Assembly: GCF_022773585.1 (NCBI RefSeq)
Contig: NZ_JALEZZ010000021.1
Strand: one strand, 5' to 3'
Source of the DNA: Selenomonas sp.
GTDB taxonomy: Bacteria; Bacillota; Negativicutes; Selenomonadales; Selenomonadaceae
Length of the DNA: 64,000 nucleotides
Both the position numbers and the translations under genes were made by a program. Of the stretch, positions 1-64,000 are shown one piece after another; the first letter of the stretch is position 1, and each line of letters starts with the position of its first letter. A model generated the notes under the pieces. It was given only the letters and a program-made list of their open reading frames with translations. It ran no database searches and was not told the origin of the DNA.

Positions 1-778
1 CTCGCATCGCGGCGTGACGCTCACGGAGGAAGGCAGCCGCTTCCTCGCCTATGCGCGGCAGGTCGTAGAACAGGCCGACCTGCTCGAGCAGCACTACAAA
101 GGCGGGCACAACGTGCGGCGCGTCTTCGCCATCTCGGCCCAGCACTATGCTTTTGTCGTGAACGCCTTTGTCTCGCTCGTCCGCGAATATGGCGAGGACG
201 AGTATGAATTTTCCCTGCGCGAATGCCGCACGCATGACATCATCGAAGACGTGCGCACGTACCGGAGCGAACTCGGCGTGCTCTATCTCAGCGATTTCAA
301 CAGCGCCGTCATGCGCCATATCCTGCAAGGCGCGGAACTCTCATTCCAGCCGCTTTTCACCGCGCGGCCGCATGTCTTCGTGAGCCGCCGCAACCCGCTC
401 GCGGGGCTCGCCTCCGTGACGCTCGATGACCTTGCGCCCTACCCGCGCCTCACGTACGAGCAAGGGACGAACAATTCCTTTTACTTTGCCGAAGAGTTGC
501 ACAGCACAGAACAGGTGCCGAAAAGCATCATCGTCTCCGACCGTGCGACGCTCTTCAACCTGCTCATCGGCCTCGACGGCTACACCATTTCATCCGGCGT
601 GCTCTCGGCCGACCTCAATGGCACGGACATCTGCGCCGTGCCGCTCGAAAGCCAGGAGCACATGGACATCGGCTATATCCATCCGGCTGGAACGGAACTC
701 AGCCCGCTCGGCCGGAGGTACATCGAACTGCTGCAGGCGTACATCCAGCGTTACGGGCTGAAACTCACAACATCATGA
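1..778 (+). CDS. LysR-family transcriptional regulator, 5'-truncated by the window edge
   Basis: Frame is open from nt 2. The translation ...RGVTLTEEGSRFLAYARQVVEQADLL is the LysR linker helix after the HTH, followed by a ~200-aa effector-binding domain. Confidence 0.8.
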   Translation, partial: SHRGVTLTEEGSRFLAYARQVVEQADLLEQHYKGGHNVRRVFAISAQHYAFVVNAFVSLVREYGEDEYEFSLRECRTHDIIEDVRTYRSELGVLYLSDFNSAVMRHILQGAELSFQPLFTARPHVFVSRRNPLAGLASVTLDDLAPYPRLTYEQGTNNSFYFAEELHSTEQVPKSIIVSDRATLFNLLIGLDGYTISSGVLSADLNGTDICAVPLESQEHMDIGYIHPAGTELSPLGRRYIELLQAYIQRYGLKLTTS

Positions 779-791
779 ACGCGGCTATTTT

Positions 792-1916
792 TCAGGCATC
801 CTTCCAGACGCGCTCGGCGATGCGCCGGATAAGGCGCAGCTTCGCCCATTGGTCTTCTTCCGTGAGGAGGTTGCCCTCCTCCGTGGACGAAAAGCCGCAC
901 TGCGGGCTGAGGCAGAGCTGTTCGAGCGGCACATGCTTTTCGGCCTCATGGATGCGGGCGATGACGTCCTCCTCCCGCTCAAGCTTCGGCGATTTCGACG
1001 TCACAAGGCCGAGCACGACCTGCTGATTCTGGATGAAGCGCAACGGCTCGAACCCGCCCGCGCGTTCCGAATCGTATTCGAGGAAGAAGCCATCGACATG
1101 GCAGCCGCCGAACAGCGTCTCCGCCACCGGCTCATAGCCACCCGAGGAAAACCACGTCGAACGGAAATTGCCGCGGCAGATGTGCATCGTGATGACCATG
1201 TCTGCTGGCTTCGCCTCCAGCGCGAGATTGATCATCTCGACATACTTCTTCGCGATATGGTCGAGGTCGAAGCCACGCTCTGCATACGCCTTGCGCTTTC
1301 CCGCGTCGCAGAACTCGCCCCAGGACGTATCATCGAGCTGCAGATAGCGGCAGCCCGCATCGTAAAATGCGCGAATCGCGTGCTGGTAAGCAATCGCGAT
1401 GTCGTGGAACAGCTGATCCTCGTCCTCATACTGCGGGATGGCTTCATAATCCGTCGCGCGCACGCAGCAAATGAGGTGCAGCATGGACGGCGAAGGAATC
1501 GTGAACTTCACGAGAGCCCCATCCGCTGCCTCCTGCACGAAACGGAAATGCTCGAGGAACGGATGATTGCCAAAATCGACCTTGCCAGTAATCTTGACGG
1601 TCGCGGCCTTCGGCTGGGCCCCCTTGAATGCCACAGACCAATGCTCGGCGCTGACCTCCGTCACGCCCTCGAGTGCCGCGAGGAAATCCAGATGCCAGTA
1701 GCGGCGACGCAGTTCGCCATCCGTCACGGCCCGCAGCCCGACGGCTTTCTCCTGCTCCACCAGATGGCGGATGGCTTCGTCCTCGGCCGCTCGGAGCGCC
1801 GTCGCATCAATCTCGCCTCGCGCGAACGCCGCGCGCTTCTCCTTCAGCACCTGCGGCCGCAAGAAGCTGCCTACAATATCATAACGGAACGGGGCCTGTG
1901 CTTTGCGTGTTGTCAT
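792..1916 (-). CDS. Cobalamin-independent methionine synthase family protein (MetE C-terminal-domain-like, YxjG/YxjH type)
   Basis: 374-aa ORF. N-terminus MTTRKAQAPFRYDIVGSFLRP..., then TDGELRRRYWHLDFL and a C-terminal ...LCLSPQCGFSSTEEGN zinc/homocysteine-site motif, all typical of the Meth_synt_2 family. Confidence 0.8.
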   Translation of the reverse strand: MTTRKAQAPFRYDIVGSFLRPQVLKEKRAAFARGEIDATALRAAEDEAIRHLVEQEKAVGLRAVTDGELRRRYWHLDFLAALEGVTEVSAEHWSVAFKGAQPKAATVKITGKVDFGNHPFLEHFRFVQEAADGALVKFTIPSPSMLHLICCVRATDYEAIPQYEDEDQLFHDIAIAYQHAIRAFYDAGCRYLQLDDTSWGEFCDAGKRKAYAERGFDLDHIAKKYVEMINLALEAKPADMVITMHICRGNFRSTWFSSGGYEPVAETLFGGCHVDGFFLEYDSERAGGFEPLRFIQNQQVVLGLVTSKSPKLEREEDVIARIHEAEKHVPLEQLCLSPQCGFSSTEEGNLLTEEDQWAKLRLIRRIAERVWKDA

Positions 1917-2472
1917 GGAAATCTCTCCTTTTTCTCTTCTTTGTCGTATCTCTTTCGATGGATTCAGTGTAGCACAGGTGCCTTGTTATGTGTTAATACG
2001 CAATATCTTGGAATAGTTATAGATGAAAGCTATATCTATCTCCACGTCAAAACAAGAGGCGGATGCACACCAATTTCTTCGGGGGATGCCTTACACGATA
2101 TGTTCCTTGCTTTTTGCAGTTCATTCGTTACAATGAAAGCAGCGACACTTTGAAATCACAACCAGCAAAGGCAGGGGATTGGTTATGCGGTCATGGAAAG
2201 ATGCGGATGCAGCGGCCTCGTTCCGTTCGGATGCGGATGCGTCGCTTTTCTCCCGTGTGGCAGCAGCGCTCTGGGGATGGAACCTCGTGCCTGCTGGAAC
2301 AGAGTCCAGCCTGCCCTTTCCTGTATTCTTCGAGCACCGGCAGATGTTCTTCCCCATCGCCTCTTTTGCGGATGCGGGAGCGCAGTCTTTGGCAGTGGCG
2401 CTCTTTGCATGGTTCGACCGCTCATCGAGTTATCCAACAACGCGCAGCCTTGGCTGCTATGCACCGCTTCAG

Positions 2473-3309
2473 ATGACGACGAAGACGTTCCTGGAGGAAT
2501 TCGCGGAGACACCGGAGCTTCCGCAACCCTATGATATTGCGGAACGTTTCATCGAGGATGCCATCCGGCAGCGCCCGCTCGATGACGTGCAGACGGAGCT
2601 CGAAACGTTTCTTGCCACGACAGACCTCGTCATCCACCGCCGCGACATCCTGCGGTGGAAAGACATTTTCCATCTCGTCATCCAGCGAGCGGAGGCCGCA
2701 CAGGACTATGTGACGAAACGCCGCTGGGATGTCACGGATGCGGAGTTGCAGGAGTTCTTGGAAGTGTACCGGCAGCAGCAGGAAAATCATGCAGAGCCCA
2801 AAGAGGATGCTTTCGCCATGCAAGCTTCCATCGCAGTGGCGCCGCCTCGGCACGGAAATCTCCGCAGGCTGCGCAAAGTCCTCGTCGATGCCGATGCCTG
2901 CCCCGTCATTCCGTCCGTCGAGAACATCTGTGAACGCTACGGCGTGCCAGTCGTCCTCTGCTGTGATGACAGCCGCGCCATGGAATCGAGCTACAGCGAC
3001 ATTGTCCGCGTTCCGCGCGGCCAGCATGCCGCCGATGCAGCCATCATCGCACTCTGCCACAAAGGGGACATCGTCGTGACGGAGGATGCCGGGCTGGCGC
3101 TCCTCGCGCTGGCGAAAGAAGCCTATCCGATTGCTTCTGACGGCTGGCGCTATACGCACCGCATGCTGCGGCAAAAAGATGGTGCGCAGCTGAAACGACG
3201 CAGCGCCCAGCGTCATCTGCACAAGCGCACGTCTTCTGATGACGAAGATTTCGAACGCGGCTTCCTCGTGCTGCTGCACAAAAAATTCTTCGGCGAAGAA
3301 GAATGGTGA
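2473..3309 (+). CDS. YaiI/YqxD (DUF188, UPF0178) domain protein with a ~115-aa unassigned N-terminal extension
   Basis: The C-terminal half carries LVDADACPVIP...VVLCCD...HAADAAIIALCHKGDIVVTEDAGLA, the DUF188 signature. I chose ATG 2473 (MTTKTFLEEF...); an internal ATG at 2818 would give a stand-alone DUF188. The ORF-track start at 2179 looks non-coding. Confidence 0.65.
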   Translation: MTTKTFLEEFAETPELPQPYDIAERFIEDAIRQRPLDDVQTELETFLATTDLVIHRRDILRWKDIFHLVIQRAEAAQDYVTKRRWDVTDAELQEFLEVYRQQQENHAEPKEDAFAMQASIAVAPPRHGNLRRLRKVLVDADACPVIPSVENICERYGVPVVLCCDDSRAMESSYSDIVRVPRGQHAADAAIIALCHKGDIVVTEDAGLALLALAKEAYPIASDGWRYTHRMLRQKDGAQLKRRSAQRHLHKRTSSDDEDFERGFLVLLHKKFFGEEEW

Positions 3310-3325
3310 AGGGAGAAGATGCATC

Positions 3326-3826
3326 ATGCAGATGGAACGAAAGCAAGGAAGCGAGCTCGCGATGTTTCTCGCCCTTGCGTTCCTGCTTCAGAGCTTGCGC
3401 CTTTTGATACCGATGATGCCAGGCCCCGTCAACATGTTCCTGATTGGCAGCCTGCTCAACATGGTCATGGCGCTCGCCATCTGGCGGACGCGCACGCGCT
3501 GGGCAGCCATCATCGGCGTGCTGTTACCGATCGGTGCATTTTTTCAGGGGCAGCTTCCCGTCGCTCCGATGATTCCTGTCGTAGCAACTGGAAACGCGGT
3601 TTTCACGCTTGCCGCCTTTGTACTCGGCCCTCGCCGCCGCGCTTATTTTGCGCCGTTGCTCAAAGCCGCCGTGCTTTTCATCGGCACGCAGCTGATTCTT
3701 CGGATGCTCGACCTGCCAGCACCGATGGCAAACGTGCTGACCTTCATGATGAGCTGGCCGCAAATCGTCACAGGATGCATTGGAATCTTTTTGAGCAGAA
3801 TTTTGCTGAAGCGGCTTCCACAATGA
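3326..3826 (+). CDS. Small polytopic membrane protein (about 5 TM helices), family not assigned
   Basis: ATG at 3326 (MQMERKQGSELAMFLALAFLL...). The hydrophobic segments are spaced like an ECF S-component or small transporter, with no diagnostic motif. Confidence 0.45.
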   Translation: MQMERKQGSELAMFLALAFLLQSLRLLIPMMPGPVNMFLIGSLLNMVMALAIWRTRTRWAAIIGVLLPIGAFFQGQLPVAPMIPVVATGNAVFTLAAFVLGPRRRAYFAPLLKAAVLFIGTQLILRMLDLPAPMANVLTFMMSWPQIVTGCIGIFLSRILLKRLPQ

Positions 3827-3915
3827 AAAAAACGAACCGGCGTACTTCGATTACCTTTTGACGGATGATGCTCGAAAACTCCCGTCTGTGTGTTTCAAAA
3901 TTTTTCCATCCATCC

Positions 3916-4254
3916 TTATTCGACGCCGGGGAACGACTCGACGTACTGGATCTTGATGTCCGGGAAGCTCTCGACAAACTGCACAGTGAAATCTTCCCCG
4001 TAGTCGACAAACTGCCACTCGCCGATGTCATCTGGGAACGAGCTCACGACTTTGACGCGCAGGTCGGGAAAGGAATTCACGACCTGTACTTTGACGTCCG
4101 CAAACGATTCGACGATGCGGACTCTGCCTGCCAGGCGGATGCCCTTGTAGTAGCCGTCTTCATTGATTTTCGAGGCAGCGCCTGCCGTAGCGGAGAAAGC
4201 GACGAGCAAAACGAAGAGCAAAACGAATGCCAGAGATTTTTGAACCATATGCAT
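3916..4254 (-). CDS. Small secreted protein built from short V-x-SF(P/A)D-hydrophobic-K/R-V repeats
   Basis: Signal peptide MHMVQKSLAFVLLFVLLVAFSATAGAAS, then VESFADVKVQVV / NSFPDLRVKVV / SSFPDDIGEW / VESFPDIKIQYV / ESFPGVE. Confidence 0.6.
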   Translation of the reverse strand: MHMVQKSLAFVLLFVLLVAFSATAGAASKINEDGYYKGIRLAGRVRIVESFADVKVQVVNSFPDLRVKVVSSFPDDIGEWQFVDYGEDFTVQFVESFPDIKIQYVESFPGVE

Positions 4255-4390
4255 AGATCATTCTCCTCCACGAAGTGTTATTCATCTTGTTTTCTGATTC
4301 GTCATGCATCGCAGTTTTCCTTCTCCGGTGTTTTCCATCGTCGATGAGTTCCCATCCCAGCCTTTTCCGCATGATACTTGGAGGTGCCTT

Positions 4391-4996
4391 ATGGATTTTT
4401 CGAACATCGCAGCTGCGCTTCGGAAGCGCGAATACGCCGTGTCCTGCTTTTCGACAGCCAAGGAAGCTGCCATCTATCTCGACGCTGCCATTGACGGGCA
4501 GACCGTAGGCTTCGGCGACTCGATGACACTACTCTCGCTCGGCATCTATGATCTGCTCGCACGCCACAACGATGTGCGCGACCCAGAGCATCCGCGCGAA
4601 GGCGAAGACTTCTACTCAACCGCGCGAAAAGCCCTGCTGACCGATGTCTTCCTGACGTCCGTCAACGGCCTTGCCGAAACAGGCGAGATGGTGAACATCG
4701 ACGGCACGGGCAATCGCGTCGCAGGCTCGCTCTACGGCCACAAGAAAGTCTATTTCGTCATCGGCTCGAACAAGATTGCTCCGACGCTCGAAGAAGCCAC
4801 CTGGCGCGCCCGCAACGTCGCCGCTCCGCAAAATGCCGCGCGCCACGGCTATCAGACGCCCTGCGCACGAAAGCAGGATCATTGCTACGACTGCTACCAC
4901 CCGAACCGCATCTGCAACGCGCAGGTCATCTACTGGCAGAAGATGAACCACATGGACATGGAAGTCGTTTTGATTGACGAACCGCTTGGTCTGTAA
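4391..4996 (+). CDS. LUD-domain (lactate-utilization LutC/YkgG-like, DUF162) protein
   Basis: MDFSNIAAALRKREYAVSCF...GFGDSMTL...NIDGTGNRVAGSLYGHKKVYFVIGSNKI...NVAAPQNAAR...PCARKQDHCYDCYHPNRICN. The family-typical layout includes the C-terminal Cys cluster. Confidence 0.8.
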   Translation: MDFSNIAAALRKREYAVSCFSTAKEAAIYLDAAIDGQTVGFGDSMTLLSLGIYDLLARHNDVRDPEHPREGEDFYSTARKALLTDVFLTSVNGLAETGEMVNIDGTGNRVAGSLYGHKKVYFVIGSNKIAPTLEEATWRARNVAAPQNAARHGYQTPCARKQDHCYDCYHPNRICNAQVIYWQKMNHMDMEVVLIDEPLGL

Positions 4997-5035
4997 GCTT
5001 CTATCTTCTTGCAATTTGCATGAAATTCAAAAAAT

Positions 5036-5087
5036 ATGCCGCTGAAGCAACACGTTTGAAACGTGCAATGGCTTCAGCGGCATTTTC
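5036..5087. terminator. Bidirectional intrinsic terminator between convergent genes
   Basis: A-run, a 13-bp stem ATGCCGCTGAAGC / GCTTCAGCGGCAT enclosing a nested CACGTT-TGA-AACGTG hairpin, then TTTT. Confidence 0.7.
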
Positions 5088-5096
5088 GTATGGGAT

Positions 5097-5717
5097 TCAA
5101 TTCTCATCTGGCGTCCACGGCACAAAATCTGTGGCTGGATGCTTGCAGATGGGGCAGACGAAATCAGCTGGCAGCGTATCACCCTCATAGATGTACCCGC
5201 ATATCGTGCAGATAAAGCCCTTCTTGACGCCCTTCGGCGCAGCCGGCTTCCCCTTGATATGCTTTTGATAAAAGCTGTAGGTTGCAGATTCGTCCTGCGA
5301 CAACACCTCGCCGTCCGTCACATCGGCCAGGAACAGCGTATGCGTGCCGAGGTCTGTCATGGACACAACTTTCGCTGAGAGATACGCATTGGCTTCCTCC
5401 GTCAGATAAATCAAGCCATTCTCGCTGCGCTTGAACATGATGCCTCTGGCTTTGTCCACATCGCGACCGCTCTGGTACCCCCAATGTTCAAACGTCGGAA
5501 ACGTTGCCTGTTCCGACAAGATGGAAACATTGAACTGGCCCGTCTTCACAATCATGTCATGCGTGTAATTCTGCTTGTTGATGGCAACCGTGATACGGTT
5601 GGGGGAGCTCGTCACCTGCGTCACCGTGTTCGTAATGCAGCCATTGTCCTTCTCGCCTTCTTTGGCGGTCACGACATACAGGCCATAGGAAATCTTGTAC
5701 ATTGCTTTTGCGTCCAT
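5097..5717 (-). CDS. Flavin reductase domain fused to a C-terminal rubredoxin (high-molecular-weight rubredoxin, Hrb-like)
   Basis: ATG at 5717 (MDAKAMYKISYGLYVVTA...NGCITNT, a flavin-reductase fold signature). The C-terminus CTICGYIYEG...FVCPICKHP is a rubredoxin CxxC...CxxC. Confidence 0.85.
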   Translation of the reverse strand: MDAKAMYKISYGLYVVTAKEGEKDNGCITNTVTQVTSSPNRITVAINKQNYTHDMIVKTGQFNVSILSEQATFPTFEHWGYQSGRDVDKARGIMFKRSENGLIYLTEEANAYLSAKVVSMTDLGTHTLFLADVTDGEVLSQDESATYSFYQKHIKGKPAAPKGVKKGFICTICGYIYEGDTLPADFVCPICKHPATDFVPWTPDEN

Positions 5718-5802
5718 AAATATCCCCTCGATTCGGTACTCGCATTTTCTATTGATACTATTTAATTCGCGACAACTGGTACGATTTCCTGCCTTGTACT
5801 TT

Positions 5803-5919
5803 TTAATTTCCTTCTGCCATGCCGTCTGCGCTCCCCGGCTGCAACGGGCCGTAGAAATAGCTTGCCGTTGCACCGCCGTCGACGAGAAATGTCGAGCCCG
5901 TGATGAACTGCGCACGATC
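5803..5919 (-). pseudogene. Remnant: last ~38 codons of a short-chain dehydrogenase/reductase
   Basis: Only the tail of the long ORF 5803..7026 is protein-like (...AQFITGSTFLVDGGATASYFYGPLQPG*, the SDR C-terminal motif). Upstream sequence in that frame is low-complexity R/S/A. Confidence 0.55.
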
Positions 5920-6507
5920 CTGCTTGACCGGCACAACCGCACGTTCTCCTTGACGTCGGCCGGCGAGGTCTTCTACCGCCGCAGCCTCGTCCTGCGCGCC
6001 GAGATTGAGCAACTCGTCCGCGAGACGCAGCGCGCGGGACAAAAAGAGCATCCGGAGCTGCGGCTCGGATGCTACCAGGGGTATCAGGGACAGGCGTTCG
6101 CGCTCGCCATCGAGCTTTCCGCACAAAGCCCGCTTGCCAATCTCGATGCGCTCACGGCGAAAGACCTCCGAAACCTCCCCTGCATCCTCGTCGCACGTGG
6201 GACGCAGCAGGCAGAGGAACAAGCTTACTGCACCGACGTGCTCGGCCTCCACAGCGAGTTCCGCTTCGCGCGGACGTTTGAGGAAGCACGCCTCATGGTG
6301 CTGACCGCACAGGGGTATCTGCCCGTTGACACGTTCGAGGACAGCTTCGCGCCTGCGACCGCCATCGAGCGCATCCCGCTCGTATCTGACGGCCAGCCCG
6401 TCACAAAGAACTACTGCGCCTTCTGGAAAACATCGAACCGCAATCCCCACGCCGAAGAATTCGCGCAACTGCTCCAAGTGGCGTTTTCCCCGACACAAGT
6501 GGATTGA
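5902..6507 (+). pseudogene. Remnant of a LysR-family regulator lacking the HTH and part of the effector domain
   Basis: ...DELRTILLDRHNRTFSLTSAGEVFYRRSLVLRAEIEQL...ELRLGCYQG... matches the LysR linker and the start of the effector domain. There is no N-terminal HTH and no plausible start. The ORF-track start at 5695 is antisense to the Hrb gene. Confidence 0.55.
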
Positions 6508-6601
6508 CCTTTTTCTCTCGTGTATCTCGCACGGAACCAAACCAGCAGGGGGCAGCATCCATTCGGGTGCGGCCTCGGTGGATTCGATGGTTCTGTAGTT
6601 T

Positions 6602-7420
6602 TCAGGCGATCTCCACGAGCTTCGAGGTTTCGTCGCCATAGAGCGGGTTCGCCGTGCGGACGGTGCCGAGGCCGCTCTCTTTGAGGAACGTTGCCGCTGC
6701 TTCGACTTTGGCCGGAAGATCGACATGCGCGAGGTAGTCCGCACCGTTCGGGCCGTAACCGTTCGCGTCATCGCGCAGGCGCTTGACTTCGCCGAGCAGC
6801 AGCGAGAGATAGTGCTCCATGCTCCACATGCCCCAGTACTCCATGAGGAAGCCAAGCTGCCAGCCTTTCGAGATGACGGCGGGGCGATACGGCGCGTAGT
6901 TGACGACCTGGAGGTCGGGCGCGACCTTGCGGAACGTCGCATCCATGCGCAGCTGCATCGTCGCATCCTGCATGATAAGCACCGATTTTGGCGTAATGCC
7001 GTTCTGCTGCAAAACATCCAGTGCATACGTCACGTTGTTGCCGCAGTTCGTCGAGCGGTTCTCGATGAGCGCCCCCTCGATGCCGTAGCAGAGCTTCAAG
7101 TAATCCGCCATGATGTCAGCCTCAGCGCGGCCATCGACGTCGAGCTCCGGCACGCGATCTTTGTAGGCCGCGCGCACGACTTCCGTCGTGTGGCCGATGC
7201 CGCCGACGAGCAGCAGGCGCTTCGCGATGCCGCGCTGCCATGCCCGCGCGACGATATCGCAGCCATGCGGGATCATCCCGCCGAACGCAATGAGCACGTC
7301 CGCCTGCGGTTCTCTGATCTGCGCCTGCATTGCCTCCGTGCTCAATTCGTCGATGTCGCGGCGCGCGAGGAAGTAACCGATGATGTTTGCCGCCGAAGCA
7401 GCCCGCTGCCAATCTTTCAT
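6602..7420 (-). CDS. YdcF/DUF218 (ElyC/SanA-like) family protein
   Basis: 272-aa ORF containing ...ADVLIAFGGMIPHG...RLLLVGGIGHTT...IENRSTNCGNN... Confidence 0.65.
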   Translation of the reverse strand: MKDWQRAASAANIIGYFLARRDIDELSTEAMQAQIREPQADVLIAFGGMIPHGCDIVARAWQRGIAKRLLLVGGIGHTTEVVRAAYKDRVPELDVDGRAEADIMADYLKLCYGIEGALIENRSTNCGNNVTYALDVLQQNGITPKSVLIMQDATMQLRMDATFRKVAPDLQVVNYAPYRPAVISKGWQLGFLMEYWGMWSMEHYLSLLLGEVKRLRDDANGYGPNGADYLAHVDLPAKVEAAATFLKESGLGTVRTANPLYGDETSKLVEIA

Positions 7421-7594
7421 GAAAAATCGCTCCTTCTATTTTTGTATGTTCGTTTCGTTTCTTTGCTCTTGTTGGCTTTATCATAGCGTGCGAGCGACTA
7501 TTTTACAAATAGAAAATTTCGATTTTTGATCGATTCTACGAAAATCTTCACGTTTTTGTGTTCTTTACATCCTGCAATATGTAAAAAGCTCATT

Positions 7595-7647
7595 GAAAAC
7601 ACAAAGATGCCCCGCATGCAGGAAACATCATCTGCATGCGGGGCATC
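7595..7647 (-). terminator. Intrinsic terminator after the DeoR-family gene
   Basis: 16-bp perfect stem GATGCCCCGCATGCAG / CTGCATGCGGGGCATC, followed on the minus strand by TTTGTGTTTTC. Confidence 0.8.
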
Positions 7648-7658
7648 GTGCCAAAAGC

Positions 7659-8420
7659 TCAGCCGACGCTGTCGACGTCGGTGCGCTGGCGCATGGTTTC
7701 GAGGAGTTCTGGCGCGGCTTTGCTGTCGGTCACGACGCGCGTGAGTTCTTCGAGGCGGGCGATGCGCTCGAAATAGCTCTGGCCGAGCTTCGTGCTGTCC
7801 GTCGCGACGACCGTCTGCCGAGCCTGGCGAATGAGGATACGCTTCGTCTCGGCATCCGTATAGTCCGGACTCGTGAGGCCATAGTCCGTATCGAGACCAT
7901 TCGCGCCGAGGAAGAGCCAGTCGACGTGGAAGCGCTCCATGAAATCAGCCGTCATCTGCCCGCTCGCACCGCGCAGTGCGGGATAGTAGACGCCCGGCAC
8001 GATGATCAGGCGGTTGCCCTTTTCCTGGCTCAGGATTTCCGCCGCGTCGAGCGAGGCGGTCAGCACGGTGAGGTTCGTGCGCTTCGCGAGGCATTCAGCG
8101 ATGCAGGCGCCCGTCGAGCCGTTGTCGATGAAGACGCTTTCGCCCTCCTGCACGAGTTCGGCGCAATGCGCGGCGATCTTCCGCTTTTCCTCCGGCTGGC
8201 GGCGCTGGCGCAGTTCGAGGCTGTGCAGGACGGCATTGCCCTGATTGAGCGCCGCGCCGCCGCGGATCGTCGTGATGAGCCCTTCCGCTTCGAGGCGCGA
8301 GAAATCGCGGCGGAGCGTCATGGCCGAGACGCCGTAGATTTCGCAGAGCGCGTTCGTGTAAACCGTCCGGCTGTCCTGGAGCCGGCGCAAGATGTCCTCG
8401 CGACGCTGGCGTGCATTCAT
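7659..8420 (-). CDS. DeoR/GlpR-family transcriptional repressor
   Basis: ATG at 8420 (MNARQRREDILRRLQDSRTVYTNALCEIYGVSAMTLRRDFSRLEAEGLI...), followed by a DeoR C-terminal sensor domain (FIDNGSTG...). Confidence 0.85.
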   Translation of the reverse strand: MNARQRREDILRRLQDSRTVYTNALCEIYGVSAMTLRRDFSRLEAEGLITTIRGGAALNQGNAVLHSLELRQRRQPEEKRKIAAHCAELVQEGESVFIDNGSTGACIAECLAKRTNLTVLTASLDAAEILSQEKGNRLIIVPGVYYPALRGASGQMTADFMERFHVDWLFLGANGLDTDYGLTSPDYTDAETKRILIRQARQTVVATDSTKLGQSYFERIARLEELTRVVTDSKAAPELLETMRQRTDVDSVG

Positions 8421-8565
8421 TTGGAAACTCCTTTCTTCGAGACCTGGACGACCTCGATGCCAAGACGGCGGGCCTTGCGGACGAACTCCGGGTCGGCTTC
8501 TCCGTCCGTCACGATCTTGTCCATCGCCGTCCTCGATGCTAATGCATACTTTGTGGGACATAATC

Positions 8566-9033
8566 TCATGCATCCTTGTGGATGTCCACCCATCCCGCCG
8601 CGCGGGCAAAGCGGAACAGTTCTTCTGGCGTCATGCGGACGGCACTGTGATCATCGCCTGCCGCTGGATAGACGGTTTCATAGGCATGAAGCGAAGTATC
8701 GAGATAAACCGGAACGCCATCTTTCACGGCAAACGGGCAGACGCCGCCGGGTGCGTGGCCGACCAGTGCTTCGACGTCATCAGCAGGAATCATCCGGCCT
8801 TTCTTTCCGAACGCGGCCTTGAATTTGTGATTGTCCATCCGCGCATCTCCGGCGAGCACGACGAGCAGCGGCTTTCCATCCACTAGGAAGGAAAGCGTCT
8901 TCGCAATATGCCCCGACGAAACACCGAGCGCTTCGGCTGCCAGTGCCACCGTCGCCGTCGATTCCTCGAATGTCAGAATGCGAGTGGATTCTCCAAGATT
9001 CTCAAAATAAGCTTTGACTTTTTTGATGGACAT
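8566..9033 (-). CDS. YbaK/EbsC/ProX-type aminoacyl-tRNA deacylase domain protein
   Basis: ATG at 9033 (MSIKKVKAYFENLGE...), with ...HIAKTLSFLVDGKPLLVVLAGDARMDNHKF...GGVCPFA... Confidence 0.75.
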   Translation of the reverse strand: MSIKKVKAYFENLGESTRILTFEESTATVALAAEALGVSSGHIAKTLSFLVDGKPLLVVLAGDARMDNHKFKAAFGKKGRMIPADDVEALVGHAPGGVCPFAVKDGVPVYLDTSLHAYETVYPAAGDDHSAVRMTPEELFRFARAAGWVDIHKDA

Positions 9034-9055
9034 GCGCTTTCTCTCCCTCCGTTCG

Positions 9056-10252
9056 TCAATGTTCTGCCTCTGGCGCTGCAAAAGCCCCGTGCCAGGTGAT
9101 GTCACGATAGCGCTCGCGGTCAGTCGCGCCTTCCGTGCTGATGCAGAGGATGGTCGAGTCCTTGCCAAGGCCGACGGCTTCCGCAAGCGCCTTGTTTTCC
9201 TCGCGTCCGAGGAGGGCGAGCGCCGCACCGACGCCGGAGGCTCCGCTCTCGCCAGAGATGATGCGCGGGTCGTCCCCAAGCGGCGCACCGAGCGTCCGCA
9301 TGGCATCGGCGGCCGTGAAGTCCTCGCAGGTCAGAGCGAAATCAGACGTATGCTGGAGGATGTCCCATGCGATGCTGCACGGCTCGCCACAGGCCAGCCC
9401 CGCCATGATGGTTTTCATGTCTCCTTCGGCGAAATGGCGCTTTCCGTCATTGGCAGCCGCCGAACGATAAAAGCAGTCCGCCGTCGTCGGCTCGACGATG
9501 AGAATGGTCGGCGGGTTCTCTGGCCAGGCGGCTTTCAGCACGGCTGCAACACCAGCCGCCATCGAGCCGACACCGGCCTGCAAAAAGACATGCGTCGGCG
9601 GTTCCGACATCGCCTCGACGATTTCCGCCGCCATCGTCCCGTAGCCCGTGATGATCCAGCCGGGGATTTCCTCGTAGCCGGGCCACGCCGTATCCTGCAC
9701 GAGCACCCAGCCGTTCTTTTCGGCCTGCTCGCTCGCCATGCGCACGACATCGTCATACTTGAGGTCCGTGATCGACGCCTCGGCCCCTGCGGCGCGGATG
9801 TTTTCGAGGCGCTCGGGACGGCTGCCCTTCGGCATGTAAACGACGGAATGCTGGCCGAGCGCATGCGCCGTCCATGCCACGCCGCGTCCGTGGTTCCCGT
9901 CCGTCGCCGTGATGAACGTGATGTCGCCGCAGGCGGCGCGAAATGCTTTTGACGTCAATGTCGCATACGTCGTCTCGTCCGGCCGCAAGCCAGCCCGCCG
10001 CGCGAGGTAGCGCCCGATGGCGTAGCTGCTGCCGAGCACCTTGAATGCATTGAGGCCGAAGCGATACGACTCGTCCTTTACGAAAAACCGATGGACGCCA
10101 TACGCCTCGGCGAGATGGCGCAGGTCACAGAGCGGCGTCGGCGCATACTGCGGAAACGACGCATGGTAGCGCCGCGCATCCGCAACAGCCTCGGCGCTCA
10201 TGAGCCCGCGGCTGTCCCCATTCTTTTCTCCTGGCATCTTTGCAAGCTGCAT
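9056..10252 (-). CDS. dpaL: Diaminopropionate ammonia-lyase (PLP-dependent, YgeX/DpaL type)
   Basis: ATG at 10252 with GGAGGA upstream. FVKDESYRFGLNAFKVLGSSYA is the family PLP-lysine motif, inside a tryptophan-synthase-beta-like fold. Confidence 0.8.
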   Translation of the reverse strand: MQLAKMPGEKNGDSRGLMSAEAVADARRYHASFPQYAPTPLCDLRHLAEAYGVHRFFVKDESYRFGLNAFKVLGSSYAIGRYLARRAGLRPDETTYATLTSKAFRAACGDITFITATDGNHGRGVAWTAHALGQHSVVYMPKGSRPERLENIRAAGAEASITDLKYDDVVRMASEQAEKNGWVLVQDTAWPGYEEIPGWIITGYGTMAAEIVEAMSEPPTHVFLQAGVGSMAAGVAAVLKAAWPENPPTILIVEPTTADCFYRSAAANDGKRHFAEGDMKTIMAGLACGEPCSIAWDILQHTSDFALTCEDFTAADAMRTLGAPLGDDPRIISGESGASGVGAALALLGREENKALAEAVGLGKDSTILCISTEGATDRERYRDITWHGAFAAPEAEH

Positions 10253-10372
10253 CACGATTCCTCCATTCCAAATGTCTCTTGATACGATGATTCTACCATA
10301 TCGAACAAGCATGCGAAAAGAGGTTTCCAAGAAAAACGAGCTACTATAGATTTATGAAAGAAGGGAGTCATC

Positions 10373-10936
10373 ATGTGCAGCAGATACGGCATCGGAGAGC
10401 ATATCGGGACGTGGCTGGCGAAATATGGATGGCATCAGACGCTCTCCGCCAATGACATCCATCCGCAAGACCTTGCGCCCGTCCTCGTCGCGCGCGGCAG
10501 AATGCTCCGAGCACTCCCGATGCGCTGGGGCATGCAGAATCCGAAGTCGGGAGCGCTCGTCATCAATGCACGGAAAGAGACGGCCACACAGAAGCCGATG
10601 TTTTCCGAAAGTCTCCGAAGCCGCCGCTGCATCCTCCCGGCAACGAAGTTCTATGAATGGGATGCAGCGAAGCAACGAGTGACATTTTCTCCCGTTACAG
10701 GCGGACGCCTCTACCTCTGCGGCCTGTACCGCATGGAGGAAGACGTCCCGCATTTCGTCATCCTGACGAAACCAGCCGGCGAGATCATGCAGCCTGTCCA
10801 TGACCGCATGCCCGTCATGGTCGCAGAAGATGACATCGATCCATGGCTGACGGATGCAGCGCAGGCAATGGCCCTGCTCGAGAGCGAAGTCCCGCTCCAG
10901 CGATCTCCCATCGTTGAAGAGCTCTCCCTTTTTTAG
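10373..10936 (+). CDS. SOS-response-associated peptidase (SRAP/YedK, DUF159)
   Basis: Starts MCSRYG (catalytic Cys2), followed by ...INARKETA...RRCILPATKFYEW...HDRMPVM... Confidence 0.85.
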   Translation: MCSRYGIGEHIGTWLAKYGWHQTLSANDIHPQDLAPVLVARGRMLRALPMRWGMQNPKSGALVINARKETATQKPMFSESLRSRRCILPATKFYEWDAAKQRVTFSPVTGGRLYLCGLYRMEEDVPHFVILTKPAGEIMQPVHDRMPVMVAEDDIDPWLTDAAQAMALLESEVPLQRSPIVEELSLF

Positions 10937-11020
10937 CCTTTCCCTCGTTCCGTGGAAGCAACATATCCTGTGGCATCTGCCGATGTAATTTCCCTTCGAG
11001 ACCCCATAGAACGAGCAAAG

Positions 11021-11066
11021 CGCCGAGGAGCCGCATTCTGACGCGGCTCCCCGGCGCTTGTATTTG
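11021..11066 (+). terminator. Probable terminator after the SRAP gene
   Basis: Stem CGCCGAGGAGCCGC / GCGGCTCCCCGGCG followed by a weak T-tract (CTTGTATTTGT). Confidence 0.5.
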
Positions 11067-11120
11067 TGCGAACTTATGGAATCGATGGGCTGAACTGCAA
11101 GCTGTACTGGCATCAAGCCG

Positions 11121-11543
11121 CTATATCTTCCGTTCGAGATTCCTGAGCACTTCTTCTGTGACGTTGCCACGCAATCCGCGCTTGAACAGCCGGGCATGGT
11201 GCATAATGTCCCTGACGTTCTCTATATACTCCTGCTCCGTCTGCAACATCTCCGGCGGCATGATGTCGTCCTGCACGAGCTCTGGCAAGACAGCACATTC
11301 CTTTTCCAGTTCCCTCAAATTCTTTTGCTGGGTAAGCAGCAATCCGATGTTGCCTTTTTCCACCTTGCTCATGACCGTATCTATCTTGTCGTGCAGAGCG
11401 TTGATTTTTACCATGTGCTCTTTTAACAGCAGAAGCTGACGCCGTTTTTTCTGCAGGACAGCCATATTCCCTGCTTCATGCCCGCTATAATCATGGCAGT
11501 CGAATTCATGTTCCATTGTCTTGTGCATCCCTTTCTTTCCCAC
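11121..11543 (-). CDS. Hypothetical protein, predicted coiled-coil, no family assigned
   Basis: 140-aa ORF with heptad-like charged segments. The start is uncertain (M1, M6 or M10). Confidence 0.45.
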   Translation of the reverse strand: MGKKGMHKTMEHEFDCHDYSGHEAGNMAVLQKKRRQLLLLKEHMVKINALHDKIDTVMSKVEKGNIGLLLTQQKNLRELEKECAVLPELVQDDIMPPEMLQTEQEYIENVRDIMHHARLFKRGLRGNVTEEVLRNLERKI

Positions 11544-11658
11544 TTTTTGCGCGATGATTCCATGCTCCGAATTCTACAAATCCTCAAAAAATCCCTCTTG
11601 CTCCCGCAACAAGCCTCGATTCTTCCCTTTTCGTATCTTGCGTCTATTCATGACCAAA

Positions 11659-12081
11659 TCACATCTGATTTTTCCCGCAGAGCTCGACGGTCTTCTCGTC
11701 CATCTCTCCAGCGAAAAACTTGTCCAGCACGCGCTGAAAGACCGTGCTGGAAGGCTCTGCCAGCGCAAAGAGCGTCATGGACGAGTGCAGTTTCAAGTTG
11801 TCAGGAAAGCCCATGACATCCTCTGCATCGTTCGATGGCAGGGTGAGCAGCGCTTCGCTGATTTCGAGCAGACGCATTCGGAGAACGGGCTCTGCAAGGT
11901 ATTCCCGCGCCTCGTCCAAGTCGCGGATGCCGTAGTATTCCGACGTCGAACTCCTGCCGAGCCCTTTGAGCTGCGGAAAGATGTACCAGATCCAATGCGT
12001 TTGCTTGCGGCCTGCACGGATTTCCCGCAGAGCGACGCCATAGTCTCCTTCTTGTGCTTTCAAAAAACGATCGATGGACAT
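11659..12081 (-). CDS. DUF1810 family protein
   Basis: MSIDRFLKAQEGDYGVALREIRAGRKQTHWIWYIFPQLKGLGRSSTSEYYGI... closely matches the conserved DUF1810 N-terminus (HWMWYIFPQ). Confidence 0.8.
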   Translation of the reverse strand: MSIDRFLKAQEGDYGVALREIRAGRKQTHWIWYIFPQLKGLGRSSTSEYYGIRDLDEAREYLAEPVLRMRLLEISEALLTLPSNDAEDVMGFPDNLKLHSSMTLFALAEPSSTVFQRVLDKFFAGEMDEKTVELCGKNQM

Positions 12082-12266
12082 GTGCTTTCACTCCGTTCAT
12101 CCCTGTTTCCGGCGCTGCAAAGACGCCGTGCCGGGCGATGTCGCAGCATCCTTCCAAACGTCTCCTGCTACGATGATTCTATCATATCGAATGGGCGTGT
12201 GAAAAGAAGCAGACGCCGCGAGCATCCTCCAATTTTCAAAATCCCTGCCAGCGAAAGGAGAACACC

Positions 12267-12542
12267 ATGAAAAATATCCTCGCATTCACGTTGAAAGGCT
12301 GCCCGTATTGCCGCAGCGCACAGAAAGCCTATGCGGCGCTCCATCAGAAACCAGCCTATCGGGATGTTTCCATCGACTGGATCGACGAGACCGAGCATCC
12401 TGAGCTTGCCTCGAAATACGATCATTACTACTGCCCGTCCATCTTCGTCGATGGCAAGAAGATTTATGAAGCGCATCCTGGTGACGATGACGATACCATC
12501 TTCCGCATGGTCGAAAGATCCATGCAGGCAGCACTTTCGTAA
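12267..12542 (+). CDS. Glutaredoxin/thioredoxin-fold protein (CPYC)
   Basis: 91 aa. FTLKGCPYCRSAQ is the active site, and ...CPSIFVDGKKIYE is typical of the glutaredoxin fold. Confidence 0.75.
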   Translation: MKNILAFTLKGCPYCRSAQKAYAALHQKPAYRDVSIDWIDETEHPELASKYDHYYCPSIFVDGKKIYEAHPGDDDDTIFRMVERSMQAALS

Positions 12543-12547
12543 GGGAA

Positions 12548-13105
12548 TCACTTCCCCAGCTTGCGTTCCAAAAATGGCGCGACCAGATGCTCGGCGTCAT
12601 GATTGATTTCCGCCAGCGCCCAGCCGTGATACAGCGCCGTCTGGACGAATGCGTTTGCGAACTGCGTCTCGTAACTCGTCCCGATGACAAGCAAAATCTT
12701 CTCCTGCCGACGCTTGTCTGCGCCGTTCGTTGCCCGCTGCAAGAGGTCGAAGGCCTGTTCGTAGAAGGCCTGTTCGCCATACAGCACCATCGTGCCATCT
12801 TCGAGATTTCCGTGGCACTCGACAACGGTTTTCGAGCCAGCCTTCTGATGCAGGCCGTCCACGTTCATCGTCACTACAGGGATGTCATGCGCCGCGAGCG
12901 CGCGATGCGCTGCATTCGGCTCCTTGCCGCGCATGTTGTCCTTCATCTGCTGGACAACGCGATCGAACTCTTCCAGATGCTTTGCACGATAACGGACATC
13001 GAGCTTGTTCTTGATTCCCGGGATGTCTTGAAACGTCGGAATGCCGGACGCTTTGGAAATGCCTGCGCCGGTCAGCGCAAGAATGAAAGGCTTTGGAGAT
13101 TCCAT
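12548..13105 (-). CDS. Minimal Sir2-family (sirtuin-like) NAD-utilising protein lacking the zinc-ribbon module
   Basis: GAGISKASGIPTF, TMNVDGLHQKAG, VECHG and LLVIGTSYE...AEINHD match sirtuin motifs. Only ~8 residues separate the catalytic His from VLYGE, and there are no CxxC pairs. 185 aa. Confidence 0.75.
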   Translation of the reverse strand: MESPKPFILALTGAGISKASGIPTFQDIPGIKNKLDVRYRAKHLEEFDRVVQQMKDNMRGKEPNAAHRALAAHDIPVVTMNVDGLHQKAGSKTVVECHGNLEDGTMVLYGEQAFYEQAFDLLQRATNGADKRRQEKILLVIGTSYETQFANAFVQTALYHGWALAEINHDAEHLVAPFLERKLGK

Positions 13106-13117
13106 ATCGTTTTCCTC

Positions 13118-13597
13118 CTAACGTGCTTCTACCAGCAAACGGATCAGTCGCTCGAATTTTTCTGCAAACCGTTCATCGTTCTCTGCCGTCCGCTTGCGCG
13201 GGCCTTTGAGATGCGTCTTTTTCGAAGAGCGACGTGCCTTCTTGACGACATATCGTTCTTGGAGCAGGCGGTCGATGTTTTCAGCCGTATACTGCCAGCC
13301 GTTCTGATGGACGGCATGCGCGCCCTTTCCAAGCACCATCGCGGCGACGCCGTAGTCCTGTGTGACGACGACGTCGCCTTTTTGGCATGCATTCGCGACA
13401 GCGATGTCCACGGCATCCGCGCCTGCCCCGATGACATGAACCTCCCCCACCTCGGATTGCAGAACATGGTTCGTGTCGCAGTAAAGATGCAGCGACACGC
13501 CATACTGTTTTGCGATGCGCTCGATCTCCGGCACAACGGGACAAGCATCGGCATCGACAAGAATCTGGAACAATTGTAAACTCACCTCCGGCATCAT
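13118..13597 (-). CDS. YaiI/YqxD (DUF188, UPF0178) family protein
   Basis: ILVDADACPVVPEIERIAKQYGVSLHLYCD...DAVDIAVANACQKGDVVVTQDYGVAA. The start may be 13597 or 13594. Confidence 0.8.
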   Translation of the reverse strand: MMPEVSLQLFQILVDADACPVVPEIERIAKQYGVSLHLYCDTNHVLQSEVGEVHVIGAGADAVDIAVANACQKGDVVVTQDYGVAAMVLGKGAHAVHQNGWQYTAENIDRLLQERYVVKKARRSSKKTHLKGPRKRTAENDERFAEKFERLIRLLVEAR

Positions 13598-13618
13598 TTT
13601 CCTCTGTCCCCTTTCGCA

Positions 13619-14584
13619 TCACAGGTGATGCAACGCCTCAGCAAACGACGCACAGATCTTCTGGATTTCCTCCCGTTTGAGCAGTGCGTCCTGCCATTCT
13701 TTCGGAATCGCGCCGAGCCCATACGCCAGCCCTGCGAGGCCTCCGGCAATCGCGCCGACCGTATCGGTATCTTCTCCGAGATTGACGGCTTTGAGGACGC
13801 AGTCTGCATAGCTTTTCGTTGTCATCAGGCAGTAGAGCACGGCTTCGAGCGTATCGACGACGTAGCCGCTGCTGCGGATACCATCGAGCGGGAGCGCGCG
13901 AAACGCTGCGGTATCCCAGAGACGGTGATACGTCTCTACTTCCCCGCGGAAACGGCCGTTTTCGCGATAACGATCATGTGCCTCAGCCAGTCCGTCTTTG
14001 ATGGCATCCTCGAGCCCCATGCCATCGAGCAGGCGCACGGCGATGAGCACGTAGATGCCGCAGGCCATCTGGCTGCGCGGATGCGCATGCGTGAGGGACG
14101 AGACATCGTGGACTTCTTCGAGCGCCTCGTCCGGCAGCCGGCTTCCATATTTCGCATAAAGATACGGCACCATCGGCGCGATGCGCATGAGCGAACCGTT
14201 ACCGTTGTCGCCTTCTCCGCGCCCGCCACATTCTACTGGCGAAAATCCCTGCTTGAAATTGTAGATGGCAAGGCCGCAAGTGCGCCCCATGTCGAACACC
14301 TCGCCCGTCGGCGTGAAGGCCGCCTCGTCCATCCACTTCCGAAAATTCTCCATGACGTCCGCAAGATCAAGACATCCCAATCGTCCGATGCTCTCTGCGA
14401 GCGCGAGCGTCATGCTCGTATCATCCGACCATGCACCAGCTGGCACAGGATGCGACCCGAACCCGCGCATCTCGTGGACAGGATCTGCCAAAAGCTCCTC
14501 ACGACCACGAAACTCCACGGGCACGCCGAGCGCATCCCCGATGGCGTGTCCGAGAAACAAGGCTTCGATCTGTTTCTTTTCCAT
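13619..14584 (-). CDS. ADP-ribosylglycohydrolase (ARH/DraG) family protein
   Basis: ATG at 14584 with GGGAGGGG upstream. Motifs: GHAIGDALGVPVEF, WSDDTSMTLA, GEDTDTVGAIAGGLAGLAYG. Confidence 0.85.
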   Translation of the reverse strand: MEKKQIEALFLGHAIGDALGVPVEFRGREELLADPVHEMRGFGSHPVPAGAWSDDTSMTLALAESIGRLGCLDLADVMENFRKWMDEAAFTPTGEVFDMGRTCGLAIYNFKQGFSPVECGGRGEGDNGNGSLMRIAPMVPYLYAKYGSRLPDEALEEVHDVSSLTHAHPRSQMACGIYVLIAVRLLDGMGLEDAIKDGLAEAHDRYRENGRFRGEVETYHRLWDTAAFRALPLDGIRSSGYVVDTLEAVLYCLMTTKSYADCVLKAVNLGEDTDTVGAIAGGLAGLAYGLGAIPKEWQDALLKREEIQKICASFAEALHHL

Positions 14585-14693
14585 GAACGCCCCTCCCATG
14601 AAAATCACTTTTTTCTATTCCTGTTTTACCACAGATTCCATATTTTTTCTATTCTCCCACAAGCATTCATGAACCTCTAAAATCTCGTCTTCT

Positions 14694-15314
14694 TCATTTT
14701 TCAAGCGCCCCTTTCAAAACGTCACGCTTTGACGATGATTTCTGCTTGCACACGAGCTGCGTCAGCGTCCCCATCGGGCAATAGACGCACCACGACCGCG
14801 GACGGAACCAGAGCATCGTCGCGATTGCGATGATTTCCGACGTCAGCATGAAGCTGTAGAGCTGGAAGGCAAACGAGGCCACCCACGGCTCTGTGCCGCC
14901 TGCATACGCCCACTGCCACGGTACTTGCACGCTCCAGAGAATCGTAATGACCTCCGAGAGGCTTCCTGCGCCGTGCGCGATGAGCCAGGTCGTATAGATG
15001 ATATTCCCGAACATCGCGAAGAAAAACACCATGAACGCATAGCGGAACGGCTTTCCTTTCATCCACGCAGGCATCTCGTGACCGCGCGAAAATCCGAGCT
15101 GGCCGCCGAACATCCGCAGGAACTGCCCGCGGTCGCAGTAACGGTTGCAGAAGCCCTTCGTCCCGAAGCCGAACGCAAACACGAGCGGCAGCAAAAAGCT
15201 CACGAGGCCGAGCCAGGCAAAGAGAATGTTGAAAAAGCCCGCAGCAAAGAAGAACAGCGAGTAGAGCCAGAGATAGTGATACCAGTGACGCTCCGCCGGC
15301 CGGATCCGTTTCAT
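14694..15314 (-). CDS. Polytopic membrane 4Fe-4S-binding-like protein (COG0348-like)
   Basis: ATG at 15314. Several TM segments with Cys motifs GFCNRYCDRG and WCVYCPMG. The start overlaps the upstream ferredoxin stop by 4 nt. Confidence 0.5.
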   Translation of the reverse strand: MKRIRPAERHWYHYLWLYSLFFFAAGFFNILFAWLGLVSFLLPLVFAFGFGTKGFCNRYCDRGQFLRMFGGQLGFSRGHEMPAWMKGKPFRYAFMVFFFAMFGNIIYTTWLIAHGAGSLSEVITILWSVQVPWQWAYAGGTEPWVASFAFQLYSFMLTSEIIAIATMLWFRPRSWCVYCPMGTLTQLVCKQKSSSKRDVLKGALEK

Positions 15315-15508
15315 GGCCGCACCTCCATCGTGATCACGCCCGCCGGGCACGCGCGGCTGCACATGCCGCAGCCAACGCACCGCGCTGCATCGACCACAGC
15401 ATAGCTTCCACGAAAAACCGAAATCGCCTTGCGCGGGCAGACATCCATGCAGCTTCCGCAGGCTACGCACGACCCGCGATCTGGCACGGCAATCCGTTTG
15501 AATTCCAT
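15311..15508 (-). CDS. 2x[4Fe-4S] ferredoxin
   Basis: MEFKRIAVPDRGSCVACGSCMDVCP...ARCVGCGMCSRACP. AGGACGGAG lies 5 nt upstream of ATG 15508. Confidence 0.8.
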   Translation of the reverse strand: MEFKRIAVPDRGSCVACGSCMDVCPRKAISVFRGSYAVVDAARCVGCGMCSRACPAGVITMEVRP

Positions 15509-15599
15509 TGGCTCCGTCCTTTCCATTTCTTGCAAAATCATCAAACGAATAAGGGACTGTCGCAACAGCCCCTTACATATATTCACAACGTGCCCTATC

Positions 15600-15908
15600 T
15601 CACCCCAGCAGCGCCTCGACCTGCTCCTTTGGCACGAGGCCGACGGACTGGTTCGTGAGTTTGCCGTTCTCGAAGACGAGGAGCGTCGGGATGCTCATGA
15701 TCTGGAACTTGTTCGCGAGCTCCGGCTGTTCGTCGACGTTGACTTTGCCGACTTTGATGTCCGTGTGCTCGCTCGCGACCTGGTCGACGATGGGCGAGAG
15801 CATGCGGCACGGGCCGCACCACGAGGCCCAGAAGTCGACGAGGACTTTGCCCTGTGCGCTTTCAACTTCGCTTGCAAAATTTTCTGCCGTGATTTCTACT
15901 GTTGCCAT
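15600..15908 (-). CDS. trxA: Thioredoxin
   Basis: 102 aa, VDFWASWCGPCRM active site. Confidence 0.95.
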   Translation of the reverse strand: MATVEITAENFASEVESAQGKVLVDFWASWCGPCRMLSPIVDQVASEHTDIKVGKVNVDEQPELANKFQIMSIPTLLVFENGKLTNQSVGLVPKEQVEALLG

Positions 15909-16050
15909 GATGAATTCCTCCTATGATGTGCGGCGACGCTTCGCTGGCCGCGCGCTATGTGCTTGTCTTTCGTTTCCTAGGATGATTTCATTATAGCCCC
16001 TAGGGGTATTTCTTTCCGTGAGCAGGTCACTTTTGCAAAAAATTGCTTTA

Positions 16051-16845
16051 TTATCCGAGCGCAACGTCGAGCGCCATCATCAGCGTGAAGCCGAAGGCAA
16101 ACGCGAGGACGCCGATGTTCGTGTGCTCGCCCGCGCTCATTTCGGGGATGAGTTCTTCGACGACGACATAGAGCATCGCACCTGCCGCAAACGACAGCAG
16201 ATACGGGAGTACAGGGATGACGAAGCTCGCGGCGAGGATGGTCAGGAAGCCTCCAATGGGCTCGACGAGGCCGGAAAGCACGCCGAGGCGGAACGCTTTC
16301 GCGCGTGATTCGCCCGCCGCTCGGAGTGGCAGTGAGACGATGGCACCCTCGGGGAAGTTCTGAATCGCGATGCCGATGGAGAGCGCAAGTGCGGCGCTGA
16401 CCGTGATGTCGCCACCGCCTGCCGCCCAGCCCGCGAGCACGACGCCGACGGCCATGCCCTCGGGGATGTTGTGGAGCGTGACGGCAAGCGCCATCATGAT
16501 GGTTTTCGAGAGATGGCTTTTCGGCCCTTCTGCCTCGTCACTATTCAAATGGAGATGCGGGATGATGTGGTCGAGCAGAAGAAGAAACAGCGTGCCGATC
16601 CAGAAACCTGCGACGGCGGGCAGGAATGCGAGGTCGCCAAGGTGCGCACTCTCCTCCATCGCAGGGATCAAGAGGCTCCAGACAGAGGCCGCGACCATGA
16701 CGCCAGCCGCGAAGCCCAAAAGCATCTTCTGCACGTGCACGGAGAGCTCTTCCTTCATGAAGAACACGCAGGCCGCACCGAGCGCCGTGCCGAGAAAGGG
16801 AATGGCCAGCCCTTCGAAAATGATGGGTGAAAAGATTTCGTGCAT
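16051..16845 (-). CDS. zupT: ZIP-family divalent-metal (zinc) transporter
   Basis: ATG at 16845 after GGGAGG. HNIPEGMAVG and QNFPEGAIVS are ZIP signature helices. Confidence 0.75.
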   Translation of the reverse strand: MHEIFSPIIFEGLAIPFLGTALGAACVFFMKEELSVHVQKMLLGFAAGVMVAASVWSLLIPAMEESAHLGDLAFLPAVAGFWIGTLFLLLLDHIIPHLHLNSDEAEGPKSHLSKTIMMALAVTLHNIPEGMAVGVVLAGWAAGGGDITVSAALALSIGIAIQNFPEGAIVSLPLRAAGESRAKAFRLGVLSGLVEPIGGFLTILAASFVIPVLPYLLSFAAGAMLYVVVEELIPEMSAGEHTNIGVLAFAFGFTLMMALDVALG

Positions 16846-16852
16846 GAAAAAA

Positions 16853-16895
16853 CCTCCCTGTCGAAAAGTTCTTGTGGTTCTTTTCGACAGGGAGG
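16853..16895 (-). terminator. 16-bp perfect hairpin plus U-tract after bioA; its 3' arm contains the zupT Shine-Dalgarno
   Basis: Minus strand: CCTCCCTGTCGAAAAG - 11-nt loop - CTTTTCGACAGGGAGG TTTTTT CATG. Confidence 0.7.
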
Positions 16896-16951
16896 TCAGA
16901 AATCCTGCTTTCGTCAATGTTGGAGGGGGTATGGGGGTTCAGGTTTCACAG

Positions 16952-18313
16952 TCACTCCGGCAGGATGTCCGTGATGCTCTCGTGCGCGAGCTCGATGGCT
17001 GTGCTGAGCTCGTCGCGCGTGATGTTGAGCGGCGGGTTGAAATAGAGAATGTCGCCGAGCGGGCGCAGGACGAGGCCGCGTTCGAGGGCTTTCTTGTAAA
17101 TCGCATAACCCGTGCGCTTCTTGGCGTCGAGCGGCTCCTTCATCGCAGGGTCTTTGACGAGCTCGATGGCATGAATCAGGCCGATGTGGCGGATCTCGCC
17201 GACATTCGGATGATGCGCAAACGCCTTTTGAAGCTCTGCCGTCAGCCACTTCGCGTTCTCGGCAGCCGTTTCGAGGATGTGCTGCTCCTTCATGATTTTC
17301 TGCACGGCGAGCGCGGCGGCGCAGCCAATCGGGTTGCCCGCGTACGTATGGCTGTGCGGGAACGCCTTGCCCTCGCCATAGTCGGCATAGAACGCGTCGT
17401 AGATTTCGTCGCTGACGCAGGTGACGGACATCGGCAGATAGCCGCCCGTCAAACCTTTCGAAATCGTCATGACGTCGGGCGAGATGCCTGCCTGCTCGCA
17501 GGCGAACATCGTGCCCGTGCGGCCGAAGCCCGTCGCGATTTCGTCCGCGATGAGCTTGACGTCGTACTTGTCGCAGAGAGCGCGGAGCTTCTTGAGGTAG
17601 AGCGGCGGATAGATGCGCATGCCCGCGCTGCCCTGCAAGAGCGGCTCGACAATCATCGCGGCCGTCTCGTGCGCATGCTCCGCGAACGCCTTTTCCGCAT
17701 GCTCGAAGCATTCGCACTGGCAGTGCTCGCGGTCTTTGCCATACGGGCAGCGATAGCAATCCGGCGCCTGGACGTGGATGTTGTCCATCATCATAGGCTG
17801 GTACATCTTGGCAAAGAGATCCATGCTGCCGACGGACAACGCGCCGATGGTCTCGCCGTGGTAGCCCTCCGTCAGGCACATGAAGCGCTGCTTCTCAGGC
17901 TTGCCCGTCTGATGGTAGAACTGGAAGCACATCTTGAGGGCAGCTTCGACGGACGACGAGCCATTGTCGTTGAAATGGAACTTGTTGATGCGGTCCGGCG
18001 TAATTTCCGCAAGGCGTTCGGCGAGCTCGATGGCCGGACGATGCGAGAAGTTCGCAAAGATGACGTGTTCGAGGCTGTCAAGCTGCTCCTTGATGGCCTC
18101 GTTGATTTCAGGATTGCAATGGCCGAGCAGGTTCGCCCACCACGAGCTCACGATGTCGAGATACTTCTTGCCGTGGATGTCATAGAGCCACGGCCCTTTC
18201 GCGTGGTCGATGACCATCGGCGGCAGCGTCTCGTAGTCCTTCATCTGCGAGCATGGATGCCAGATATGCGCGAGGTCGCGCTGTTCCCAAGATTCCTGCT
18301 GTTTTTCCGTCAT
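16952..18313 (-). CDS. bioA: Adenosylmethionine-8-amino-7-oxononanoate aminotransferase
   Basis: ...HIWHPCSQMKDYE..., class-III aminotransferase, co-linear with bioD. I prefer ATG 18313 (AAGGGGAGAG upstream). An alternative ATG at 18334 overlaps the bioD stop as ATGA. Confidence 0.9.
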   Translation of the reverse strand: MTEKQQESWEQRDLAHIWHPCSQMKDYETLPPMVIDHAKGPWLYDIHGKKYLDIVSSWWANLLGHCNPEINEAIKEQLDSLEHVIFANFSHRPAIELAERLAEITPDRINKFHFNDNGSSSVEAALKMCFQFYHQTGKPEKQRFMCLTEGYHGETIGALSVGSMDLFAKMYQPMMMDNIHVQAPDCYRCPYGKDREHCQCECFEHAEKAFAEHAHETAAMIVEPLLQGSAGMRIYPPLYLKKLRALCDKYDVKLIADEIATGFGRTGTMFACEQAGISPDVMTISKGLTGGYLPMSVTCVSDEIYDAFYADYGEGKAFPHSHTYAGNPIGCAAALAVQKIMKEQHILETAAENAKWLTAELQKAFAHHPNVGEIRHIGLIHAIELVKDPAMKEPLDAKKRTGYAIYKKALERGLVLRPLGDILYFNPPLNITRDELSTAIELAHESITDILPE

Positions 18314-18330
18314 TTCCGTTGCTCTCCCCT

Positions 18331-19017
18331 TCATTTATAAAGCGCCGCAAGCTTTTCTGCATCCATCGCGAGGTCCGTATCGCCCTTCTTCACATAGGCC
18401 ACGACATCGACGCCCGTGAGCTCTTTGACCATCACGGCATTGTCTTCCTCCATGAAATCGCTGGGATGGCTGTTGTTGAAGATGACACCAGCCACTGGAA
18501 TCTTGCGCATGCGCAGATGCTCGATCGTCAGCACGACCGCATTGATCGTACCGAGGCCCGCGTCCGCGATGACGAGCGTCGGCAGGCCGAGCTTTTTGGC
18601 GAGGTCGTCGAGGATGACGTGCTGCTTTTCATCCCACCGGAGCGGGCAGATGATGCCGCCGCTGCCCTCCATCGTGAGGAAGTCGTACTTTGCGAGCGCC
18701 CGCTGGTAGTCTTTTTCGACTTTTTCAAAATCAATGGGCTCGTTCGCACGGCGTGCCGCGAGGTGCGGCGAGACGGCTTCTTCGTAAATGTAGGAGACGA
18801 GGTTCGGGATCGTCTCGCCGATGTTCGCGACCTTGTTGACGTGGAGCGCGTCGCCCGGCAGCAGCGAACCATCCTCAGCCCGCACAGCTCCCGAAAGCGC
18901 CGCCTTGTAATAACCCGCGTTCTTGCCCGCATCGCGCAGGCATTTGACGATGAGCCCCGTCACATACGTCTTGCCGATGTCCGTGCCTGTGCCCGTGATG
19001 AAAAGACCTTTTCCCAT
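18331..19017 (-). CDS. bioD: Dethiobiotin synthase
   Basis: MGKGLFITGTGTDIGKTYVTG P-loop, 228 aa. Confidence 0.9.
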   Translation of the reverse strand: MGKGLFITGTGTDIGKTYVTGLIVKCLRDAGKNAGYYKAALSGAVRAEDGSLLPGDALHVNKVANIGETIPNLVSYIYEEAVSPHLAARRANEPIDFEKVEKDYQRALAKYDFLTMEGSGGIICPLRWDEKQHVILDDLAKKLGLPTLVIADAGLGTINAVVLTIEHLRMRKIPVAGVIFNNSHPSDFMEEDNAVMVKELTGVDVVAYVKKGDTDLAMDAEKLAALYK

Positions 19018-19066
19018 GAATGTCGCTTCTTTCTGTAAAGATGTTTTTATTGCTTTTGACGCCCGC

Positions 19067-19669
19067 TTATGCGCGATGCGCCGAAATGCCGCGCACCTGC
19101 TGCGCTTCGACCGCCGCCGGATGGAGCCAGATGCCCGCCGCCTTCAGACGCACGGCGAGGCCGGCCGCCGCAACGCAGAGCAGGAAGTCTGGCGGTGCCT
19201 GCAGGATGCCGCAGTAAAAGATGGCCGCCCAGAGCGCAATCGGCGCGTCGATGACGTAGTTCGAGAAGATGTAGAACCAGCTGATGCCGATCAGGTAGAC
19301 AATCGCCATGCCGCCGACGTTGACGAGCAGCAACGTCTTGAACGAAACGTGTGAGACGCGACGCGCGTACCGCCCGCAGAACCATGCCTGCAGCACGAAG
19401 CCGATGAGATAGCCGAACGTCGGCTGCAGCACATACGCCGGGCCGCCGCCCGAAGCGAAGACCGGCACGCCGACGAGGCCCAGGAGGATGTACGCCGCGA
19501 CGGCGACGGCGCCGAGCCGCGCACCGAGCAGGAGCCCCGCGAGCAGGGTGAAGAGGAATTGGAGCGTGTAGACGTCCGTCCCGACAGGGATGCGTACGAA
19601 CGTGCCGACTGTGATGAGTGCGATGAACAGCGCGCAGAGCACGAGTTCGCGCAGTTGCATGTTTTTCAT
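19067..19669 (-). CDS. bioY: Biotin transporter BioY (ECF S-component)
   Basis: 200 aa. ...TFVRIPVG..VYTLQFLFTLLAGLLLG...GVPVFASGGGPAYVLQPTFGYLIGF... Confidence 0.9.
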   Translation of the reverse strand: MKNMQLRELVLCALFIALITVGTFVRIPVGTDVYTLQFLFTLLAGLLLGARLGAVAVAAYILLGLVGVPVFASGGGPAYVLQPTFGYLIGFVLQAWFCGRYARRVSHVSFKTLLLVNVGGMAIVYLIGISWFYIFSNYVIDAPIALWAAIFYCGILQAPPDFLLCVAAAGLAVRLKAAGIWLHPAAVEAQQVRGISAHRA

Positions 19670-19702
19670 TGGATATTTCTCTCCTTTCGTATCACTTCTG
19701 TT

Positions 19703-19755
19703 ATGATACGCTTAAGCGAGTAGATTGTCAACCTATAAATTTTTATTGGTTAACT
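19703..19755 (-). promoter_or_regulatory. bioY-bioD-bioA promoter with an overlapping BirA operator
   Basis: Minus strand: TTGACA (19726-19731) - 17 nt - TATCAT (19703-19708). Inverted repeat TGTCAACC-N14-GGTTAACT (19726-19755) resembles the Firmicute BirA box and covers the -35. Confidence 0.7.
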
Positions 19756-19763
19756 TGATGGAC

Positions 19764-19804
19764 AAAAAAAGAACTGCTGCTGAATCCAGCAACAGTTCTT
19801 TTTC
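19764..19804. terminator. Bidirectional intrinsic terminator
   Basis: A7 - AAGAACTGCTGCTG - AATC - CAGCAACAGTTCTT - TTTT. Confidence 0.75.
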
Positions 19805-19840
19805 GCACCCGCGGAAGTTGCGCCGTGCATATTGATGCGT

Positions 19841-20240
19841 CATACAGGGGACTGCCGACTCTGTCGGCATAAGCGAACTCTAAGCGCTAAAGCGCTAAGA
19901 GCCTGCTTATCCCCCCGCCCTTCGGGCCCGTTCCCCCTCTGAGAGGGCAATGTCATTAAGTTAAGGAATTCGATGTGCGTTGGCGCCCTCTGAGAGGGAG
20001 CTGTCAGCCGAATGGCTGACTGAGGGAGTCTCACAAGATGGGCGTGTGAGATATACGATTGGCATCTTACGCGGGCATCGAAGAGTCTGCGAAGCCCGCA
20101 TAAGCTACAATCATGCATTCCATATGACGTGCTTGTGAGACTCCCTCCGCCCTTCGGGCACCTCCCTCTGAGAGGGAGGCTTTCAAATTCGATGTGTTCC
20201 TGCTTAACTTAATGACATTGTCTGAGAGGGGGGCTTCCAA
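19841..20240. repeat. Composite nested palindrome built from REP-like GC-rich hairpin units
   Basis: Outer IR 19933-19965 / 20203-20233 (..CAATGTCATTAAGTTAAG). Inner perfect 16-bp IR GAGGGAGTCTCACAAG 20022-20037 / 20132-20147. Central hairpin 20066-20076 / 20094-20104. All are centred at about 20084. Confidence 0.75.
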
Positions 20241-20245
20241 AGAGT

Positions 20246-20752
20246 TCAGAACTTCAGTGTCACGCCGACGCCGATGCCGTCTTCGTGATGGCCTTCGTCC
20301 GGCTTGAAGTTGTGATAGTTGAGGTTCGCATCGAGATTCGCGATGATGTTCTTGTTGATGCCGACCTGCGTCTCGTTGAAATCTTTGCCAGCGGCATACG
20401 ACGCATAGGCATCAAAGCCGAAAATCTTCGGCGTGCTGATGGATGCGCCGATGAAGGCGTTGCTCTTGTCGCCCGGCAGATTCCAGCGGTAGCCGCCGAT
20501 GGCCTTGACCTCGGAGCCGATGATGTCGTACTGCAGGTACGCGGCATCCTGGTTGTCGTACTCGTCGCGGTCCATGTATTCGTAGCCGACGGTCGCCTTG
20601 TTCGTGACCTTGTGTTCGACATAAGCACCTTTCGTATTCGCACCGATGGCAGTCTCATGCGCCGCCATCTGGTTGACCGGTGCAGCCATTGCTGACGTGC
20701 CAAGGAAACTGGCGGCCAGCGCAAGGCCTGCAATGCGTTTCAGATGTTTCAT
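20246..20752 (-). CDS. Small outer-membrane beta-barrel protein
   Basis: ATG at 20752 after GGAGGG. Signal peptide MKHLKRIAGLALAASFLGTSAMA, alternating-hydrophobic strands, C-terminal ...GVGVTLKF (terminal Phe). Confidence 0.6.
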   Translation of the reverse strand: MKHLKRIAGLALAASFLGTSAMAAPVNQMAAHETAIGANTKGAYVEHKVTNKATVGYEYMDRDEYDNQDAAYLQYDIIGSEVKAIGGYRWNLPGDKSNAFIGASISTPKIFGFDAYASYAAGKDFNETQVGINKNIIANLDANLNYHNFKPDEGHHEDGIGVGVTLKF

Positions 20753-20851
20753 GATGGGGTCCCTCCAAGTTCTCTCAAAAGCACTTATCTTCTTTTCTGT
20801 CCTCATTGTAACAGAAAAGGCTTAGAAGCGCAAAGGAGGAGTCATGGGGCT

Positions 20852-21349
20852 TCAGTCCCTGTCACGAAGCTTGTCTTCTGAGAGCAGCGACTCGAGGCGG
20901 CCGACCGTCATCTCTTCGTCAGAGTAAACCTTGATGCCGTGCGCCTCGAGGAGCGCCGCGCAGACGCCCATGCCCTTCATCGTCTTGCCGTCGAACTTGC
21001 CCGTATGGACGAAATGCGTGCCGCACGACGGGCTGCGCTCCTTGAGGATGGCGACGCGCACATGGTACGCCTTCGCAATCTTCAGCACTTTTTCCGCGCC
21101 CGCGATGAGGTACTCCGTCGTGTCCTGCCCGTTCTTGTCGAGTGCGCGCCCCTTGCCCGCAAGGACTTTCTCTCCCGTCGTGCGCTGGAGCTCCATCGGC
21201 GGCCGCGGAATCGGCAGCATGGCAAAGCACTCCGGACAGACAGCGAGAAAGCGCCCACGCTCGTTGTACTTCATGAGAAGATCATTCGTCTTGACGCCGC
21301 CATCGAAGCGCACCCGGTGCCCGACGAGGCAGCCACTGATCAAAATCAT
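20852..21349 (-). CDS. DUF523 family protein (TudS/YbbK-like, putative [4Fe-4S] desulfurase fold)
   Basis: MILISGCLVGHRVRFDGG... and ...KERSPSCG are the conserved Cys motifs of DUF523. Confidence 0.75.
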   Translation of the reverse strand: MILISGCLVGHRVRFDGGVKTNDLLMKYNERGRFLAVCPECFAMLPIPRPPMELQRTTGEKVLAGKGRALDKNGQDTTEYLIAGAEKVLKIAKAYHVRVAILKERSPSCGTHFVHTGKFDGKTMKGMGVCAALLEAHGIKVYSDEEMTVGRLESLLSEDKLRDRD

Positions 21350-21402
21350 AGGAACATCTTCTTTCTGACGTCTCACGTCATGACATCCTTGCCCAAAACT
21401 TT

Positions 21403-21966
21403 TCAGCGCTGGCCAAACTTCTGGACGCACACGCCGAGCCCTTTTGCAAGCGCCGAGAAATCCTCGACCCCCACGGCCCGCCCCGCATAAATCGGGATAG
21501 CCGCGCATGTCTTCGCATCGTCAAGTGCATTGTGATGATGAAACCGGATGTGGAGGAATGCGCCGACCGTGCCGAGCTTGTGGTTGGAGAGCTCCGGCCA
21601 GACCTTGCGCGAAATCGCGACGGTGTCGCAGTAAGAAAAGGCTGGCGCACGCAGTCCCTGCCGTGCAAGGCAGGCCGCGAGCACGCCCATATCAAAGCGC
21701 GCGTTGTGCGCGACGACGATGCGGCCCGCAAGATGCTCCGAGAGCTCCGGCCAGATGGCCGCAAAATCCGGCGCGTCCGCCGTGTCCTCGCGCGTGATGC
21801 CGTGAATCTTCGTGTTGAACCAGTGGTAGGCGTTGCCTGGCGGCTGGATCAGCGAATAGTAAGAATCCACGAGCTTCCCGCCGCGGATCTCGACGACGGC
21901 GACGCTGCACGCCGAATCGCGCTTTGCCGTGGCCGTCTCGAAGTCGATGGCCGCAAAATCCATCAT
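21403..21966 (-). CDS. DnaQ-like 3'-5' exonuclease (DEDDh)
   Basis: AIDFETA (ExoI), VAHNARFDMGVL (ExoII), HHHNALDDAKTCA (ExoIII). Confidence 0.85.
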   Translation of the reverse strand: MMDFAAIDFETATAKRDSACSVAVVEIRGGKLVDSYYSLIQPPGNAYHWFNTKIHGITREDTADAPDFAAIWPELSEHLAGRIVVAHNARFDMGVLAACLARQGLRAPAFSYCDTVAISRKVWPELSNHKLGTVGAFLHIRFHHHNALDDAKTCAAIPIYAGRAVGVEDFSALAKGLGVCVQKFGQR

Positions 21967-21970
21967 GCTC

Positions 21971-23380
21971 TTATGCCTGCGCTTTCTTCTGCTTGAGGTA
22001 TTCGTCGATAGCGGCAGCTGCCTTGCGGCCCGCGCCCATCGCGAGGATGACCGTCGCGGCGCCCGTCACGATGTCGCCGCCCGCGAAAACGCCGGGCTTC
22101 GACGTTGCGCCCGTCTCTTCATCAGCCGCGATGTTGCCGCGCTTCGTTGTCTCGAGGCCCGGCGTCGTATGCGCGATGATCGGGTTCGGGCCCGTGCCGA
22201 TGGCGACGATGACCGTATCGACGTCGATGTCGAACTCCGAGCCCTCGATGGGCACAGGGCGGCGGCGGCCAGACGCATCCGGCTCGCCGAGCTCCATGCG
22301 GATGCAGCGCATCGACTTCACCCAGCCTTCGCCATTGTCCTCGATGGCCACAGGGTTCGTCAGCAGCTGGAAGTCGATGCCCTCTTCCTTTGCATGCTCG
22401 ACTTCCTCGGCGCGCGCCGGGAGTTCCGCCGCACTGCGGCGATAGACGATGGAGACATGCTCCGCGCCGAGGCGCAGCGCCGTGCGCGCCGCATCCATCG
22501 CAACGTTGCCGCCGCCGATGATGGCCGCGCGCTTGCCGACCTTGATTGGCGTCGCATACTCTGGGAACTTGTACGCCTTCATGAGGTTGCAGCGCGTCAG
22601 GAATTCATTCGCGGAGTAGACGCCATTGAGGCTCTCGCCCGGGATGTTCTGGAAGCGCGGCAGGCCGGCACCCGTGCCGATGAACACGGCGTCAAAGCCC
22701 TCTTCGTTCATGAGCTCGTCCACCGTGTAGAGGCGGCCAGCGACCGAGTCGAGCTCGATCTTGACACCGAGCGCCTTGATGTTTTCGATTTCCTTCTGCA
22801 CGACGCGGTCTTTCGGCAGACGGAACTCCGGGATGCCGTAGGACAGAACGCCGCCCGCTTTGTGCAGCGCCTCGAAAATCGTGACCTTGTAGCCTTTCTT
22901 CGCGAGGTCGCCCGCGCAGGCAAGACCGGAAGGGCCCGAGCCGATGACGGCGACAGACTGCGCGTCCGGCGCGACTTCCGGCTTCTCGATTTTCTCGCCC
23001 TTTTCGAGTGCACGATCGGCGACGAAGCGCTCGAGGCGGCCGATGCCGACGGACTCGCCCCTCTTGCCAAGGATGCAGAACTTCTCGCACTGGTTCTCCT
23101 GCGGGCAGACGCGGCCGCAGACGGCAGGCAGAGAGTTCGACTCCTTGATTTTCGCGACGGCGCCGTCATAGTCGCGCTCTTTGATTTTTGCGATGAACTC
23201 CGGAATGTCAATCGAGACCGGGCAGCCCTTGCGGCACTGCGGCACCTTGCAGTGCAGGCAGCGCTCCGCCTCTGCGACGGCCGTCTCCTCGTCATAGCCG
23301 AGCGCGACCTCGTCGAAATTATGTGCGCGGACCTTCGCGTCCTGCACGGGCATTGGATGTTTTTTCAGTGAAAGCGCCAT
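21971..23380 (-). CDS. nfnB: NfnB/GltA/SudA-type NADPH-dependent oxidoreductase large subunit (2x[4Fe-4S] plus FAD/NADPH)
   Basis: 469 aa. ...CLHCKVPQCRKGCPVSIDIPEFI...AVCGRVCPQENQCE..., then VAVIGSGPSGLACAGDLA. Confidence 0.75.
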   Translation of the reverse strand: MALSLKKHPMPVQDAKVRAHNFDEVALGYDEETAVAEAERCLHCKVPQCRKGCPVSIDIPEFIAKIKERDYDGAVAKIKESNSLPAVCGRVCPQENQCEKFCILGKRGESVGIGRLERFVADRALEKGEKIEKPEVAPDAQSVAVIGSGPSGLACAGDLAKKGYKVTIFEALHKAGGVLSYGIPEFRLPKDRVVQKEIENIKALGVKIELDSVAGRLYTVDELMNEEGFDAVFIGTGAGLPRFQNIPGESLNGVYSANEFLTRCNLMKAYKFPEYATPIKVGKRAAIIGGGNVAMDAARTALRLGAEHVSIVYRRSAAELPARAEEVEHAKEEGIDFQLLTNPVAIEDNGEGWVKSMRCIRMELGEPDASGRRRPVPIEGSEFDIDVDTVIVAIGTGPNPIIAHTTPGLETTKRGNIAADEETGATSKPGVFAGGDIVTGAATVILAMGAGRKAAAAIDEYLKQKKAQA

Positions 23381-23381
23381 G

Positions 23382-24224
23382 TCAGTTCCTCCCCAGGCCG
23401 ATCTTGCAGACGTGATCCTTTTCCTCGGCCTCCAGATCGCGATACATGCGCTGGCGGCTCATGAGGCCTTTGAAATCGACGAGATGGCCGTCGAACTCCG
23501 GGCCGTCGACGCAGGCGAACTTCGTCTCGTCGCCGACCGTCACGCGGCAGCCGCCGCACATGCCCGTGCCATCGACCATGATCGGATTCAGCGACACGAC
23601 CGTCTTGATGCCGAGATCACGCGTCGCATCTGCCACGCTCTTCATCATGATGACGGGGCCAATCGCCGTGATCTGCGCAATCTTTTCGCCGCGGTCGACG
23701 AGCGCCTGCACGGCATTCGTCACGAAGCCCTTGATGCCGCGCGAACCATCATCCGTCGTCACGACGATTTCGTCCGTGACCTCTTTCATCTCATCCTCCA
23801 TGATGAGGATGTCCTTCGTCTTCGCGCCCATGATTGCGATGACCTTGTTGCCAGCTTCCTTCATCGCGCGCGCAATCGGGAACGTCGGCGCGACGCCGAT
23901 GCCGCCGCCGACAACGACCATCGTGCCATCGAGCTTTGCGATTTCCGACGGACGGCCGAGCGGGCCGACGAAATCGAGGATGTCATCGCCCTCTTTGAGC
24001 GCCGCAAGCTCCATCGTCGATGCGCCGATGACCTGGAACACGATGAGGATGCGCCCCGTCTTGCGGTCGAAATTTGCAATCGTCAGAGGAATGCGCTCGC
24101 CCTCTTCATTGACGCGCAGCACGATGAACTGCCCCGGCTCCGCCTTCTTCGCCACGCGCGGAGCGTCAATCTCCATCGCGTAGACATTCGGCGAAAGCTC
24201 TTCTTTCTTCAAGATCTTGAACAT
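23382..24224 (-). CDS. nfnA: NfnA/SudB-type ferredoxin-NADP reductase-like small subunit
   Basis: 280 aa. FNR-like ...PGQFIVLR...GGGIGVAP... with a C-terminal MVDGTGMCGGCRV [2Fe-2S] motif. 1-nt gap to nfnB. Confidence 0.75.
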   Translation of the reverse strand: MFKILKKEELSPNVYAMEIDAPRVAKKAEPGQFIVLRVNEEGERIPLTIANFDRKTGRILIVFQVIGASTMELAALKEGDDILDFVGPLGRPSEIAKLDGTMVVVGGGIGVAPTFPIARAMKEAGNKVIAIMGAKTKDILIMEDEMKEVTDEIVVTTDDGSRGIKGFVTNAVQALVDRGEKIAQITAIGPVIMMKSVADATRDLGIKTVVSLNPIMVDGTGMCGGCRVTVGDETKFACVDGPEFDGHLVDFKGLMSRQRMYRDLEAEEKDHVCKIGLGRN

Positions 24225-24259
24225 ATGGCTTTCTCCCCTATCATATTTTCAGTGAACAT

Positions 24260-25012
24260 TTATTGAAAGACGCCCTCGAGGTATGCCTCGAGATTCGTCT
24301 TGATGGGCATGACATAGAGGCTCGCGTCGCGCTCGTCCGCGAACTGCAGTACCTCGCGCGTGAACTGGATGCTCCAATCGAGCGTCGGCGCAAAGTCTTT
24401 CGGGAACACGACCTTGTTCTTGCGCTCCCAATAGCTCTGCGAGCGGTCGGAAAGGACAGGTGAAACACCCCAATAGACATCCTGAACGCCGAGACTTTCG
24501 AACATGTCCGCGTAGATGCCGACGAGGCGCATGTCGAAAAACGGCTGCGTGAAGAAGCCCGCCGCGCCCGACTGCAGCTTGCGCTCGATGCGGTAGAGCT
24601 CCTTGCTCATCGAGCCGCGATACTGGTCGATGCCCGCATACGTCTTGACCTCGGGCATCTCCTCATGGAATTTCCGCAGCACGTCCGTCGTCGTCGTCGG
24701 ATAGACCTTGTGGCGCATGTCCTGCGGCGGGTCACCCTCTACTACGAGCACCTCGCGGATGTCGTGCGCGCGCAGATACTCCTTCATCGGGAGCGGCTGC
24801 GTGAGATCGATGTCCATCGCGCGGATGTGCGGCATGACGGCCGGAAAATACTCCTGCGCAATCGCCGCACCCTCCCAGCTCCGCACGGGGAGCCGCAGGA
24901 GGTCGGGCACATTGATGACATCGGCACACCCTGCCTTCGCCTTCGCGATGGCGAGCTGTTCGCGCAGATTCTCCTCATCGCGCGGCACGAGTTCGACGGA
25001 AATTCTCTTCAT
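24260..25012 (-). CDS. Methylenetetrahydrofolate reductase (short MetF-like)
   Basis: ATG at 25012 after GGAGGTG. MKRISVELVPRD..., ...GAAGFFTQPFFD... is typical of the MTHFR TIM barrel. Confidence 0.7.
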   Translation of the reverse strand: MKRISVELVPRDEENLREQLAIAKAKAGCADVINVPDLLRLPVRSWEGAAIAQEYFPAVMPHIRAMDIDLTQPLPMKEYLRAHDIREVLVVEGDPPQDMRHKVYPTTTTDVLRKFHEEMPEVKTYAGIDQYRGSMSKELYRIERKLQSGAAGFFTQPFFDMRLVGIYADMFESLGVQDVYWGVSPVLSDRSQSYWERKNKVVFPKDFAPTLDWSIQFTREVLQFADERDASLYVMPIKTNLEAYLEGVFQ

Positions 25013-25105
25013 ATAATAGGCACCTCCACAAGATGATAAGTTGACAAGTTGACATATCACCTATTGTAGATGGTTTTTCGCAATTTGGCAAGGATGCACA
25101 GCCGT

Positions 25106-25756
25106 TCAGTGATTGGAAAGCTGGAGAACAAGCGTCCCGCCATCGCCTGCGAGCGTCACGCTGTCGTCGCCGATGGCCGCGACCGTATAACCGCCGACCG
25201 TCTCGCCCTCCGCGACGAGATGGCTCTTCCCGCCCACGCGGATGACGGCGAGCGTCTGGCCATTGCCGCTCGCAACGCCCTTGAGCACCAGCGCCGGTGC
25301 CGGCGGCTCGGCCGCAGACGCATCTTCCACGACGGAAGCACGGCTCGGAGCCTTCGGCAGAGCGTTTTTAGGGGAATCGGCTGCTTTCGCAGCATCCGGC
25401 GTCCCAGCGGCCTGCGGCTGCTTTTCCTTCAGGGGCGCAGGCGCTGCTGCCATCTGTTCGCGCGTCTCGTGGAGCATCGAGAAAGGATTCCGGAGCTCGC
25501 CCGTCGCTTCCGCCTCGTCCACGCCCTTCACTTCGAGGCGCGACGGGCTGTTCTGCTTTGCATCGGCAGGCGCGGAGCTCGGCGGCTGCTTCAGCGCCAG
25601 CCGCTCATCATCCACGTTTTCCCAGAGAAACAGCGCGGCCGCGAAACAGAGCAGCAGTGCCAGAGCCCCGACCTCCGCCGCCTGCTTCGGCTGCTCCCGG
25701 CAGAACGCCCGGAGCCTCTGCCCCAGCTCCTCGAGCACGCGCCGCAGCTCCTCCAT
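25106..25756 (-). CDS. Hypothetical single-pass membrane protein with a Pro/Ala-rich linker and a PilP/GspC-like C-terminal beta domain
   Basis: TM segment GALALLLCFAAALFLW. The C-terminus LVLKGVASGNGQTLAVIRVGGKSHLVAEGETVGGYTVAAIGDDSVTL resembles the PilP/GspC HR-domain pattern (weak). Confidence 0.4.
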   Translation of the reverse strand: MEELRRVLEELGQRLRAFCREQPKQAAEVGALALLLCFAAALFLWENVDDERLALKQPPSSAPADAKQNSPSRLEVKGVDEAEATGELRNPFSMLHETREQMAAAPAPLKEKQPQAAGTPDAAKAADSPKNALPKAPSRASVVEDASAAEPPAPALVLKGVASGNGQTLAVIRVGGKSHLVAEGETVGGYTVAAIGDDSVTLAGDGGTLVLQLSNH

Positions 25757-25821
25757 CCGCCCCGTCTCCCTTCATTATCATTGTCCTCGTGTATTATATC
25801 ATTTTTCGCGTAAATTGTCTC

Positions 25822-27745
25822 TGATTTGACACGAAAAAAGAAAAGGGGGCTGTTGCAGTTATTTGCAGCAGCCTCTATTTCGTGCGCAAAAATCCCGGAC
25901 TGTAAAAAGCCCGGGATTTCGTGTAGAATTGAACTATGCAAAATCTCAATTCCATGCAAGATTATACTTCATTGGAGCAACCATATCAACTGGTGCTCCC
26001 CCTCAATGTCGAATTACAGATTCCCAAGGATGATCCCGTCCGCCTGGTGCGCTATTGCATTGGAGGAATGAATTTGTCGGCCCTGTATCAGAATTGCCAT
26101 CACGTCAATCGAAATCAGGCGTCGCCAGCGCAGATGCTCGCCATCCTTGTCTACGCCTACGCGAACCGCATCTTCTCCACGCGCAGAATCGAGGAAGCCT
26201 GCCGCAGCAATATCAAGTTCATGTATCTGCTGGAAGGAAAGCCTGCACCGGACCATGCGACCGTCTCCCGTTTCTTCACGAAGCGCCTGCGCCCCTGCAT
26301 CCGGGACATCCTCGCGCAGATGGGGAACCTCCTCGAAAAGCTCGGAGCCGTCTCCCTGCACGACATCTTCATCGACGGCACGAAGATCGAATCCGTCGCC
26401 AACAAGTACAAGTTCGTCTGGCGGAAATCCGTCGAGAAGCACCCAGCAAATCTCCTTGCGAAACTTCCAGCATTCTTCTCGCAGGCGGAGACGGACTTCG
26501 GCATCCGCATCCCCCATGGAGACGTCATCCGGATGCGCCACCTCAAGCGCCTGCGCCGCAAGCTCCGCCGAAAAATCTCGGAAGATGGCATCGTCTTCGT
26601 CCACGGTTCGGGAAAGCGGAAGACGCAGCTCCAGCGCACCTTCGAAGAACTCGAGAGCTGCATCGCAAGACTCAAAGATTACGGTGCGAGGCTCCATGAC
26701 ATGAAAGGGCGTAACAGCTTTGCGAAGACCGACAAGGACGCGACCTTCATGCGCATGAAGGAAGACGCCATGAGGAACGGCCAGCTCAAGCCTGCTTACA
26801 ACGTCCAGTACGGCAGCGACTCAGAGTTCATCCTCTGGGCGAGCGTCGGGCCGCAGGCAACTGACACCAGCACGCTCGTCCCGTTCCTGCGAGAGTTCGA
26901 ACAGTACTACGGAACACGCTGCGAGAACGTCGCTACGAAAGCGAAGAGAACTATACCTATCTTGAAACCCACGGCATGAAGTCGTTTATCAAGCCCATCA
27001 ACTACGAGAAGAGCAAGACGCGGAAATGGAAGAACGACATCGGGCGCTTCGAGAACATGACCTACCTCCAGGGCGAAGATGCTTACCTTTGCGCGAACGG
27101 CCGCAAGCTGAAAGCCGAGCGGACGTACCAGTCAAAGACGAAGACGGGGTATAAGAGCGAGAAAACATACTATGCCTGCGAAGATTGCACGGGCTGTCCG
27201 ATGAAGGAAAACTGCATCCACGGAAACCACTTCAAGAAGCCGATGGAAGAACGGACGAAGCACCTCACCGTCGCGAAGAAGTTCCTGCGCCAGCGACAAG
27301 AAGATCGAAAACGAATCACATCGGAGGAAGGCATAGAACTGCGGATGAACCGGAGCATCCAGGCAGAAGGAGCATTTGCAGACATCAAGGCCGACATGAA
27401 CTTCCGCAGATTCCTCTGTCGCGGCACGGAAAATGCGCTCGTCGCCGTCGACCTCCTGGCCATGGCGCATAACATTCAAAAATTGCACCATAAAATCCAG
27501 CATGGAACGGCAAGCCGCCACCGCATACCGGTAAAGGAAGCGGCGTAAAGCCGTCCAGACAAATGAAAACGGGCATAGAAAAAGACGTTTTTTAGAACCG
27601 TCTGGATTTCTATGCCCGTTTTTCAGCGTTTGACACAAAAATGAGCGCGAGAATCTCAACTTGTCTCCACGATACGAAAAGAGGGCTGTACAGCAGCGAA
27701 AAATCGCTAACTGCAACAGCCCCTTTTTCTCGCACAAAATCTATC
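25822..27745 (+). mobile_element. IS1182-family insertion sequence, probably inactive
   Basis: Terminal IRs: GGGGCTGTTGCAGTTA at 25846-25861 and its exact complement TAACTGCAACAGCCCC at 27708-27723, with imperfect extension. It encloses the split transposase gene. No clear target-site duplication was seen. Confidence 0.8.
25936..27548 (+). pseudogene. IS1182-family DDE transposase split into two ORFs (25936..26979 and 26976..27548)
   Basis: N-part ...NRIFSTRRIEEACRSNIKFMYLLEG..PDHATVSRFF (DUF772-type). C-part ...CTGCPMKENC...AEGAFADIKADMNFRRFLCRGTENA...AHNIQKL. The frame change lies near 26927-26940, where ENVA|YESEENYTYLETHGMKSFIK reads in the second frame. Confidence 0.75.
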
Positions 27746-27746
27746 C

Positions 27747-30700
27747 TTACGCTTCTTCCGCTTCGGGAAATGCTTTTTTCTTCACTTCCTCCGGCACAAT
27801 GCCGAGGAAATAATCCTCGAGCGCGTCCCAGATTTTTTCGCTCGACCAGCCGCTTTCGTAGAGGTATGTTAGCATGGCGACGGAGAGGCGGTGGCGGGCG
27901 TAGATTTCGCTGAGCAGGTGGTTGCGATAGGCCTTCGGCTGGCGGACAATGTTTGCAAGCGGCTCGGTCTGGTACATGTAGATGTAGAGCTTGCTGTCGG
28001 CGCCGCCTTTCATTTCAAAGGAAAGGACATTCAGTGCTTCGAGGAGGCCGAGCACGATGCTCGCGGCCCCCTTTTCCTCTTTTTGCACGAGGTAGAGCTG
28101 CCCGTCGTGCATCCCATCTTCGATGGCATGGAACCAATGCTCGACCCATCCGAAGAACTGCCGCACGGAACGGTTGAAGAGATATTGGCGCTCGCCGTTC
28201 TTGAGCGTCCGCACATTTATCACGGGCTGGAAGCCGTGGGAGAACTGCCGCAGGTAGACGTCGATGGACGCGAGCAGAACGTCGATAAAAGCGCTGGCTT
28301 CGTAGCTCTTGAACGGCGTCGCAGCCGTGAGAACGGAGGCGAGCTCCTCAGGCTTGCGGTAGCGGTTTTCGCTGAGACCCTGGTAAATGGTATCCTTGAG
28401 CGGCTTCCAGCAGTTCCAAAAGGCGCCCATGCCGCCCGCACCGACCGCGATGTCGACGCAGAGGGCCGGCTGCATGGCGTACTGCTGGTTGAAGGAGAAA
28501 TCGCCGTCGCGCGAATAGACGAGGTACTTGAATTTCGGGAACGATTCGCTGCCATAGGCACGCTTCCAGATGGCCTCGAGCTCAACGCTGCAGATGTGGT
28601 GCGCTTCGTCGAGCTCCGTCACAGTCTTGGGGAAAGCTTTGCGCAGTGTGCGCTGGACGGCGGGCTGGATGGCGAAGAAGCCGCGGCCGAACAGCGGGAT
28701 GGGGCGCACGGTGATGGGCGAGAAGCCGCGCTGCTGCTCGAAGTCCTTCTGGATGAGCAGGAGCGCTGTCTTGACTTTCGCGATGGCGCTGTCCTGGTCG
28801 CCTGCGTCGCCGCCGAAGAGATAGACGAAATTTTCCGCGTCGAGCAGCATGGCGTTGCGCTTCTTCGTATACGTGCCGCGACGCTCAGCCCGCAGCGCGT
28901 GGTACGTCTGGAGGAGCTTCTTGACGATGCCGACGAGCTGCCACATGCGGATGGCGGACATGCCCTGAAGCTGGTTGATGTAGCGAAAGTCATGCGCGTT
29001 GTAGGGATAGATGGCTTCGCCTTCGAGACCTTTTTTGCGCGCAGCACGGCCAATTTCCTGCACATAGTCGCAAACGTTCCCCGTCGGCGCGAAGTGGATA
29101 ATGTTTTCGATGTCGTCGATGTCGATACCCATGCCAAAGGCTTTCGTCGCGAGCATGATGGGCTTTCCACCTTTGAGGAACGCTTCGTAGTTCGCCTGCT
29201 TCTCGCGGCTGTCCATCGAGCCGTAATACATGGCGATAGACCGCTTTTTCGTACTGCCGCCGAGGTAGTCCCAGAACTTGCGAATGAGGCTGACCGTCGG
29301 GAAATAAATGAGCGTCTTGCGCTCAACCATCAAAGCGCCTTTGATCAACGCTTCGAGCTTTTTGAATTTATCGAGCTCGTACTCGAAGCGTCCGCCCTTC
29401 TCCGTCTCCAAAGGCTCGATGGTGATGTGGATGTCGTCCGCGCGCTTGACGTAACCGAGATACGTAATGGGCTCAATCATGTGAAGGCTGTCGATGGTCT
29501 CGCCGTACATGTCCTCGCGACCGCCGTAGATGGCCGTCGCCGTGAAGGCCGCAACGAGGAAATCGCGCGCTTTTTCCTGAATCTGATGCTTGCGGAGCTT
29601 GCGGATATGGTCGCCAAGGTACCAGTAATCGGGGCGGAACTGCTTGCCCCACGTCGTGACGATGTGCGCTTCATCGACAACGATGGCGCCGAGCGTGCGA
29701 TCGCCGATAAGCTGCTCGACGTCACTGCGCGCGAGCAGCGTCTCGGGCGAAAGGTACAGGATATCATACGTGCCATCCTGGACCTTTGCCATGATCTCTT
29801 GCTTTTGAATCGGCGTGATGTCGGAGTTGATCGTCGCCGCACCGGCATACGTGCGGCCTTCGAGGCCGGCGACCTGGTCGTTCATGAGGCCGATGAGCGG
29901 CGAGATGACGAGCGTCATGAGCTTCTGCTCTTTCGCGAGGACCATCGCGGGGATCTGGAACATCGCGGACTTGCCCGCGCCCGTCGGCGCCGTGACGAAA
30001 AGGTCGCGCGGCTGCTCGCCGCGCCCGCACGCCTCGGCCTCCTGCACGAACTGCGCGATGACGGCCTCCTGCGAGACCGTGCGGAGCTTCTTCTCCCCAC
30101 GCGCGAGCGCCGCAAGATCGTATACCTGGAAGGTGCGGAAGGCATCGGCGTGCCAGTACGTCTGCAAGAGCTCGGTATAGATGGCGCGATGCTCGAACGT
30201 CTCCGACGGCGCGGCTTCCTCGGCGAGAACGAGCTGCACGTCCGCGACGGACGCGAGCAGCACGAGCCGCTGCTGCAATCGCTCCTTCCCACCGGTATAA
30301 TCTGTGATGCGCAGCGCGACTGGGCCTGCAGGTTTTTCCAGTACCTCGCACACGAGCGCGAGGTAGTCCGTCTCGTCGAGCAGGTTCCGCGCCTTTTCCG
30401 CTTTCTGCGTCGGCAGCTTCCTCGCGACTTCGTCGAACAGCGGCTCGTCAAAGACTTTCGACGACGTCTCCTCCTCGGGGTACGCGGCATAGAGGCGGCC
30501 GTCCTGCTCGAAGAGCGCGCCGTAAATCCCCATCGCGTTCTCCGCCGCCCGCAGGTCCGTCTCCTCGCCGGCATCCGCATCGAAATGCGCGAGGAGTGCC
30601 GTGCGCACGTTCGCCGGCCACGCGGCCGCGACGGGGTATGTGTCGATGTAGAGATTGTTCCGCACGATCATGATTTCGGGGAACTCTGTCAAAAGATACG

Positions 30701-30932
30701 CCTTCAGCAACCGGTATTCTTCGATGAGCAGCACGTGGCGCTGTTTCGTGACGATCTCCTGCGTGAAATAGTTAATCGGATGCGAAAGCAGCGCCGCCCA
30801 GTCAATCGTGGCGAGCTCGGCGGCGAATGCGTCCGGCAGTATCGCCAGCGGCACGCCCTGGAGCACGACGATCGTGTCAGGTTCGCTTTGGAGGTTCTTG
30901 ATTTTCGATGCGATGTGGGTCTGGATGTTCAT
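27747..30932 (-). CDS. RecQ-like SF2 DNA helicase with ~300-aa N-terminal and ~400-aa C-terminal regions of unassigned family
   Basis: 1061 aa. Walker A TAPTGAGKS, DEAH box IVVDEAHIV, RecQ-signature TTWGKQFRPDY, ATKAFGMGIDIDD, motif VI YVQEIGRAARKG. AAGAGG lies 6 nt upstream of ATG 30932. Confidence 0.8.
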   Translation of the reverse strand: MNIQTHIASKIKNLQSEPDTIVVLQGVPLAILPDAFAAELATIDWAALLSHPINYFTQEIVTKQRHVLLIEEYRLLKAYLLTEFPEIMIVRNNLYIDTYPVAAAWPANVRTALLAHFDADAGEETDLRAAENAMGIYGALFEQDGRLYAAYPEEETSSKVFDEPLFDEVARKLPTQKAEKARNLLDETDYLALVCEVLEKPAGPVALRITDYTGGKERLQQRLVLLASVADVQLVLAEEAAPSETFEHRAIYTELLQTYWHADAFRTFQVYDLAALARGEKKLRTVSQEAVIAQFVQEAEACGRGEQPRDLFVTAPTGAGKSAMFQIPAMVLAKEQKLMTLVISPLIGLMNDQVAGLEGRTYAGAATINSDITPIQKQEIMAKVQDGTYDILYLSPETLLARSDVEQLIGDRTLGAIVVDEAHIVTTWGKQFRPDYWYLGDHIRKLRKHQIQEKARDFLVAAFTATAIYGGREDMYGETIDSLHMIEPITYLGYVKRADDIHITIEPLETEKGGRFEYELDKFKKLEALIKGALMVERKTLIYFPTVSLIRKFWDYLGGSTKKRSIAMYYGSMDSREKQANYEAFLKGGKPIMLATKAFGMGIDIDDIENIIHFAPTGNVCDYVQEIGRAARKKGLEGEAIYPYNAHDFRYINQLQGMSAIRMWQLVGIVKKLLQTYHALRAERRGTYTKKRNAMLLDAENFVYLFGGDAGDQDSAIAKVKTALLLIQKDFEQQRGFSPITVRPIPLFGRGFFAIQPAVQRTLRKAFPKTVTELDEAHHICSVELEAIWKRAYGSESFPKFKYLVYSRDGDFSFNQQYAMQPALCVDIAVGAGGMGAFWNCWKPLKDTIYQGLSENRYRKPEELASVLTAATPFKSYEASAFIDVLLASIDVYLRQFSHGFQPVINVRTLKNGERQYLFNRSVRQFFGWVEHWFHAIEDGMHDGQLYLVQKEEKGAASIVLGLLEALNVLSFEMKGGADSKLYIYMYQTEPLANIVRQPKAYRNHLLSEIYARHRLSVAMLTYLYESGWSSEKIWDALEDYFLGIVPEEVKKKAFPEAEEA

Positions 30933-31911
30933 GACATGCCTCTTTCAATATAGAATAGTGAACAGAGCGTTTCACTGTGTGCTGGAGACGTCGGAGCGCC
31001 CTGCTTTCGATCTGGCGGATGCGTTCGCGCGTCACGCCCAAGGCCTGTCCGACTTCCTCGAGCGTCTTCGGTCTTCCGTCGTCAAGTCCGTATCGCATCA
31101 TGAGGACGCGCGCTTCGCGCGGCTTCAAATCCTCGAGCAGCTCCATCATGATATTGCGGAATTCTTCCTTCCAAAGCAACGCATCCACATCCGGCTCCGT
31201 CTCGTCCGCCATGAAATCGCCAAGTGACGTATCGCCATCCTCGCCGACCGGCATGTCGAGCGATGCATAGTGCAAAAACATATCACGGATGGCAAACGCC
31301 CGCTGCACATGTGCGAAGGTCACGGACTTGTCCAGCTTGTTTAGTGATGCTGCAATCTTCCGCCATCGCTTTTCCTTATCCTTCACGCCATCGCGGTCCA
31401 GCTCACTGTCCATGCGCGTCACTTTGCGGATGAATTCATGCATGTGAACCGGCACGCGAATCATCGTGCCCTCGTCCATCATTGCCCGCTCGATCGCCTG
31501 CCGAATCCAGAACGTCGCATACGTGGAAAACTTCGCCCGCTTTGGATCGTAGCGCTCCGCCGCCTTCAGCATGCCCTCCAACCCAATCTGCTCCAAATCC
31601 TCCTTGGAAAGGTGGCACCATGGTGAACGGAGATAGCGTTGCACATAGGCAAGGACAAGGTTTCGATTGTTCACGAGGAGATCCTGCCGCGCCTGACGGT
31701 TTCCCTCCTGAATCATCTGGCACAACACCTCATTCGAGAGATTCGAACGAGGCAGATTCCACTCATGCGCGAGCCGCGTCTGCTCATCAAACGGCCGCGT
31801 ATCCTCGCCAACCTCTGCGCTATCCCCCCAGTCCTGATCCTGCTGCAACGCATCCTCCGTATCAAATGCATCATCGTCCGCCTCCGCAGCCGTCACTGCG
31901 GCGTCTTCCAC
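30877..31911 (-). CDS. Sigma-70 family (RpoD-like) sigma factor paralog with an acidic N-terminus
   Basis: Region 2: NLVLAYVQRY...EDLEQIGLEGMLKAAERYDPKRAKFSTYATFWIRQAIERA..MIRVPVHM. Region 4: RPKTLEEVGQALGVTRERIRQIESRALRRL. The only start in frame is GTG 31911, so the true N-terminus is uncertain. Confidence 0.8.
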   Translation of the reverse strand: MEDAAVTAAEADDDAFDTEDALQQDQDWGDSAEVGEDTRPFDEQTRLAHEWNLPRSNLSNEVLCQMIQEGNRQARQDLLVNNRNLVLAYVQRYLRSPWCHLSKEDLEQIGLEGMLKAAERYDPKRAKFSTYATFWIRQAIERAMMDEGTMIRVPVHMHEFIRKVTRMDSELDRDGVKDKEKRWRKIAASLNKLDKSVTFAHVQRAFAIRDMFLHYASLDMPVGEDGDTSLGDFMADETEPDVDALLWKEEFRNIMMELLEDLKPREARVLMMRYGLDDGRPKTLEEVGQALGVTRERIRQIESRALRRLQHTVKRSVHYSILKEACHEHPDPHRIENQEPPKRT

Positions 31912-32131
31912 TTTCGTTGCTTCCCGATACTTCTGATGCTGGCACCGTCTCCAACGCCTCGGCCGGCAGTTCCTTCACGAATACAATGCCATTGTCATTC
32001 AAAATCTGGCGAATCTCCCGCAGCTGCCGCTTGCTGAAGAAATCACAGAACAAAAAGTCGAACTCCTTCTCCGTCATCCACTGTCCATGCGCATGCTCCC
32101 GCGCCCATTTCAAAATCACATCCGCATGCAT
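31871..32131 (-). CDS. Small ORF overlapping the sigma-factor start in another frame; possibly the detached N-terminal region of that sigma factor
   Basis: ATG at 32131 after GGAGAGAGG. MHADVILKWAREHAHGQWMTEKEFDFLFCDFFSKRQLREIRQILNDNGIVFVKELPAEALE... It overlaps the sigma ORF by 41 nt. Confidence 0.45.
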   Translation of the reverse strand: MHADVILKWAREHAHGQWMTEKEFDFLFCDFFSKRQLREIRQILNDNGIVFVKELPAEALETVPASEVSGSNESGRRRSDGCGGGR

Positions 32132-32230
32132 CGGCAACACCTCTCTCCAGTCCTCCGCCGCCGTGGGACGCTTCTCATTTCTCTTATGAAATTCTCTACG
32201 AATTGGAAAAATCCTCTTTGCAAATAAAAA

Positions 32231-32318
32231 GAGATGTTGCAGTTATGTCACCACTTGTCTCCATGACACAAAGAAAAGGCTGCGCAGTAGCGAAAAATCG
32301 CTAACTGCAACAGCCTCC
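32231..32318 (+). mobile_element. MITE-like miniature derivative of the IS1182-family element
   Basis: TGTTGCAGTTA (32235-32245) ... TAACTGCAACAGCCTCC (32302-32318). The internal ~65 nt are about 85% identical by eye to the right end of the IS (27655-27723). Confidence 0.7.
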
Positions 32319-32347
32319 TTACCATTCAGGTATCATCGATTTACAAC

Positions 32348-33829
32348 TCACAGCACGAGCCCCATCCATGTCCAGTACGTCTTCGTGAGCAGCAGCGTCA
32401 CGAGGTATGCGAGGATGGTCAGCGGGATGCCGGTCTTGATGAAGTCTTTGACTTCGAAAGTCTCCGTGCTGTAGGCAATCATGTTCTGCGGCGCGTTGAC
32501 GGGCAGGATGAAGCCGAAGCAGATCGTGTACTGCAGGATCATGACCATGCCGACGACGTTGAGCGGGTTGTGCTCGGCCGCGCCCTGCATGACGGAGATG
32601 CAGATCGGGATCATCGCAGACGAGAGCGCTGTCGCGCTCGCGAAGCCGAGATGGATGACGATGAGGAACAGCGCGAGCACGGCAATGATGAAGAAGCCCG
32701 TCGCGTCGAAGAGATGGAAACTCGTGACGATTTCATGCGCAATCCAGGCACCGGCCTTCGTCGAGAGGATGGCCGAACCGAGGCTGATGCCGACGCCGAA
32801 CAGCATCAGCGTGCCCCAGCCGATGCGCTGCTGGGCTTCTTTCCACGTCATGATGCCGATGCCCGGCAGCATCATCAGCGTGATGGCGACAATCGTCGTC
32901 GAGGACGTGTCAAAGGGATGGACTTTCTTTTCCGTCGCCCAGAAGAACAGCAAAATGCACGAGAGGATCATGAGCTTCTTTTCGTCGCTGCCCATGGGGC
33001 CGAGGGCGCGAAGCTCTTTTGCGATTTTTTCCTTGCCGCCCTCGATTTCCTTCATTTCTGGCGGCATCATCTTCAGCAGGACGAAATACAGCAGCACGCT
33101 CATGATGACGGCGAACGGCGCGGCGGCGATGAACCAGTCGAGCCAGCTGATCGTCGTGCCGAGCTGCTTCTCGATGAAACCGAGCGCGACCATGTTCTGC
33201 GCAGCGGCCGTCTTGATGCCGACGTTCCAGATGCTGTCAGCCTGCGCGACGGCGATGAGCATGATGGCCGCGAACTTGCTCTTCTTCGAGACACCGAAAA
33301 CGGCGATGATGCCCATGACGATCGGCACCATGCAGCTGACGCGCGCCGTGGTGCTCGGCACGAAGAAGCTCAGCACGAAGCCCGTGAGGATGACGCCCGC
33401 GAGGACGTGGTTCGTCTTCGCGCCGATCTTCGAGAGTACGAAGAGCGCGATGCGCTTGTCGAGGCCCGTCTTCATCATGGCAGCCGCGATGAACATCGCC
33501 GCGCCGACGAGCGCGAGTGCCGATGACGAGAAGCCTGCAAGCGCGAGCTTCAGGCCTGCGGACGTGCCGAGCATTTTCGACGGGTTCGCCATGTCCGGCG
33601 CCGTGCCAAGCAGGAACGCCATGAGCGAGATGATGATGCCCGACGAAACCGGGTACGAGACAGCCTCTGTCATCCAGATGATGACGGAGAAGATCAGGAT
33701 GCCGATCATGCGGTGTCCGGCCGACGAGAGATCTGGCGGTGTCGGCAGTGCGAGCACGGCAATCAGCACGAGGATGGCGATGGGCAGGCCCATCTTGCGG
33801 AATCTGCTTTCTGGTTTGCTTGTTTGCAT
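32348..33829 (-). CDS. DASS/SLC13-family anion (di/tricarboxylate or sulfate):Na+ symporter
   Basis: ATG at 33829 after AAGGAGGGGG. 493 aa, more than 12 TM segments, ...VIIWMTEAVSYPVSS... and a repeated hairpin SNT-like motif region. Confidence 0.75.
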   Translation of the reverse strand: MQTSKPESRFRKMGLPIAILVLIAVLALPTPPDLSSAGHRMIGILIFSVIIWMTEAVSYPVSSGIIISLMAFLLGTAPDMANPSKMLGTSAGLKLALAGFSSSALALVGAAMFIAAAMMKTGLDKRIALFVLSKIGAKTNHVLAGVILTGFVLSFFVPSTTARVSCMVPIVMGIIAVFGVSKKSKFAAIMLIAVAQADSIWNVGIKTAAAQNMVALGFIEKQLGTTISWLDWFIAAAPFAVIMSVLLYFVLLKMMPPEMKEIEGGKEKIAKELRALGPMGSDEKKLMILSCILLFFWATEKKVHPFDTSSTTIVAITLMMLPGIGIMTWKEAQQRIGWGTLMLFGVGISLGSAILSTKAGAWIAHEIVTSFHLFDATGFFIIAVLALFLIVIHLGFASATALSSAMIPICISVMQGAAEHNPLNVVGMVMILQYTICFGFILPVNAPQNMIAYSTETFEVKDFIKTGIPLTILAYLVTLLLTKTYWTWMGLVL

Positions 33830-33908
33830 GATGTCCCCCTCCTTTGTGATAGATGAAACTTGAAAACTTCTTCCCAATGTACAAGATAACGAACTGATGA
33901 ATGCAGAA

Positions 33909-33942
33909 AGGCAGTCTCCCAGCTAGAAGACTGCCTGTTTTT
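33909..33942. terminator. Hairpin with T-tract between fhs and the DASS gene
   Basis: AGGCAGTCT - 10 nt - AGACTGCCT GTTTTT. The T-tract is on the plus strand, so its role for minus-strand fhs is uncertain. Confidence 0.4.
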
Positions 33943-34085
33943 ACAAGCGGTCGATGATGATGCGCCGTTGCATCTATAACTCGACTTGCATGTTTATTAT
34001 ATTGTACTTGGTATATTTCAAGTGTACCACAATGGATGGAGTTGTCAAGATGTAAAGTTGAAATTTTAACTGTTTCGAACAGAAC

Positions 34086-35753
34086 TCAGAACAGTCCCGT
34101 AATCTTGCCATTCTCGTCGATGTCCATGTCCATGGCGGCCGGATGTTTTGGCAGGCCGGGCATCGTGAGGATGTTGCCCGTCAGCGCAACGATGAAGCCA
34201 GCGCCTGCACTGACACGCAGTTCCTTGACCGTGATGCGGAAGCCGGTCGGACGGCCGAGCAGCGCCTGGTTGTCCGACAGCGAGTATTGCGTCTTTGCCA
34301 TGCAGACAGGCATCTTGTCGAAACCGAGCTCTTCGATTTCTTTGAGCTGCTTCTGCGCAGCTGGCGTAAAGTCCACACCGTCGCCGCCGTAGATTTCGCG
34401 CGTGATCGTCTCAATCTTCTCAGGGATGCTCTTTTCCACGTCATAGATGAAGTGGAAGTTGTTCGGCTTCTCGGTCGCCGCGAGGACTTTCTTCGCGAGT
34501 TCGAGGCCGCCTTCGCCGCCTTTGGCCCAGACTTCCGAGAGCGCGACTTCCGCGCCGAGTTCGTTGCACTTCTTTTCGACGAAATCGAGCTCTTCCTTCG
34601 TGTCCGTCGGGAACGCATTGATGGCGACGACGGCGGGCAGACCGAATTTCTGGATGTTCTCGATGTGCTTCGTGAGGTTTGCAAGGCCTTTTTCGAGCGC
34701 GGCCATGTCCACCTTGCCGAGCTCCGTCTTCGGCAGGCCGCCGTGCATCTTCAGCGCGCGCACCGTCGCGACGATGACGACGGCATCCGGCTTCAGGCCA
34801 GCGAAGCGGCACTTGATGTCGAGGAATTTCTCAGCGCCGAGGTCGGCGCCGAAGCCTGCCTCCGTGACGACGACGTCCGCGAATTTCAATGCGTACTGCG
34901 TCGCCATAACGCTGTTGCAGCCATGCGCGATATTCGCGAACGGGCCGCCGTGGACGAATGCCGGCGTGCCTTCAAGCGTCTGCACGATATTCGGCTTGAT
35001 GGCGTCCTTGAAGAGCAGCGTCAGAGCGCCCGTAACGCCGAGCTCCTTCGCGCGGATGGGACGGCCGTCGCGGCTGTAGGCCACGAGGATTTCGCCGAGG
35101 CGGCGCTTCATGTCCATGAGGCTCGTCGAAAGGCAGAGGATGGCCATCATCTCGGAGGCCACCGTGATGTCGAATCCCGTCTCGCGCGGCGTGCCGTGCG
35201 CTTTGCCGCCGAGGCCGATGACGACGTTGCGGAGCGCGCGGTCATTGAGGTCGAGCACGCGCTTCCAGACGATGCGGCGCACGTCGATGTCGAGGGCGTT
35301 GCCCTGCTGGATATGGTTGTCGATGACGGCCGCGAGCAGATTGTGCGCCGTCGTGATGGCGTGGAAATCGCCCGTGAAATGGAGGTTGATGTCCTCCATC
35401 GGCACGACCTGCGCGTAACCGCCGCCGGCTGCGCCACCCTTGAGGCCGAAGCACGGGCCGAGCGACGGCTCGCGCAGGGCGACGGCCGTCTTCTTGCCCA
35501 TGCGATGGAATGCATCGGCGAGGCCGACGCTTGTCGTCGTCTTGCCCTCGCCCGCCGGCGTCGGATTGATGGCCGTGACGAGGACGAGCTTGCCGTTCGG
35601 CTGGTCTTTCACGCGCGCATAAGCCTCGGGCGTGACCTTGGCCTTGTATTTTCCGTAGAGTTCGAGTTCGTCCTCGGTGATGCCGAGCTTGGCGGCAATC
35701 TCCTGAATCGGACGCATCTCGGCTTCCTGTGCGATTTCGACATCGGTCTTCAT
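34086..35753 (-). CDS. fhs: Formate--tetrahydrofolate ligase
   Basis: 555 aa. ...[19 protein letters not shown]..., [22 protein letters not shown]. Confidence 0.95.
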
Positions 35754-35800
35754 TACTTGGTTCCTCCCTCAAATCACGCTTTTCATCATGCAAATTACGG

Positions 35801-35933
35801 CTCCCCCTCTGGGGGAGCTGGCACGCGAAGCGTGACTGAGAGGGTGACGTTCTTCCGACATAATCGTATATAACTCATCAGACCGCTACCCTCTCCGCCT
35901 CGCATTCGCTCGGCACCTCCCCCATTGGGGAGG
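35801..35933. repeat. Inverted pair of ~45-bp REP-like elements between folD and fhs
   Basis: 35801-35845 CTCCCCCTCTGGGGGAGCTGGCACGCGAAGCGTGACTGAGAGGGT, and the reverse complement of 35888-35933 CTCCCCAATGGGGGAGGTGCCGAGCGAATGCGAGGCGGAGAGGGT. Confidence 0.75.
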
Positions 35934-35935
35934 CT

Positions 35936-36799
35936 TTAAGATTTCAGTTGCAACTCTGCCGCAGTCACCACATTTTCCATCAACATAGCTACCGTCAGCA
36001 GCCCGACGCCGCCCGGCACGGGCGTGATAGCGCCTGCGACTTCTTGTACGGCGTCAAAATCGACATCGCCGACAAGCTTCTTCGGCGCGATGCGGTTGAT
36101 GCCGACGTCGATGACAGTCGCGCCGGGCTTCACCATGTCCGCCGTGATGAATTTCGGTTTGCCGACGGCCGCGACGAGGATGTCTGCCTCGCGCGTGACG
36201 GCGGCGAGGTCTTTCGTATGGCTGTGGCAGACCGTGACCGTCGCGTTCTTCGCAAGCAGCAGCTGCGCCATCGGCTTGCCGACGATGTTGCTGCGGCCGA
36301 CGATGACGGCCCGCTGGCCGTCGAGCGGGATGCCCGCGAGCTCGAGCATCTTGAGGCAGCCCGACGGCGTGCATGGCACGAGCGCGGACTGGCCGAGCGA
36401 GAGACGGCCGACATTCACGGGATGGAATCCATCGACGTCCTTCGCGGGGTCGATGCGGTCAAGGATTTCCTGTTCCTCGCGGTGCAGGGCCTCCGGCAGC
36501 GGCAGCTGGACGAGGATGCCGTGGATGCGCTTGTCGTAGTTGAGCTCGTCGATCTTCGCGATGAGCTCGGCCTTCGTCGTGGTCGCCGGCATGCGGAGCA
36601 CCTCGGAATAGATGCCGAGTTCGGCGCAGGCGCGGTCTTTGTTGCGCACGTAGACCTGCGATGCGGGGTCTTCGCCGACGATGATGACGGCGAGCCCCGG
36701 CGTCACGCCATGCGCCGCCTCGATGGCGCGCGCGCGCTTTGCCGCGTCCTCCTTGAACTTTGCCGCAAATTCCTTGCCCGAAAGAAGCCTTGCTGTCAT
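35936..36799 (-). CDS. folD: Bifunctional 5,10-methylene-THF dehydrogenase / 5,10-methenyl-THF cyclohydrolase
   Basis: ...[19 protein letters not shown]...GILVQLPLP...[14 protein letters not shown]...PGGVGLLT. I prefer ATG 36799 (SD spacing); the alternative is 36808. Confidence 0.95.
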
Positions 36800-36835
36800 A
36801 GATACCATCCTTTCCGGCCGCTGCCCATCATCGCA

Positions 36836-37690
36836 TCAGGCGACGAGGTAGCTGGCCCAAGTGAAGAGGAAGAGCGCGATGGACACGAGGCCATTGCGCA
36901 TGAAATACCGCTGGTTGAGATGGCGGAAATCATTCCATTTCAAGATGCGGTGCTGGTAGATGAGCACGAGCCCCGCGATGACGACGCCGATGTAGTACGG
37001 CCACGCAATATGCACGAGGATGCCCGCGCAGAGAAACGCGAAAAACGCGAACAGGTGATAGTTCCGCGCGATGCCGAACGCATTCTTCGCGCCGTGCTCC
37101 GTCGCGAGCGAGTGCAGGCCGTGCTCCATATCGAATTTCCGATCCTGCGCGCCATACATGCCGTCAAAGCCCGCCATCCAGAAGATGACGCCGATGCAGA
37201 GCACGAGCAGCTGGAACGAGATGACCTCGCCGCCCGCCGCGACCCAGCCGCCGGCGGGCGCCATGGCGATGGCGATGCCGAGGAACACATGGCAGTAGCC
37301 CGTGAAGCGCTTCGTGAAGGGATAGATGATGCACGGCAACGCCGCGATCGGCAGCAGGTAAATGCAGATCGGCCGGAGCTGGAGCACGGCACCAATCAGA
37401 ATCGCGAAGCACAGCACGATGAACACAAGCGCCTCGCGCCGCGAAATGCGCCCCGCGACCATGGCGCGGTACGCCATGCGCGGCTGCTGGCTGTCATACT
37501 TGAGGTCGGCGAGGTTGTCAATGGCGAGCGACGCCGCCCGCGCCGACGTCAGCGCGACCGTGATCCAGAGGATGTTCCACCATCCCGGATGCCCGCCCGA
37601 CGCCATGAGCGCGCCGATGTAGGCAAATGGCAGGTCGAAAATCGTATGATGCAGTGCGATGTTGTTGAGGTGCGCCTTGATGTCGATCAA
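36836..37690 (-). CDS. UbiA-family aromatic prenyltransferase
   Basis: 284 aa, 8-9 TM segments, NLADLKYD Asp-rich motif. The start overlaps the UbiD-family stop (ATGA). Confidence 0.8.
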   Translation of the reverse strand: MIDIKAHLNNIALHHTIFDLPFAYIGALMASGGHPGWWNILWITVALTSARAASLAIDNLADLKYDSQQPRMAYRAMVAGRISRREALVFIVLCFAILIGAVLQLRPICIYLLPIAALPCIIYPFTKRFTGYCHVFLGIAIAMAPAGGWVAAGGEVISFQLLVLCIGVIFWMAGFDGMYGAQDRKFDMEHGLHSLATEHGAKNAFGIARNYHLFAFFAFLCAGILVHIAWPYYIGVVIAGLVLIYQHRILKWNDFRHLNQRYFMRNGLVSIALFLFTWASYLVA

Positions 37691-39177
37691 CGAACCGCCC
37701 CCTCGCCCTGCGCCGAAGAGCCGCCGAGGCCGAGCCGCGACCAGATGCCATCGACCTGCGCCTTGACGTCCGCAGACATCTCGATTTCATCCGGCCACTC
37801 GCGCAGATGGCCCTCCTCCGGCCACGTCTTCGTCGCGTCGATGCCGAGCTTCGCGCCCCACTTCGCCATTGGCGAGGAATGGTCGAGCACGTCGAGCGGC
37901 CCCTCGACGATTTCGAGGTCGTGCTTCGCGTCGATGTTGTTGAAGACGCGCCACCAGACCTCTTTCATGTCCTGCACATTGACATGCTTGTCCACGACGA
38001 TGATCATCTTGACGTTCATCATCTGGCCCATGCCCCAGAGTGCATGCATGACCTTGCGCGCCTGCATCGGGTATTTCTTGTCGATGGAGACGACGCAGCA
38101 GTCGTGGAACACGCCCTCGAGCGGCATGTTGATGTCCACGATTTCCGGCATCATCTGCTGCATCAGCGGCAGGAAGATACGCTCCGTCGCTTTCGCAAGG
38201 TAGCAGTCCTCCATGGGGGGCCTCCCGACAACCGTCGCCGCATAAATCGGATGCTCGCGATGCGTGATGCAGGTGATGTGGAAGACCGGATAATCATCCG
38301 CGAGCGAATAATAGCCCGTGTGGTCGCCAAACGGCCCCTCACGGCGCATTTCGTCCGTGCGCACATAGCCCTCAAGCACGATTTCCGCGCCTGCAGGCAC
38401 CTCGAGATCGACCGTCTTGCATTTCACCATCTCGACGGACTTGTGCCGCAGGAAGCCCGCAAACACCATCTCGTCGATGTCACGCGGCAGCGGCGCCGTC
38501 GCGGCATACGTCAGCACGGGGTCGGCACCGATGGCCACGGCCGCCTCGATCTTCTCGCCGCCCGCCGCCTTCGTATCGCGGAAATTATCCGCGCCGTTCT
38601 TGTGGATGTGCCAGTGCATGCCCGTCGTGCGCTTGTCGTATTTCTGCAGGCGGTACATGCCGACGTTGCGCTTGCCCGTCGCCGGATTCTTCGTGAAGAC
38701 GAGCGGCAGCGTGATGAACGGCCCGCCGTCCTGCGGCCAGCACGTCAGAATCGGAATCTTGTCGAGGTCCGGCTCCATCTCCACGACTTCCTGGCACGGC
38801 GCTTTTTTCACGTACTTCGGAAAATTGATGGCCTTTTTCGCCATCGGGATCAGCGAGACGACATCCATCTTGTGCTGGAGCGAGATATAAGGAAGCTTCA
38901 TGATCTCGCGCAGCTCGTCGCCAACATCGTCGAGCTTCTCCACGCCAAGCGCGAGCGCCATGCGCTCATAGCTGCCGAACGCATTCATGAGCACCGGCAT
39001 GTCGTAGCCCTTCACGTTTTCGAACAAAAGAGCGACGTTTGCCTTGCCCTCCATCTTCGACACGCGGTCCGTAATCTCCGTGATCTCAAGATGGCAGTCC
39101 ACGGGCTCCGTGATGCGCCGCAAAAGCCCGCGCTGTTCCAGCGCGTCCATGAATTCGCGCAAATCTTTATATGCCAA
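37687..39177 (-). CDS. UbiD-family (prenyl-FMN dependent) decarboxylase
   Basis: 496 aa. MAYKDLREFMDALEQRGLLRRITEPVD... N-terminus and ...GPFGDHTGYYS... motif. Confidence 0.9.
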   Translation of the reverse strand: MAYKDLREFMDALEQRGLLRRITEPVDCHLEITEITDRVSKMEGKANVALLFENVKGYDMPVLMNAFGSYERMALALGVEKLDDVGDELREIMKLPYISLQHKMDVVSLIPMAKKAINFPKYVKKAPCQEVVEMEPDLDKIPILTCWPQDGGPFITLPLVFTKNPATGKRNVGMYRLQKYDKRTTGMHWHIHKNGADNFRDTKAAGGEKIEAAVAIGADPVLTYAATAPLPRDIDEMVFAGFLRHKSVEMVKCKTVDLEVPAGAEIVLEGYVRTDEMRREGPFGDHTGYYSLADDYPVFHITCITHREHPIYAATVVGRPPMEDCYLAKATERIFLPLMQQMMPEIVDINMPLEGVFHDCCVVSIDKKYPMQARKVMHALWGMGQMMNVKMIIVVDKHVNVQDMKEVWWRVFNNIDAKHDLEIVEGPLDVLDHSSPMAKWGAKLGIDATKTWPEEGHLREWPDEIEMSADVKAQVDGIWSRLGLGGSSAQGEGAVR

Positions 39178-39338
39178 AGGATTCTTCCCCCTATAATAAT
39201 GAAATCAAACAAGTCTATTATACAGGGACGGCGCAAAAATCTCAATGAAAAGAAGCACAGAAAAACGGCTCCCCGTATGGGAAGCCGGAATTAGCAGATT
39301 CTGATGGGTTACTGTTATCGGAGCAGTATCTCGTCAAT

Positions 39339-39740
39339 TCATTTGTCTTTATCGCCAGCCGATTCATTCGCCAGCCATTTGATGATACCTTCTGCCTGGT
39401 GCAACGCCTTTTCTACAATTCGACGGCTCAGACGATAGTTCTTGATGTATCGTGTCTTTGCTTCCATGTTCGTGATATTTGCCGCGCTGTTCTCAATATC
39501 CTCGAATGGTTCCATCGCTTCATCAGGAATCCGTGCTGTCAGCTGCGAAATATCATGCGTCATCGGATATTTGATGCCATGCGTTTCCAGATAATGCTTG
39601 ATGGCGAGCTCGATGGCTTGCTCTGCGTGGTAGCCAACGACGTTGAGATATCCGTCATCTGCCTCGACGAGCTTCATCATCGTTTCTGCTGTGACGAAGT
39701 TGCGTTTTGCAATATCAAGCAGCGTCTCGTCCCCGCTCAT
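39339..39740 (-). CDS. HEPN-domain protein (putative toxin of an MNT-HEPN pair)
   Basis: ATG at 39740. A helical ~130-aa protein; ...RRIVEKALH... fits an R-x(4-6)-H HEPN motif. It overlaps the upstream MNT gene by 26 nt. Confidence 0.65.
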   Translation of the reverse strand: MSGDETLLDIAKRNFVTAETMMKLVEADDGYLNVVGYHAEQAIELAIKHYLETHGIKYPMTHDISQLTARIPDEAMEPFEDIENSAANITNMEAKTRYIKNYRLSRRIVEKALHQAEGIIKWLANESAGDKDK

Positions 39741-40050
39741 AGACAACCACACCTTTCTTCCGAATTTCTTCCAGCAATTCGCCTTCGGCCGTGAAATTCG
39801 ACCAGTTGTCAAAAACATCATCGCCAAGAACCACAGGATATTTCTTGAGCGGCGTGTCCGTCTCAAAATAGATGTCAATATCGCTCCACGGATTGCACCC
39901 TGCCGTCACGGCACTGCCGAAGATGATGACGCGCCGGATGTTCGGCAATGTCTTGCAGAGATCAACCATGCGGCTCACAGCTTCCTGCTTCGTCGGAAAA
40001 ATCCGCTCGATGTTCCGAAACGGCTTCGCAAACACCCCCCACATCGTCAT
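39715..40050 (-). CDS. Minimal nucleotidyltransferase (MNT) domain protein (putative antitoxin)
   Basis: IIFGSAVTAGCNPWSDIDIYF is the G-S-x(n)-D-x-D pol-beta NTase motif. GAAAGGGCGG lies upstream of ATG 40050. Confidence 0.7.
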   Translation of the reverse strand: MTMWGVFAKPFRNIERIFPTKQEAVSRMVDLCKTLPNIRRVIIFGSAVTAGCNPWSDIDIYFETDTPLKKYPVVLGDDVFDNWSNFTAEGELLEEIRKKGVVVYERGRDAA

Positions 40051-40058
40051 CCGCCCTT

Positions 40059-41732
40059 TCATCCCATCCGCACGCAAGCTGTCTTCCCATAAAACGCAAT
40101 GCCAAAAGAACGGACAGGAGCCGCTTTGCGCGCTTTCAGTTCCTCCGTGTAATCATGCTGCTGGATTTGCACCAATGCTTCTTCCGCCTTCATCGCAAGG
40201 TCGCCTTCGCTCTCGACGATTTTGAGTTCGATCACGACGCCAGGCTGCCCCTCTGTCTTTGGAAGAATCGCAACATCATAGCGGCCATAGCCCGATTCGC
40301 GGGTTGAGCGGACTTCATAATCCGGCACGAGCACCGCTGTCAGGCCGAGGATGAAGCCGTGATAGAACGCTTCTTTCCCTTTCGCCGTGTCAAACGTACT
40401 TGCCACTCGCTCAAGGTAACTGCTGAGGCCGTCCTCAAGACGCTCGGCATCACCGCCAAACATCCATTCCATGAGACGTACGAGCATCGACTTGCTGTAT
40501 CCTTTTTGATAGCGCTTCACGATTTCAATGCCAAGAAGCGCTTGCATTTCGAGATTTGGGAGGCGCAACGTGTATTCTTTTTCCGTTCCGATGCGCCGCG
40601 CGCTTTCCACAGTCAGATACCCCGTCGTGCAGAGCATCGTATAGAGCGCGTCCTCGTCCTTGCCGATGTCGCTGTAGATGACGCCCTCACGCAGAAATCC
40701 CTGAATCGTCCCGCCCTGCTGCAAAGTTTCGAGCCGTTCGAAATGATTGCGGTCTGCGCTTTTCATGAGCTCGGCTATCACAGCGTTGCCCGACGTATTC
40801 ACCCAATATGCCGCAGGTTCGCAATCATACGCAAAATAATTGAGCACTGACCACGGATTGTAGATTTCATGCCCGTCGAATCGATAGCCGTCATACCATG
40901 TGCGGAGCTCTGGCATCTTATCTGCATGGCCGAGGTCGTTTGCGAGCTTTTGGACTTCTTCCGGCGTAAATCCGAACGCCGTCGGATATTTCATCTGCAG
41001 AACGCTGTCCACAGAAAGATTATTCAGATCTGAGAAAATGCTCTCTTTCGAGATGCGCAGCACGCCTGTCAGCACGGCGAAGTCCAGCGAAGGATTCGTC
41101 TTGAGCGCCATCGTGAGGAAGGTACGGAAGAAATCGATGGCCTCGCCGTAAAAGTCATGTTCCCATGCAGATTGGATCGGCACGTCATATTCGTCCAAGA
41201 GCAGGATGGGCTTTTTCCCATAATGCGCTTCGAGCATGCGCAGGAGCATCGCGAGCGCCGTTTTCAGACTTTCAAACGGCGCTTCCCTGCGATACATGGC
41301 TCGGAGCATGTCACGATCTTCCGCGTCAACGCGGTCGCTTTCGCGAAGAACGGCTTGTTCGCGCGCCACTTGCTGCAATCCATTGACGATCATCGCCTGC
41401 ATCGACGGCCAGTTGAGCGCTTTCCATCCGCGCAGCGTCAGGAAGAGCACAGGGCGCGTCCCCATCTCCGCCATCATCGCCGCATCCTGCGAGACCGCGA
41501 GGCCGTCAAACAATCTCCGATGTTCTTCCGCGCCTTCGATATCGAAGAAATACCGTAGCATCGACATCGCAAGCGTTTTGCCGAACCTGCGCGGCCGTGT
41601 GATGAGCGTAACCTCTGCACGGCTCCGAAAAAATTCGGAAATGAATTGTGTCTTGTCAACGAGATAATAACTCTCTCTCGCTTTTTTGAAATCATCTATC
41701 CCGATGGGCATGACGGTCTTCATTTTTTGCAC
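40059..41732 (-). CDS. AAA-ATPase-like N-terminal domain fused to a PD-(D/E)XK nuclease-like C-terminal domain (PF09820/PF08011-type architecture)
   Basis: MPIGIDDFKKARESYYLVDKTQFI...ITRPRRFGKTLAMSML (P-loop). C-terminus ...ESGYGRYDVAILP...VVIELKIV... The start is ambiguous (M1, M4 or M8). Confidence 0.75.
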   Translation of the reverse strand: MQKMKTVMPIGIDDFKKARESYYLVDKTQFISEFFRSRAEVTLITRPRRFGKTLAMSMLRYFFDIEGAEEHRRLFDGLAVSQDAAMMAEMGTRPVLFLTLRGWKALNWPSMQAMIVNGLQQVAREQAVLRESDRVDAEDRDMLRAMYRREAPFESLKTALAMLLRMLEAHYGKKPILLLDEYDVPIQSAWEHDFYGEAIDFFRTFLTMALKTNPSLDFAVLTGVLRISKESIFSDLNNLSVDSVLQMKYPTAFGFTPEEVQKLANDLGHADKMPELRTWYDGYRFDGHEIYNPWSVLNYFAYDCEPAAYWVNTSGNAVIAELMKSADRNHFERLETLQQGGTIQGFLREGVIYSDIGKDEDALYTMLCTTGYLTVESARRIGTEKEYTLRLPNLEMQALLGIEIVKRYQKGYSKSMLVRLMEWMFGGDAERLEDGLSSYLERVASTFDTAKGKEAFYHGFILGLTAVLVPDYEVRSTRESGYGRYDVAILPKTEGQPGVVIELKIVESEGDLAMKAEEALVQIQQHDYTEELKARKAAPVRSFGIAFYGKTACVRMG

Positions 41733-41773
41733 CCGCTTTCTGCCAAATCATCGCTATTGCAGAGGTCTGCACA

Positions 41774-42586
41774 TTATTTCCGCATGATGTACCGTACAAT
41801 CAGGTATCCGACCTCATAGAGCAAAATCATCGGCACAGCGATCATCGTCTGGGTGAAGACGTCGGGCGTCGGGGTGATGACAGCCGCGATGACGAAGGCG
41901 AGGAAGACGACGATGCGCTGGTATTTGCCGAGGAACTTCGAGCCAACGATGCCGAGTTTCGCGAGGATGATCATGATGAGCGGCAGCTCGAAGACGAAAC
42001 CGAACGGCAGTACGAACCAGATGACGAAGTCGAAATACTTGTCAACGGAGAACAACGCTTCGAGCTCCGTATTTCCGAAGCCGAGGAAGAACTGCACAGC
42101 AGCTGGGAATACGAGGAAGAACGAGAACGCGAGACCGCCGAAGAACAGCAGCACCGAAGCTGGCACGATGAGGCCGAGCACCATGCGTTCCCGCCGCGTC
42201 AGGGCAGGCAGGAAGAACATCCAGACCTGATAGAAAATGACGGGCAGCGCGACAAGGAAGCCGGCCGCGATAGATACTTTCAGATAGGTGAAAAATGCCT
42301 CGGACGGCTGCATGTAGTAGAGTTTTCCTGCCGGAGCCGTAAGGTAGTGCATGATTTCGTCGAGAAAATAATAGCCGACGCAGCTGCCGAGCGCCACGGC
42401 GACGAGGCATTTGATGAGACGCGAGCGCAATTCCGTCAGATGCGCGATCAGCGACATCGAGCCGTCGTCGATTTCGTCCTCGGGCGGTTCCGTGCCCGCT
42501 GGCGGAGCGTCCGGCGGATTCCCCGCAGGCTCGACGAACGGCGGGTCATACGAGGCCTGCTCGTTTTCCGGTTTCGCCTCCGTCAT
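41774..42586 (-). CDS. tatC: Twin-arginine translocase subunit TatC
   Basis: ...[15 protein letters not shown]... and 6 TM segments. ATG 42586 overlaps the tatA stop (ATGA) and gives a 43-aa Pro/Glu-rich N-extension. An alternative start is at 42457. Confidence 0.9.
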
Positions 42587-42786
42587 TTTTTCTCCGCCTT
42601 GTCTTCCTCAGACTTCTTCGCGGCGACGTCGATGGTCTTCGTCTCGTCCTCCTTGCTCGCCGACTTGAACTCGCGGATGCTCTTGCCGAGCGCCTTGCCG
42701 ACATCCGGCAGCTTGCCGGGGCCGAACACGACGAGCGCGATGACGAGGATGACGAGCAGTTCGGGGACACCGATATGTGGAAACAT
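42583..42786 (-). CDS. tatA: Twin-arginine translocase subunit TatA
   Basis: [54 protein letters not shown] lies upstream of ATG 42786. Confidence 0.9.
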
Positions 42787-42933
42787 GGTTTTTCCTCCTA
42801 TGTCGAATGAAATCAATCATGTTCTATTATACAAGGAGTATTCTAAAATCTCAATGAAAAGCAAAAAGAAGGCAGTTCTAAAACGAGCACAGACGATAAC
42901 TCAATGCATTTTGTCTGTACTTGTCTTCGAACT

Positions 42934-42980
42934 ACCCTCTCCGCCTCGCATACGCTCGGCACCTCTCCCAAAGGGAGAGG
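42934..42980. repeat. Solo REP-like element abutting the copA stop codon
   Basis: ACCCTCTCCGCCTCGCATACGCTCGGCACCTCTCCCAAAGGGAGAGG, nearly identical to 35888-35933. Confidence 0.7.
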
Positions 42981-42984
42981 CTAT

Positions 42985-45578
<2,594 letters not shown>

Positions 45579-45582
<4 letters not shown>

Positions 45583-45914
45583 TTCATCACCTTCTGCAGC
45601 GTCTGCACGAGCTCGTCGACGACCTCGTCGTGCCCGGCGCGGATGTCATCGACGACACAGGTGCGGATGTGCTGCGCGAGCAGTTCTTTATTGAAGGAAT
45701 TGAGCGCGGACTGGATGGCGCTGACCTGCGTGAGGATGTCGACACAGTAGCGGTCGTCCTCGACCATCTTCGTCACGCCGCGCACCTGTCCTTCGATGCG
45801 CTTGAGGCGAGAGACGAGGCACTTATATTCCTTGCTGTCCTTGTCGCGATGCTTGTGCTTCACGCAGGCGGCACATGTGCCGCTCTGGCAGCAGGTCGAT
45901 GGTTCGTCTGGCAT
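45579..45914 (-). CDS. csoR: CsoR-family copper-sensing repressor
   Basis: ...RLKRIEGQVRGVTKMVEDDRYCVDILTQVSAIQSALN... The stop overlaps the copA start (ATGA). Confidence 0.9.
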
Positions 45915-45922
45915 TGCTTTAG

Positions 45923-45982
45923 ATACCCCCTTGCGGTATATTTTATGATTCGTATCATATACCCATATGGGGTATCTGTCAA
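45923..45982 (-). promoter_or_regulatory. csoR-copA promoter with two CsoR-type operators
   Basis: Minus strand: TTGACA (45977-45982) - 17 nt - TATGAT (45954-45959). The palindrome ATACCCATATGGGGTAT (45959-45975) fills the spacer. A second box, ATACCCCCTTGCGGTAT (45923-45939), lies just upstream of the start codon. Confidence 0.7.
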
Positions 45983-46054
45983 GTAAAAAATACGGGTGCG
46001 AATCTATAGATATATCGCACCCGCGAAAGATACTTCGCCATATTTGTTTTATCG

Positions 46055-46105
46055 TACAGGGGACTCCCCCCGCCCTTCGGGCCCATCCCCCCTCTAGAAG
46101 GGGGC
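46055..46105. repeat. REP-like element (TACAGGGGACT...CCGCCCTTCGGGCCC...CCCCTCTAGAAGGGGG)
   Basis: It shares TACAGGGGACT and CCCCCCGCCCTTCGGGCCC-N-TCCCCCTCT-GA-GGG with 19843-19947. Confidence 0.7.
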
Positions 46106-46156
46106 TGGCTTGGCAGAAAGGCTTCGTTCCTTTTGAAAGTACTTGTGAATAAAAGC

Positions 46157-47218
46157 TCAGCCTTTATCAATGGAGTGGATGATGATGTCGGTGATGATTT
46201 TTGTCCAGTTGACGCCGCCATTTCCGCCTTGATTGCCGCCATCGCCGCGGTCGTCCTGCGGGGGCTGCTGGGGCTCGGGCGGCTTTGGCCTTTTCGCTTC
46301 ATCCGCCGCACGGCGCGCTTTGATGAGGTCGTCACGGATGGCCTCATCTTTCCGGCCGCTCGCGGCGTAGGCCGCTTCAAGTTCTTCCACGGCTTCATCG
46401 TAACGCCGCCAGTCGTAGTAGATGAGGCCGCGATACTGCTTTGCGCGCCAGATGGGATACGTGTCGTCGTGCTGCGTACGCTCTGCGGCATTGAAATCAT
46501 CGAGCGCCTCGCTCATGCGGTTGAGGCCATAATAGGCACGGCCGCGCAGGTAATGTGCATAAGCGAGTGGATTGCCCGCGGCGTCGCGGTCATCGACGAT
46601 CGGGCCGACCGTCTGGATGACCTTCGTATATGCGCCGCGCTGGATTTCCTGCATGGCTTCATCAAAAATCTTCGTCTGATCATAGTTCGTTTCGAGCTGC
46701 GTGCCAATCTTCTTCTTTTCGCTTCCCTGCGCCTTCTCGTATTTTTCGAGCAACTCTTCATTCTGCTTCTTGAGCGCGTCACGCTCCTGCTGGAGCTTCT
46801 CGAGCTCGGCTTTGTTCTTCATCATCTCCTGGAGGTTGATCTGATCCGTATCGACCTCGGCCGTGAGATTGACCGTATATTTGAGCGTGCTGCCCTTGAG
46901 CTCGGGGATGGCCTCTTCCTTCGTGACCTTCAGGACGGCACCCGAAATCGTGCGGACTTCATCCTCCGTGAGCTGCATGTTCTGCGTCTTCGAATAACTC
47001 TCGACATAGACGCCGGCCTTCTCGACTGCCACGCGCATGGCCTCCTGCCGCGCGGCATCGCGCGCGATTTTCGGCGAGTCGTTGTCGCCCATGACGTAGA
47101 CGCCCGTCGCCTCGATGGTCTGCACGGCTGCCTCGCAGGCGGCCGAGAGCGCCGTCAGCACCACGAACGCCGCCGCGAGTACGCAGGCTGCGAATCCTTT
47201 CTTTCCCGAAATCTGCAT
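46157..47218 (-). CDS. Secreted protein: LPP20/FlgO-like N-terminal domain, coiled-coil, TPR-like repeats, Gly/Pro-rich tail
   Basis: Signal peptide, then ...ARDAARQEAMRVAVEKAGVYVESYS... (LPP20-like), a KNKAELEKLQQERDALKKQNEELLEKYEK coil, and ...AHYLRGRAYYGLNRMSEALDDF... TPR-like helices. Confidence 0.45.
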   Translation of the reverse strand: MQISGKKGFAACVLAAAFVVLTALSAACEAAVQTIEATGVYVMGDNDSPKIARDAARQEAMRVAVEKAGVYVESYSKTQNMQLTEDEVRTISGAVLKVTKEEAIPELKGSTLKYTVNLTAEVDTDQINLQEMMKNKAELEKLQQERDALKKQNEELLEKYEKAQGSEKKKIGTQLETNYDQTKIFDEAMQEIQRGAYTKVIQTVGPIVDDRDAAGNPLAYAHYLRGRAYYGLNRMSEALDDFNAAERTQHDDTYPIWRAKQYRGLIYYDWRRYDEAVEELEAAYAASGRKDEAIRDDLIKARRAADEAKRPKPPEPQQPPQDDRGDGGNQGGNGGVNWTKIITDIIIHSIDKG

Positions 47219-47313
47219 CGTCCGTTCCCCCTTTTCTCCTTATTATAGAGGATATGCACGGAGAACTCCATGAACGTCACAAAAAATTTCTCGAAATTTT
47301 TTCAAAAAAAGTG

Positions 47314-47342
47314 TTGACAGAGGGCTTCAAAACCAGTATACT
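47314..47342 (+). promoter_or_regulatory. Near-consensus sigma-70 promoter for the tRNA-Thr pair
   Basis: TTGACA (47314-47319) - 17 nt - TATACT (47337-47342), preceded by an A/T-rich UP-like tract. Confidence 0.75.
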
Positions 47343-47401
47343 ATCACTTGTCAGTTGCGAGACACGAAAGCGAAAGCCAAGAGAAAAGCAACGAAGACAA
47401 T

Positions 47402-47477
47402 GCTGATTTAGCTCAGTTGGTAGAGCAGCTCATTCGTAATGAGCAGGTCGTAGGTTCAAGTCCTATAATCAGCTCCA
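47402..47477 (+). tRNA. tRNA-Thr (anticodon CGT)
   Basis: Manual cloverleaf: acceptor GCTGATT/AATCAGC, D-arm GCTC-AGTTGGTA-GAGC, anticodon arm GCTCA-TTCGTAA-TGAGC, T-arm GTAGG-TTCAAGT-CCTAT, encoded CCA. Confidence 0.9.
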
Positions 47478-47483
47478 TATTTT

Positions 47484-47559
47484 GCTGATTTAGCTCAGTT
47501 GGTAGAGCAGCTCATTCGTAATGAGCAGGTCGTAGGTTCAAGTCCTATAATCAGCTCCA
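47484..47559 (+). tRNA. tRNA-Thr (anticodon CGT), identical tandem copy
   Basis: Sequence identical to 47402-47477, with a 6-nt spacer. Confidence 0.9.
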
Positions 47560-47570
47560 TTGGAAGCACG

Positions 47571-47600
47571 AGCGATTGCAGATTTGCAATCGCTTTTTTG
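47571..47600 (+). terminator. Intrinsic terminator after the tRNA pair
   Basis: AGCGATTGCA - GATT - TGCAATCGCT TTTTT. Confidence 0.85.
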
Positions 47601-47768
47601 TTATCCCGATTTTGCTCCACTTTTGAGGGAAGATGTTTGGGATGGCAGGACTGCTGCCATATTGAGGATTGGCATAGAATATGTTAAAATAGGACTTAGC
47701 TATTAAGAGAAGGCTCCATTTGCCTTTTCGTCCCCCCCCGGACCATCCTGACAGAAAGAAGGCGCACC

Positions 47769-49037
47769 ATGTCGTCGCTGCATGTGCTGATCATCGACAA
47801 TTCCATCCCCCATCGCAAAATCATGATGCGCTCGATGCAGGATGCACTCGGCTACCTTGCGGACGGCGGCTGCGTCGAGATGGTGTCGAATACCGCAGAA
47901 GTCACGGAAAAACTCCAGACGTTCCATCCTCATGCCATCATCGTCAATTTCGCCATGTCAATCATCCGCGTCCACGGCGAGCGGCTCGTCCCGTGGCTCG
48001 TGCGCACATCCGGCGTTCCCATCATCGCCTACGGCCTCAGCGAAGTCCTGCGCCCTACGGCAATGTCGGCCGGTGCCGAAGCATTCTTCCTGCGTCCGAC
48101 GACGGACGCGGACTGGCCGCCATTCTGCAGTAAAGTCGTACGCTTCCTCTATCGGCTCGTCTTCCTGCCGGAGCCTCTGATCAACGAAGAGGCCACCAAG
48201 GCAAAAGAGCCTCCTGCCCCTGCACAGCCGTCCTCTCCGGCGCATCGCATCGACCTGCCGAAACCGCCCGTGACGACCTCCTCCTTCGGCATCCAGATGC
48301 CGAAGCCATCCACGCCGAAAAAAGTATCCGCAGAGCCGCCGAAGGGCCAGAATTCCCAAGCCGAGCAGCACTTCGCAGCACTCGCTCGGCAAGCCGCGAT
48401 GCAGCACGCGACAGCCATCCACGAAATACCGCATGTCACGCTCCCTGCCGCCATCCAGCCCGCGCCGAAAATCGACCTCATCGCCATCGGCGCTTCGACG
48501 GGCGGCACGGACGCTATTGCCGACGTCATGCACGGCCTCACGCCGCCGCTGCCGCCCATCGTCATCGTCCAGCACATCCCGTCGTACTTCTCGCGCCTCT
48601 TCGCCATCCGGCTCAACGAGGAATGTGCCATCGACATCGAGGAAGCCAGCGACGACGAGCCCATCTATCCGAACCACGCCTACATCGCCCCCGGCGGCCT
48701 GCACATGACCGTCGCGCGCGAGGGCGGCCACATGGTCGTGCGCTGCCAGCCGGGCCCGAAAGTCCACAGTGTCTGCCCCTCCGTCGATGTGCTCTTCGAC
48801 TCCGTCGCGAAGCTCGTCCCCGGCACGGCGCTCGGCGTCATCCTCACGGGCATGGGCAAAGATGGGGCCGAGGGCCTGCTGCACATGAAGCAGGCGGGCT
48901 CGCTGACACTCGGACAGGACGAGAAGACCTGCGTCGTTTACGGCATGCCGCGCGTCGCCTATGAGTGCGGCGCCGTCGCGCACCAGCTGCCGCTCCCCCA
49001 CATCGCCCCGGCCATCCTCAAAGTCGTCGGACGTTAA
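47769..49037 (+). CDS. CheB-type methylesterase/deamidase with a degenerate (pseudo-)receiver domain and a long Pro-rich linker
   Basis: C-terminal domain: IGASTGGTDA (Ser), IVIVQHIPSYF (His), LTGMGKDGAEG (Asp). N-terminal REC-like fold has LIIDNS and IIVNFAMS where the acidic pocket and phospho-Asp are expected. Confidence 0.8.
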   Translation: MSSLHVLIIDNSIPHRKIMMRSMQDALGYLADGGCVEMVSNTAEVTEKLQTFHPHAIIVNFAMSIIRVHGERLVPWLVRTSGVPIIAYGLSEVLRPTAMSAGAEAFFLRPTTDADWPPFCSKVVRFLYRLVFLPEPLINEEATKAKEPPAPAQPSSPAHRIDLPKPPVTTSSFGIQMPKPSTPKKVSAEPPKGQNSQAEQHFAALARQAAMQHATAIHEIPHVTLPAAIQPAPKIDLIAIGASTGGTDAIADVMHGLTPPLPPIVIVQHIPSYFSRLFAIRLNEECAIDIEEASDDEPIYPNHAYIAPGGLHMTVAREGGHMVVRCQPGPKVHSVCPSVDVLFDSVAKLVPGTALGVILTGMGKDGAEGLLHMKQAGSLTLGQDEKTCVVYGMPRVAYECGAVAHQLPLPHIAPAILKVVGR

Positions 49038-49062
49038 GAACAAAATAACTTGCATTATGCAG

Positions 49063-49101
49063 AAAACTCCTTCTTTCGAGAAGGAGTTTTCTTTCTTTTT
49101 G
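49063..49101 (+). terminator. Intrinsic terminator after the CheB-like gene
   Basis: AAAACTCCTTC - TTTCGA - GAAGGAGTTTT CTTTCTTTTT. Confidence 0.85.
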
Positions 49102-49183
49102 TCGAAAGGTCAAAGAGAAGCCGGAAACACACGACTTTTTTCATCATCCATCGCAACACGGATTCGCAGAAAGAAGGAGTTCC

Positions 49184-50362
49184 ATGATTTTCAAACAGTT
49201 GATGGACAGTTTCCTCATCCACTATCTCGGACGCTTCGACAAATTCCCGTTCAACGTCGAGATGCACGGCGACACCTACCAGATCGGCGAAGGCGAACCG
49301 GAATTCACCATCCAGGTCAACAAGGACATCCCGAAGAAGGACCTCATGGCCTCGACATCCCTCGCACTCGCCGAAGCCTACATGCGCCACGATATCGAAA
49401 TCAAGGACGGCGACCTTTTCAACGTCATCGCGCACCTCCTGGAGCAGTCCGACCGCCTCTCGCTCGACAAGAGCGCACTCAAGGGACTGTTCTCGTTCTC
49501 GGAAAAGAAGCGCGACCAGCAGCGTCAGGTCTCGAGCCATTATGACCTCGGCAATGACTTCTACGAGCTCTGGCTCGACCCGACGCTGAGCTATTCGTGC
49601 GCTTATTTCAAAGACGACAGCATGACGCTCGAGCAGGCACAGAAAGCAAAAGTCGACCGCACGCTCGACAAGCTGTACCTCAAGCCAGGCATGAGCCTGC
49701 TCGACATCGGCTGCGGCTGGGGGTATCTGCTCATCGAGGCCGCGAAGAAATACGGCGTCAAGGGCTACGGCTGCACGCTCAGCAAAGAGCAGTGGAAGAT
49801 GGGCCAGGAGCGCATCGAAAAGCTCGGCCTCCAGGACCAGGTCACAATCGACCTCATCGACTACCGCGACCTGCCCGACAAGAACCTCTCGTTTGACCGC
49901 ATCGTCAGCGTCGGCATGATGGAGCACGTCGGCCGCCAGAACTACCAGACGTACATGGAGACTGCCAATGCCCTGCTCAAGGACGGCGGCCTCTTTTTGC
50001 TGCATTCCATCACGGGCAACGACGAAGAGATGAGCGATTCCTTCATGCGCAAGTACATCTTCCCGGGCGGCGTTCTGCCGTCGCTCCGCGAGCTCGTCTC
50101 CATCGCCTACGACCACGAATTCCGCGTGCAGGACGTCGAAAGCCTGCGCCGCCACTACTACAAGACGCTCATGTGCTGGTACCACAATTTCCAGGCCGTC
50201 CATGACAAAGTCGAAGCCAAGCGCGGCGACGAGTTCGTCCGCATGTGGGACATCTACCTCTGCGGCTGCGCCGCCGCATTCTGGATCGGCTACATCGACA
50301 TCCACCAGATCCTCATGACGAAAGGCATCAACAACGAACTGCCGATGACGCGCTGGTACTGA
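49184..50362 (+). CDS. cfa: Cyclopropane-fatty-acyl-phospholipid synthase
   Basis: ...SSHYDLGNDFYELWLDPTLSYSCAYF...LLDIGCGWGYL...MMEHVG... Confidence 0.9.
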   Translation: MIFKQLMDSFLIHYLGRFDKFPFNVEMHGDTYQIGEGEPEFTIQVNKDIPKKDLMASTSLALAEAYMRHDIEIKDGDLFNVIAHLLEQSDRLSLDKSALKGLFSFSEKKRDQQRQVSSHYDLGNDFYELWLDPTLSYSCAYFKDDSMTLEQAQKAKVDRTLDKLYLKPGMSLLDIGCGWGYLLIEAAKKYGVKGYGCTLSKEQWKMGQERIEKLGLQDQVTIDLIDYRDLPDKNLSFDRIVSVGMMEHVGRQNYQTYMETANALLKDGGLFLLHSITGNDEEMSDSFMRKYIFPGGVLPSLRELVSIAYDHEFRVQDVESLRRHYYKTLMCWYHNFQAVHDKVEAKRGDEFVRMWDIYLCGCAAAFWIGYIDIHQILMTKGINNELPMTRWY

Positions 50363-50389
50363 TTCGCGTCCCTCGGACTCCCGGACAAA

Positions 50390-50426
50390 GAAGGGCCGCT
50401 GCATCTCGCTGATGCAGCGGCCCTTC
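50390..50426. terminator. Bidirectional terminator between convergent cfa and exbB
   Basis: 16-bp perfect stem GAAGGGCCGCTGCATC / GATGCAGCGGCCCTTC. Confidence 0.8.
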
Positions 50427-50456
50427 TGACGTTTTGACGTCAATATGAAATTTCTC

Positions 50457-51074
50457 TCACGCGTTTTCCCCAGCAAAATCATCGGTATGGCTTTCGACCA
50501 AGGAACAGCATTCCTCCATATCCGTCAGGATGCGGTCAACGCGCTGCGTGAAGTACGCATGGACGACGAGCGCGAGGATGGCGACGCAGAGACCAAACGC
50601 TGTCGCGACGAGCGCCTCGCCGACGCCGCCCGTGATGGCCGATGCCTGCGACGTCTGCACATTGAAGACACTGAACGCCGAAATCATGCCGCTGATCGTA
50701 CCGAGCAGGCCGAGGAGCGGCGCCATCGTGACGATAACGGAAAGGTAATAGAGCCGTGCGCGCAGGCGCGAGAGCACGAGTCCCGACTGGATTTCGAGAT
50801 ACGCATGCACGCCGTGCCCGCGGCCTGCCGCCTCTGTGAGGAGCGCAGGGAGAGCACCTTCTGCCTCCTTCGCGAGGCGCAGGGCCCCATCCCAATCCGC
50901 GTGCCCTGCCATCTCGGCAAACGCTTCGGCAAATGCGCGACCGGCATCCATCCGGTGGAAATACTGCCACCGCTCGATGCCCGTCGCGACGACAAACAGC
51001 GAGCAGAGCAGCAGCACATACATGATGAAGCCGCCCTTCTGGAACAGTTCGACGCCTGCCATGATGTTTTCCAT
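50457..51074 (-). CDS. exbB: MotA/TolQ/ExbB proton-channel family protein
   Basis: 205 aa, 3 TM segments, ...APLLGLLGTISGMISAF... Confidence 0.85.
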   Translation of the reverse strand: MENIMAGVELFQKGGFIMYVLLLCSLFVVATGIERWQYFHRMDAGRAFAEAFAEMAGHADWDGALRLAKEAEGALPALLTEAAGRGHGVHAYLEIQSGLVLSRLRARLYYLSVIVTMAPLLGLLGTISGMISAFSVFNVQTSQASAITGGVGEALVATAFGLCVAILALVVHAYFTQRVDRILTDMEECCSLVESHTDDFAGENA

Positions 51075-51092
51075 GAAAGCCTCCTGTCAAAT

Positions 51093-52118
51093 TCAATCCA
51101 TCTTCTGCGTCTCGCGGCGCAAGAGATAAAGGAAATACGGCGTGCCGATGAACGCCGTCATGATGCCGACGCGAATCTCCGCTCCCGGCATGAGGATGCG
51201 GCCGGCTGCATCGCAAAGCACAAGGAACGCGCCGCCCGCGAGCAGGCTCGCTGGCAGGAGCAGCCGGTGGCCCGGCCCGAGAATCATGCGCATCATGTGC
51301 GGCACGACGAGGCCGACAAATCCGATGTTGCCGCTGACGCAGACGCCGGTCGCCGTCGTGAGCGCGGCAAGCGCGAGGAACATCATGCGGTAGCGCGTCA
51401 CGGGCATGCCGACCGCGCGCGCCTCATCATCTCCGATTGCCAGCACGTCGAGATGGCGCGCCAGCAGCAGCATGATGACCGTGCTCACGCCCATCGGGCC
51501 GATGGCCAGGAATACATGATCCCAGCGCCGATAATCGAGCCCGCCGATCGTCCAGAAAAGATACGCCTGCATCTTGCTCTCATTGAGTGCCGTCAGGACG
51601 GCTGCCGTGACGGCCGAAAGGAACATGCCGACGACGACGCCCGAGAGCAGCAGCGTCAGCACAGGCACGCGGCCATGACGCATGGCAAGCGAGACAGTCA
51701 GGCCGACGGCAAGCAATGCGCCAATGAGCGCACAGACTGGCAGCGCATAGAGGCTCACGCCCGTAAGCCCCGCCGCAATCGCGAGAATCGCGCCGACCGA
51801 CGCGCCGCTCGAGACGCCGATGATGCCCGGATCTGCGAGAGGATTCGCGAAGATGCCCTGGAGCACCGCGCCTGAAATGGCGAGTCCTGCGCCGACCATG
51901 AGACCGATGATCGTGCGCGGCAAACGAATCTGCCAGAGCACGGCATCCTCGTCAGCTGGTACGGTGATCCCCTCGAAAAACGGCAAGTCCATGCCCCGCG
52001 CAAGCGAAGCAAGCACGTGATGGAACGGGATGTCCATCTGCCCCCACGCAAGCGAGAGCACGGCAGCGAGGGCGAGCAGCAGGCAAAGGACGGCAAAAAT
52101 ACCGCTGCGGCGCAACAT
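51093..52118 (-). CDS. FecCD-family iron-chelate/cobalamin ABC transporter permease
   Basis: ATG at 52118 after AAGGAAGG. ...LWQIRLPRTIIGLMVGAGLAISGAVLQGIFANPLADPGIIGVSSGA... Confidence 0.9.
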   Translation of the reverse strand: MLRRSGIFAVLCLLLALAAVLSLAWGQMDIPFHHVLASLARGMDLPFFEGITVPADEDAVLWQIRLPRTIIGLMVGAGLAISGAVLQGIFANPLADPGIIGVSSGASVGAILAIAAGLTGVSLYALPVCALIGALLAVGLTVSLAMRHGRVPVLTLLLSGVVVGMFLSAVTAAVLTALNESKMQAYLFWTIGGLDYRRWDHVFLAIGPMGVSTVIMLLLARHLDVLAIGDDEARAVGMPVTRYRMMFLALAALTTATGVCVSGNIGFVGLVVPHMMRMILGPGHRLLLPASLLAGGAFLVLCDAAGRILMPGAEIRVGIMTAFIGTPYFLYLLRRETQKMD

Positions 52119-52156
52119 GCAATTGCCTTCCTTTGATGAAAAAATCGATAACAACG

Positions 52157-53074
52157 TCACGACCTGCCTCCGACACACCCACCACCGCTTCGCGGTCCCC
52201 CTCCCTCGAAGAGGGAGGCTGAAGATTGAGAGCCCAGCAAAAGCTTCAAGAGCTCCTGATGATCCGGCCGCGCAGGCCCCGGCTCGACGTAGATGTCATA
52301 ATGGCCGGTCTGCGGAACCTCCTCGACAGCAATCGGCGCACCATAAGCCGCACTGAGCCGCTCCGGCGTCAGCACGTCGCGCGGCATGCCATCTGCGAGG
52401 AGCCCGCCACCGCCAAAGAGCAGCAGCCGCGAGCAGAACCGCGCCGCAAGGCCGAGCTCGTGCACGACCATGAGCACCGTGCGTCCGGCCGCGCAGAGCT
52501 CCTGGCAGAAGCGGAACAGTTCTTCCTGATAGATGATGTCGAGGCCCGTCGCAGGTTCGTCAAGCAAGAGGAGCGGCGTCTGCTGCGCGAGGACTTTCGC
52601 AAAAAGCGCCCGCTGGCGCTGGCCGCCCGAGAGCTCGCGCATCGGCCGGCCAGCCATCGCCTCCATGCCGACGAACGCGAGGCTCGCCTGCACGATGGCT
52701 GCATCTTCCGCGCCCTCGCGCTGCCACCAGGCAAGATAGGGATACCGCCCCATCCGGACGATGTCCCGCACCGTGTAGGCAAACGGGATGGAGGATTGCT
52801 GCGCGAGATAGCCCGCCTGTTGTGCAAACGCGCGCGGCGAAAACGCATGGATGTCCTGCCCGAAAATCCAGACCATACCGCCGAGCGCAGGCTGAATCCC
52901 GCGCAGCGTCTTCAGGAGTGTGCTCTTTCCCGCGCCATTCGCCCCGAGGAACCCGACGAGCTCGCCGGGATGGATGGCAAAGGAAACATCCTCAAGCACT
53001 GTGCGGCCCTCATAGCCGGCCGAGAGATGCTCCGCCTGCAAGACCGTTTCATTCGTTTCCGTCATCACTGGCAT
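52157..53074 (-). CDS. ABC transporter ATP-binding protein (FepC/BtuD type) with a repeat-derived C-terminal tail
   Basis: GANGAGKSTLLK, LSGGQRQR, LLLLDEP. The last ~25 codons (...SLFEGGGPRSGGGCVGGRS*) read through REP-like element 52185-52219. Confidence 0.9.
   Translation of the reverse strand: MPVMTETNETVLQAEHLSAGYEGRTVLEDVSFAIHPGELVGFLGANGAGKSTLLKTLRGIQPALGGMVWIFGQDIHAFSPRAFAQQAGYLAQQSSIPFAYTVRDIVRMGRYPYLAWWQREGAEDAAIVQASLAFVGMEAMAGRPMRELSGGQRQRALFAKVLAQQTPLLLLDEPATGLDIIYQEELFRFCQELCAAGRTVLMVVHELGLAARFCSRLLLFGGGGLLADGMPRDVLTPERLSAAYGAPIAVEEVPQTGHYDIYVEPGPARPDHQELLKLLLGSQSSASLFEGGGPRSGGGCVGGRS
52185..52219. repeat. REP-like element inside the 3' end of the ABC ATPase ORF
   Basis: CCGCTTCGCGGTCCCCCTCCCTCGAAGAGGGAGG; compare 20147-20179. 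Confidence 0.65.
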
Positions 53075-53087
53075 CGCAATCCATTCC

Positions 53088-54983
53088 TCAGAACGTATAC
53101 GTCATGCCGATCTGGAAGAAGCGGCCCGGTGCCGGATATTTCCAGCCTGCATAGCGCGAATATGCCTGATTCGTGAAGTTCAGTGCCTTTGCATAGAACG
53201 TCAGCTGATCCGTTGCCGCATAGCTCGTGTTGAAATCGAACACGGCATAGTGGTGGTCGCCATAGGACGTCTCATCGAGGCCCGAACCCATGCGGCCTTC
53301 GAGGTTCGCCTTCCACGGACCCTGATGATAGTGGAGGCCGATGCGGTAGCCGTTCGGCATGCTGTTGCCCTTGAGATAGTTCTCCGTCGATATCGCATGA
53401 GCATCATCCGTCTCCGTATGCAGATACGTGTAGCCGAGATCGTAGCTCCACTGCTCCGAAAGGCGCTGCTTCCAGCTCAGCGTGAGGCCATGCTTTTTTT
53501 CTTCATTCAGATTCAGCGATGTCCAAATCCCTGTTGAATCCGGGCCCCAGGCAATGGCATCATGCAGATCAGAATTGAAATAGCTCAGGTCAAGAGACGT
53601 CCCCGGTGTAAATACATGGCTGATGCCGATATTCTCGACATGGCCGGACTCAGGATCGAGATCCGGATTGCCTTTCATATACGCATCCGTGTAGTACATG
53701 TCATCTGCCGTCGGCGCCTTGAACACGCGTCCCCACGATGCATAGACCTTCGTATCGTGATCCGGGCGGTAGTTGATGGCGACTTTCGGCGACCAGTGCG
53801 TGCCGAACTCGCTGTGATGATCCATGCGCAGCCCCGGCACGAGCGTCCATTTGTCTGCGAGATGCATGGAATCCTGCACATAGAGCGCCGTCGTCGTGAT
53901 TTTCTTGTCCTCATAGCCCGAAACTTTGTTCGATGAATTGCTCCGATGCCACTCGGCACCTGCGACGAGCTTGTTGTTCTTGTCAAGGCGCCAGCCGTCC
54001 TGATAGTCGATGCCCTGCATGCGCGTGTTGAACTTGCCGATGAAGTCCGTCGCCTTGTAGTGATTGAAATAGCGCAGATAGCCTGGCAGCTTCGTATCTT
54101 CCTTGAAACGATATGTCACAGAGACATCGTTCATGATTTGTTGCTGATTTTTCGAATAAAACGCGCCTGCGGGGCCATAGGAACCATAGGTGTCATAGGC
54201 TGGCGAACCGCCATCTATCGTGCGATGTGCGAAGCGCAGACCGACGGACTGGTCATCCGCGAGTTCCTGACGGAGATTCAGCGATACACCATTGTTGCTG
54301 CATTCGCTGCCATCCATGCGCGTCGTATCGCCCTGCTGGTCCTTGTAGTAAAAATCGCCGCGCTTCTGGAGACCGGCCGCAATCGTCCAGCTCAAGCCGC
54401 CATCCGAGCCCTGGTTATAGAGCTCGTAGTTGTGCGACTTCCACGAGCCCGTGTTGAGATCGACCTCGGTGCGGTTTTCTTTCGCCTTCTTCGTGATGAT
54501 GTTGACGACGCCGCCGACAGCATCGCTGCCGTAGAGCGCCGAGCCCGCGCCCTTCACGACTTCGATGCGCTCGATGTCCTTGACGGACGGGATGCGCGTG
54601 AGCGTCGCGCTCGCACGGCTCATAGAGCCCTGGTCGTCATTGAGGCGCTCGCCATCGACGAGCACGACAACGCGCTCCTCGCCGTCGATACGCACGACCT
54701 GGTCGTTGCCGCTCGCGCCATTCGTCATGACAACGCCATTGACATGATTCAGTGCCTCAGCGACATCAGCATAATGATTGGCCTCGATGTCCTCCGCCGT
54801 CACGACTTCCACATCGGCCGGCGTATTCATGTTTTCCGTCGGGACACGTTCGGCTGTCACAACCGTCTCACCGAGATCGGTTGCGTCTTCTTCTGCAGCA
54901 GCGGCCGATGACGTGCCCGCCGTGCAGAACGTTCCCGCCGCCAGCGCGGACAGGATGGCAGCTGTGAGCTGTTGCTTCTTCAT
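53088..54983 (-). CDS. TonB-dependent outer-membrane receptor
   Basis: Signal peptide, plug (...GETVVTAERV...DRIEVVKGAGSALYGSDAVGGVVNIITK), 22-strand-type barrel, C-terminal ...FFQIGMTYTF. Confidence 0.9.
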   Translation of the reverse strand: MKKQQLTAAILSALAAGTFCTAGTSSAAAAEEDATDLGETVVTAERVPTENMNTPADVEVVTAEDIEANHYADVAEALNHVNGVVMTNGASGNDQVVRIDGEERVVVLVDGERLNDDQGSMSRASATLTRIPSVKDIERIEVVKGAGSALYGSDAVGGVVNIITKKAKENRTEVDLNTGSWKSHNYELYNQGSDGGLSWTIAAGLQKRGDFYYKDQQGDTTRMDGSECSNNGVSLNLRQELADDQSVGLRFAHRTIDGGSPAYDTYGSYGPAGAFYSKNQQQIMNDVSVTYRFKEDTKLPGYLRYFNHYKATDFIGKFNTRMQGIDYQDGWRLDKNNKLVAGAEWHRSNSSNKVSGYEDKKITTTALYVQDSMHLADKWTLVPGLRMDHHSEFGTHWSPKVAINYRPDHDTKVYASWGRVFKAPTADDMYYTDAYMKGNPDLDPESGHVENIGISHVFTPGTSLDLSYFNSDLHDAIAWGPDSTGIWTSLNLNEEKKHGLTLSWKQRLSEQWSYDLGYTYLHTETDDAHAISTENYLKGNSMPNGYRIGLHYHQGPWKANLEGRMGSGLDETSYGDHHYAVFDFNTSYAATDQLTFYAKALNFTNQAYSRYAGWKYPAPGRFFQIGMTYTF

Positions 54984-55025
54984 GATGATTTCCTTCCTTT
55001 CTCAGGTTCCCTAAAAGTGTCTCTA

Positions 55026-56060
55026 TCACTCGTCCACGGCGGACAGATGCTCTCCGGCCTCCTGCCGGAACGCATCGCCGTAGACGCGATATGCGATTTC
55101 CTGCACGCCGAAGACGAAGTCCTGCGAGCAGTTGTAAATATATGCTTCGTCCGGCTCCTCGAGGCGGCCGCCCTGGATGGCGCGGATGGTCTGGAGCGAC
55201 GGATCATCGAGATACTGCGAACGGAACGACGCGACGTCATACGAGCCATGATCGTTGTACGTCGGCAGGAACAGCACGTCAGGATTGATGGCGACGAGCT
55301 GTTCCTTGCTCATTGCCTGCCCGTCCCGGATGCCTGCCTGCGCGCGCCCGTTGATGACGCCCGCATACTTGCAGGCATCGTCAAATGAGCTGCCGCTGCC
55401 GCCATACGTGCTCATCAGCGAAATCAACACGACGGTCTTCTTTTCGTTTTCCGGAATCTTCGACGTCTGCTCCGTGATGGCGGCGAGCTTGTCGTCCATC
55501 TTGCGGACGAGCTTCTCGCCGCGCTCGGGTTCGCCGACGGCCTGCGCGATGAGGCGGACGGTTGCCTCGATCTCTTCGAGGTTCCGCGCACCTTTGCAGA
55601 CGACGACAGGAATGCCGAGATCGCGCAGTGACGCAACGCGCGTGATGTCGCCCCAGTCCGGCACGATGACGAGGTCGGGCTGCATGGCTGCGATTTCTTC
55701 GACCGTCGGATCCGTGACACGCCCCTCGACTTCTTTCGCGAGCGGCACGACATTCGAGCTCACGGGATCGTCGAGCAGGCTGTTGACGGCCACCATGTGG
55801 TCAGGTGGGACGAGTCCGAGCACGACCTCGTCCGTACTCATCGAGAGCGTCAGGATGCGATGCGGCTTCCGAGGCAGCGAGACGATCGTTCCCTGCACGT
55901 CCGTGACCTCGTAGGCCGTTCCAGCCGTGTCTGCCGATGACGTCTTCCGCACGTCCTTGCAGCCTGAAAGCAGGAACATGAACACGAGGACGAAAATCAT
56001 CCCGCTCAGCGGCAGGAGCCGTTTTTTCCATGCATTTTTGACATCAAGTTCATTTCTCAT
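55026..56060 (-). CDS. Periplasmic-binding lipoprotein of an iron-chelate/cobalamin-type ABC transporter (cluster A-2 fold)
   Basis: ATG at 56060. Lipobox FLLSGC. ...RILTLSMSTDEVVLGL...PDLVIVPDWG... Confidence 0.8.
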   Translation of the reverse strand: MRNELDVKNAWKKRLLPLSGMIFVLVFMFLLSGCKDVRKTSSADTAGTAYEVTDVQGTIVSLPRKPHRILTLSMSTDEVVLGLVPPDHMVAVNSLLDDPVSSNVVPLAKEVEGRVTDPTVEEIAAMQPDLVIVPDWGDITRVASLRDLGIPVVVCKGARNLEEIEATVRLIAQAVGEPERGEKLVRKMDDKLAAITEQTSKIPENEKKTVVLISLMSTYGGSGSSFDDACKYAGVINGRAQAGIRDGQAMSKEQLVAINPDVLFLPTYNDHGSYDVASFRSQYLDDPSLQTIRAIQGGRLEEPDEAYIYNCSQDFVFGVQEIAYRVYGDAFRQEAGEHLSAVDE

Positions 56061-57063
56061 GGTGCTTTTTCCCTTTCCAGCCAGCGTCTGCATCGCTTTC
56101 AAGGCCGAGCGCATGCCGCTGTGTATGGACCTTCTGTTCCCAGTCCTCCATCGAGTCCTGGATGAATTCATGGACGAGAAACTCCGGCTGGACATCTTCG
56201 ACGAGCGCCTGCACGGCTGCTGTCTCGAACGGCCGATGTTCATCGACATGGCTGATGTAGTCAAAGACCTCGGAAAATCCTCGCGGTCGCAAGTCCCCGG
56301 CCTCGGCCATCCGTCGCCGCACGAACGCGCCTGAGAGCGAGCGATGGAGATGCATGCCATAAATCGACGTCCAGAGACCGCCGAGGTTGCGGACGACGCG
56401 CCGCACGCAACGGACAGCTTCGTCCTCTGTCGCAAGACTCGTCGACGTGTTCATGAGATGGCCGGTATCGAGCAGGATGCCTGTATGCTGATGATGCGTG
56501 CCGCTCAGGAGGCGGTCAGCCAGCCCCGGATTGAGGAGTGTCAGCCCCGGCCACCAGAGATTTTCATAGAGGAGCAGGCAGTCCTCAGGCAGTGCGTCCA
56601 TGACGTCATTGACGAGCTCGAGCGTCGCCTCGATGACCTCGGCAGAATCATAAGCATGACGGCGGTGATAAAGCTCGCTCGTCCGCGCCTGAGAGACGTG
56701 GAACACGACATACCGCGCCCCTGTCCGCGCAGCTTCGGCGATATGGCGACGCCAGAAATCCATCCACGCTTCGCGCGTCTTCCCGAACGACGCCTGCCAG
56801 GACGGCTCATCCCCGTATTCTGCCAGGAGCGCCGCCCGGTCTCCGCGCCAGAAATCCATCCAGTCGGGCCAGAACCGCAGATGCACGCCCTGAATCCAAT
56901 CCGCTGGAAACTGCAAGGGATCCCAGTCCTCATAGAGCGTGAGTTCGAGACCGTCCAGCCCGTGCCGTGCAAAGAACGCGGGGAGCACAGACGTATCGCC
57001 GCCGAGGACGCGGTCGATTTCATATCGGACATTTGAAAGATTTACGAGCTCCAACACTGTCAT
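56050..57063 (-). CDS. Xylose-isomerase-like TIM-barrel (sugar-phosphate isomerase/epimerase, AP_endonuc_2-like) protein
   Basis: ...ARYVVFHVSQ..., LLYENLWWPG, GILLDTGHLMN, GMHLH follow the metal-ligand strand-end pattern of this fold. The start is uncertain (ATG 57063, a nearby GTG, or GTG 57090). Confidence 0.55.
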   Translation of the reverse strand: MTVLELVNLSNVRYEIDRVLGGDTSVLPAFFARHGLDGLELTLYEDWDPLQFPADWIQGVHLRFWPDWMDFWRGDRAALLAEYGDEPSWQASFGKTREAWMDFWRRHIAEAARTGARYVVFHVSQARTSELYHRRHAYDSAEVIEATLELVNDVMDALPEDCLLLYENLWWPGLTLLNPGLADRLLSGTHHQHTGILLDTGHLMNTSTSLATEDEAVRCVRRVVRNLGGLWTSIYGMHLHRSLSGAFVRRRMAEAGDLRPRGFSEVFDYISHVDEHRPFETAAVQALVEDVQPEFLVHEFIQDSMEDWEQKVHTQRHALGLESDADAGWKGKKHHEK

Positions 57064-57096
57064 CACCTCCAGCAAGAACGCCTTCCGCACGCACGA

Positions 57097-57954
57097 TCAC
57101 CAATCATCGTCTCCGCCGCGAAGCTCGAACCGATACGTCGTCCGATAGCGGCCCAGATGGCCGTTCATCTGGAAGCGGCAGGCCCAGCCTGCCGCAACGG
57201 CAGCTGCATCGAGTGCCGGATAGCCAGAGGATCTCTCGACGGAAACATCCGTCACCGCGCTCGCAGGCGAGACCGTAATCAGCACGGTCACGCTGCCCTG
57301 CGCGCCCGCCTGCACCATGCTCTGCGGATAGGCAGGCGCAGCGCGATAAGTGCAGTACGCACCAGCATCGACGGGCTCCGGCGGAGGCACAGGTTCCGTC
57401 CCCGCACCTGCACCATTGCCGACGCCAGCACCGATGCCTTCGCCTGCGCCGCTGCCTGCCCCATTCTCCGTTCCAGAGCCCGAACCGCTCCCCGTCCCGC
57501 TGCCGGAACCTGAGCCATTTGCCATACGGCCAGCCCCCGATCCCTGTCCCATGCCATTCGCGGCCTCGGGCGCAGCTGCAGACGCCGTTGCAGACGCCAT
57601 TGTCTCGGTCTGATGCTCCTGCCGGTATTCCTGCTGCTTCTCCGGCACCTTCGTATACGTCTCCGCGATTTCGGGAAGCTTTGTCTCGGACGGCAGAGCG
57701 ACGGCTGGTGCCGCTGGTGCAGGAACGACGGACGGCGCGCTTTCGCCGCCTCCTCCGCCCGCATCATCGAGCATCGTGACATCCACGACATCTTCTGCCG
57801 ATGGTTGCGGCCGCTCGCGCACGAGCAGGAAGAATCCCGACGCTCCGATCAGGAGGAACAGCAGGACATGCACGACGAGCGAGATTCCCCATGCCCGAAG
57901 ATTGCCCGACCGGCGTTCTCGCATGCGCATCTCCTCCATTTCATCGGCCTCCAT
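57097..57954 (-). CDS. tonB: TonB-family energy transducer with a Gly/Ser/Ala-rich spacer
   Basis: N-terminal TM segment WGISLVVHVLLFLLIG. C-terminal domain ...PAYPQSMVQAGAQGSVTVLITVSPASAVTDVSVERSSGYPALDAAAV... The start is ambiguous (57954 to 57924). Confidence 0.75.
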   Translation of the reverse strand: MEADEMEEMRMRERRSGNLRAWGISLVVHVLLFLLIGASGFFLLVRERPQPSAEDVVDVTMLDDAGGGGGESAPSVVPAPAAPAVALPSETKLPEIAETYTKVPEKQQEYRQEHQTETMASATASAAAPEAANGMGQGSGAGRMANGSGSGSGTGSGSGSGTENGAGSGAGEGIGAGVGNGAGAGTEPVPPPEPVDAGAYCTYRAAPAYPQSMVQAGAQGSVTVLITVSPASAVTDVSVERSSGYPALDAAAVAAGWACRFQMNGHLGRYRTTYRFELRGGDDDW

Positions 57955-58357
57955 CAGCGGCAGCGAGCCCGATGTGCGTGATGCCGCGCGCCTTGAACTT
58001 GTCGAGCAGGCCGACGACCATGCCGTAGTCGAGCTCCTGATCGGCGCGCACGACGACGGAGAACTTCGCGCTGCGCTGGTTTTCTGCCGCCGCTCGGTCG
58101 AGAAGCGCCGCCTCCGTAACGGGCTGGTCTTCGAGATAGAGCGAGCCGTCGCGCTTCATCGTCACGACATACGAGACGGCCAGCTGCGTCTCAGCACTCG
58201 CCGCCTGCGGCATATCGACATCGACCGTCTTCACCTGCACCATGTAGAGCGTGCTCATCATGAAAAAGACGAGCAGAAAGAACATGATGTCAATCATCGG
58301 GATGATGATGACCTCCGGCTTCTGCCAGGCCCGCCTGTCACGCAATCGCATCCGCAT
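57941..58357 (-). CDS. exbD: ExbD/TolR family protein
   Basis: ATG at 58357 after AAAGGCGGG. ...IIIPMIDIMFFLLVFFMM...VVVRADQELDYGMVVGLLDKFKARGI... Confidence 0.85.
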   Translation of the reverse strand: MRMRLRDRRAWQKPEVIIIPMIDIMFFLLVFFMMSTLYMVQVKTVDVDMPQAASAETQLAVSYVVTMKRDGSLYLEDQPVTEAALLDRAAAENQRSAKFSVVVRADQELDYGMVVGLLDKFKARGITHIGLAAADGGR

Positions 58358-58414
58358 CCCGCCTTTCTGCTCATTTCCAAAGCCTGTGATTTTTGCAACG
58401 TATAGCTGGAAGTT

Positions 58415-58443
58415 ATTATACCATCTTTCCCAAGTTATCACAA
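58415..58443 (-). promoter_or_regulatory. Extended -10 sigma-70 promoter for the exbD-tonB-...-exbB operon
   Basis: Minus strand: TTGTGA (58438-58443) - 17 nt incl. TGG - TATAAT (58415-58420). Confidence 0.65.
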
Positions 58444-58468
58444 TACGAAAACCACGCAAGGACACATC

Positions 58469-58503
58469 AAAAAAGACACCTGCTCGCAGAAAAGCAGGTG
58501 TCT
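58469..58503 (-). terminator. Intrinsic terminator after the peptidase-like gene
   Basis: Minus strand: AGACACCTGCT - 8 nt - AGCAGGTGTCT TTTTT. Confidence 0.85.
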
Positions 58504-58522
58504 TGGTTATAACTTATGCGTC

Positions 58523-59221
58523 TTATGCGTCGTAATCTTCCGGATAAATCGTGATGTCGAAATGGTTGAGGTTCCATTCGTGCGTGATCTGATGCTTGTA
58601 AGCCGAAAGGGCATTCGTGAGGACGGCGTAGGCACGGCCGCCTTCGCAGATGCCCGCATCGGAAATATCGACTTTGTAGCCATTCGCATGAGAATAGCGG
58701 CCGCTCGCATGGTAGCCGTTTTCCGCGCCGCCCGTGATGACGAACGTGACGCCTGCGGCCTGCGCAGCCGTGTTCAGCGTGTCAAGGAAGGCCTTCGTCG
58801 AGCTCTGGAGGTGCACGGTGTCGGTCGTGCGGTTGCTGTCCCACGGCGTGTCCATGCCTTCGGTGCTGCTCCACTTGCGGAGGTTGCTCTTGCCGAAGTC
58901 ATTGTGGAACGCATAGGCCGACGCCTGCGACGGAATGCGGAACGAGCTCATATCGGGGAGGTTCGACGGTGCGACGTCTGCCGCGGCGATTGTGCCCGGG
59001 CGCTGCATCGAGGGCAGGGCTTTCGTCTGCGACGGGAGCGTCGCGGCACCCGCGGGCAGGGCGCGGGTCGATGCGGACGGGACGGCGGCCGTGCGGGAGG
59101 CCTCGCGCGTGACAGCGGAGGACGGCACGGCAGATGTATGAACGGACGGCACGGCGGCAAATGCCGTGGACGCCGAGAAAATGCAGGATGCAACGAGTGA
59201 AAGAACAGCGGCTCTCTTCAT
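58523..59221 (-). CDS. Secreted protein with a possible Hedgehog/DD-peptidase (M15-like) zinc-hydrolase C-terminal domain
   Basis: ATG at 59221 after AGGGGGAA. Signal peptide MKRAAVLSLVASCIFSASTAFA, Ser/Ala/Pro-rich linker, ...FVITGGAENGYHASGRYSHANGYKVDISD (H-x(n)-D pattern). The family call is tentative. Confidence 0.4.
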   Translation of the reverse strand: MKRAAVLSLVASCIFSASTAFAAVPSVHTSAVPSSAVTREASRTAAVPSASTRALPAGAATLPSQTKALPSMQRPGTIAAADVAPSNLPDMSSFRIPSQASAYAFHNDFGKSNLRKWSSTEGMDTPWDSNRTTDTVHLQSSTKAFLDTLNTAAQAAGVTFVITGGAENGYHASGRYSHANGYKVDISDAGICEGGRAYAVLTNALSAYKHQITHEWNLNHFDITIYPEDYDA

Positions 59222-59338
59222 CAAATTCCCCCTATAAAATGTGAAAATCATTTTGATTCGGTGTATAACAGAATTATTATAACACACGGGGAGGAAAATG
59301 TGAAACCGATTTATGTCCCATCTTTGCATCGTCTTCCG

Positions 59339-61477
59339 TCAGAGAAAGACTTCGCAGTCGTCCTCGACGGCCTTGCAGGCGGCGCGGACGCGCGGCATGA
59401 CTTCTTTCGGGTCGCTGCCTTCCTCGAATTCGACCTTCATCTTGAGCAGCATGAAGTTGACATTCGCGTCCTTGACGCCTGCCGTCTTCTTCGCTGCTTC
59501 TTCCATGAGGTTGGCGCAGTTCGCGCAGTCTACATCGATCTTGTACGATTTCTTCATCTCTTGTTCTTTCCTTTCTGCTTGAGCCGTGCCTGCGCCCTTT
59601 GCCCCAAACATCGCCCGCATGGCATTGAGCACGGCAAGCACCATGACGCCAACGTCGGCGAAAATCGCCGCCCACATGTTCGCGATGCCGATGGCGCCGA
59701 GCACGAGCACGAGAACCTTGACGCCGATGGCGCCATACATGTTTTCATGGACGATGCGCATCGTCTTGCGCGCAATCTGCATGGCCGTTGCGACTTTCGC
59801 CGGGTCGTCGTCCATGAGCACGACGTCGGCCGCCTCGATGGCGGCGTCGGAGCCCATGGCACCCATGGCGATGCCGACATCGGCGCGTGCGAGCACGGGC
59901 GCATCGTTGATGCCGTCGCCGACGAACGCGAGCTTGCCCGTCTCGCCCTGCTTCTCCGCGAGCAGTTCTTCGACTTTTTCCACCTTGTCCTGCGGCAGGA
60001 GCTCGCTGTGGACTTCGTCGAGCGCGAGCTGGCGCGCGACATCTGTCGCGACGACGCGGTCATCGCCCGTCAGCATGACGGTTTTCTTCACGCCATTCGC
60101 ATGGAGCGCGGCGATGGCATCTGCCGCGTGTTCCTTGACGACATCCGCGATGACGATGTGGCCGATGTATTCGCCATCCATCGCGACATGGACGATCGTA
60201 CCGTGCTTCTCGCACGGATGCCATTTCGCGCCGATGGCCTCCATGAGCTTCGCGTTGCCGACGCAGACCGTGTGGCCGTTGACGCTGGCGCGCACGCCCT
60301 TGCCCGCGAGCTCTTCGACGTTTTCGACTTTGCAGCCATCGGCCTCGTGGCGGTAGGCCGTGCGCAGCGACGCCGCGATCGGATGCGTGGAGAAACGCTC
60401 GACATGTGCGGCCAGATGCAGCAGTTCGTCGGGCGCGATGGTCTCGGGATGAATGTCCGTGACCTCGAACGTGCCCTTCGTCAGCGTGCCCGTCTTGTCA
60501 AAGACAACCGTATCGACGCTTGCGAGCGCTTCGAGATAGTTCGAGCCCTTCACGAGCACGCCCGCGCGGCTCGCGCCGCCGATGCCAGCAAAGAACGAGA
60601 GCGGGATGCTGATAACGAGCGCGCACGGGCAGCTGATGACGAGGAATGTCAACGCGCGATAGATCCATGTGCCGAACGCTGGCTCCATGCCAAGCGCCGC
60701 CATGCGCACGAGCGGCGGCAGGATGGCGAGCGCAATCGCGAGACCGACAACAATCGGCGTGTAGATGCGGGCGAAACGCGCGATGAAGTTCTCGGCTTTC
60801 GATTTGCGCGAGCTCGCGTCCTCGACGAGGACGAGGACTTTCGAGGCCGTCGATTCTTCGAACTCCTTCGTCGTGCGAATCGAGAGCAGGCCCGTCTTGT
60901 TGATACAGCCCGAGAGCACGCTGTCGCCCTCGTGGACGCTGCGCGGCAGGCTCTCGCCTGTGAGAGCCACGGTGTCGAGCATCGACGCGCCCTTTGTCAC
61001 GACGCCGTCCAGCGGGATTTTCTCGCCGGGCTGGACGACGATGGTCGTGCCGATGGCGACGTCGTCAGGATCGACGCGCGTAAGCGTTCCATCCTGCTCA
61101 ATATTCGCGTAGTCTGGGCGGATGTCCATGAGATCCGTGATGTCGTCGCGGCTCTTTCCGACCGCATACGACTGGAACCACTCGCCGACCTGATAGAACA
61201 GCATGACGGCGATGGCCTCGGTGTAGTCGCCGTCCTCATAGATGGCAAGCGCGAGCGCGCCGAGCGTTGCGACGGCCATGAGCAGGCATTCATCGAGCGG
61301 CTTCTTGTGCACGATGCCGCGCACAGCCTTGTAAAGAATGTCATAGCCGACGACGAGGTACGGCACGAGGAACGCAGCGAGTCGAGGCGCTCCCGTGAGC
61401 GGCAGCTGCGTCGCGAGCACGGTCAGCGCGGCCGCGATGAGGATGCGGACGAGGTTCTTCTTCTGTTTCTCTGTCAT
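59339..61477 (-). CDS. Heavy-metal (Cd/Zn/Co-type) P1B ATPase with the HMA-like domain at the C-terminus
   Basis: ATG at 61477 after GGAGGGAG. SCPCALVISIP, DKTGTLT, GDGINDAP. C-terminus MKKSYKIDVDCANCANLMEEAAKK... Confidence 0.9.
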   Translation of the reverse strand: MTEKQKKNLVRILIAAALTVLATQLPLTGAPRLAAFLVPYLVVGYDILYKAVRGIVHKKPLDECLLMAVATLGALALAIYEDGDYTEAIAVMLFYQVGEWFQSYAVGKSRDDITDLMDIRPDYANIEQDGTLTRVDPDDVAIGTTIVVQPGEKIPLDGVVTKGASMLDTVALTGESLPRSVHEGDSVLSGCINKTGLLSIRTTKEFEESTASKVLVLVEDASSRKSKAENFIARFARIYTPIVVGLAIALAILPPLVRMAALGMEPAFGTWIYRALTFLVISCPCALVISIPLSFFAGIGGASRAGVLVKGSNYLEALASVDTVVFDKTGTLTKGTFEVTDIHPETIAPDELLHLAAHVERFSTHPIAASLRTAYRHEADGCKVENVEELAGKGVRASVNGHTVCVGNAKLMEAIGAKWHPCEKHGTIVHVAMDGEYIGHIVIADVVKEHAADAIAALHANGVKKTVMLTGDDRVVATDVARQLALDEVHSELLPQDKVEKVEELLAEKQGETGKLAFVGDGINDAPVLARADVGIAMGAMGSDAAIEAADVVLMDDDPAKVATAMQIARKTMRIVHENMYGAIGVKVLVLVLGAIGIANMWAAIFADVGVMVLAVLNAMRAMFGAKGAGTAQAERKEQEMKKSYKIDVDCANCANLMEEAAKKTAGVKDANVNFMLLKMKVEFEEGSDPKEVMPRVRAACKAVEDDCEVFL

Positions 61478-61584
61478 AGTGATGACTCCCTCCGGCACAA
61501 CATATGAGCAATCGTTCATTTGTTGACCTCAGTATAGCATACGGGTGTCAACTTGACAAGTCCCTTTTTTTGTGGTAGCCTTTT

Positions 61585-61887
61585 CACCGTAAACCGTTGA
61601 AGCGAATGGATGGAACGCTCCTCCTCCAAAGAGAGCCTGCGCTGCTGCGATGCAGGCGGGGAGCCGTTCCGGATGGATCGCCGAGGGCGCACGGAAAGGG
61701 AGCTTGGCTCCTGAGTATGCTGCGACGCGCGGCCTGCGTGAAAAGGCCGGGGAATCCTGCGAGCGAGGCTCGTGCGTTCCCTTGAGTTGCACGGCTCGGC
61801 CGTGAAGCAGGGTGGCACCGCGAATTTCTTCACATGCATCGAAAAGTTCGTCCCTGACAGTTACGTTTAGACTGTCAGGGACTTTTT
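61585..61887 (+). promoter_or_regulatory. T-box leader (tRNA-Trp responsive) controlling trpS
   Basis: AG-bay AAAGAGAG (~61629), candidate specifier GGA-TGG-A (~61670), T-box AGCAGGGTGGCACCGCG (61807-61823), terminator GTCCCTGACAG - 11 nt - CTGTCAGGGAC TTTTT (61850-61887). Confidence 0.85.
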
Positions 61888-61925
61888 GCATGCCATGTCC
61901 CTGACGCACACAGGAGGAATCCATC

Positions 61926-62933
61926 ATGGCAGAAGAAACGCAGAAGAAAATCATCCTTTCCGGCATCCAGCCGACGGGCGTCTTCACGCTCGGCAACTAC
62001 CTCGGCGCCGTCAAGGGCTGGAAGGATCTGCAGGAAGAGTACAACTGCTACTATTTCATCGCCGACCTGCACTCGATGACGATCCACATCGACCCGCAGA
62101 AGCGCCGGGCCCAGACGCGCCAGGCCTTCGCACTCCTGCTCGCCTGCGGCATCGATCCCGAGAAAAGCCTCGTCTTCGTGCAGAGCCACAACAAGTGCCA
62201 TGCCGAGATGGGCTGGATCATGGACTGCTGCTCGCAGTTCGGCGAGCTCTCGCGCATGACGCAGTTCAAGGACAAATCTCAGAAGCATCCGGACAACATC
62301 AACGCCGGCCTCTTCACGTACCCCGCGCTCATGGCGGGCGACATCCTGCTCTATCAGGCGGACTACGTGCCGGTCGGCGAAGACCAGACGCAGCACCTCG
62401 AGTTCACGCGCGACGTCGCGACGCGCTTCAACCATACGTATGGCGAAATCTTCAAGCTGCCGGAGGGCTATTTCCCGAAAGCGGGCGCACGCGTCATGAG
62501 CCTGCAGGATCCGACGAGCAAGATGAGCAAATCCGACACGAACCCGAAGGCAACGATTTCCATCCTCGACGACGAAAAGGTCATCCTCAATAAATTCAAG
62601 AGCGCCGTTACGGACAGCGAGTCCGAGGTCGCGTTCCGCGAGGGCAAGGACGGCATCAACAACCTCATGACGATTTACTCCGCCGTCACGCACAAGACGA
62701 TGGACGAAATCACGGCCGAGTTCGCGGGCCACGGCTATGGCGATTTCAAGAAGGCCGTCGGCGAGGCCGTCGCCGAGGAGCTGCGTCCGATTCGCGAGAA
62801 CTTCGACCGTCTCATGAACGACCGCGCCTATCTCGACGAGCAGATGAAGAAAGGCGCCGAGCGCGCGACGTACATCGCGAACAAGACGCTGACGAAGGCA
62901 AAGAAGCGCGTCGGCCTGTTGCTTGAGAACTGA
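61926..62933 (+). CDS. trpS: Tryptophan--tRNA ligase
   Basis: ...ILSGIQPTGVFTLGNYLGA... (HIGH-region variant) and KMSKSD. AGGAGG lies upstream. Confidence 0.95.
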   Translation: MAEETQKKIILSGIQPTGVFTLGNYLGAVKGWKDLQEEYNCYYFIADLHSMTIHIDPQKRRAQTRQAFALLLACGIDPEKSLVFVQSHNKCHAEMGWIMDCCSQFGELSRMTQFKDKSQKHPDNINAGLFTYPALMAGDILLYQADYVPVGEDQTQHLEFTRDVATRFNHTYGEIFKLPEGYFPKAGARVMSLQDPTSKMSKSDTNPKATISILDDEKVILNKFKSAVTDSESEVAFREGKDGINNLMTIYSAVTHKTMDEITAEFAGHGYGDFKKAVGEAVAEELRPIRENFDRLMNDRAYLDEQMKKGAERATYIANKTLTKAKKRVGLLLEN

Positions 62934-63034
62934 GCTACGCACGAAAAATAATTTTCTTCTAAATAACAAGACCTCCCAATGTATCATAATAGAAGGCGTA
63001 CAATCCTTCGACATGCACATTGGGAGGTTTTTCT

Positions 63035-63976
63035 TTGTTCAGCAATTTCGTTGTCGCCGTGAGCGCTGTCATCCCGATCTTCGTGCTCATCAGCATCGGC
63101 CTCTTCGTCAAGCGCGCCAAGCTCATGACGCCCGAGGAACTCAAGCACACGAACCGCATGGTGTTCCGCGTGTTCTTCTTCTGCATGATGTTCGCGAACA
63201 TCTACCGCGCCGATTTCGAGGACGGCTTCGACCCGAGCCTCGTCGTTTTCGGCATGACGGCCGTGACGCTGCTGTTCCTCGCCTCAATGGCGTTTTCCAT
63301 GTGGTTCGAGAAAGACAACCGCAAGCGCGGCTCGATGGCGCAGGCCATTTTCCGCAGCAACTTCGTCATCCTCGGCATCCCGATTGTCGTCAACATTTTC
63401 GGCGAGGATGCGGCGCTGATTCCGACGATGATGATTGCGGCCATCGTGCCGCTCTACAACATCTTCGCCGTCTTCGAGCTCGAAATGTTCCGCGGCGGCA
63501 AGTTCCAGCTCATCCCGATTCTCATCCGCGTGCTCAAGAACCCGATGATTGACGGCATCATCCTCGGCGCGCTCTGCCGCCTGCTGCCGTTCCCGATTCC
63601 CGACCCGATTCTGAAGCCGATTGCGCAGGTCGGCGCGGCCACGACGCCCGTCGCGCTGATCATCCTCGGCGCTTCGTTCGAGAAGGGCGGCATCGCCGAC
63701 AGCCGCCGCGACCTCTGGGCCAGCACGATTGCACGCCTCATCGTCGCACCTGCCATCATGCTGACGGCCGCCGCGCTGCTCGGCTTCCGTGACGCCGAGT
63801 TCGTCACGCTCATCGCCATCTTCGCAACGCCGTGCGCCGTCGCGTCGTACGCCATGGCACAGCAGATGGGCGCTGATGCCGCGCTCGCAGGCAACTGCGT
63901 CGTCTTCACATCCGCGCTCTCCGCATTCACGATGTTCGGGTGGATTTTCGTGACGAAGACGCTCGGGCTGTTCTAA
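63035..63976 (+). CDS. AEC (auxin-efflux-carrier) family permease
   Basis: ...FSNFVVAVSAVIPIFVLISIGLFVKR..., 10 TM segments. I prefer TTG 63035 (GGGAGG 7 nt upstream) over the ORF-track start at 63020. Confidence 0.8.
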   Translation: MFSNFVVAVSAVIPIFVLISIGLFVKRAKLMTPEELKHTNRMVFRVFFFCMMFANIYRADFEDGFDPSLVVFGMTAVTLLFLASMAFSMWFEKDNRKRGSMAQAIFRSNFVILGIPIVVNIFGEDAALIPTMMIAAIVPLYNIFAVFELEMFRGGKFQLIPILIRVLKNPMIDGIILGALCRLLPFPIPDPILKPIAQVGAATTPVALIILGASFEKGGIADSRRDLWASTIARLIVAPAIMLTAAALLGFRDAEFVTLIAIFATPCAVASYAMAQQMGADAALAGNCVVFTSALSAFTMFGWIFVTKTLGLF

Positions 63977-64000
63977 AACTGACGTAAATTAAGCTAGGGA

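Follow-up and report, generated by a model that had tools for sequence, protein, structure and literature searches.

The window, that is, the whole stretch of 64,000 nucleotides analysed here, carries on its minus strand three co-directional genes encoding, in order, an ADP-ribosylglycohydrolase (ARH), a YaiI/DUF188 protein and a 185-aa Sir2-like protein. The gaps between them measure 21 nt (13598-13618) and 12 nt (13106-13117), in agreement with the layout given in an earlier note on this DNA, whose annotation of the three products is upheld by Pfam and NCBIfam and whose description of their motifs, including Gln at the Arg position of GIPxFR in the Sir2-like protein, proved accurate. The features discussed are as follows.

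14585..14693, minus strand: AT-rich leader of about 110 nt upstream of the ARH gene, from reading of the sequence; also a strain-level recombination breakpoint.
13619..14584, minus strand: 321-aa ADP-ribosylglycohydrolase of the ARH/DraG superfamily, at the head of the local operon; PF03747, E 1e-78.
13118..13597, minus strand: YaiI/YqxD (DUF188) protein, an NYN/PIN-like predicted nuclease, 159 aa; Pfam, E 2e-38.
12548..13105, minus strand: compact sirtuin without zinc ribbon (‘mini-Sir2’), 185 aa; PF02146, N-terminal half only.
12267..12542, plus strand: glutaredoxin/thioredoxin-like protein, 91 aa, convergent with Sir2 (5-nt gap); Pfam Glutaredoxin, E 4e-5.
12090..13625, no strand assigned: block of DUF188, Sir2 and the Grx-like gene, which the close relative L095 lacks between its ARH and DUF1810 genes; blastn.
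11659..12081, minus strand: DUF1810 (Rv1873-like) protein; Pfam, E 1.5e-55; PDB match 2jek, E 2e-29.
2179..3309, plus strand: further gene with a DUF188 domain, coding for 376 aa; Pfam and NCBIfam matches limited to residues ~233-367.

Each gene of the trio is preceded by its own Shine-Dalgarno sequence: GGAGG lies 7 nt upstream of the Sir2 ATG, where it overlaps the DUF188 stop codon, GAGG is found upstream of the DUF188 ATG and GGGAGGGG upstream of the ARH ATG. The three genes are probably co-transcribed in the species of the window. Read from a GTG, the ARH frame would extend over 13619..14608 (minus strand); the ATG at 14584 gives the 321-aa product called on all contigs of the same species. 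DUF188 is called elsewhere as a protein of 151-158 aa, a later start being used by gene callers. Upstream of ARH no riboswitch or leader RNA was found in Rfam at E <= 0.1, and the promoter and terminator scan did no better than shuffled controls, with the exception of a good -35/-10 site before DUF1810, which has a promoter-like site of its own (TTCACA-16-TAGAAT at 12203-12176). The tight spacing and translational-coupling-like junctions of the trio would fit a newly arisen functional coupling, an observation that tells against mere chance.

The first product is, by prediction, an ordinary Lmo0067-like ADP-ribosyl hydrolase in which the binuclear-metal site is intact. The ADP_ribosyl_GH match covers positions 3-287 of 287, and is thus full length, and the metal-site motifs GDALGVPVEF, SDDTS and GEDTDT align with the same motifs of a solved homologue, Listeria Lmo0067 (PDB code 8za7). 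No solved relative is nearer than this one (E 4e-70); Tri1 (6dre) and DraG (2woc) come next. Against the curated NCBIfam models the protein falls under the cutoffs for both Tri1 (166 vs 490) and DraG (147.5 vs 337). Our literature search on Lmo0067 and on DUF1810 yielded nothing informative.

The second product is a generic NYN/PIN-like predicted RNase without a link to NAD, and the suggestion that it forms a third NAD component is not borne out. It scores above the curated cutoff of the NCBIfam YaiI/YqxD model NF001095 (154.7 against 139), and its conserved acidic residues (VDADACP; D15, D17, D41, D64, D75 and D81) are present. The AlphaFold2 (AF2) model has a pLDDT of 90; its top PDB fold is Rae1/YacP, with a probability of 0.99 and a TM-score of only 0.42. 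The second paralog, which the earlier note had placed at 2473..3309, does contain DUF188, but its extent required correction to the 376-aa frame at 2179..3309, in which the domain forms only the C-terminal part (residues ~247-367), behind an N-terminal region of ~245 aa without assignment. Orthologues of this longer gene lie 1.5-3.5 kb from Sir2 in two of the related loci (L003 and L001).

The third product, mini-Sir2, belongs to the canonical (PF02146, CobB/Sir2Tm-like) sirtuins, within a compact clade. Its Pfam SIR2 match (E 6e-16) aligns residues 13-102 with profile positions 1-106 of 180. The motif GAGISKASGIPTFQ, with Gln at the Arg position of GIPxFR, is accompanied by the NAD-pocket and catalytic motifs GAGIS, TMNVDGLH (Q to M relative to TQNxD), ECHG and IGTS. 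Between His98 and V107 of VLYGE there are 8 residues and no Cys4, confirming the earlier observation that the zinc lobe is missing. The AF2 model is of high confidence (pLDDT 95.9, pTM 0.91), and Foldseek places E. coli CobB (6rxq/1s5p), Sir2Tm, Sir2Af and SIRT5 nearest to it (E 2e-13, TMq 0.75-0.82). By sequence the closest matches are 1yc5 (E 5e-15) and the CobB models of NCBIfam, although the protein lies under the cutoff of all seven curated CobB/deacylase models, the highest score being 99.5 bits vs 243 (NF001753). SIR2_2 (PF13289) gives no match at E <= 0.01. That the gene might be a truncated CobB pseudogene, a possibility weighed in the earlier note, is ruled out by full-length homologues found down to 37 % identity, by the strong purifying selection evident in dN/dS values of 0.04-0.11 and by the pLDDT of 96.

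The mini-Sir2 family comprises about 60-80 clusters of 170-210 aa. Across 43 aligned members TGAG.S, G..TF, PN..H, TMN.D.LH, HG (H98-G99), Y109 and G.S..T are invariant, and the replacements of the GIPxFR Arg by Gln or Glu and of the TQNxD Gln by Met are family-wide. In most members of the clade a loop of ~7 residues stands in place of the Cys4 zinc ribbon: among 117 length-filtered sequences of close homologues, of which 9 did not match the pattern and 108 were classifiable, 92/108 have a linker without Cys (median 7 aa), while 16/108 have four Cys in a 36-aa linker. In a neighbour-joining tree, which is not robust and in which many sequences are unclassified by motif, the ribbon-bearing members of ~200 aa branch among the ribbon-less ones within the compact clade, a topology consistent with secondary loss or losses of the zinc ribbon. 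Mini-Sir2 is most likely a compact NAD-dependent deacylase. Since the GIPxFR Arg and the TQNxD Gln are replaced throughout the family, this activity is not assured. The zinc module is regarded as needed for canonical deacetylation (PMC12700824), and its absence from mini-Sir2 counts against the deacylase reading.

The gene neighbourhood was compared in relatives from three anchors. For Sir2 the best 80 of 308 genomic relatives were inspected, together with metagenomic relatives. ARH or DUF188 lies directly upstream of Sir2 in 0/79 of the other genome loci among these best 80, and neither is beside it in the metagenomic relatives at 82-84 % and 56-60 % identity; the trio is absent around Sir2 orthologues at 95, 87, 85 and 82-84 % identity, and no neighbour of Sir2 is conserved across the 80 genomes (the best 80 of 308). 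With ARH as anchor, Sir2 or DUF188 was found in 0/39 loci, the trio is absent around orthologues at 87-91 % and 76 %, and no conserved writer partner was found in this ARH subfamily; ARH is followed by DUF1810 in the relatives L095, L129 and L125/126. DUF188 orthologues at 85-86 % identity adjoin neither Sir2 nor ARH (L136, L137-139). DUF188 followed by Sir2 with an identical 12-nt gap recurs in one sister lineage only (L134/135), there without ARH; this second occurrence of the same spacer is a further observation against chance. The full trio is confined to contigs of the window's own species, a single rumen species. Sister lineages hold Septknot, DUF169, DUF1810, DUF188, Sir2, ARH, SRAP, PALP, tRNA_edit and Y-family polymerase genes in other orders, among them ARH then DUF1810, DUF188 then Sir2 with ARH missing, a solitary Sir2 and a solitary DUF188.

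Traces of rearrangement are visible at the nucleotide level. In L095, positions 4002-4959 correspond by blastn to 14583-13626 of the window at 86 % and, after an 18-nt spacer, positions 4978-5436 correspond to 12089-11631 at 83 %. As this relative (86 % nt) thus runs directly from ARH across 18 nt to DUF1810, the DUF188-Sir2-Grx block of the window is an insertion or rearrangement. No repeats were found flanking the 12090-13625 block, and the Grx-like gene occurs only on contigs of the same species. L001 (92 % nt) has only the Sir2 frame in common with the window, with an IS110 transposase upstream. Even within the species, the colinear match of the contigs L082/L083 to the window (97.4 %) is limited to the part from 14586 downward; beyond this breakpoint, upstream, they have a Y-family polymerase and a 202-aa frame in place of the window sequence. 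An integron-like cassette array was considered as the source of this gene-by-gene mosaic and rejected, the spacers being only 5-33 nt with no flanking repeats or attC-like inverted repeats.

Since the trio is found together in one rumen species only, we regard it as a recent chance neighbourhood and not as a new NAD system, and the undescribed three-gene NAD/ADP-ribose system that had been proposed is not sustained, the genes being non-syntenic in relatives. On balance we favour, as reasonably probable, not a conserved multi-gene system but a lineage-specific operon in which a predicted mini-Sir2 deacylase has an opportunistic link to ARH; it would have been assembled by recent rearrangement, in a part of a rumen Selenomonadaceae/Veillonellaceae genome that is accessory and prone to recombination. 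Mini-Sir2 would bind NAD+ in the usual pocket using His98, Asn81 and Asp83, would hold an acyl-lysine or similar extended substrate against the retained V-L-Y-G-E ‘FGE-type’ loop, and its products would be nicotinamide and O-acyl-ADP-ribose. In the species of the window, the co-transcribed ARH could hydrolyse this O-acyl-ADP-ribose, or a stray ADP-ribosyl adduct. ARH may therefore clear the mini-Sir2 product there, the link being circumstantial; we infer that it is opportunistic and not obligatory, with no demonstrated part for DUF188. Because Sir2 and ARH both belong to NAD/ADP-ribose chemistry, their adjacency is less likely to be meaningless than that of a random pair.

The role so envisaged for ARH is that expected of the O-acetyl-ADP-ribose (OAADPr) deacetylase macrodomain that adjoins Sir2 in seven relatives. 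This is the only recurrent functional neighbour of the mini-Sir2 family, lying in all 7 loci on the same strand at 20-700 nt from Sir2 and scoring above the cutoff of NF001664 (OAADPr deacetylase; YmdB/MacroD type); the adjoining Sir2 members include a Zn-less one (L013). For the predicted lysine deacylase activity of mini-Sir2 this macrodomain is the one indirect hint. Sirtuin-derived OAADPr is known to be hydrolysed by ARH-family enzymes (PMC9503650). The pairing of a sirtuin with an enzyme that removes ADP-ribose, as drawn in the earlier note, thus has a weak echo in these macrodomains, whereas a conserved ARH-Sir2 writer/eraser pair does not emerge from the anchored comparisons.

The macrodomain adjacency could equally indicate writing and erasing, and bears on an unlikely alternative in which the genes form a young two-enzyme couple: the zinc-less mini-Sir2 would be a mono-ADP-ribosyltransferase writer and the co-transcribed ARH its eraser, as in SirTM-macrodomain pairs, with DUF188 as target, adaptor or bystander. 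Operon-like spacing with individual ribosome-binding sites, the fact that both enzymes act on ADP-ribose, and the family-wide changes at the GIPxFR Arg, the TQNxD Gln and the zinc ribbon, which suggest altered chemistry, are all in keeping with such a couple. However, mini-Sir2 keeps HG where the ADP-ribosylating SirTMs have QG (PMC4518038), the macrodomains beside Sir2 in relatives have the scores of OAADPr deacetylases, the ARH link is seen in one species, ARH orthologues occur without Sir2 and paired with DUF1810, and Sir2 orthologues occur without a hydrolase.

A different neighbourhood surrounds the closest Sir2 relatives (55-60 %), which lie on contigs resembling large phage genomes. At two of these phage-like loci a phage RNA ligase (phrog_968, E 7e-58) is encoded 0.4-1 kb upstream of Sir2, and in one lineage the 82 % relative stands downstream of PrfH-like, RtcB, WYL and RNase_T genes; in a third phage-like lineage the neighbouring genes are RecJ and DNA pol III instead. 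These associations, with the PIN-like character and Rae1/YacP resemblance of DUF188, recall a viral sirtuin clade predicted to be tied to RNA ligase, 2H, cREC, Nudix and PIN endoRNase (Iyer et al. 2022, PMC9503650). They could be taken to mean that the operon serves RNA-end processing or repair, with mini-Sir2 acting in KptA/Tpt1-like fashion (ADP-ribose to RNA 2'-phosphate), DUF188 as NYN RNase and ARH acting on the ADP-ribose by-product. We consider this improbable: the theme is anecdotal, appearing in only 3 lineages (the RNA ligase at 2 related loci, RtcB in one lineage) among 96 Sir2 loci, the third phage-like lineage has the other neighbours just named, and no 2H, cREC or Nudix gene is close by in the window. 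Nor do the rV5-like, T5-like and Serratia-BF-type records that define the clade match Sir2 at E <= 1e-5, a result that holds for this sensitivity only. The tblastn search concerned covered 50,697 phage records and, with a cutoff of E <= 1e-5, returned 54 of them (Escherichia phages accounting for 2); in most, the match was confined to the N-terminal half of the query. All were <= 42 % identical, and no close homologue was found in annotated phage genomes; a BFVD search gave viral sirtuins of canonical size only. A broader speculation, to which we attach little weight, is that the ~185-aa zinc-less proteins would be the smallest functional sirtuins. With the zinc ribbon, the GIPxFR Arg and the TQN Gln lost, they would have turned from deacylating proteins to placing ADP-ribose on RNA ends or on a non-protein substrate, an activity for which large phages would have captured them, and in this rumen species recruitment of the DUF188 NYN RNase and ARH would have given a nascent RNA/ADP-ribose processing operon.

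The earlier note had also raised a toxin-antitoxin or effector/reverser pairing. On a reading of this kind Sir2 would be an NAD-depleting effector, of a toxin-antitoxin or anti-phage defence system, restrained by ARH and/or DUF188. Zinc-less Sir2 domains are indeed typical of antiphage NADases (PMC12700824), and the region is variable, with AAA_14/DUF4143, ATPase_2/DUF234, WYL and Cas6 genes nearby in relatives. Yet in nearly all genomes Sir2 is found by itself, as a toxin dependent on a cognate antidote could not be, and PADLOC gives no match at E <= 0.1 for ARH, DUF188 or Sir2. Mini-Sir2 lacks the SIR2_2 signature, its closest structures are housekeeping deacylases, no SLOG, HerA, pAgo or TIR sensor or partner domain accompanies it, and its low dN/dS is unlike that of fast-evolving conflict genes. 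A role in defence is accordingly extremely unlikely.

The trio should therefore not be advanced as a module of the defence, toxin-antitoxin or writer/eraser kind. Only one component of it is unusual, a conserved sirtuin of very small size from which the zinc-binding lobe has been lost. Compact zinc-less sirtuins, found in gut and rumen bacteria and on large-phage-like contigs, form a clade within the canonical sirtuins that is small, well folded in prediction and under strong purifying selection. No description of it was found in the searchable literature, and databases label its members ‘NAD-dependent deacetylase’. The clade is a natural setting in which to ask whether sirtuin deacylation really depends on the zinc module, and its proteins could serve as a minimal scaffold in sirtuin enzymology.

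Among known systems, the SirTM-macrodomain operons resemble the window in encoding a sirtuin near an ADP-ribose hydrolase, the writer/eraser concept. SirTMs, which are ADP-ribosylating, have QG for HG and keep the zinc domain; their linkage to a macrodomain is constant and that to GcvH-L/LplA2 usual (Rack et al. 2015, PMC4518038). Mini-Sir2, by contrast, keeps HG and is without the zinc domain, the hydrolase is of the ARH fold and the linkage is limited to one species; no macrodomain, GcvH or LplA lies within the cluster. Identity as a SirTM was rejected, HG being invariant in the family and a macro/GcvH-L operon being absent. The window likewise differs from neighbourhoods of a sirtuin with a MacroD/YmdB-type enzyme through its ARH fold, its intervening DUF188 and the lack of conservation beyond the species. 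As ARH-family enzymes can hydrolyse OAADPr (PMC9503650), the ARH here could nonetheless be a non-homologous stand-in for the macrodomain.

The antiphage SIR2_2 sirtuins (ThsA, DSR, SIR2-HerA, pAgo-SIR2, FAM118) are also without the zinc-binding module (PMC12700824). Unlike them, mini-Sir2 is encoded by a solitary gene subject to strong purifying selection, and structurally it comes nearest to canonical deacylases and not to ThsA-like proteins; the single-domain 185-aa protein lacks any domain of the sensor or partner type (SLOG, HerA, pAgo, TIR or DSR N-domain). A known defence system was thus discarded, with PADLOC empty and SIR2_2 unmatched. The window resembles the DraT-DraG and Tre1-Tri1 pairs in its ARH, a relative of DraG and Tri1 (E 1e-33 to 4e-37). 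In contrast to these pairs and to DarT-DarG, no ART-fold writer lies near ARH and there is no conserved adjacency of modifier and reverser. DUF188 is a full member of the YaiI/YqxD proteins, an NYN-like PIN-domain class of unassigned function (PMC5499597). In Firmicutes the gene is classically within the dnaG-sigA operon (PMC5499597), whereas here it sits in an accessory cluster.

The closest likeness is to the bacterial class III/U sirtuin deacylases, namely CobB, Sir2Tm and Sir2Af. These deacylases are of ~235-250 aa, compared with 185 aa for mini-Sir2, in which the Cys4 zinc ribbon of CobB-type sirtuins gives way to a loop of ~7 residues; like them, mini-Sir2 has GAGxS, N-x-D, the catalytic HG, the FGE-type loop (as YGE), GTS and the helical sub-domain.

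Three co-directional open reading frames lie on the minus strand of the window between 12548 and 14608:

13619..14584, minus strand: ARH/DraG-family hydrolase (ARH), 321 aa from its ATG
13118..13597, minus strand: DUF188 (YaiI/YqxD) protein, 159 aa
12548..13105, minus strand: Sir2-like protein (mini-Sir2), 185 aa

An alternative ARH start, a GTG at 14608, gives 329 aa; every gene call on same-species contigs gives 321 aa. The intergenic gaps measure 21 nt (ARH/DUF188) and 12 nt (DUF188/Sir2), as described in the earlier note of three tightly packed minus-strand genes, and all the motifs quoted there from the three proteins were found. At the junctions, GGGAGGGG lies upstream of the ARH ATG, GAGG precedes the DUF188 ATG and GGAGG stands 7 nt ahead of the Sir2 ATG, overlapping the DUF188 stop. 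ARH is preceded by an AT-rich spacer of 110 nt, and a 91-aa glutaredoxin-like (Grx-like) gene converges on Sir2, leaving 5 nt between its end and the Sir2 stop. To judge from this layout, co-transcription of the trio is plausible in the window's species, with transcription probably starting 5' of ARH.

The three family identities proposed earlier were upheld by Pfam and NCBIfam. ARH matches Pfam ADP_ribosyl_GH over its full length (E 1e-78) and falls under the NCBIfam Tri1 and DraG cutoffs; among solved structures it is nearest to Listeria Lmo0067 (8za7, E 4e-70; a literature search for this protein found no paper), followed by Tri1 and DraG, and its metal-site motifs all align with 8za7. The DUF188 protein matches Pfam DUF188 (E 2e-38) and exceeds the curated YaiI/YqxD cutoff of NCBIfam. 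Comparison of its sequence with the PDB gave no match; the best fold match of its AF2 model (pLDDT 90) is the NYN endoribonuclease Rae1/YacP (probability 0.99, TM only 0.42), and a survey of the PIN superfamily describes DUF188 as NYN-like, uncharacterised and typically located in the Firmicutes dnaG-sigA operon (PMC5499597). Each of these two genes is an unremarkable representative of a known family. The Sir2 match (Pfam SIR2, E 6e-16) spans residues 13-102 only, against profile positions 1-106 of 180, and the protein scores well under all CobB cutoffs of NCBIfam.

The mini-Sir2 is a genuine protein under constraint, with the core of a canonical-type sirtuin but no zinc lobe. Its 120 best homologues (172-210 aa, identity down to 37 %) cover the whole query, and the family alignment is invariant at T12-G-A-G, S17, G21, T24-F25, P63, H67, T79-M-N81, D83 and L85-H86, as well as at H98-G99, Y109, G142, S144 and T147. 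Throughout the family GIPxFR is without its Arg and Met replaces the Gln of TQNxD. The claimed absence of the Cys4 zinc-ribbon lobe was borne out, and most homologues share it: the loop from HG to V-L-Y-G is a Cys-free linker (median 7 aa) in 92 of the 108 classifiable sequences, and four Cys are kept in a 36-aa linker in 16 of the 108. Searched with a profile, 1.84 billion representatives yielded 82 clusters at E ≤ 1e-30, some 60 of them shorter than 215 aa, with matches grading into canonical sirtuins of 225-260 aa. Ribbon-bearing members of ~200 aa branch among ribbon-less ones in a rough and not robust neighbour-joining tree, a pattern consistent with secondary loss of the ribbon. The AlphaFold2 model (pLDDT 95.9, pTM 0.91) is confident, and the structure search suggested in the earlier note returned E. 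coli CobB, Sir2Tm, Sir2Af and SIRT5 as best PDB matches by Foldseek (E ~1e-12 to 2e-13, TM ~0.8 on the query), in alignments exceeding the query by ~45 columns that correspond to the absent ribbon. Values of dN/dS are 0.05-0.10 between the window and orthologues and 0.04-0.11 across all orthologue pairs; these, the full-length homologues and the model's pLDDT led us to reject a pseudogene.

Conservation of the gene order was assessed in relatives' loci (L numbers; genome or metagenome contigs) fetched around each of the three genes. For Sir2, pattern scanning with each species represented by one genome gave 308 stretches with relatives, and the best 80 of the 308 were fetched, from Veillonellaceae/Selenomonadaceae, Gastranaerophilales, Lutispora and other Clostridia, Erysipelotrichaceae, Psittacicella and Calditrichales. 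In none of these best 80 of 308 did tblastn with the window's ARH and DUF188 find either gene immediately 5' of Sir2, and the orthologues L001 (95 % aa), L002 (87 %) and L003 (85 %) likewise have neither adjoining Sir2 upstream. L001 shares with the window the Sir2 ORF alone (92 % nt), whose upstream neighbours are an IS110 transposase and a GNAT-like gene and whose downstream neighbours are tRNA_edit and Septknot; in L003 a divergent ARH orthologue (74 %) lies 3.6 kb from Sir2, with SRAP (SOS-response-associated peptidase) and a Y-family polymerase between. The trio was found only on contigs with an identical Sir2 protein, that is, in the window's own species. The metagenomic relatives L089/90 (82-84 %) are preceded by PrfH-like, RtcB, WYL and RNase_T genes; in L089 (982-4528) these encode a PrfH-like release factor (158.6 bits, slightly below the cutoff of 166.65), an RtcB-family RNA ligase, a WYL regulator and an RNase_T exonuclease, and constitute an RNA-repair or ribosome-rescue cassette.

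DUF188 has many orthologues at 85-91 % identity. In L134/135 the order is Septknot, DUF188, Sir2 (89 %), an aminotransferase and PALP, with 12 nt between DUF188 and Sir2 and without ARH. An HTH gene comes after DUF188 in L136, where Cas6 lies farther along, and L137-139 combine DUF188 with DUF1810 (partial) and DUF169; neither Sir2 nor ARH is present in L136 or in L137-139. The pair DUF188->Sir2 is seen in two lineages from a single family, consistent with simple inheritance. The second DUF188 paralog, reported 10 kb away, belongs to a larger gene:

2179-3309, plus strand: 376-aa protein with DUF188 at its C-terminus

The domain is indeed present, but accounts for only the C-terminal ~130 residues, which are 35-40 % identical to the trio's DUF188; the N-terminal ~245 aa have no Pfam or NCBIfam match. 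In L003 and L001, orthologues of this gene are 1.5-3.5 kb away from Sir2.

Around ARH, 39 metagenome loci (37-91 % identity) were compared, and in 0 of the 39 was DUF188 or Sir2 nearby. In L095 (86 % nt) an 18-nt spacer with a GGGAGA ribosome-binding site separates the ARH stop from DUF1810 (83 % nt), and Septknot comes next; the equivalent of window 12090-13625 (DUF188, Sir2 and the Grx-like gene) is therefore missing.

11659-12081, minus strand: DUF1810 (Rv1873-like; PDB 2jek, an uncharacterised protein), with its L095 counterpart at 4986-5402

The same order recurs, with ARH split and DUF1810 0.5-0.6 kb behind, in L129 and L125/126. There the ARH orthologue survives as two separate matching pieces, internal parts absent (L125:3022-3618, L126:3255-3851, L129:4001-4572), and is probably a pseudogene produced by deletion or frameshift, with DUF1810 still behind it; ARH therefore appears dispensable in the lineage. 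DUF1810 may be a more meaningful association for ARH than the trio. More distant ARH relatives adjoin KamA-like radical-SAM, ATP-grasp and GNAT genes, and no ADP-ribosyltransferase partner was seen beside them.

The region is mosaic. Alignment of same-species contigs (L082/L083) with the window (97.4 % nt) is colinear solely from 14586 downward, and other DNA lies upstream of ARH in them. This position, 2 nt 5' of the ARH start codon, is a within-species recombination breakpoint, beyond which two strain types differ: thioredoxin, ferredoxin and a membrane protein are encoded upstream in the first, a Y-family polymerase and a 202-aa ORF in the second. When window 2000-15500 was compared with L001, L003, L095, L129, L134 and L137, alignable segments ended a few bases from ORF boundaries, with spacers of just 5-33 nt, and no repeats or attC-like sites accounting for the gene-by-gene mosaic were found. 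The small genes permuted among sister lineages are Septknot, DUF169, DUF1810, DUF188, Sir2, ARH, SRAP, Y-family polymerase, PALP and tRNA_edit. The SRAP gene (window 10373-10936, plus strand) and a Y-family (IMS/DinB-like) polymerase recur nearby (L002, L003, L082), so that the region has something of a DNA-damage-tolerance character.

The trio is a lineage-specific juxtaposition and not a system. Synteny from the three anchors confines ARH->DUF188->Sir2 to one species and leaves the proposed three-component NAD/ADP-ribose module unsupported; conservation in related genomes, on which the earlier note had itself staked the proposal, is absent. A toxin-antitoxin or defence system, put forward there as an NAD-consuming effector with an antitoxin partner, is contradicted by a Sir2 that is solitary nearly everywhere, by a PADLOC run without a match and by the low dN/dS, and we consider it most improbable.

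Neighbour clustering revealed a sole recurrent functional partner of Sir2, a macrodomain protein identified by curated cutoff as an O-acetyl-ADP-ribose (OAADPr) deacetylase (NF001664, 229 > 200). It occurs in 7 of 96 loci, on the same strand and 20-700 nt from Sir2, in at least three divergence groups that include the zinc-less L013. Such neighbours fit the deacylase-type chemistry that we consider most likely, in which mini-Sir2 would bind NAD+ conventionally, His98, Asn81, Asp83 and the invariant Y109-G110 loop would act on an acyl-lysine-type substrate, and nicotinamide and O-acyl-ADP-ribose would be released. Since ARH-family enzymes hydrolyse OAADPr (reviewed in PMC9503650), the window's ARH may fill the same housekeeping role, perhaps clearing the Sir2 product as a convenience of co-expression with no obligate partnership; DUF188 would most simply be a bystander RNase gene carried along with Sir2. 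Canonical deacetylation is regarded as requiring the zinc module (PMC12700824), and the whole family has substitutions at two NAD-pocket residues, so that mini-Sir2 may have a different activity, for example transfer of ADP-ribose or hydrolysis of NAD. The writer/eraser pairing suggested earlier, as a young couple of mini-Sir2 and ARH, is compatible with the operon layout and shared ADP-ribose chemistry. Against it, HG is retained, the macrodomain neighbours are of OAADPr type and the distribution is confined to one species; this pairing seems to us unlikely.

Relatives at 56-60 % identity (L091-L094) lie on phage-like contigs of 26-260 kb, the closest being:

L091:5001-5609: P0017
L092:5001-5633: P0026
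L093:5001-5576: P0022

Judged by gene content, the contigs of these three look like large or jumbo phages. The phage-like contigs encode DNA pol III alpha, a RecJ-like protein (phrog_2484, E 1e-88), endolysin, HNH, Cpn10 and a phage RNA ligase (phrog_968, E 7e-58); no close mini-Sir2 homologue was found in 50,697 annotated phage records. Iyer et al. predicted a KptA-like phage sirtuin clade beside RNA ligase, 2H, cREC, Nudix and PIN genes (PMC9503650). An RNA-repair role for mini-Sir2 would accord with the RNA ligase just 5' of Sir2 in two phage-like loci, the RtcB and PrfH-like genes of one lineage and the PIN-like DUF188; yet the theme is limited to three lineages among 96 loci, tblastn at E ≤ 1e-5 detects no resemblance to the proteobacterial phage records defining that clade, and we hold such a role to be quite doubtful.

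Among known sirtuins, SirTM, the macrodomain-linked class M, has QG instead of HG (PMC4518038); mini-Sir2 keeps HG, and assignment to SirTM was rejected. Assignment to ThsA/DSR-type effectors was also rejected, there being no SIR2_2 (Pfam) or PADLOC signal for Sir2 and the nearest folds being CobB/Sir2Tm. No description was found in the searchable literature of the zinc-less compact clade, whose members databases already label 'NAD-dependent deacetylase'. The clade deserves biochemical study, both as a minimal sirtuin and for its presence on phage-like contigs; it is a structural variant of known sirtuins.

Follow-up and report, generated by a model that had tools for sequence, protein, structure and literature searches.

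What would a sigma-70-family factor be doing beside a RecQ-like helicase, the two being enclosed by the ends of a mobile element? This question is raised by a 64,000-nucleotide stretch of Selenomonas sp. DNA (the window). The reading that we prefer, to which we give about an even chance (probability roughly 0.5), is that of a mobile, IS-bounded sigma-helicase cassette representing a candidate anti-mobile-element module.

The 6.5-kb region that carries the pair is an insertion, with the left inverted repeat (IR) of a defective IS1182-family element and the right IR of an IS-derived MITE as its outer ends. Its cargo is only a two-gene operon, in which a sigma-70-family gene is followed by that of a 1061-aa RecQ-like helicase, so that the unit reads defective IS, helicase, sigma factor, MITE. 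The unit (~6.48 kb, positions 25844-32320, no strand assigned) was delimited by comparing its junctions with the empty site of a close relative, L117, whose flanks are 91-95% identical and which lacks IS, helicase, sigma factor and MITE; there, the symporter stop is followed by a 68-nt spacer that leads directly into the sequence of window position 25827. The absence of the whole 6.5 kb from L117 identifies the block as an insertion and not as core genome, in line with the initial annotation, which had also described the bracketing of the gene pair by IS and MITE with coordinates correct to within a few bases. At the insertion, the window lacks 37 nt that are present in L117, and no target-site duplication is visible in this comparison.

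The IS1182-family element (25839-27730, plus strand) is a non-autonomous copy, assigned by Pfam DDE_Tnp_1_6/DUF772 and NCBIfam transpos_IS1182 and bounded by IRs at 25839-25861 and 27708-27730 (repeat pair I2, 23 nt, 96% complementary). The IR core TAACTGCAACAGCC occurs four times in the window, as compared to 0.21 occurrences expected by chance. The MITE (32219-32320, ~100 nt, no strand assigned; repeats D3, I3 and I10) joins a left IR to ~73 nt of the IS right end, with which its right 73 nt share 82% identity (direct repeat D3). The correctly inverted pair that had been claimed for the left IR of the IS and the right one of the MITE was recovered as repeat I10 (19 nt, 95% complementary). 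The transposase is present as a 347-aa N-terminal fragment (25936-26979, plus strand; positions 6-315 of profile NF033551) and a 190-aa C-terminal fragment (26976-27548, plus strand), whose true frame is open from ~26883. Alignment with an intact Butyrivibrio IS1182 transposase places the break in frame at ...CENVA, where a 10-nt deletion removed the 'DAG' of ADAGYESEENY, including the second Asp of the DDE triad, and shifted the frame; judged by its sequence, the resident transposase is defective, inactivated by this deletion. RNA folding predicted that both IS-derived right ends form a hairpin with a U-tract on the minus strand. The first (27682-27723; -37.3 kcal/mol, z = -5.1) directly follows the helicase stop and is terminator-like, and the second, from the MITE (32275-32318; -32 kcal/mol, z = -4.6), directly follows the symporter stop, where it replaces the native terminator hairpin of the L117 spacer.

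As in composite transposons and IS-plus-MITE units of the IS1182 family, two inverted IS-derived ends thus surround a cargo, and comparison with an empty site verifies the insertion. The geometry of a composite or mobilisable unit, as proposed initially, therefore stands together with the insertion itself. Unlike in a composite transposon, the transposase is defective in cis, 37 nt of the site are missing, no target-site duplication is seen, and all five known copies of the unit occupy one site; because of the last two observations, insertion as a unit is established and active composite transposition is not. Between 25771 and 32374-32458 the unit is ~99.9-100% identical to its copies in L010 and L011, whose flanks are only 88-93% identical to the window. 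This step from ~90% to ~100% identity at both unit ends falls on repeats (IS, MITE), at which a metagenome assembly can jump from one strain to another, so the finding of an identical unit in diverged backgrounds is provisional. Three other loci (L120, L127, L144) carry different cargo at the same site. A single event may have brought the unit to a variable site that lies downstream of the terminator of the symporter gene, and its later spread between related rumen lineages would most simply be explained by homologous recombination of the flanks; an intact copy of the IS might also mobilise it in trans.

The initial annotation counted three open reading frames in the block, which resolve into two genes. 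A separate small gene at 31871-32140 was ruled out, as this frame aligns to the N-terminal 60-65 residues of the intact sigma factors of relatives (378-420 aa). The sigma-70-family gene (30877-32128, minus strand; 420 aa when intact) is split in the window into 32128-31871, encoding the N-terminal domain, and 31911-30877, in which a domain search recognized sigma-70 regions 2, 3 and 4. Four near-identical copies (L007, L010, L011 and L184) each encode one uninterrupted 420-aa sigma factor. Comparison of the copies located the frameshift at 31923-31925 (minus strand), where the window has GGG and the four others GG; the adjoining 9-nt unit CAGAAGTAT is present once in the window and twice in the others. 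Lack of a 9-nt unit and gain of one G make a net difference of 8 nt, indicating that a +1 G frameshift private to the window disrupts its sigma gene. Across 59 family members, conservation is at least 90% in regions 2.3/2.4 (FSTYAxWWIxQAIxR) and 4.2 (VTRERIRQIE), which agree with SigA. The factor thus appears to be primary-like, resembling the housekeeping sigma factor, with the residues for sigmaA-type -10/-35 recognition and for core binding apparently kept.

The end of the sigma gene overlaps by 56 nt the start of the helicase gene (27747-30932, minus strand), which is intact and identical to that of the other unit copies. Pfam domains DEAD and Helicase_C confirmed the RecQ-type core that had been noticed at first (residues ~300-660, between an orphan N-terminal domain, 1-300, and a family-specific C-terminal domain, 660-1061), and 120 homologues show no variation in Walker A, DEAH or motif VI. 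Housekeeping RecQ and eukaryotic RECQL5, WRN and BLM share this SF2 core with its RecQ-type motifs and provide the best PDB matches in sequence and in fold (AlphaFold model, pLDDT 85.5). Yet, the protein scores below the NCBIfam RecQ cut-offs (180 versus 640; 162 versus 220) and is twice as long as housekeeping RecQ. The accessory hallmarks of RecQ are missing, as the initial annotation had it: no Zn-binding, RQC or HRDC Pfam domain was found in the window helicase or in 59 family members, and no conserved Cys4 cluster across the homologues. Searches of the terminal domains (Pfam, PDB profiles and, with the N-terminal model, Foldseek) likewise matched no RecQ accessory domain or other known family; to judge from its model, the N-terminal fold is an orphan.

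DpdF (Dpd) and PsyrT/RqlH (PsyrTA) have RecQ-like cores and reside in defence islands. Their PADLOC models match the helicase (E = 1e-60 and 7e-47) but align to the core only, DpdF scoring 133 against a cut-off of 550, and the window has neither dpd genes nor a PsyrA partner; we know of no sigma partner in either system. The helicase also matches PADLOC model C3a193 (residues 231-1044, E = 2e-134), which represents the same helicase family and leaves the N-terminal 230 residues uncovered. It corresponds to cluster 193 of Shah et al. (2018, RNA Biol; PMC6546367), three members including Thebr_0949 that adjoin type III-B/D modules, labelled a 'possible alternative Cas3', with function not tested and a sigma partner not noted. 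Unlike these, the window and ~80 other loci are without cas context.

The sigma-helicase pair is a conserved, co-inherited and horizontally mobile cassette. The linkage seen in the window recurs elsewhere: of the 76 genomic loci that were informative, 74 have the sigma gene directly upstream of the helicase gene and on the same strand (median gap 13 nt), and reverse look-up from sigma homologues also recovers the helicase. The distance matrices of the two proteins are correlated (r = 0.91, Mantel p = 0.001). Hosts comprise Negativicutes, Clostridia, plasmids of Bacilli and a few other phyla, with many gut and rumen bacteria among them, and the pair is kept on plasmids of E. faecium and L. plantarum despite a helicase identity of 32-33%. 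A pattern scan of 185,579 species genomes detected the family in 227, which are dispersed across several phyla; no full-length homologue was found in 50,697 phage records, none of which carries the pair. About a quarter of the loci have a UvrD-like third gene, and the same three-gene cassette stands behind GmrSD on one contig and behind HsdR on another. Frequent neighbours are restriction-modification (types I, II, IIM and IV), Vsr, Dcm, WYL, NERD-UvrD, PbeA and toxin-antitoxin genes (HicAB/RelBE/YafQ), besides integrase shufflons and IS elements.

These findings suggest that the cassette, which does not resemble a housekeeping gene pair, is most likely an accessory module that acts in conflicts with mobile genetic elements and is thus a candidate defence system against phages or plasmids. 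Patchy distribution, restriction and toxin-antitoxin neighbours and absence from phage records argue for defence, and the invariant helicase ATPase motifs and conserved sigma recognition regions argue for a function under selection. Against defence stand the absence of the pair from the defence catalogues searched, the lack of a recognizable nuclease, protease, NADase or membrane effector, a housekeeping-looking context in eight MAGs and the fact that roughly four fifths of 126 immediate neighbours are non-defence genes, PADLOC matches to generic families inflating the apparent association. The pair looks like an undescribed candidate defence module: as the initial annotation suspected, it was found in none of the defence catalogues searched (PADLOC, NCBIfam), nor in the literature searched.

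We considered the possibility, rather unlikely in our view, that the cassette serves mobile elements instead, as a portable transcription and DNA-processing module for establishment in new hosts. The sigmaA-like factor would ensure that promoters are used, and replication, recombination or restriction evasion would fall to the helicase. Plasmid-encoded sigma factors exist, such as SigN of B. subtilis pBS32, the pair is found, flanked by IS, on conjugative and mobilisable plasmids and is IS-bounded in the window, and the sigma residues would suit generic sigmaA-type promoters rather than a special regulon. Yet, most copies are chromosomal and without adjacent conjugation or replication genes, phage records lack the pair, and its recurrent partners, restriction and toxin-antitoxin genes, are typical of defence islands.

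It is distinctly unlikely that the pair belongs to cellular stress response or genome maintenance, as an alternative sigma factor co-expressed with a repair or R-loop-resolving RecQ-like helicase, the capture of the two between IS ends in the window being incidental. Helicases of the RecQ family take part in repair, and RECQL5 of eukaryotes binds to RNA polymerase II; furthermore, the order trpE/G, LMW phosphatase, sigma factor, helicase, TrxB-like gene is conserved in the eight Selenomonadales MAGs, which fits vertical inheritance of a cellular function. Such a role agrees poorly with the very patchy distribution, with presence and absence varying among close relatives, with the occurrence on plasmids and with a Selenomonas helicase about equally close to Lachnospiraceae versions (47-48% identity) and to those of other Selenomonadaceae (45-46%). 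In addition, the sigma factor is dispensable in the window, since it is frameshifted.

This frameshift beside an intact helicase would also be surprising for a helicase that is toxic when its partner is missing, as in an addiction pair of the PsyrTA/RqlHI manner, in which the upstream sigma-like protein would be neutralizer and autorepressor. We hold this to be highly improbable: the small partner does come first and overlaps the second gene, as in type II toxin-antitoxin operons, toxin-antitoxin genes often adjoin the pair and PsyrT matches the helicase, but this match does not extend beyond the shared RecQ core (residues 309-633), a PsyrA-like partner is missing, and the strongly conserved core-binding and promoter-recognition regions would be needless for an antitoxin. 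Hardly credible is a type III CRISPR-Cas accessory helicase, the 'alternative Cas3' of its only published label and of the C3a193 match, as a CRISPR array is absent from the window, WYL regulators but no core cas family rank among the 25 PADLOC families matched most often by 126 immediate neighbours in 70-odd loci, and the cluster as first published comprised three members and was described without a sigma factor (PMC6546367).

If the cassette is an anti-mobile-element module, the helicase would be an ATP-driven DNA translocase or unwinder, with the fast-evolving orphan N-terminal domain and the conserved C-terminal domain probably picking target or partner. Its kept core-binding and sigmaA-type residues suggest that the sigma factor can load onto core RNA polymerase, and thus either that it couples the helicase to transcription complexes or that the helicase holds and releases it, reprogramming or blocking transcription once foreign DNA is sensed. 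Domain, profile and Foldseek searches recognized no nuclease, protease, NADase or membrane effector in the pair, so the output is probably through RNA polymerase or the helicase action itself. Precedents for a sigma-70-family protein in defence are MzaA (Mza), CalpS (CalpLTS) and the sigma factor released by type III-E Craspase. MzaA, a 726-aa fusion working with MzaB-E, matches the window sigma in PADLOC/NCBIfam, scoring 202 where the cut-off is 800. CalpS and the Craspase sigma factor are ECF-type and controlled by anti-sigma proteolysis, whereas the window sigma is primary-like, has predicted sigmaA-type promoter-recognition residues and is paired with a helicase. The outcome of CalpLTS is reported to be a transcriptional response.

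The initial annotation had described the block as three minus-strand ORFs. The ORF map and the domain scan recovered two of these where it had placed them, an intact 1061-aa helicase gene with a RecQ-type SF2 core (27747-30932) and a sigma-70-family ORF (30877-31911), but the small ORF (31871-32140) is not a gene of its own, so that the block contains two genes. This stretch aligns with the N-terminal 60 to 65 residues of sigma factors encoded ahead of the helicase homologues in other genomes, and four independent assemblies with a near-identical unit (L007, L010, L011 and L184) each encode one uninterrupted 420-aa sigma factor. The possibility that the small ORF encodes a separate regulator or an anti-sigma factor was ruled out by this alignment, as it corresponds to the sigma factor's own N-terminus. 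Compared with the four intact copies, the window sigma gene contains an extra G (GGG at 31923-31925), which causes a frameshift. A 9-nt unit of the sigma linker, CAGAAGTAT, adjoins this extra G and is present once in the window (31926-31935) and twice in the four copies (L007:524-541). Either the sigma gene is inactivated in this genome or it has been mis-assembled.

Repeat and domain scans reproduced the proposed bracketing of the block by an IS1182-family element and a MITE. The element (about 25839-27730) was assigned to this family on the presence of both a DDE transposase and terminal inverted repeats, the latter 23 nt long and 96% complementary. The transposase, which is 48-51% identical to an annotated IS1182 transposase, shows the Pfam domains DUF772 and DDE_Tnp_1_6; the NCBIfam model transpos_IS1182 (NF033551) matches both of its fragments, with scores of 190 and 94 bits that fall below the cut-off of 270 because the gene is split. 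By comparison with an intact Butyrivibrio IS1182 transposase, the window gene has a 10-nt deletion (within 26930-26980) that divides it between two frames and takes out the "DAG" of ADAGYESEENY, where the second Asp of the DDE triad lies. This copy of the IS is thus unable to transpose on its own. The MITE (32219-32320, roughly 100 nt) is itself bounded by inverted ends, and over its right 73 nt it matches the right end of the IS with 82% identity. The core of the inverted repeat occurs four times in the window (0.21 expected), and the left repeat of the IS and the right repeat of the MITE indeed form a correctly inverted pair (19 nt, 95% complementary). On the minus strand, the right end of the IS contains a strong hairpin followed by a U-tract (27682-27723; RNA fold z = -5.1) directly 3' of the helicase stop codon, and the MITE copy of this end has the same arrangement (32275-32318; z = -4.6) directly 3' of the stop codon of the symporter gene that flanks the insertion site. 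A motif search did not find the IS terminal motif in any other sigma-helicase locus, indicating that the IS association is particular to this unit.

An empty site was identified in L117, a JGI metagenome contig of closely related origin whose flanks are 91-95% identical to those of the window. In this contig, the symporter stop codon is followed by a 68-nt spacer (L117:1092-1159) and then by the equivalent of position 25827, the stretch from about 25844 to about 32320 being absent. As the whole block is missing, this comparison speaks against a core-genome locus into which an IS was inserted later. The left junction reads ...AAAAAAGAAAA/GGGGGCTGTTGCAG and the right one ...CAGCCTCCTT/ACC/ATTCAGGTATCA (slashes mark the boundaries). 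The empty site has a native 37-nt terminator hairpin (12-bp) that is gone from the window. This hairpin and the IS end have AAAA..CTGCAACA in common, which could be due to chance or to target mimicry.

Two rumen MAGs, L010 (Selenomonas sp. SUG563) and L011 (RUG102), carry the unit at the same site, essentially identical to the window apart from a few SNPs over the stretch from 25771 to 32374-32458, and with flanking genes 88-93% identical to those of the window. The unit appears near-identical among lineages whose flanks differ by 8-10%, although the steps in identity coincide with repeats, at which a switch of strains by the metagenome assembler can occur. The four independent assemblies are 99.7-100% identical to the window unit, and all five occurrences are at one and the same site. 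Judged from these alignments, the block was inserted and behaves as a single unit, and its distribution would most simply be explained by a single insertion followed by spread among related lineages through recombination in the flanks; mobilisation in trans as a composite element is possible. The earlier proposal of a composite or mobilisable unit therefore held in part: inverted IS ends around the cargo and an empty site are present, whereas a target-site duplication (none at either junction in the comparison with L117), a working transposase in cis and copies at different sites are absent. In the close relatives L120, L127 and L144, the equivalent site 3' of the symporter contains different cargo, such as genes for an AAA_14/DUF4143 ATPase and for an MBOAT protein, and in L127 also a duplicated 81 nt from the 3' end of the symporter gene. 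The site is variable, apparently an insertion hotspot. With its matching empty site, the locus provides a clear natural instance of cargo bracketed by an IS and a MITE. Two minor observations were made in the surrounding genes. SUG563 has an extra 409-aa gene (L010:3633-4862), absent in the window, between the genes for formate-tetrahydrofolate ligase and the symporter. A 216-aa Ala/Pro-rich ORF without family (25106-25756, minus strand) shows 75-82% nucleotide identity between the window and RUG102, its neighbours being about 92% identical.

The distribution of the pair was assessed by scanning one genome per species with the helicase alignment, which yielded 227 relatives; 80 loci were kept. 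These are from Selenomonadaceae, Phascolarctobacterium, Lachnospiraceae, Oscillospiraceae, Ruminococcus, Thermoanaerobacterium, Erysipelotrichaceae, Mucispirillum, Desulfovibrionaceae, a Tenericutes MAG and Gastranaerophilales. In 74 of the 80 loci, an ORF upstream of the helicase gene and on its strand matched the sigma HMM; four of the other six are contigs cut at the helicase, and two (L066 and L073) are truly without a sigma gene. The median gap between the two genes is 13 nt, their pairwise distances are correlated (r = 0.91, Mantel p = 0.001, 59 pairs) and, in a reverse search starting from sigma homologues, the next gene was again the helicase. The linkage is thus found well outside this genome, and the sigma-helicase pair is a real and widespread gene association, so far undescribed. 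These comparisons show a mobile, co-inherited two-gene operon, with purifying selection on the predicted ATPase and sigma functions. A third gene, present in 20 of 78 loci before the sigma gene or between the sigma and helicase genes, encodes a 655-aa UvrD/Schlafen-type P-loop protein. Some individual loci deviate in their organization: L018 has two family helicases in tandem (7986-14905; 1073 and 1061 aa), and L066 (2752-11243), one of those without sigma, has a helicase gene, a UvrD-like gene and a second helicase gene in succession. Locus L057 (CAVCLW010000006.1), labelled Escherichia coli, has the same gene pattern as that of Phascolarctobacterium succinatutens (L051) and is probably from a mis-binned or mislabelled MAG.

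The RecQ core of the helicase could be aligned over residues 309-655, and Foldseek related it to RecQ catalytic cores (E=1e-21), the best matches in both sequence and fold being the cores of RecQ, RECQL5, WRN and BLM. Walker A, the DEAH box and motif VI are invariant among 120 homologues. The scores with the curated RecQ models were below cut-off (180 versus 640 bits for TIGR01389 and 162 versus 220 bits for TIGR00614). The absence of the usual accessory domains, first read from the sequence, was confirmed at the level of sequence profiles: by Pfam, neither the window protein nor any of 59 homologous C-terminal domains has an RQC, HRDC or RecQ_Zn_bind domain, and no Cys4 cluster is conserved among the homologues. 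Pfam searches with residues 1-300 and 660-1061, and with 45 and 59 homologous domains, gave nothing consistent, and PDB profile searches with the two terminal domains gave no match. The N-terminal domain is the most variable part of the protein (20-32% identity versus 33-45% for the C-terminal domain). Its 300 residues are confidently predicted (pLDDT 94.6; 85.5 for the full-length AlphaFold model) and are without a structural relative in PDB or BFVD, the best Foldseek E values being 8e-3 and 2e-2, respectively, with a TM score of about 0.15. No known accessory domain was thus recognized by Pfam or PDB profiles at either terminus, or by Foldseek in the N-terminal model. With the full-length model, Foldseek returned RecQ cores only, which gives little information on the C-terminal part, where a winged helix of the RQC type is conceivable. 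The C-terminal 400 residues matched 379 clusters (E<=1e-3) among 1.84 billion representatives, and this domain is found almost only at the end of the 1000-1250-aa proteins of this family. The helicase has no recognizable domain of a nuclease or other effector.

The sigma factor belongs to the sigma-70 family, with Pfam Sigma70_r2, r3 and r4 above cut-off, and its best PDB matches are SigA proteins (E=1e-45). In sigma-70 proteins, regions 2.3/2.4 and 4.2 carry the residues that recognize the -10 and -35 elements. The motifs FSTYAxWWIxQAIxR (regions 2.3/2.4) and VTRERIRQIE (region 4.2) are kept in 59 members, so that the protein should bind core polymerase and read sigmaA-like promoters. Its score with the primary-sigma equivalog TIGR02393 is below cut-off (201 versus 354), and regions 1.1 and 1.2 (r1_1, r1_2) were not found by Pfam even at E<=10. 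In addition, 28 clusters of helicase-linked sigma factors outscored the first true RpoD, which covers only about 59% of the query. By these measures, the helicase-linked sigma factors form a distinct subfamily. In the 59 members, the N-terminus consists of a conserved 60-residue domain joined to an acidic linker, the length of which ranges over 13-108 residues. We considered the possibility that this domain is region 1.1, but it resembles region 1.1 only in its position and in the acidic linker, without support from Pfam, and the idea was set aside. A promoter scan 5' of the sigma gene found no convincing promoter, and an Rfam scan of the region gave no match.

Roughly a fifth of the 126 immediate neighbours of the pair matched defence models, and within a few kb of the pair at least 16 of 78 loci have clusters with restriction-modification (RM), Vsr or NERD-UvrD genes (both are raw counts). 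Among the neighbours that recur are a MutH-like type II endonuclease with Dcm (11 loci), Vsr (6 loci), AspBHI/Mrr-type methyl-directed enzymes (5 loci) and NERD-UvrD helicases (3 loci). The 126 also include WYL regulators, PbeA, RmrA and type IV enzymes, and further pairs are found with HicAB/RelBE/YafQ clusters, or with GmrSD or HsdR and integrase shufflons. Most neighbours overall are non-defence genes. We class the pair as a candidate helicase-based module of defence islands, borne here as cargo between IS ends, and we put at about 0.5 the probability that the cassette serves as an accessory module in conflict, most likely for defence. In the absence of a classic effector, its output would probably be exerted via RNA polymerase or through the action of the helicase itself. 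The sigma factor might couple the helicase to transcription complexes or, alternatively, be held by the helicase and let go on contact with foreign nucleic acid. Such a defence or conflict module would be a new system in which the partner protein is a complete sigma factor that recognizes promoters in the housekeeping manner, and it would tie immunity directly to the transcription machinery, a common target of phages. That the pair represents a new class of immune system acting through RNA polymerase, with the primary-like sigma factor as sensor or effector, is a tentative proposal that we hold to be rather unlikely. It would imply that the sigma factor is a decoy or back-up for a housekeeping sigma factor attacked by phage anti-sigma proteins, or that the helicase frees a held sigma factor on sensing foreign DNA, so that transcription is shut down or redirected; the sensing of nucleic acid would fall to the RecQ-like helicase and its orphan domains.

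The pair was also found on plasmids, with a helicase identity of 32-33%: on a conjugative E. faecium plasmid it lies beside a type I RM system and IS30, and in L. plantarum the plasmid-borne pair has IS982 on one side and a YafQ toxin with IS256 on the other. A cassette serving mobile elements, as such surroundings could also be read, seems doubtful to us next to the restriction and toxin-antitoxin genes that recur around the pair. In eight Selenomonadales MAGs (L040, L045, L047, L059, L062, L067, L081 and L083), the context is housekeeping-looking: a gene for a low-molecular-weight (LMW) phosphatase (PF01451) shares 4 nt with the start of the sigma gene, trpE/trpG lie upstream and a TrxB-like gene is found on the downstream side. 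The phosphatase may be a fourth member of the operon, or the context may have been inherited vertically. Taken with the RecQ-type core, these loci bring to mind a cellular stress or repair pair, which, given the occurrence of the pair on plasmids and its patchy distribution, we consider somewhat less likely still.

The accessory conflict module that we favour was compared with known systems. The pairing had initially appeared to lie outside all described systems, and this was borne out by the PADLOC and NCBIfam tests and by the literature searched, in which no description of a defence module consisting of a sigma factor and a RecQ-like helicase was found. The "SIGMA-HTH" of a BREX paper was set aside as a precedent, being an unrelated domain note. 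Sigma factors take part in immunity in the case of MzaA, CalpS and the type III-E Craspase pathway. These are fusions or ECF-type factors controlled by proteolysis, whereas the present one is primary-like and paired with a helicase. With MzaA (NF041931) the sigma factor scored 202 for a cut-off of 800, only the generic sigma part being aligned, and the ORF map shows no MzaB-E partners in the unit. The helicase scored 133 with DpdF (NF041063; cut-off 550), and its neighbours in the window are housekeeping genes and not a dpd cluster. With PsyrTA/RqlHI, the match of the helicase is confined to the core, and the partner is a sigma factor instead of the PsyrA antitoxin. A PsyrTA-like addiction pair, as this shared core could suggest, is also weakened by the intact helicase beside a broken sigma gene in the window, and appears quite improbable. 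The PADLOC model C3a193 (PDLC01089), a "possible alternative Cas3", matches residues 231-1044 of the helicase (E=2.2e-134). It originates from a three-member cluster beside type III CRISPR modules, described without mention of a sigma factor and untested for function (Shah et al. 2018, PMC6546367). The adjacency to type III cas genes is not shared here, no CRISPR array is present in the window and no core cas family is among the 25 PADLOC families most matched by the 126 immediate neighbours, which leaves a CRISPR accessory as the least plausible of these explanations.

The cassette is compact (two genes, the third being optional), its active-site residues are clear and some of its hosts can be cultivated, which makes it directly testable; cultivable carriers of the family are Selenomonas flueggei, Phascolarctobacterium, and Enterococcus and Lactiplantibacillus plasmids. 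No full-length homologue of the helicase was found in phage records, which contain generic RecQ cores alone. Six distant helicases from IMG/VR (L170-L175; about 30% identity, about 1120-1200 aa) are followed by a gene of about 590 aa and are without a sigma factor, and L070, L075 and L085 combine a sigma factor, a 1170-aa helicase and a NERD-UvrD gene. These arrangements may represent a sister system. Elsewhere in the window (47401-47560), two identical 82-nt tandem units resemble duplicated tRNA genes.
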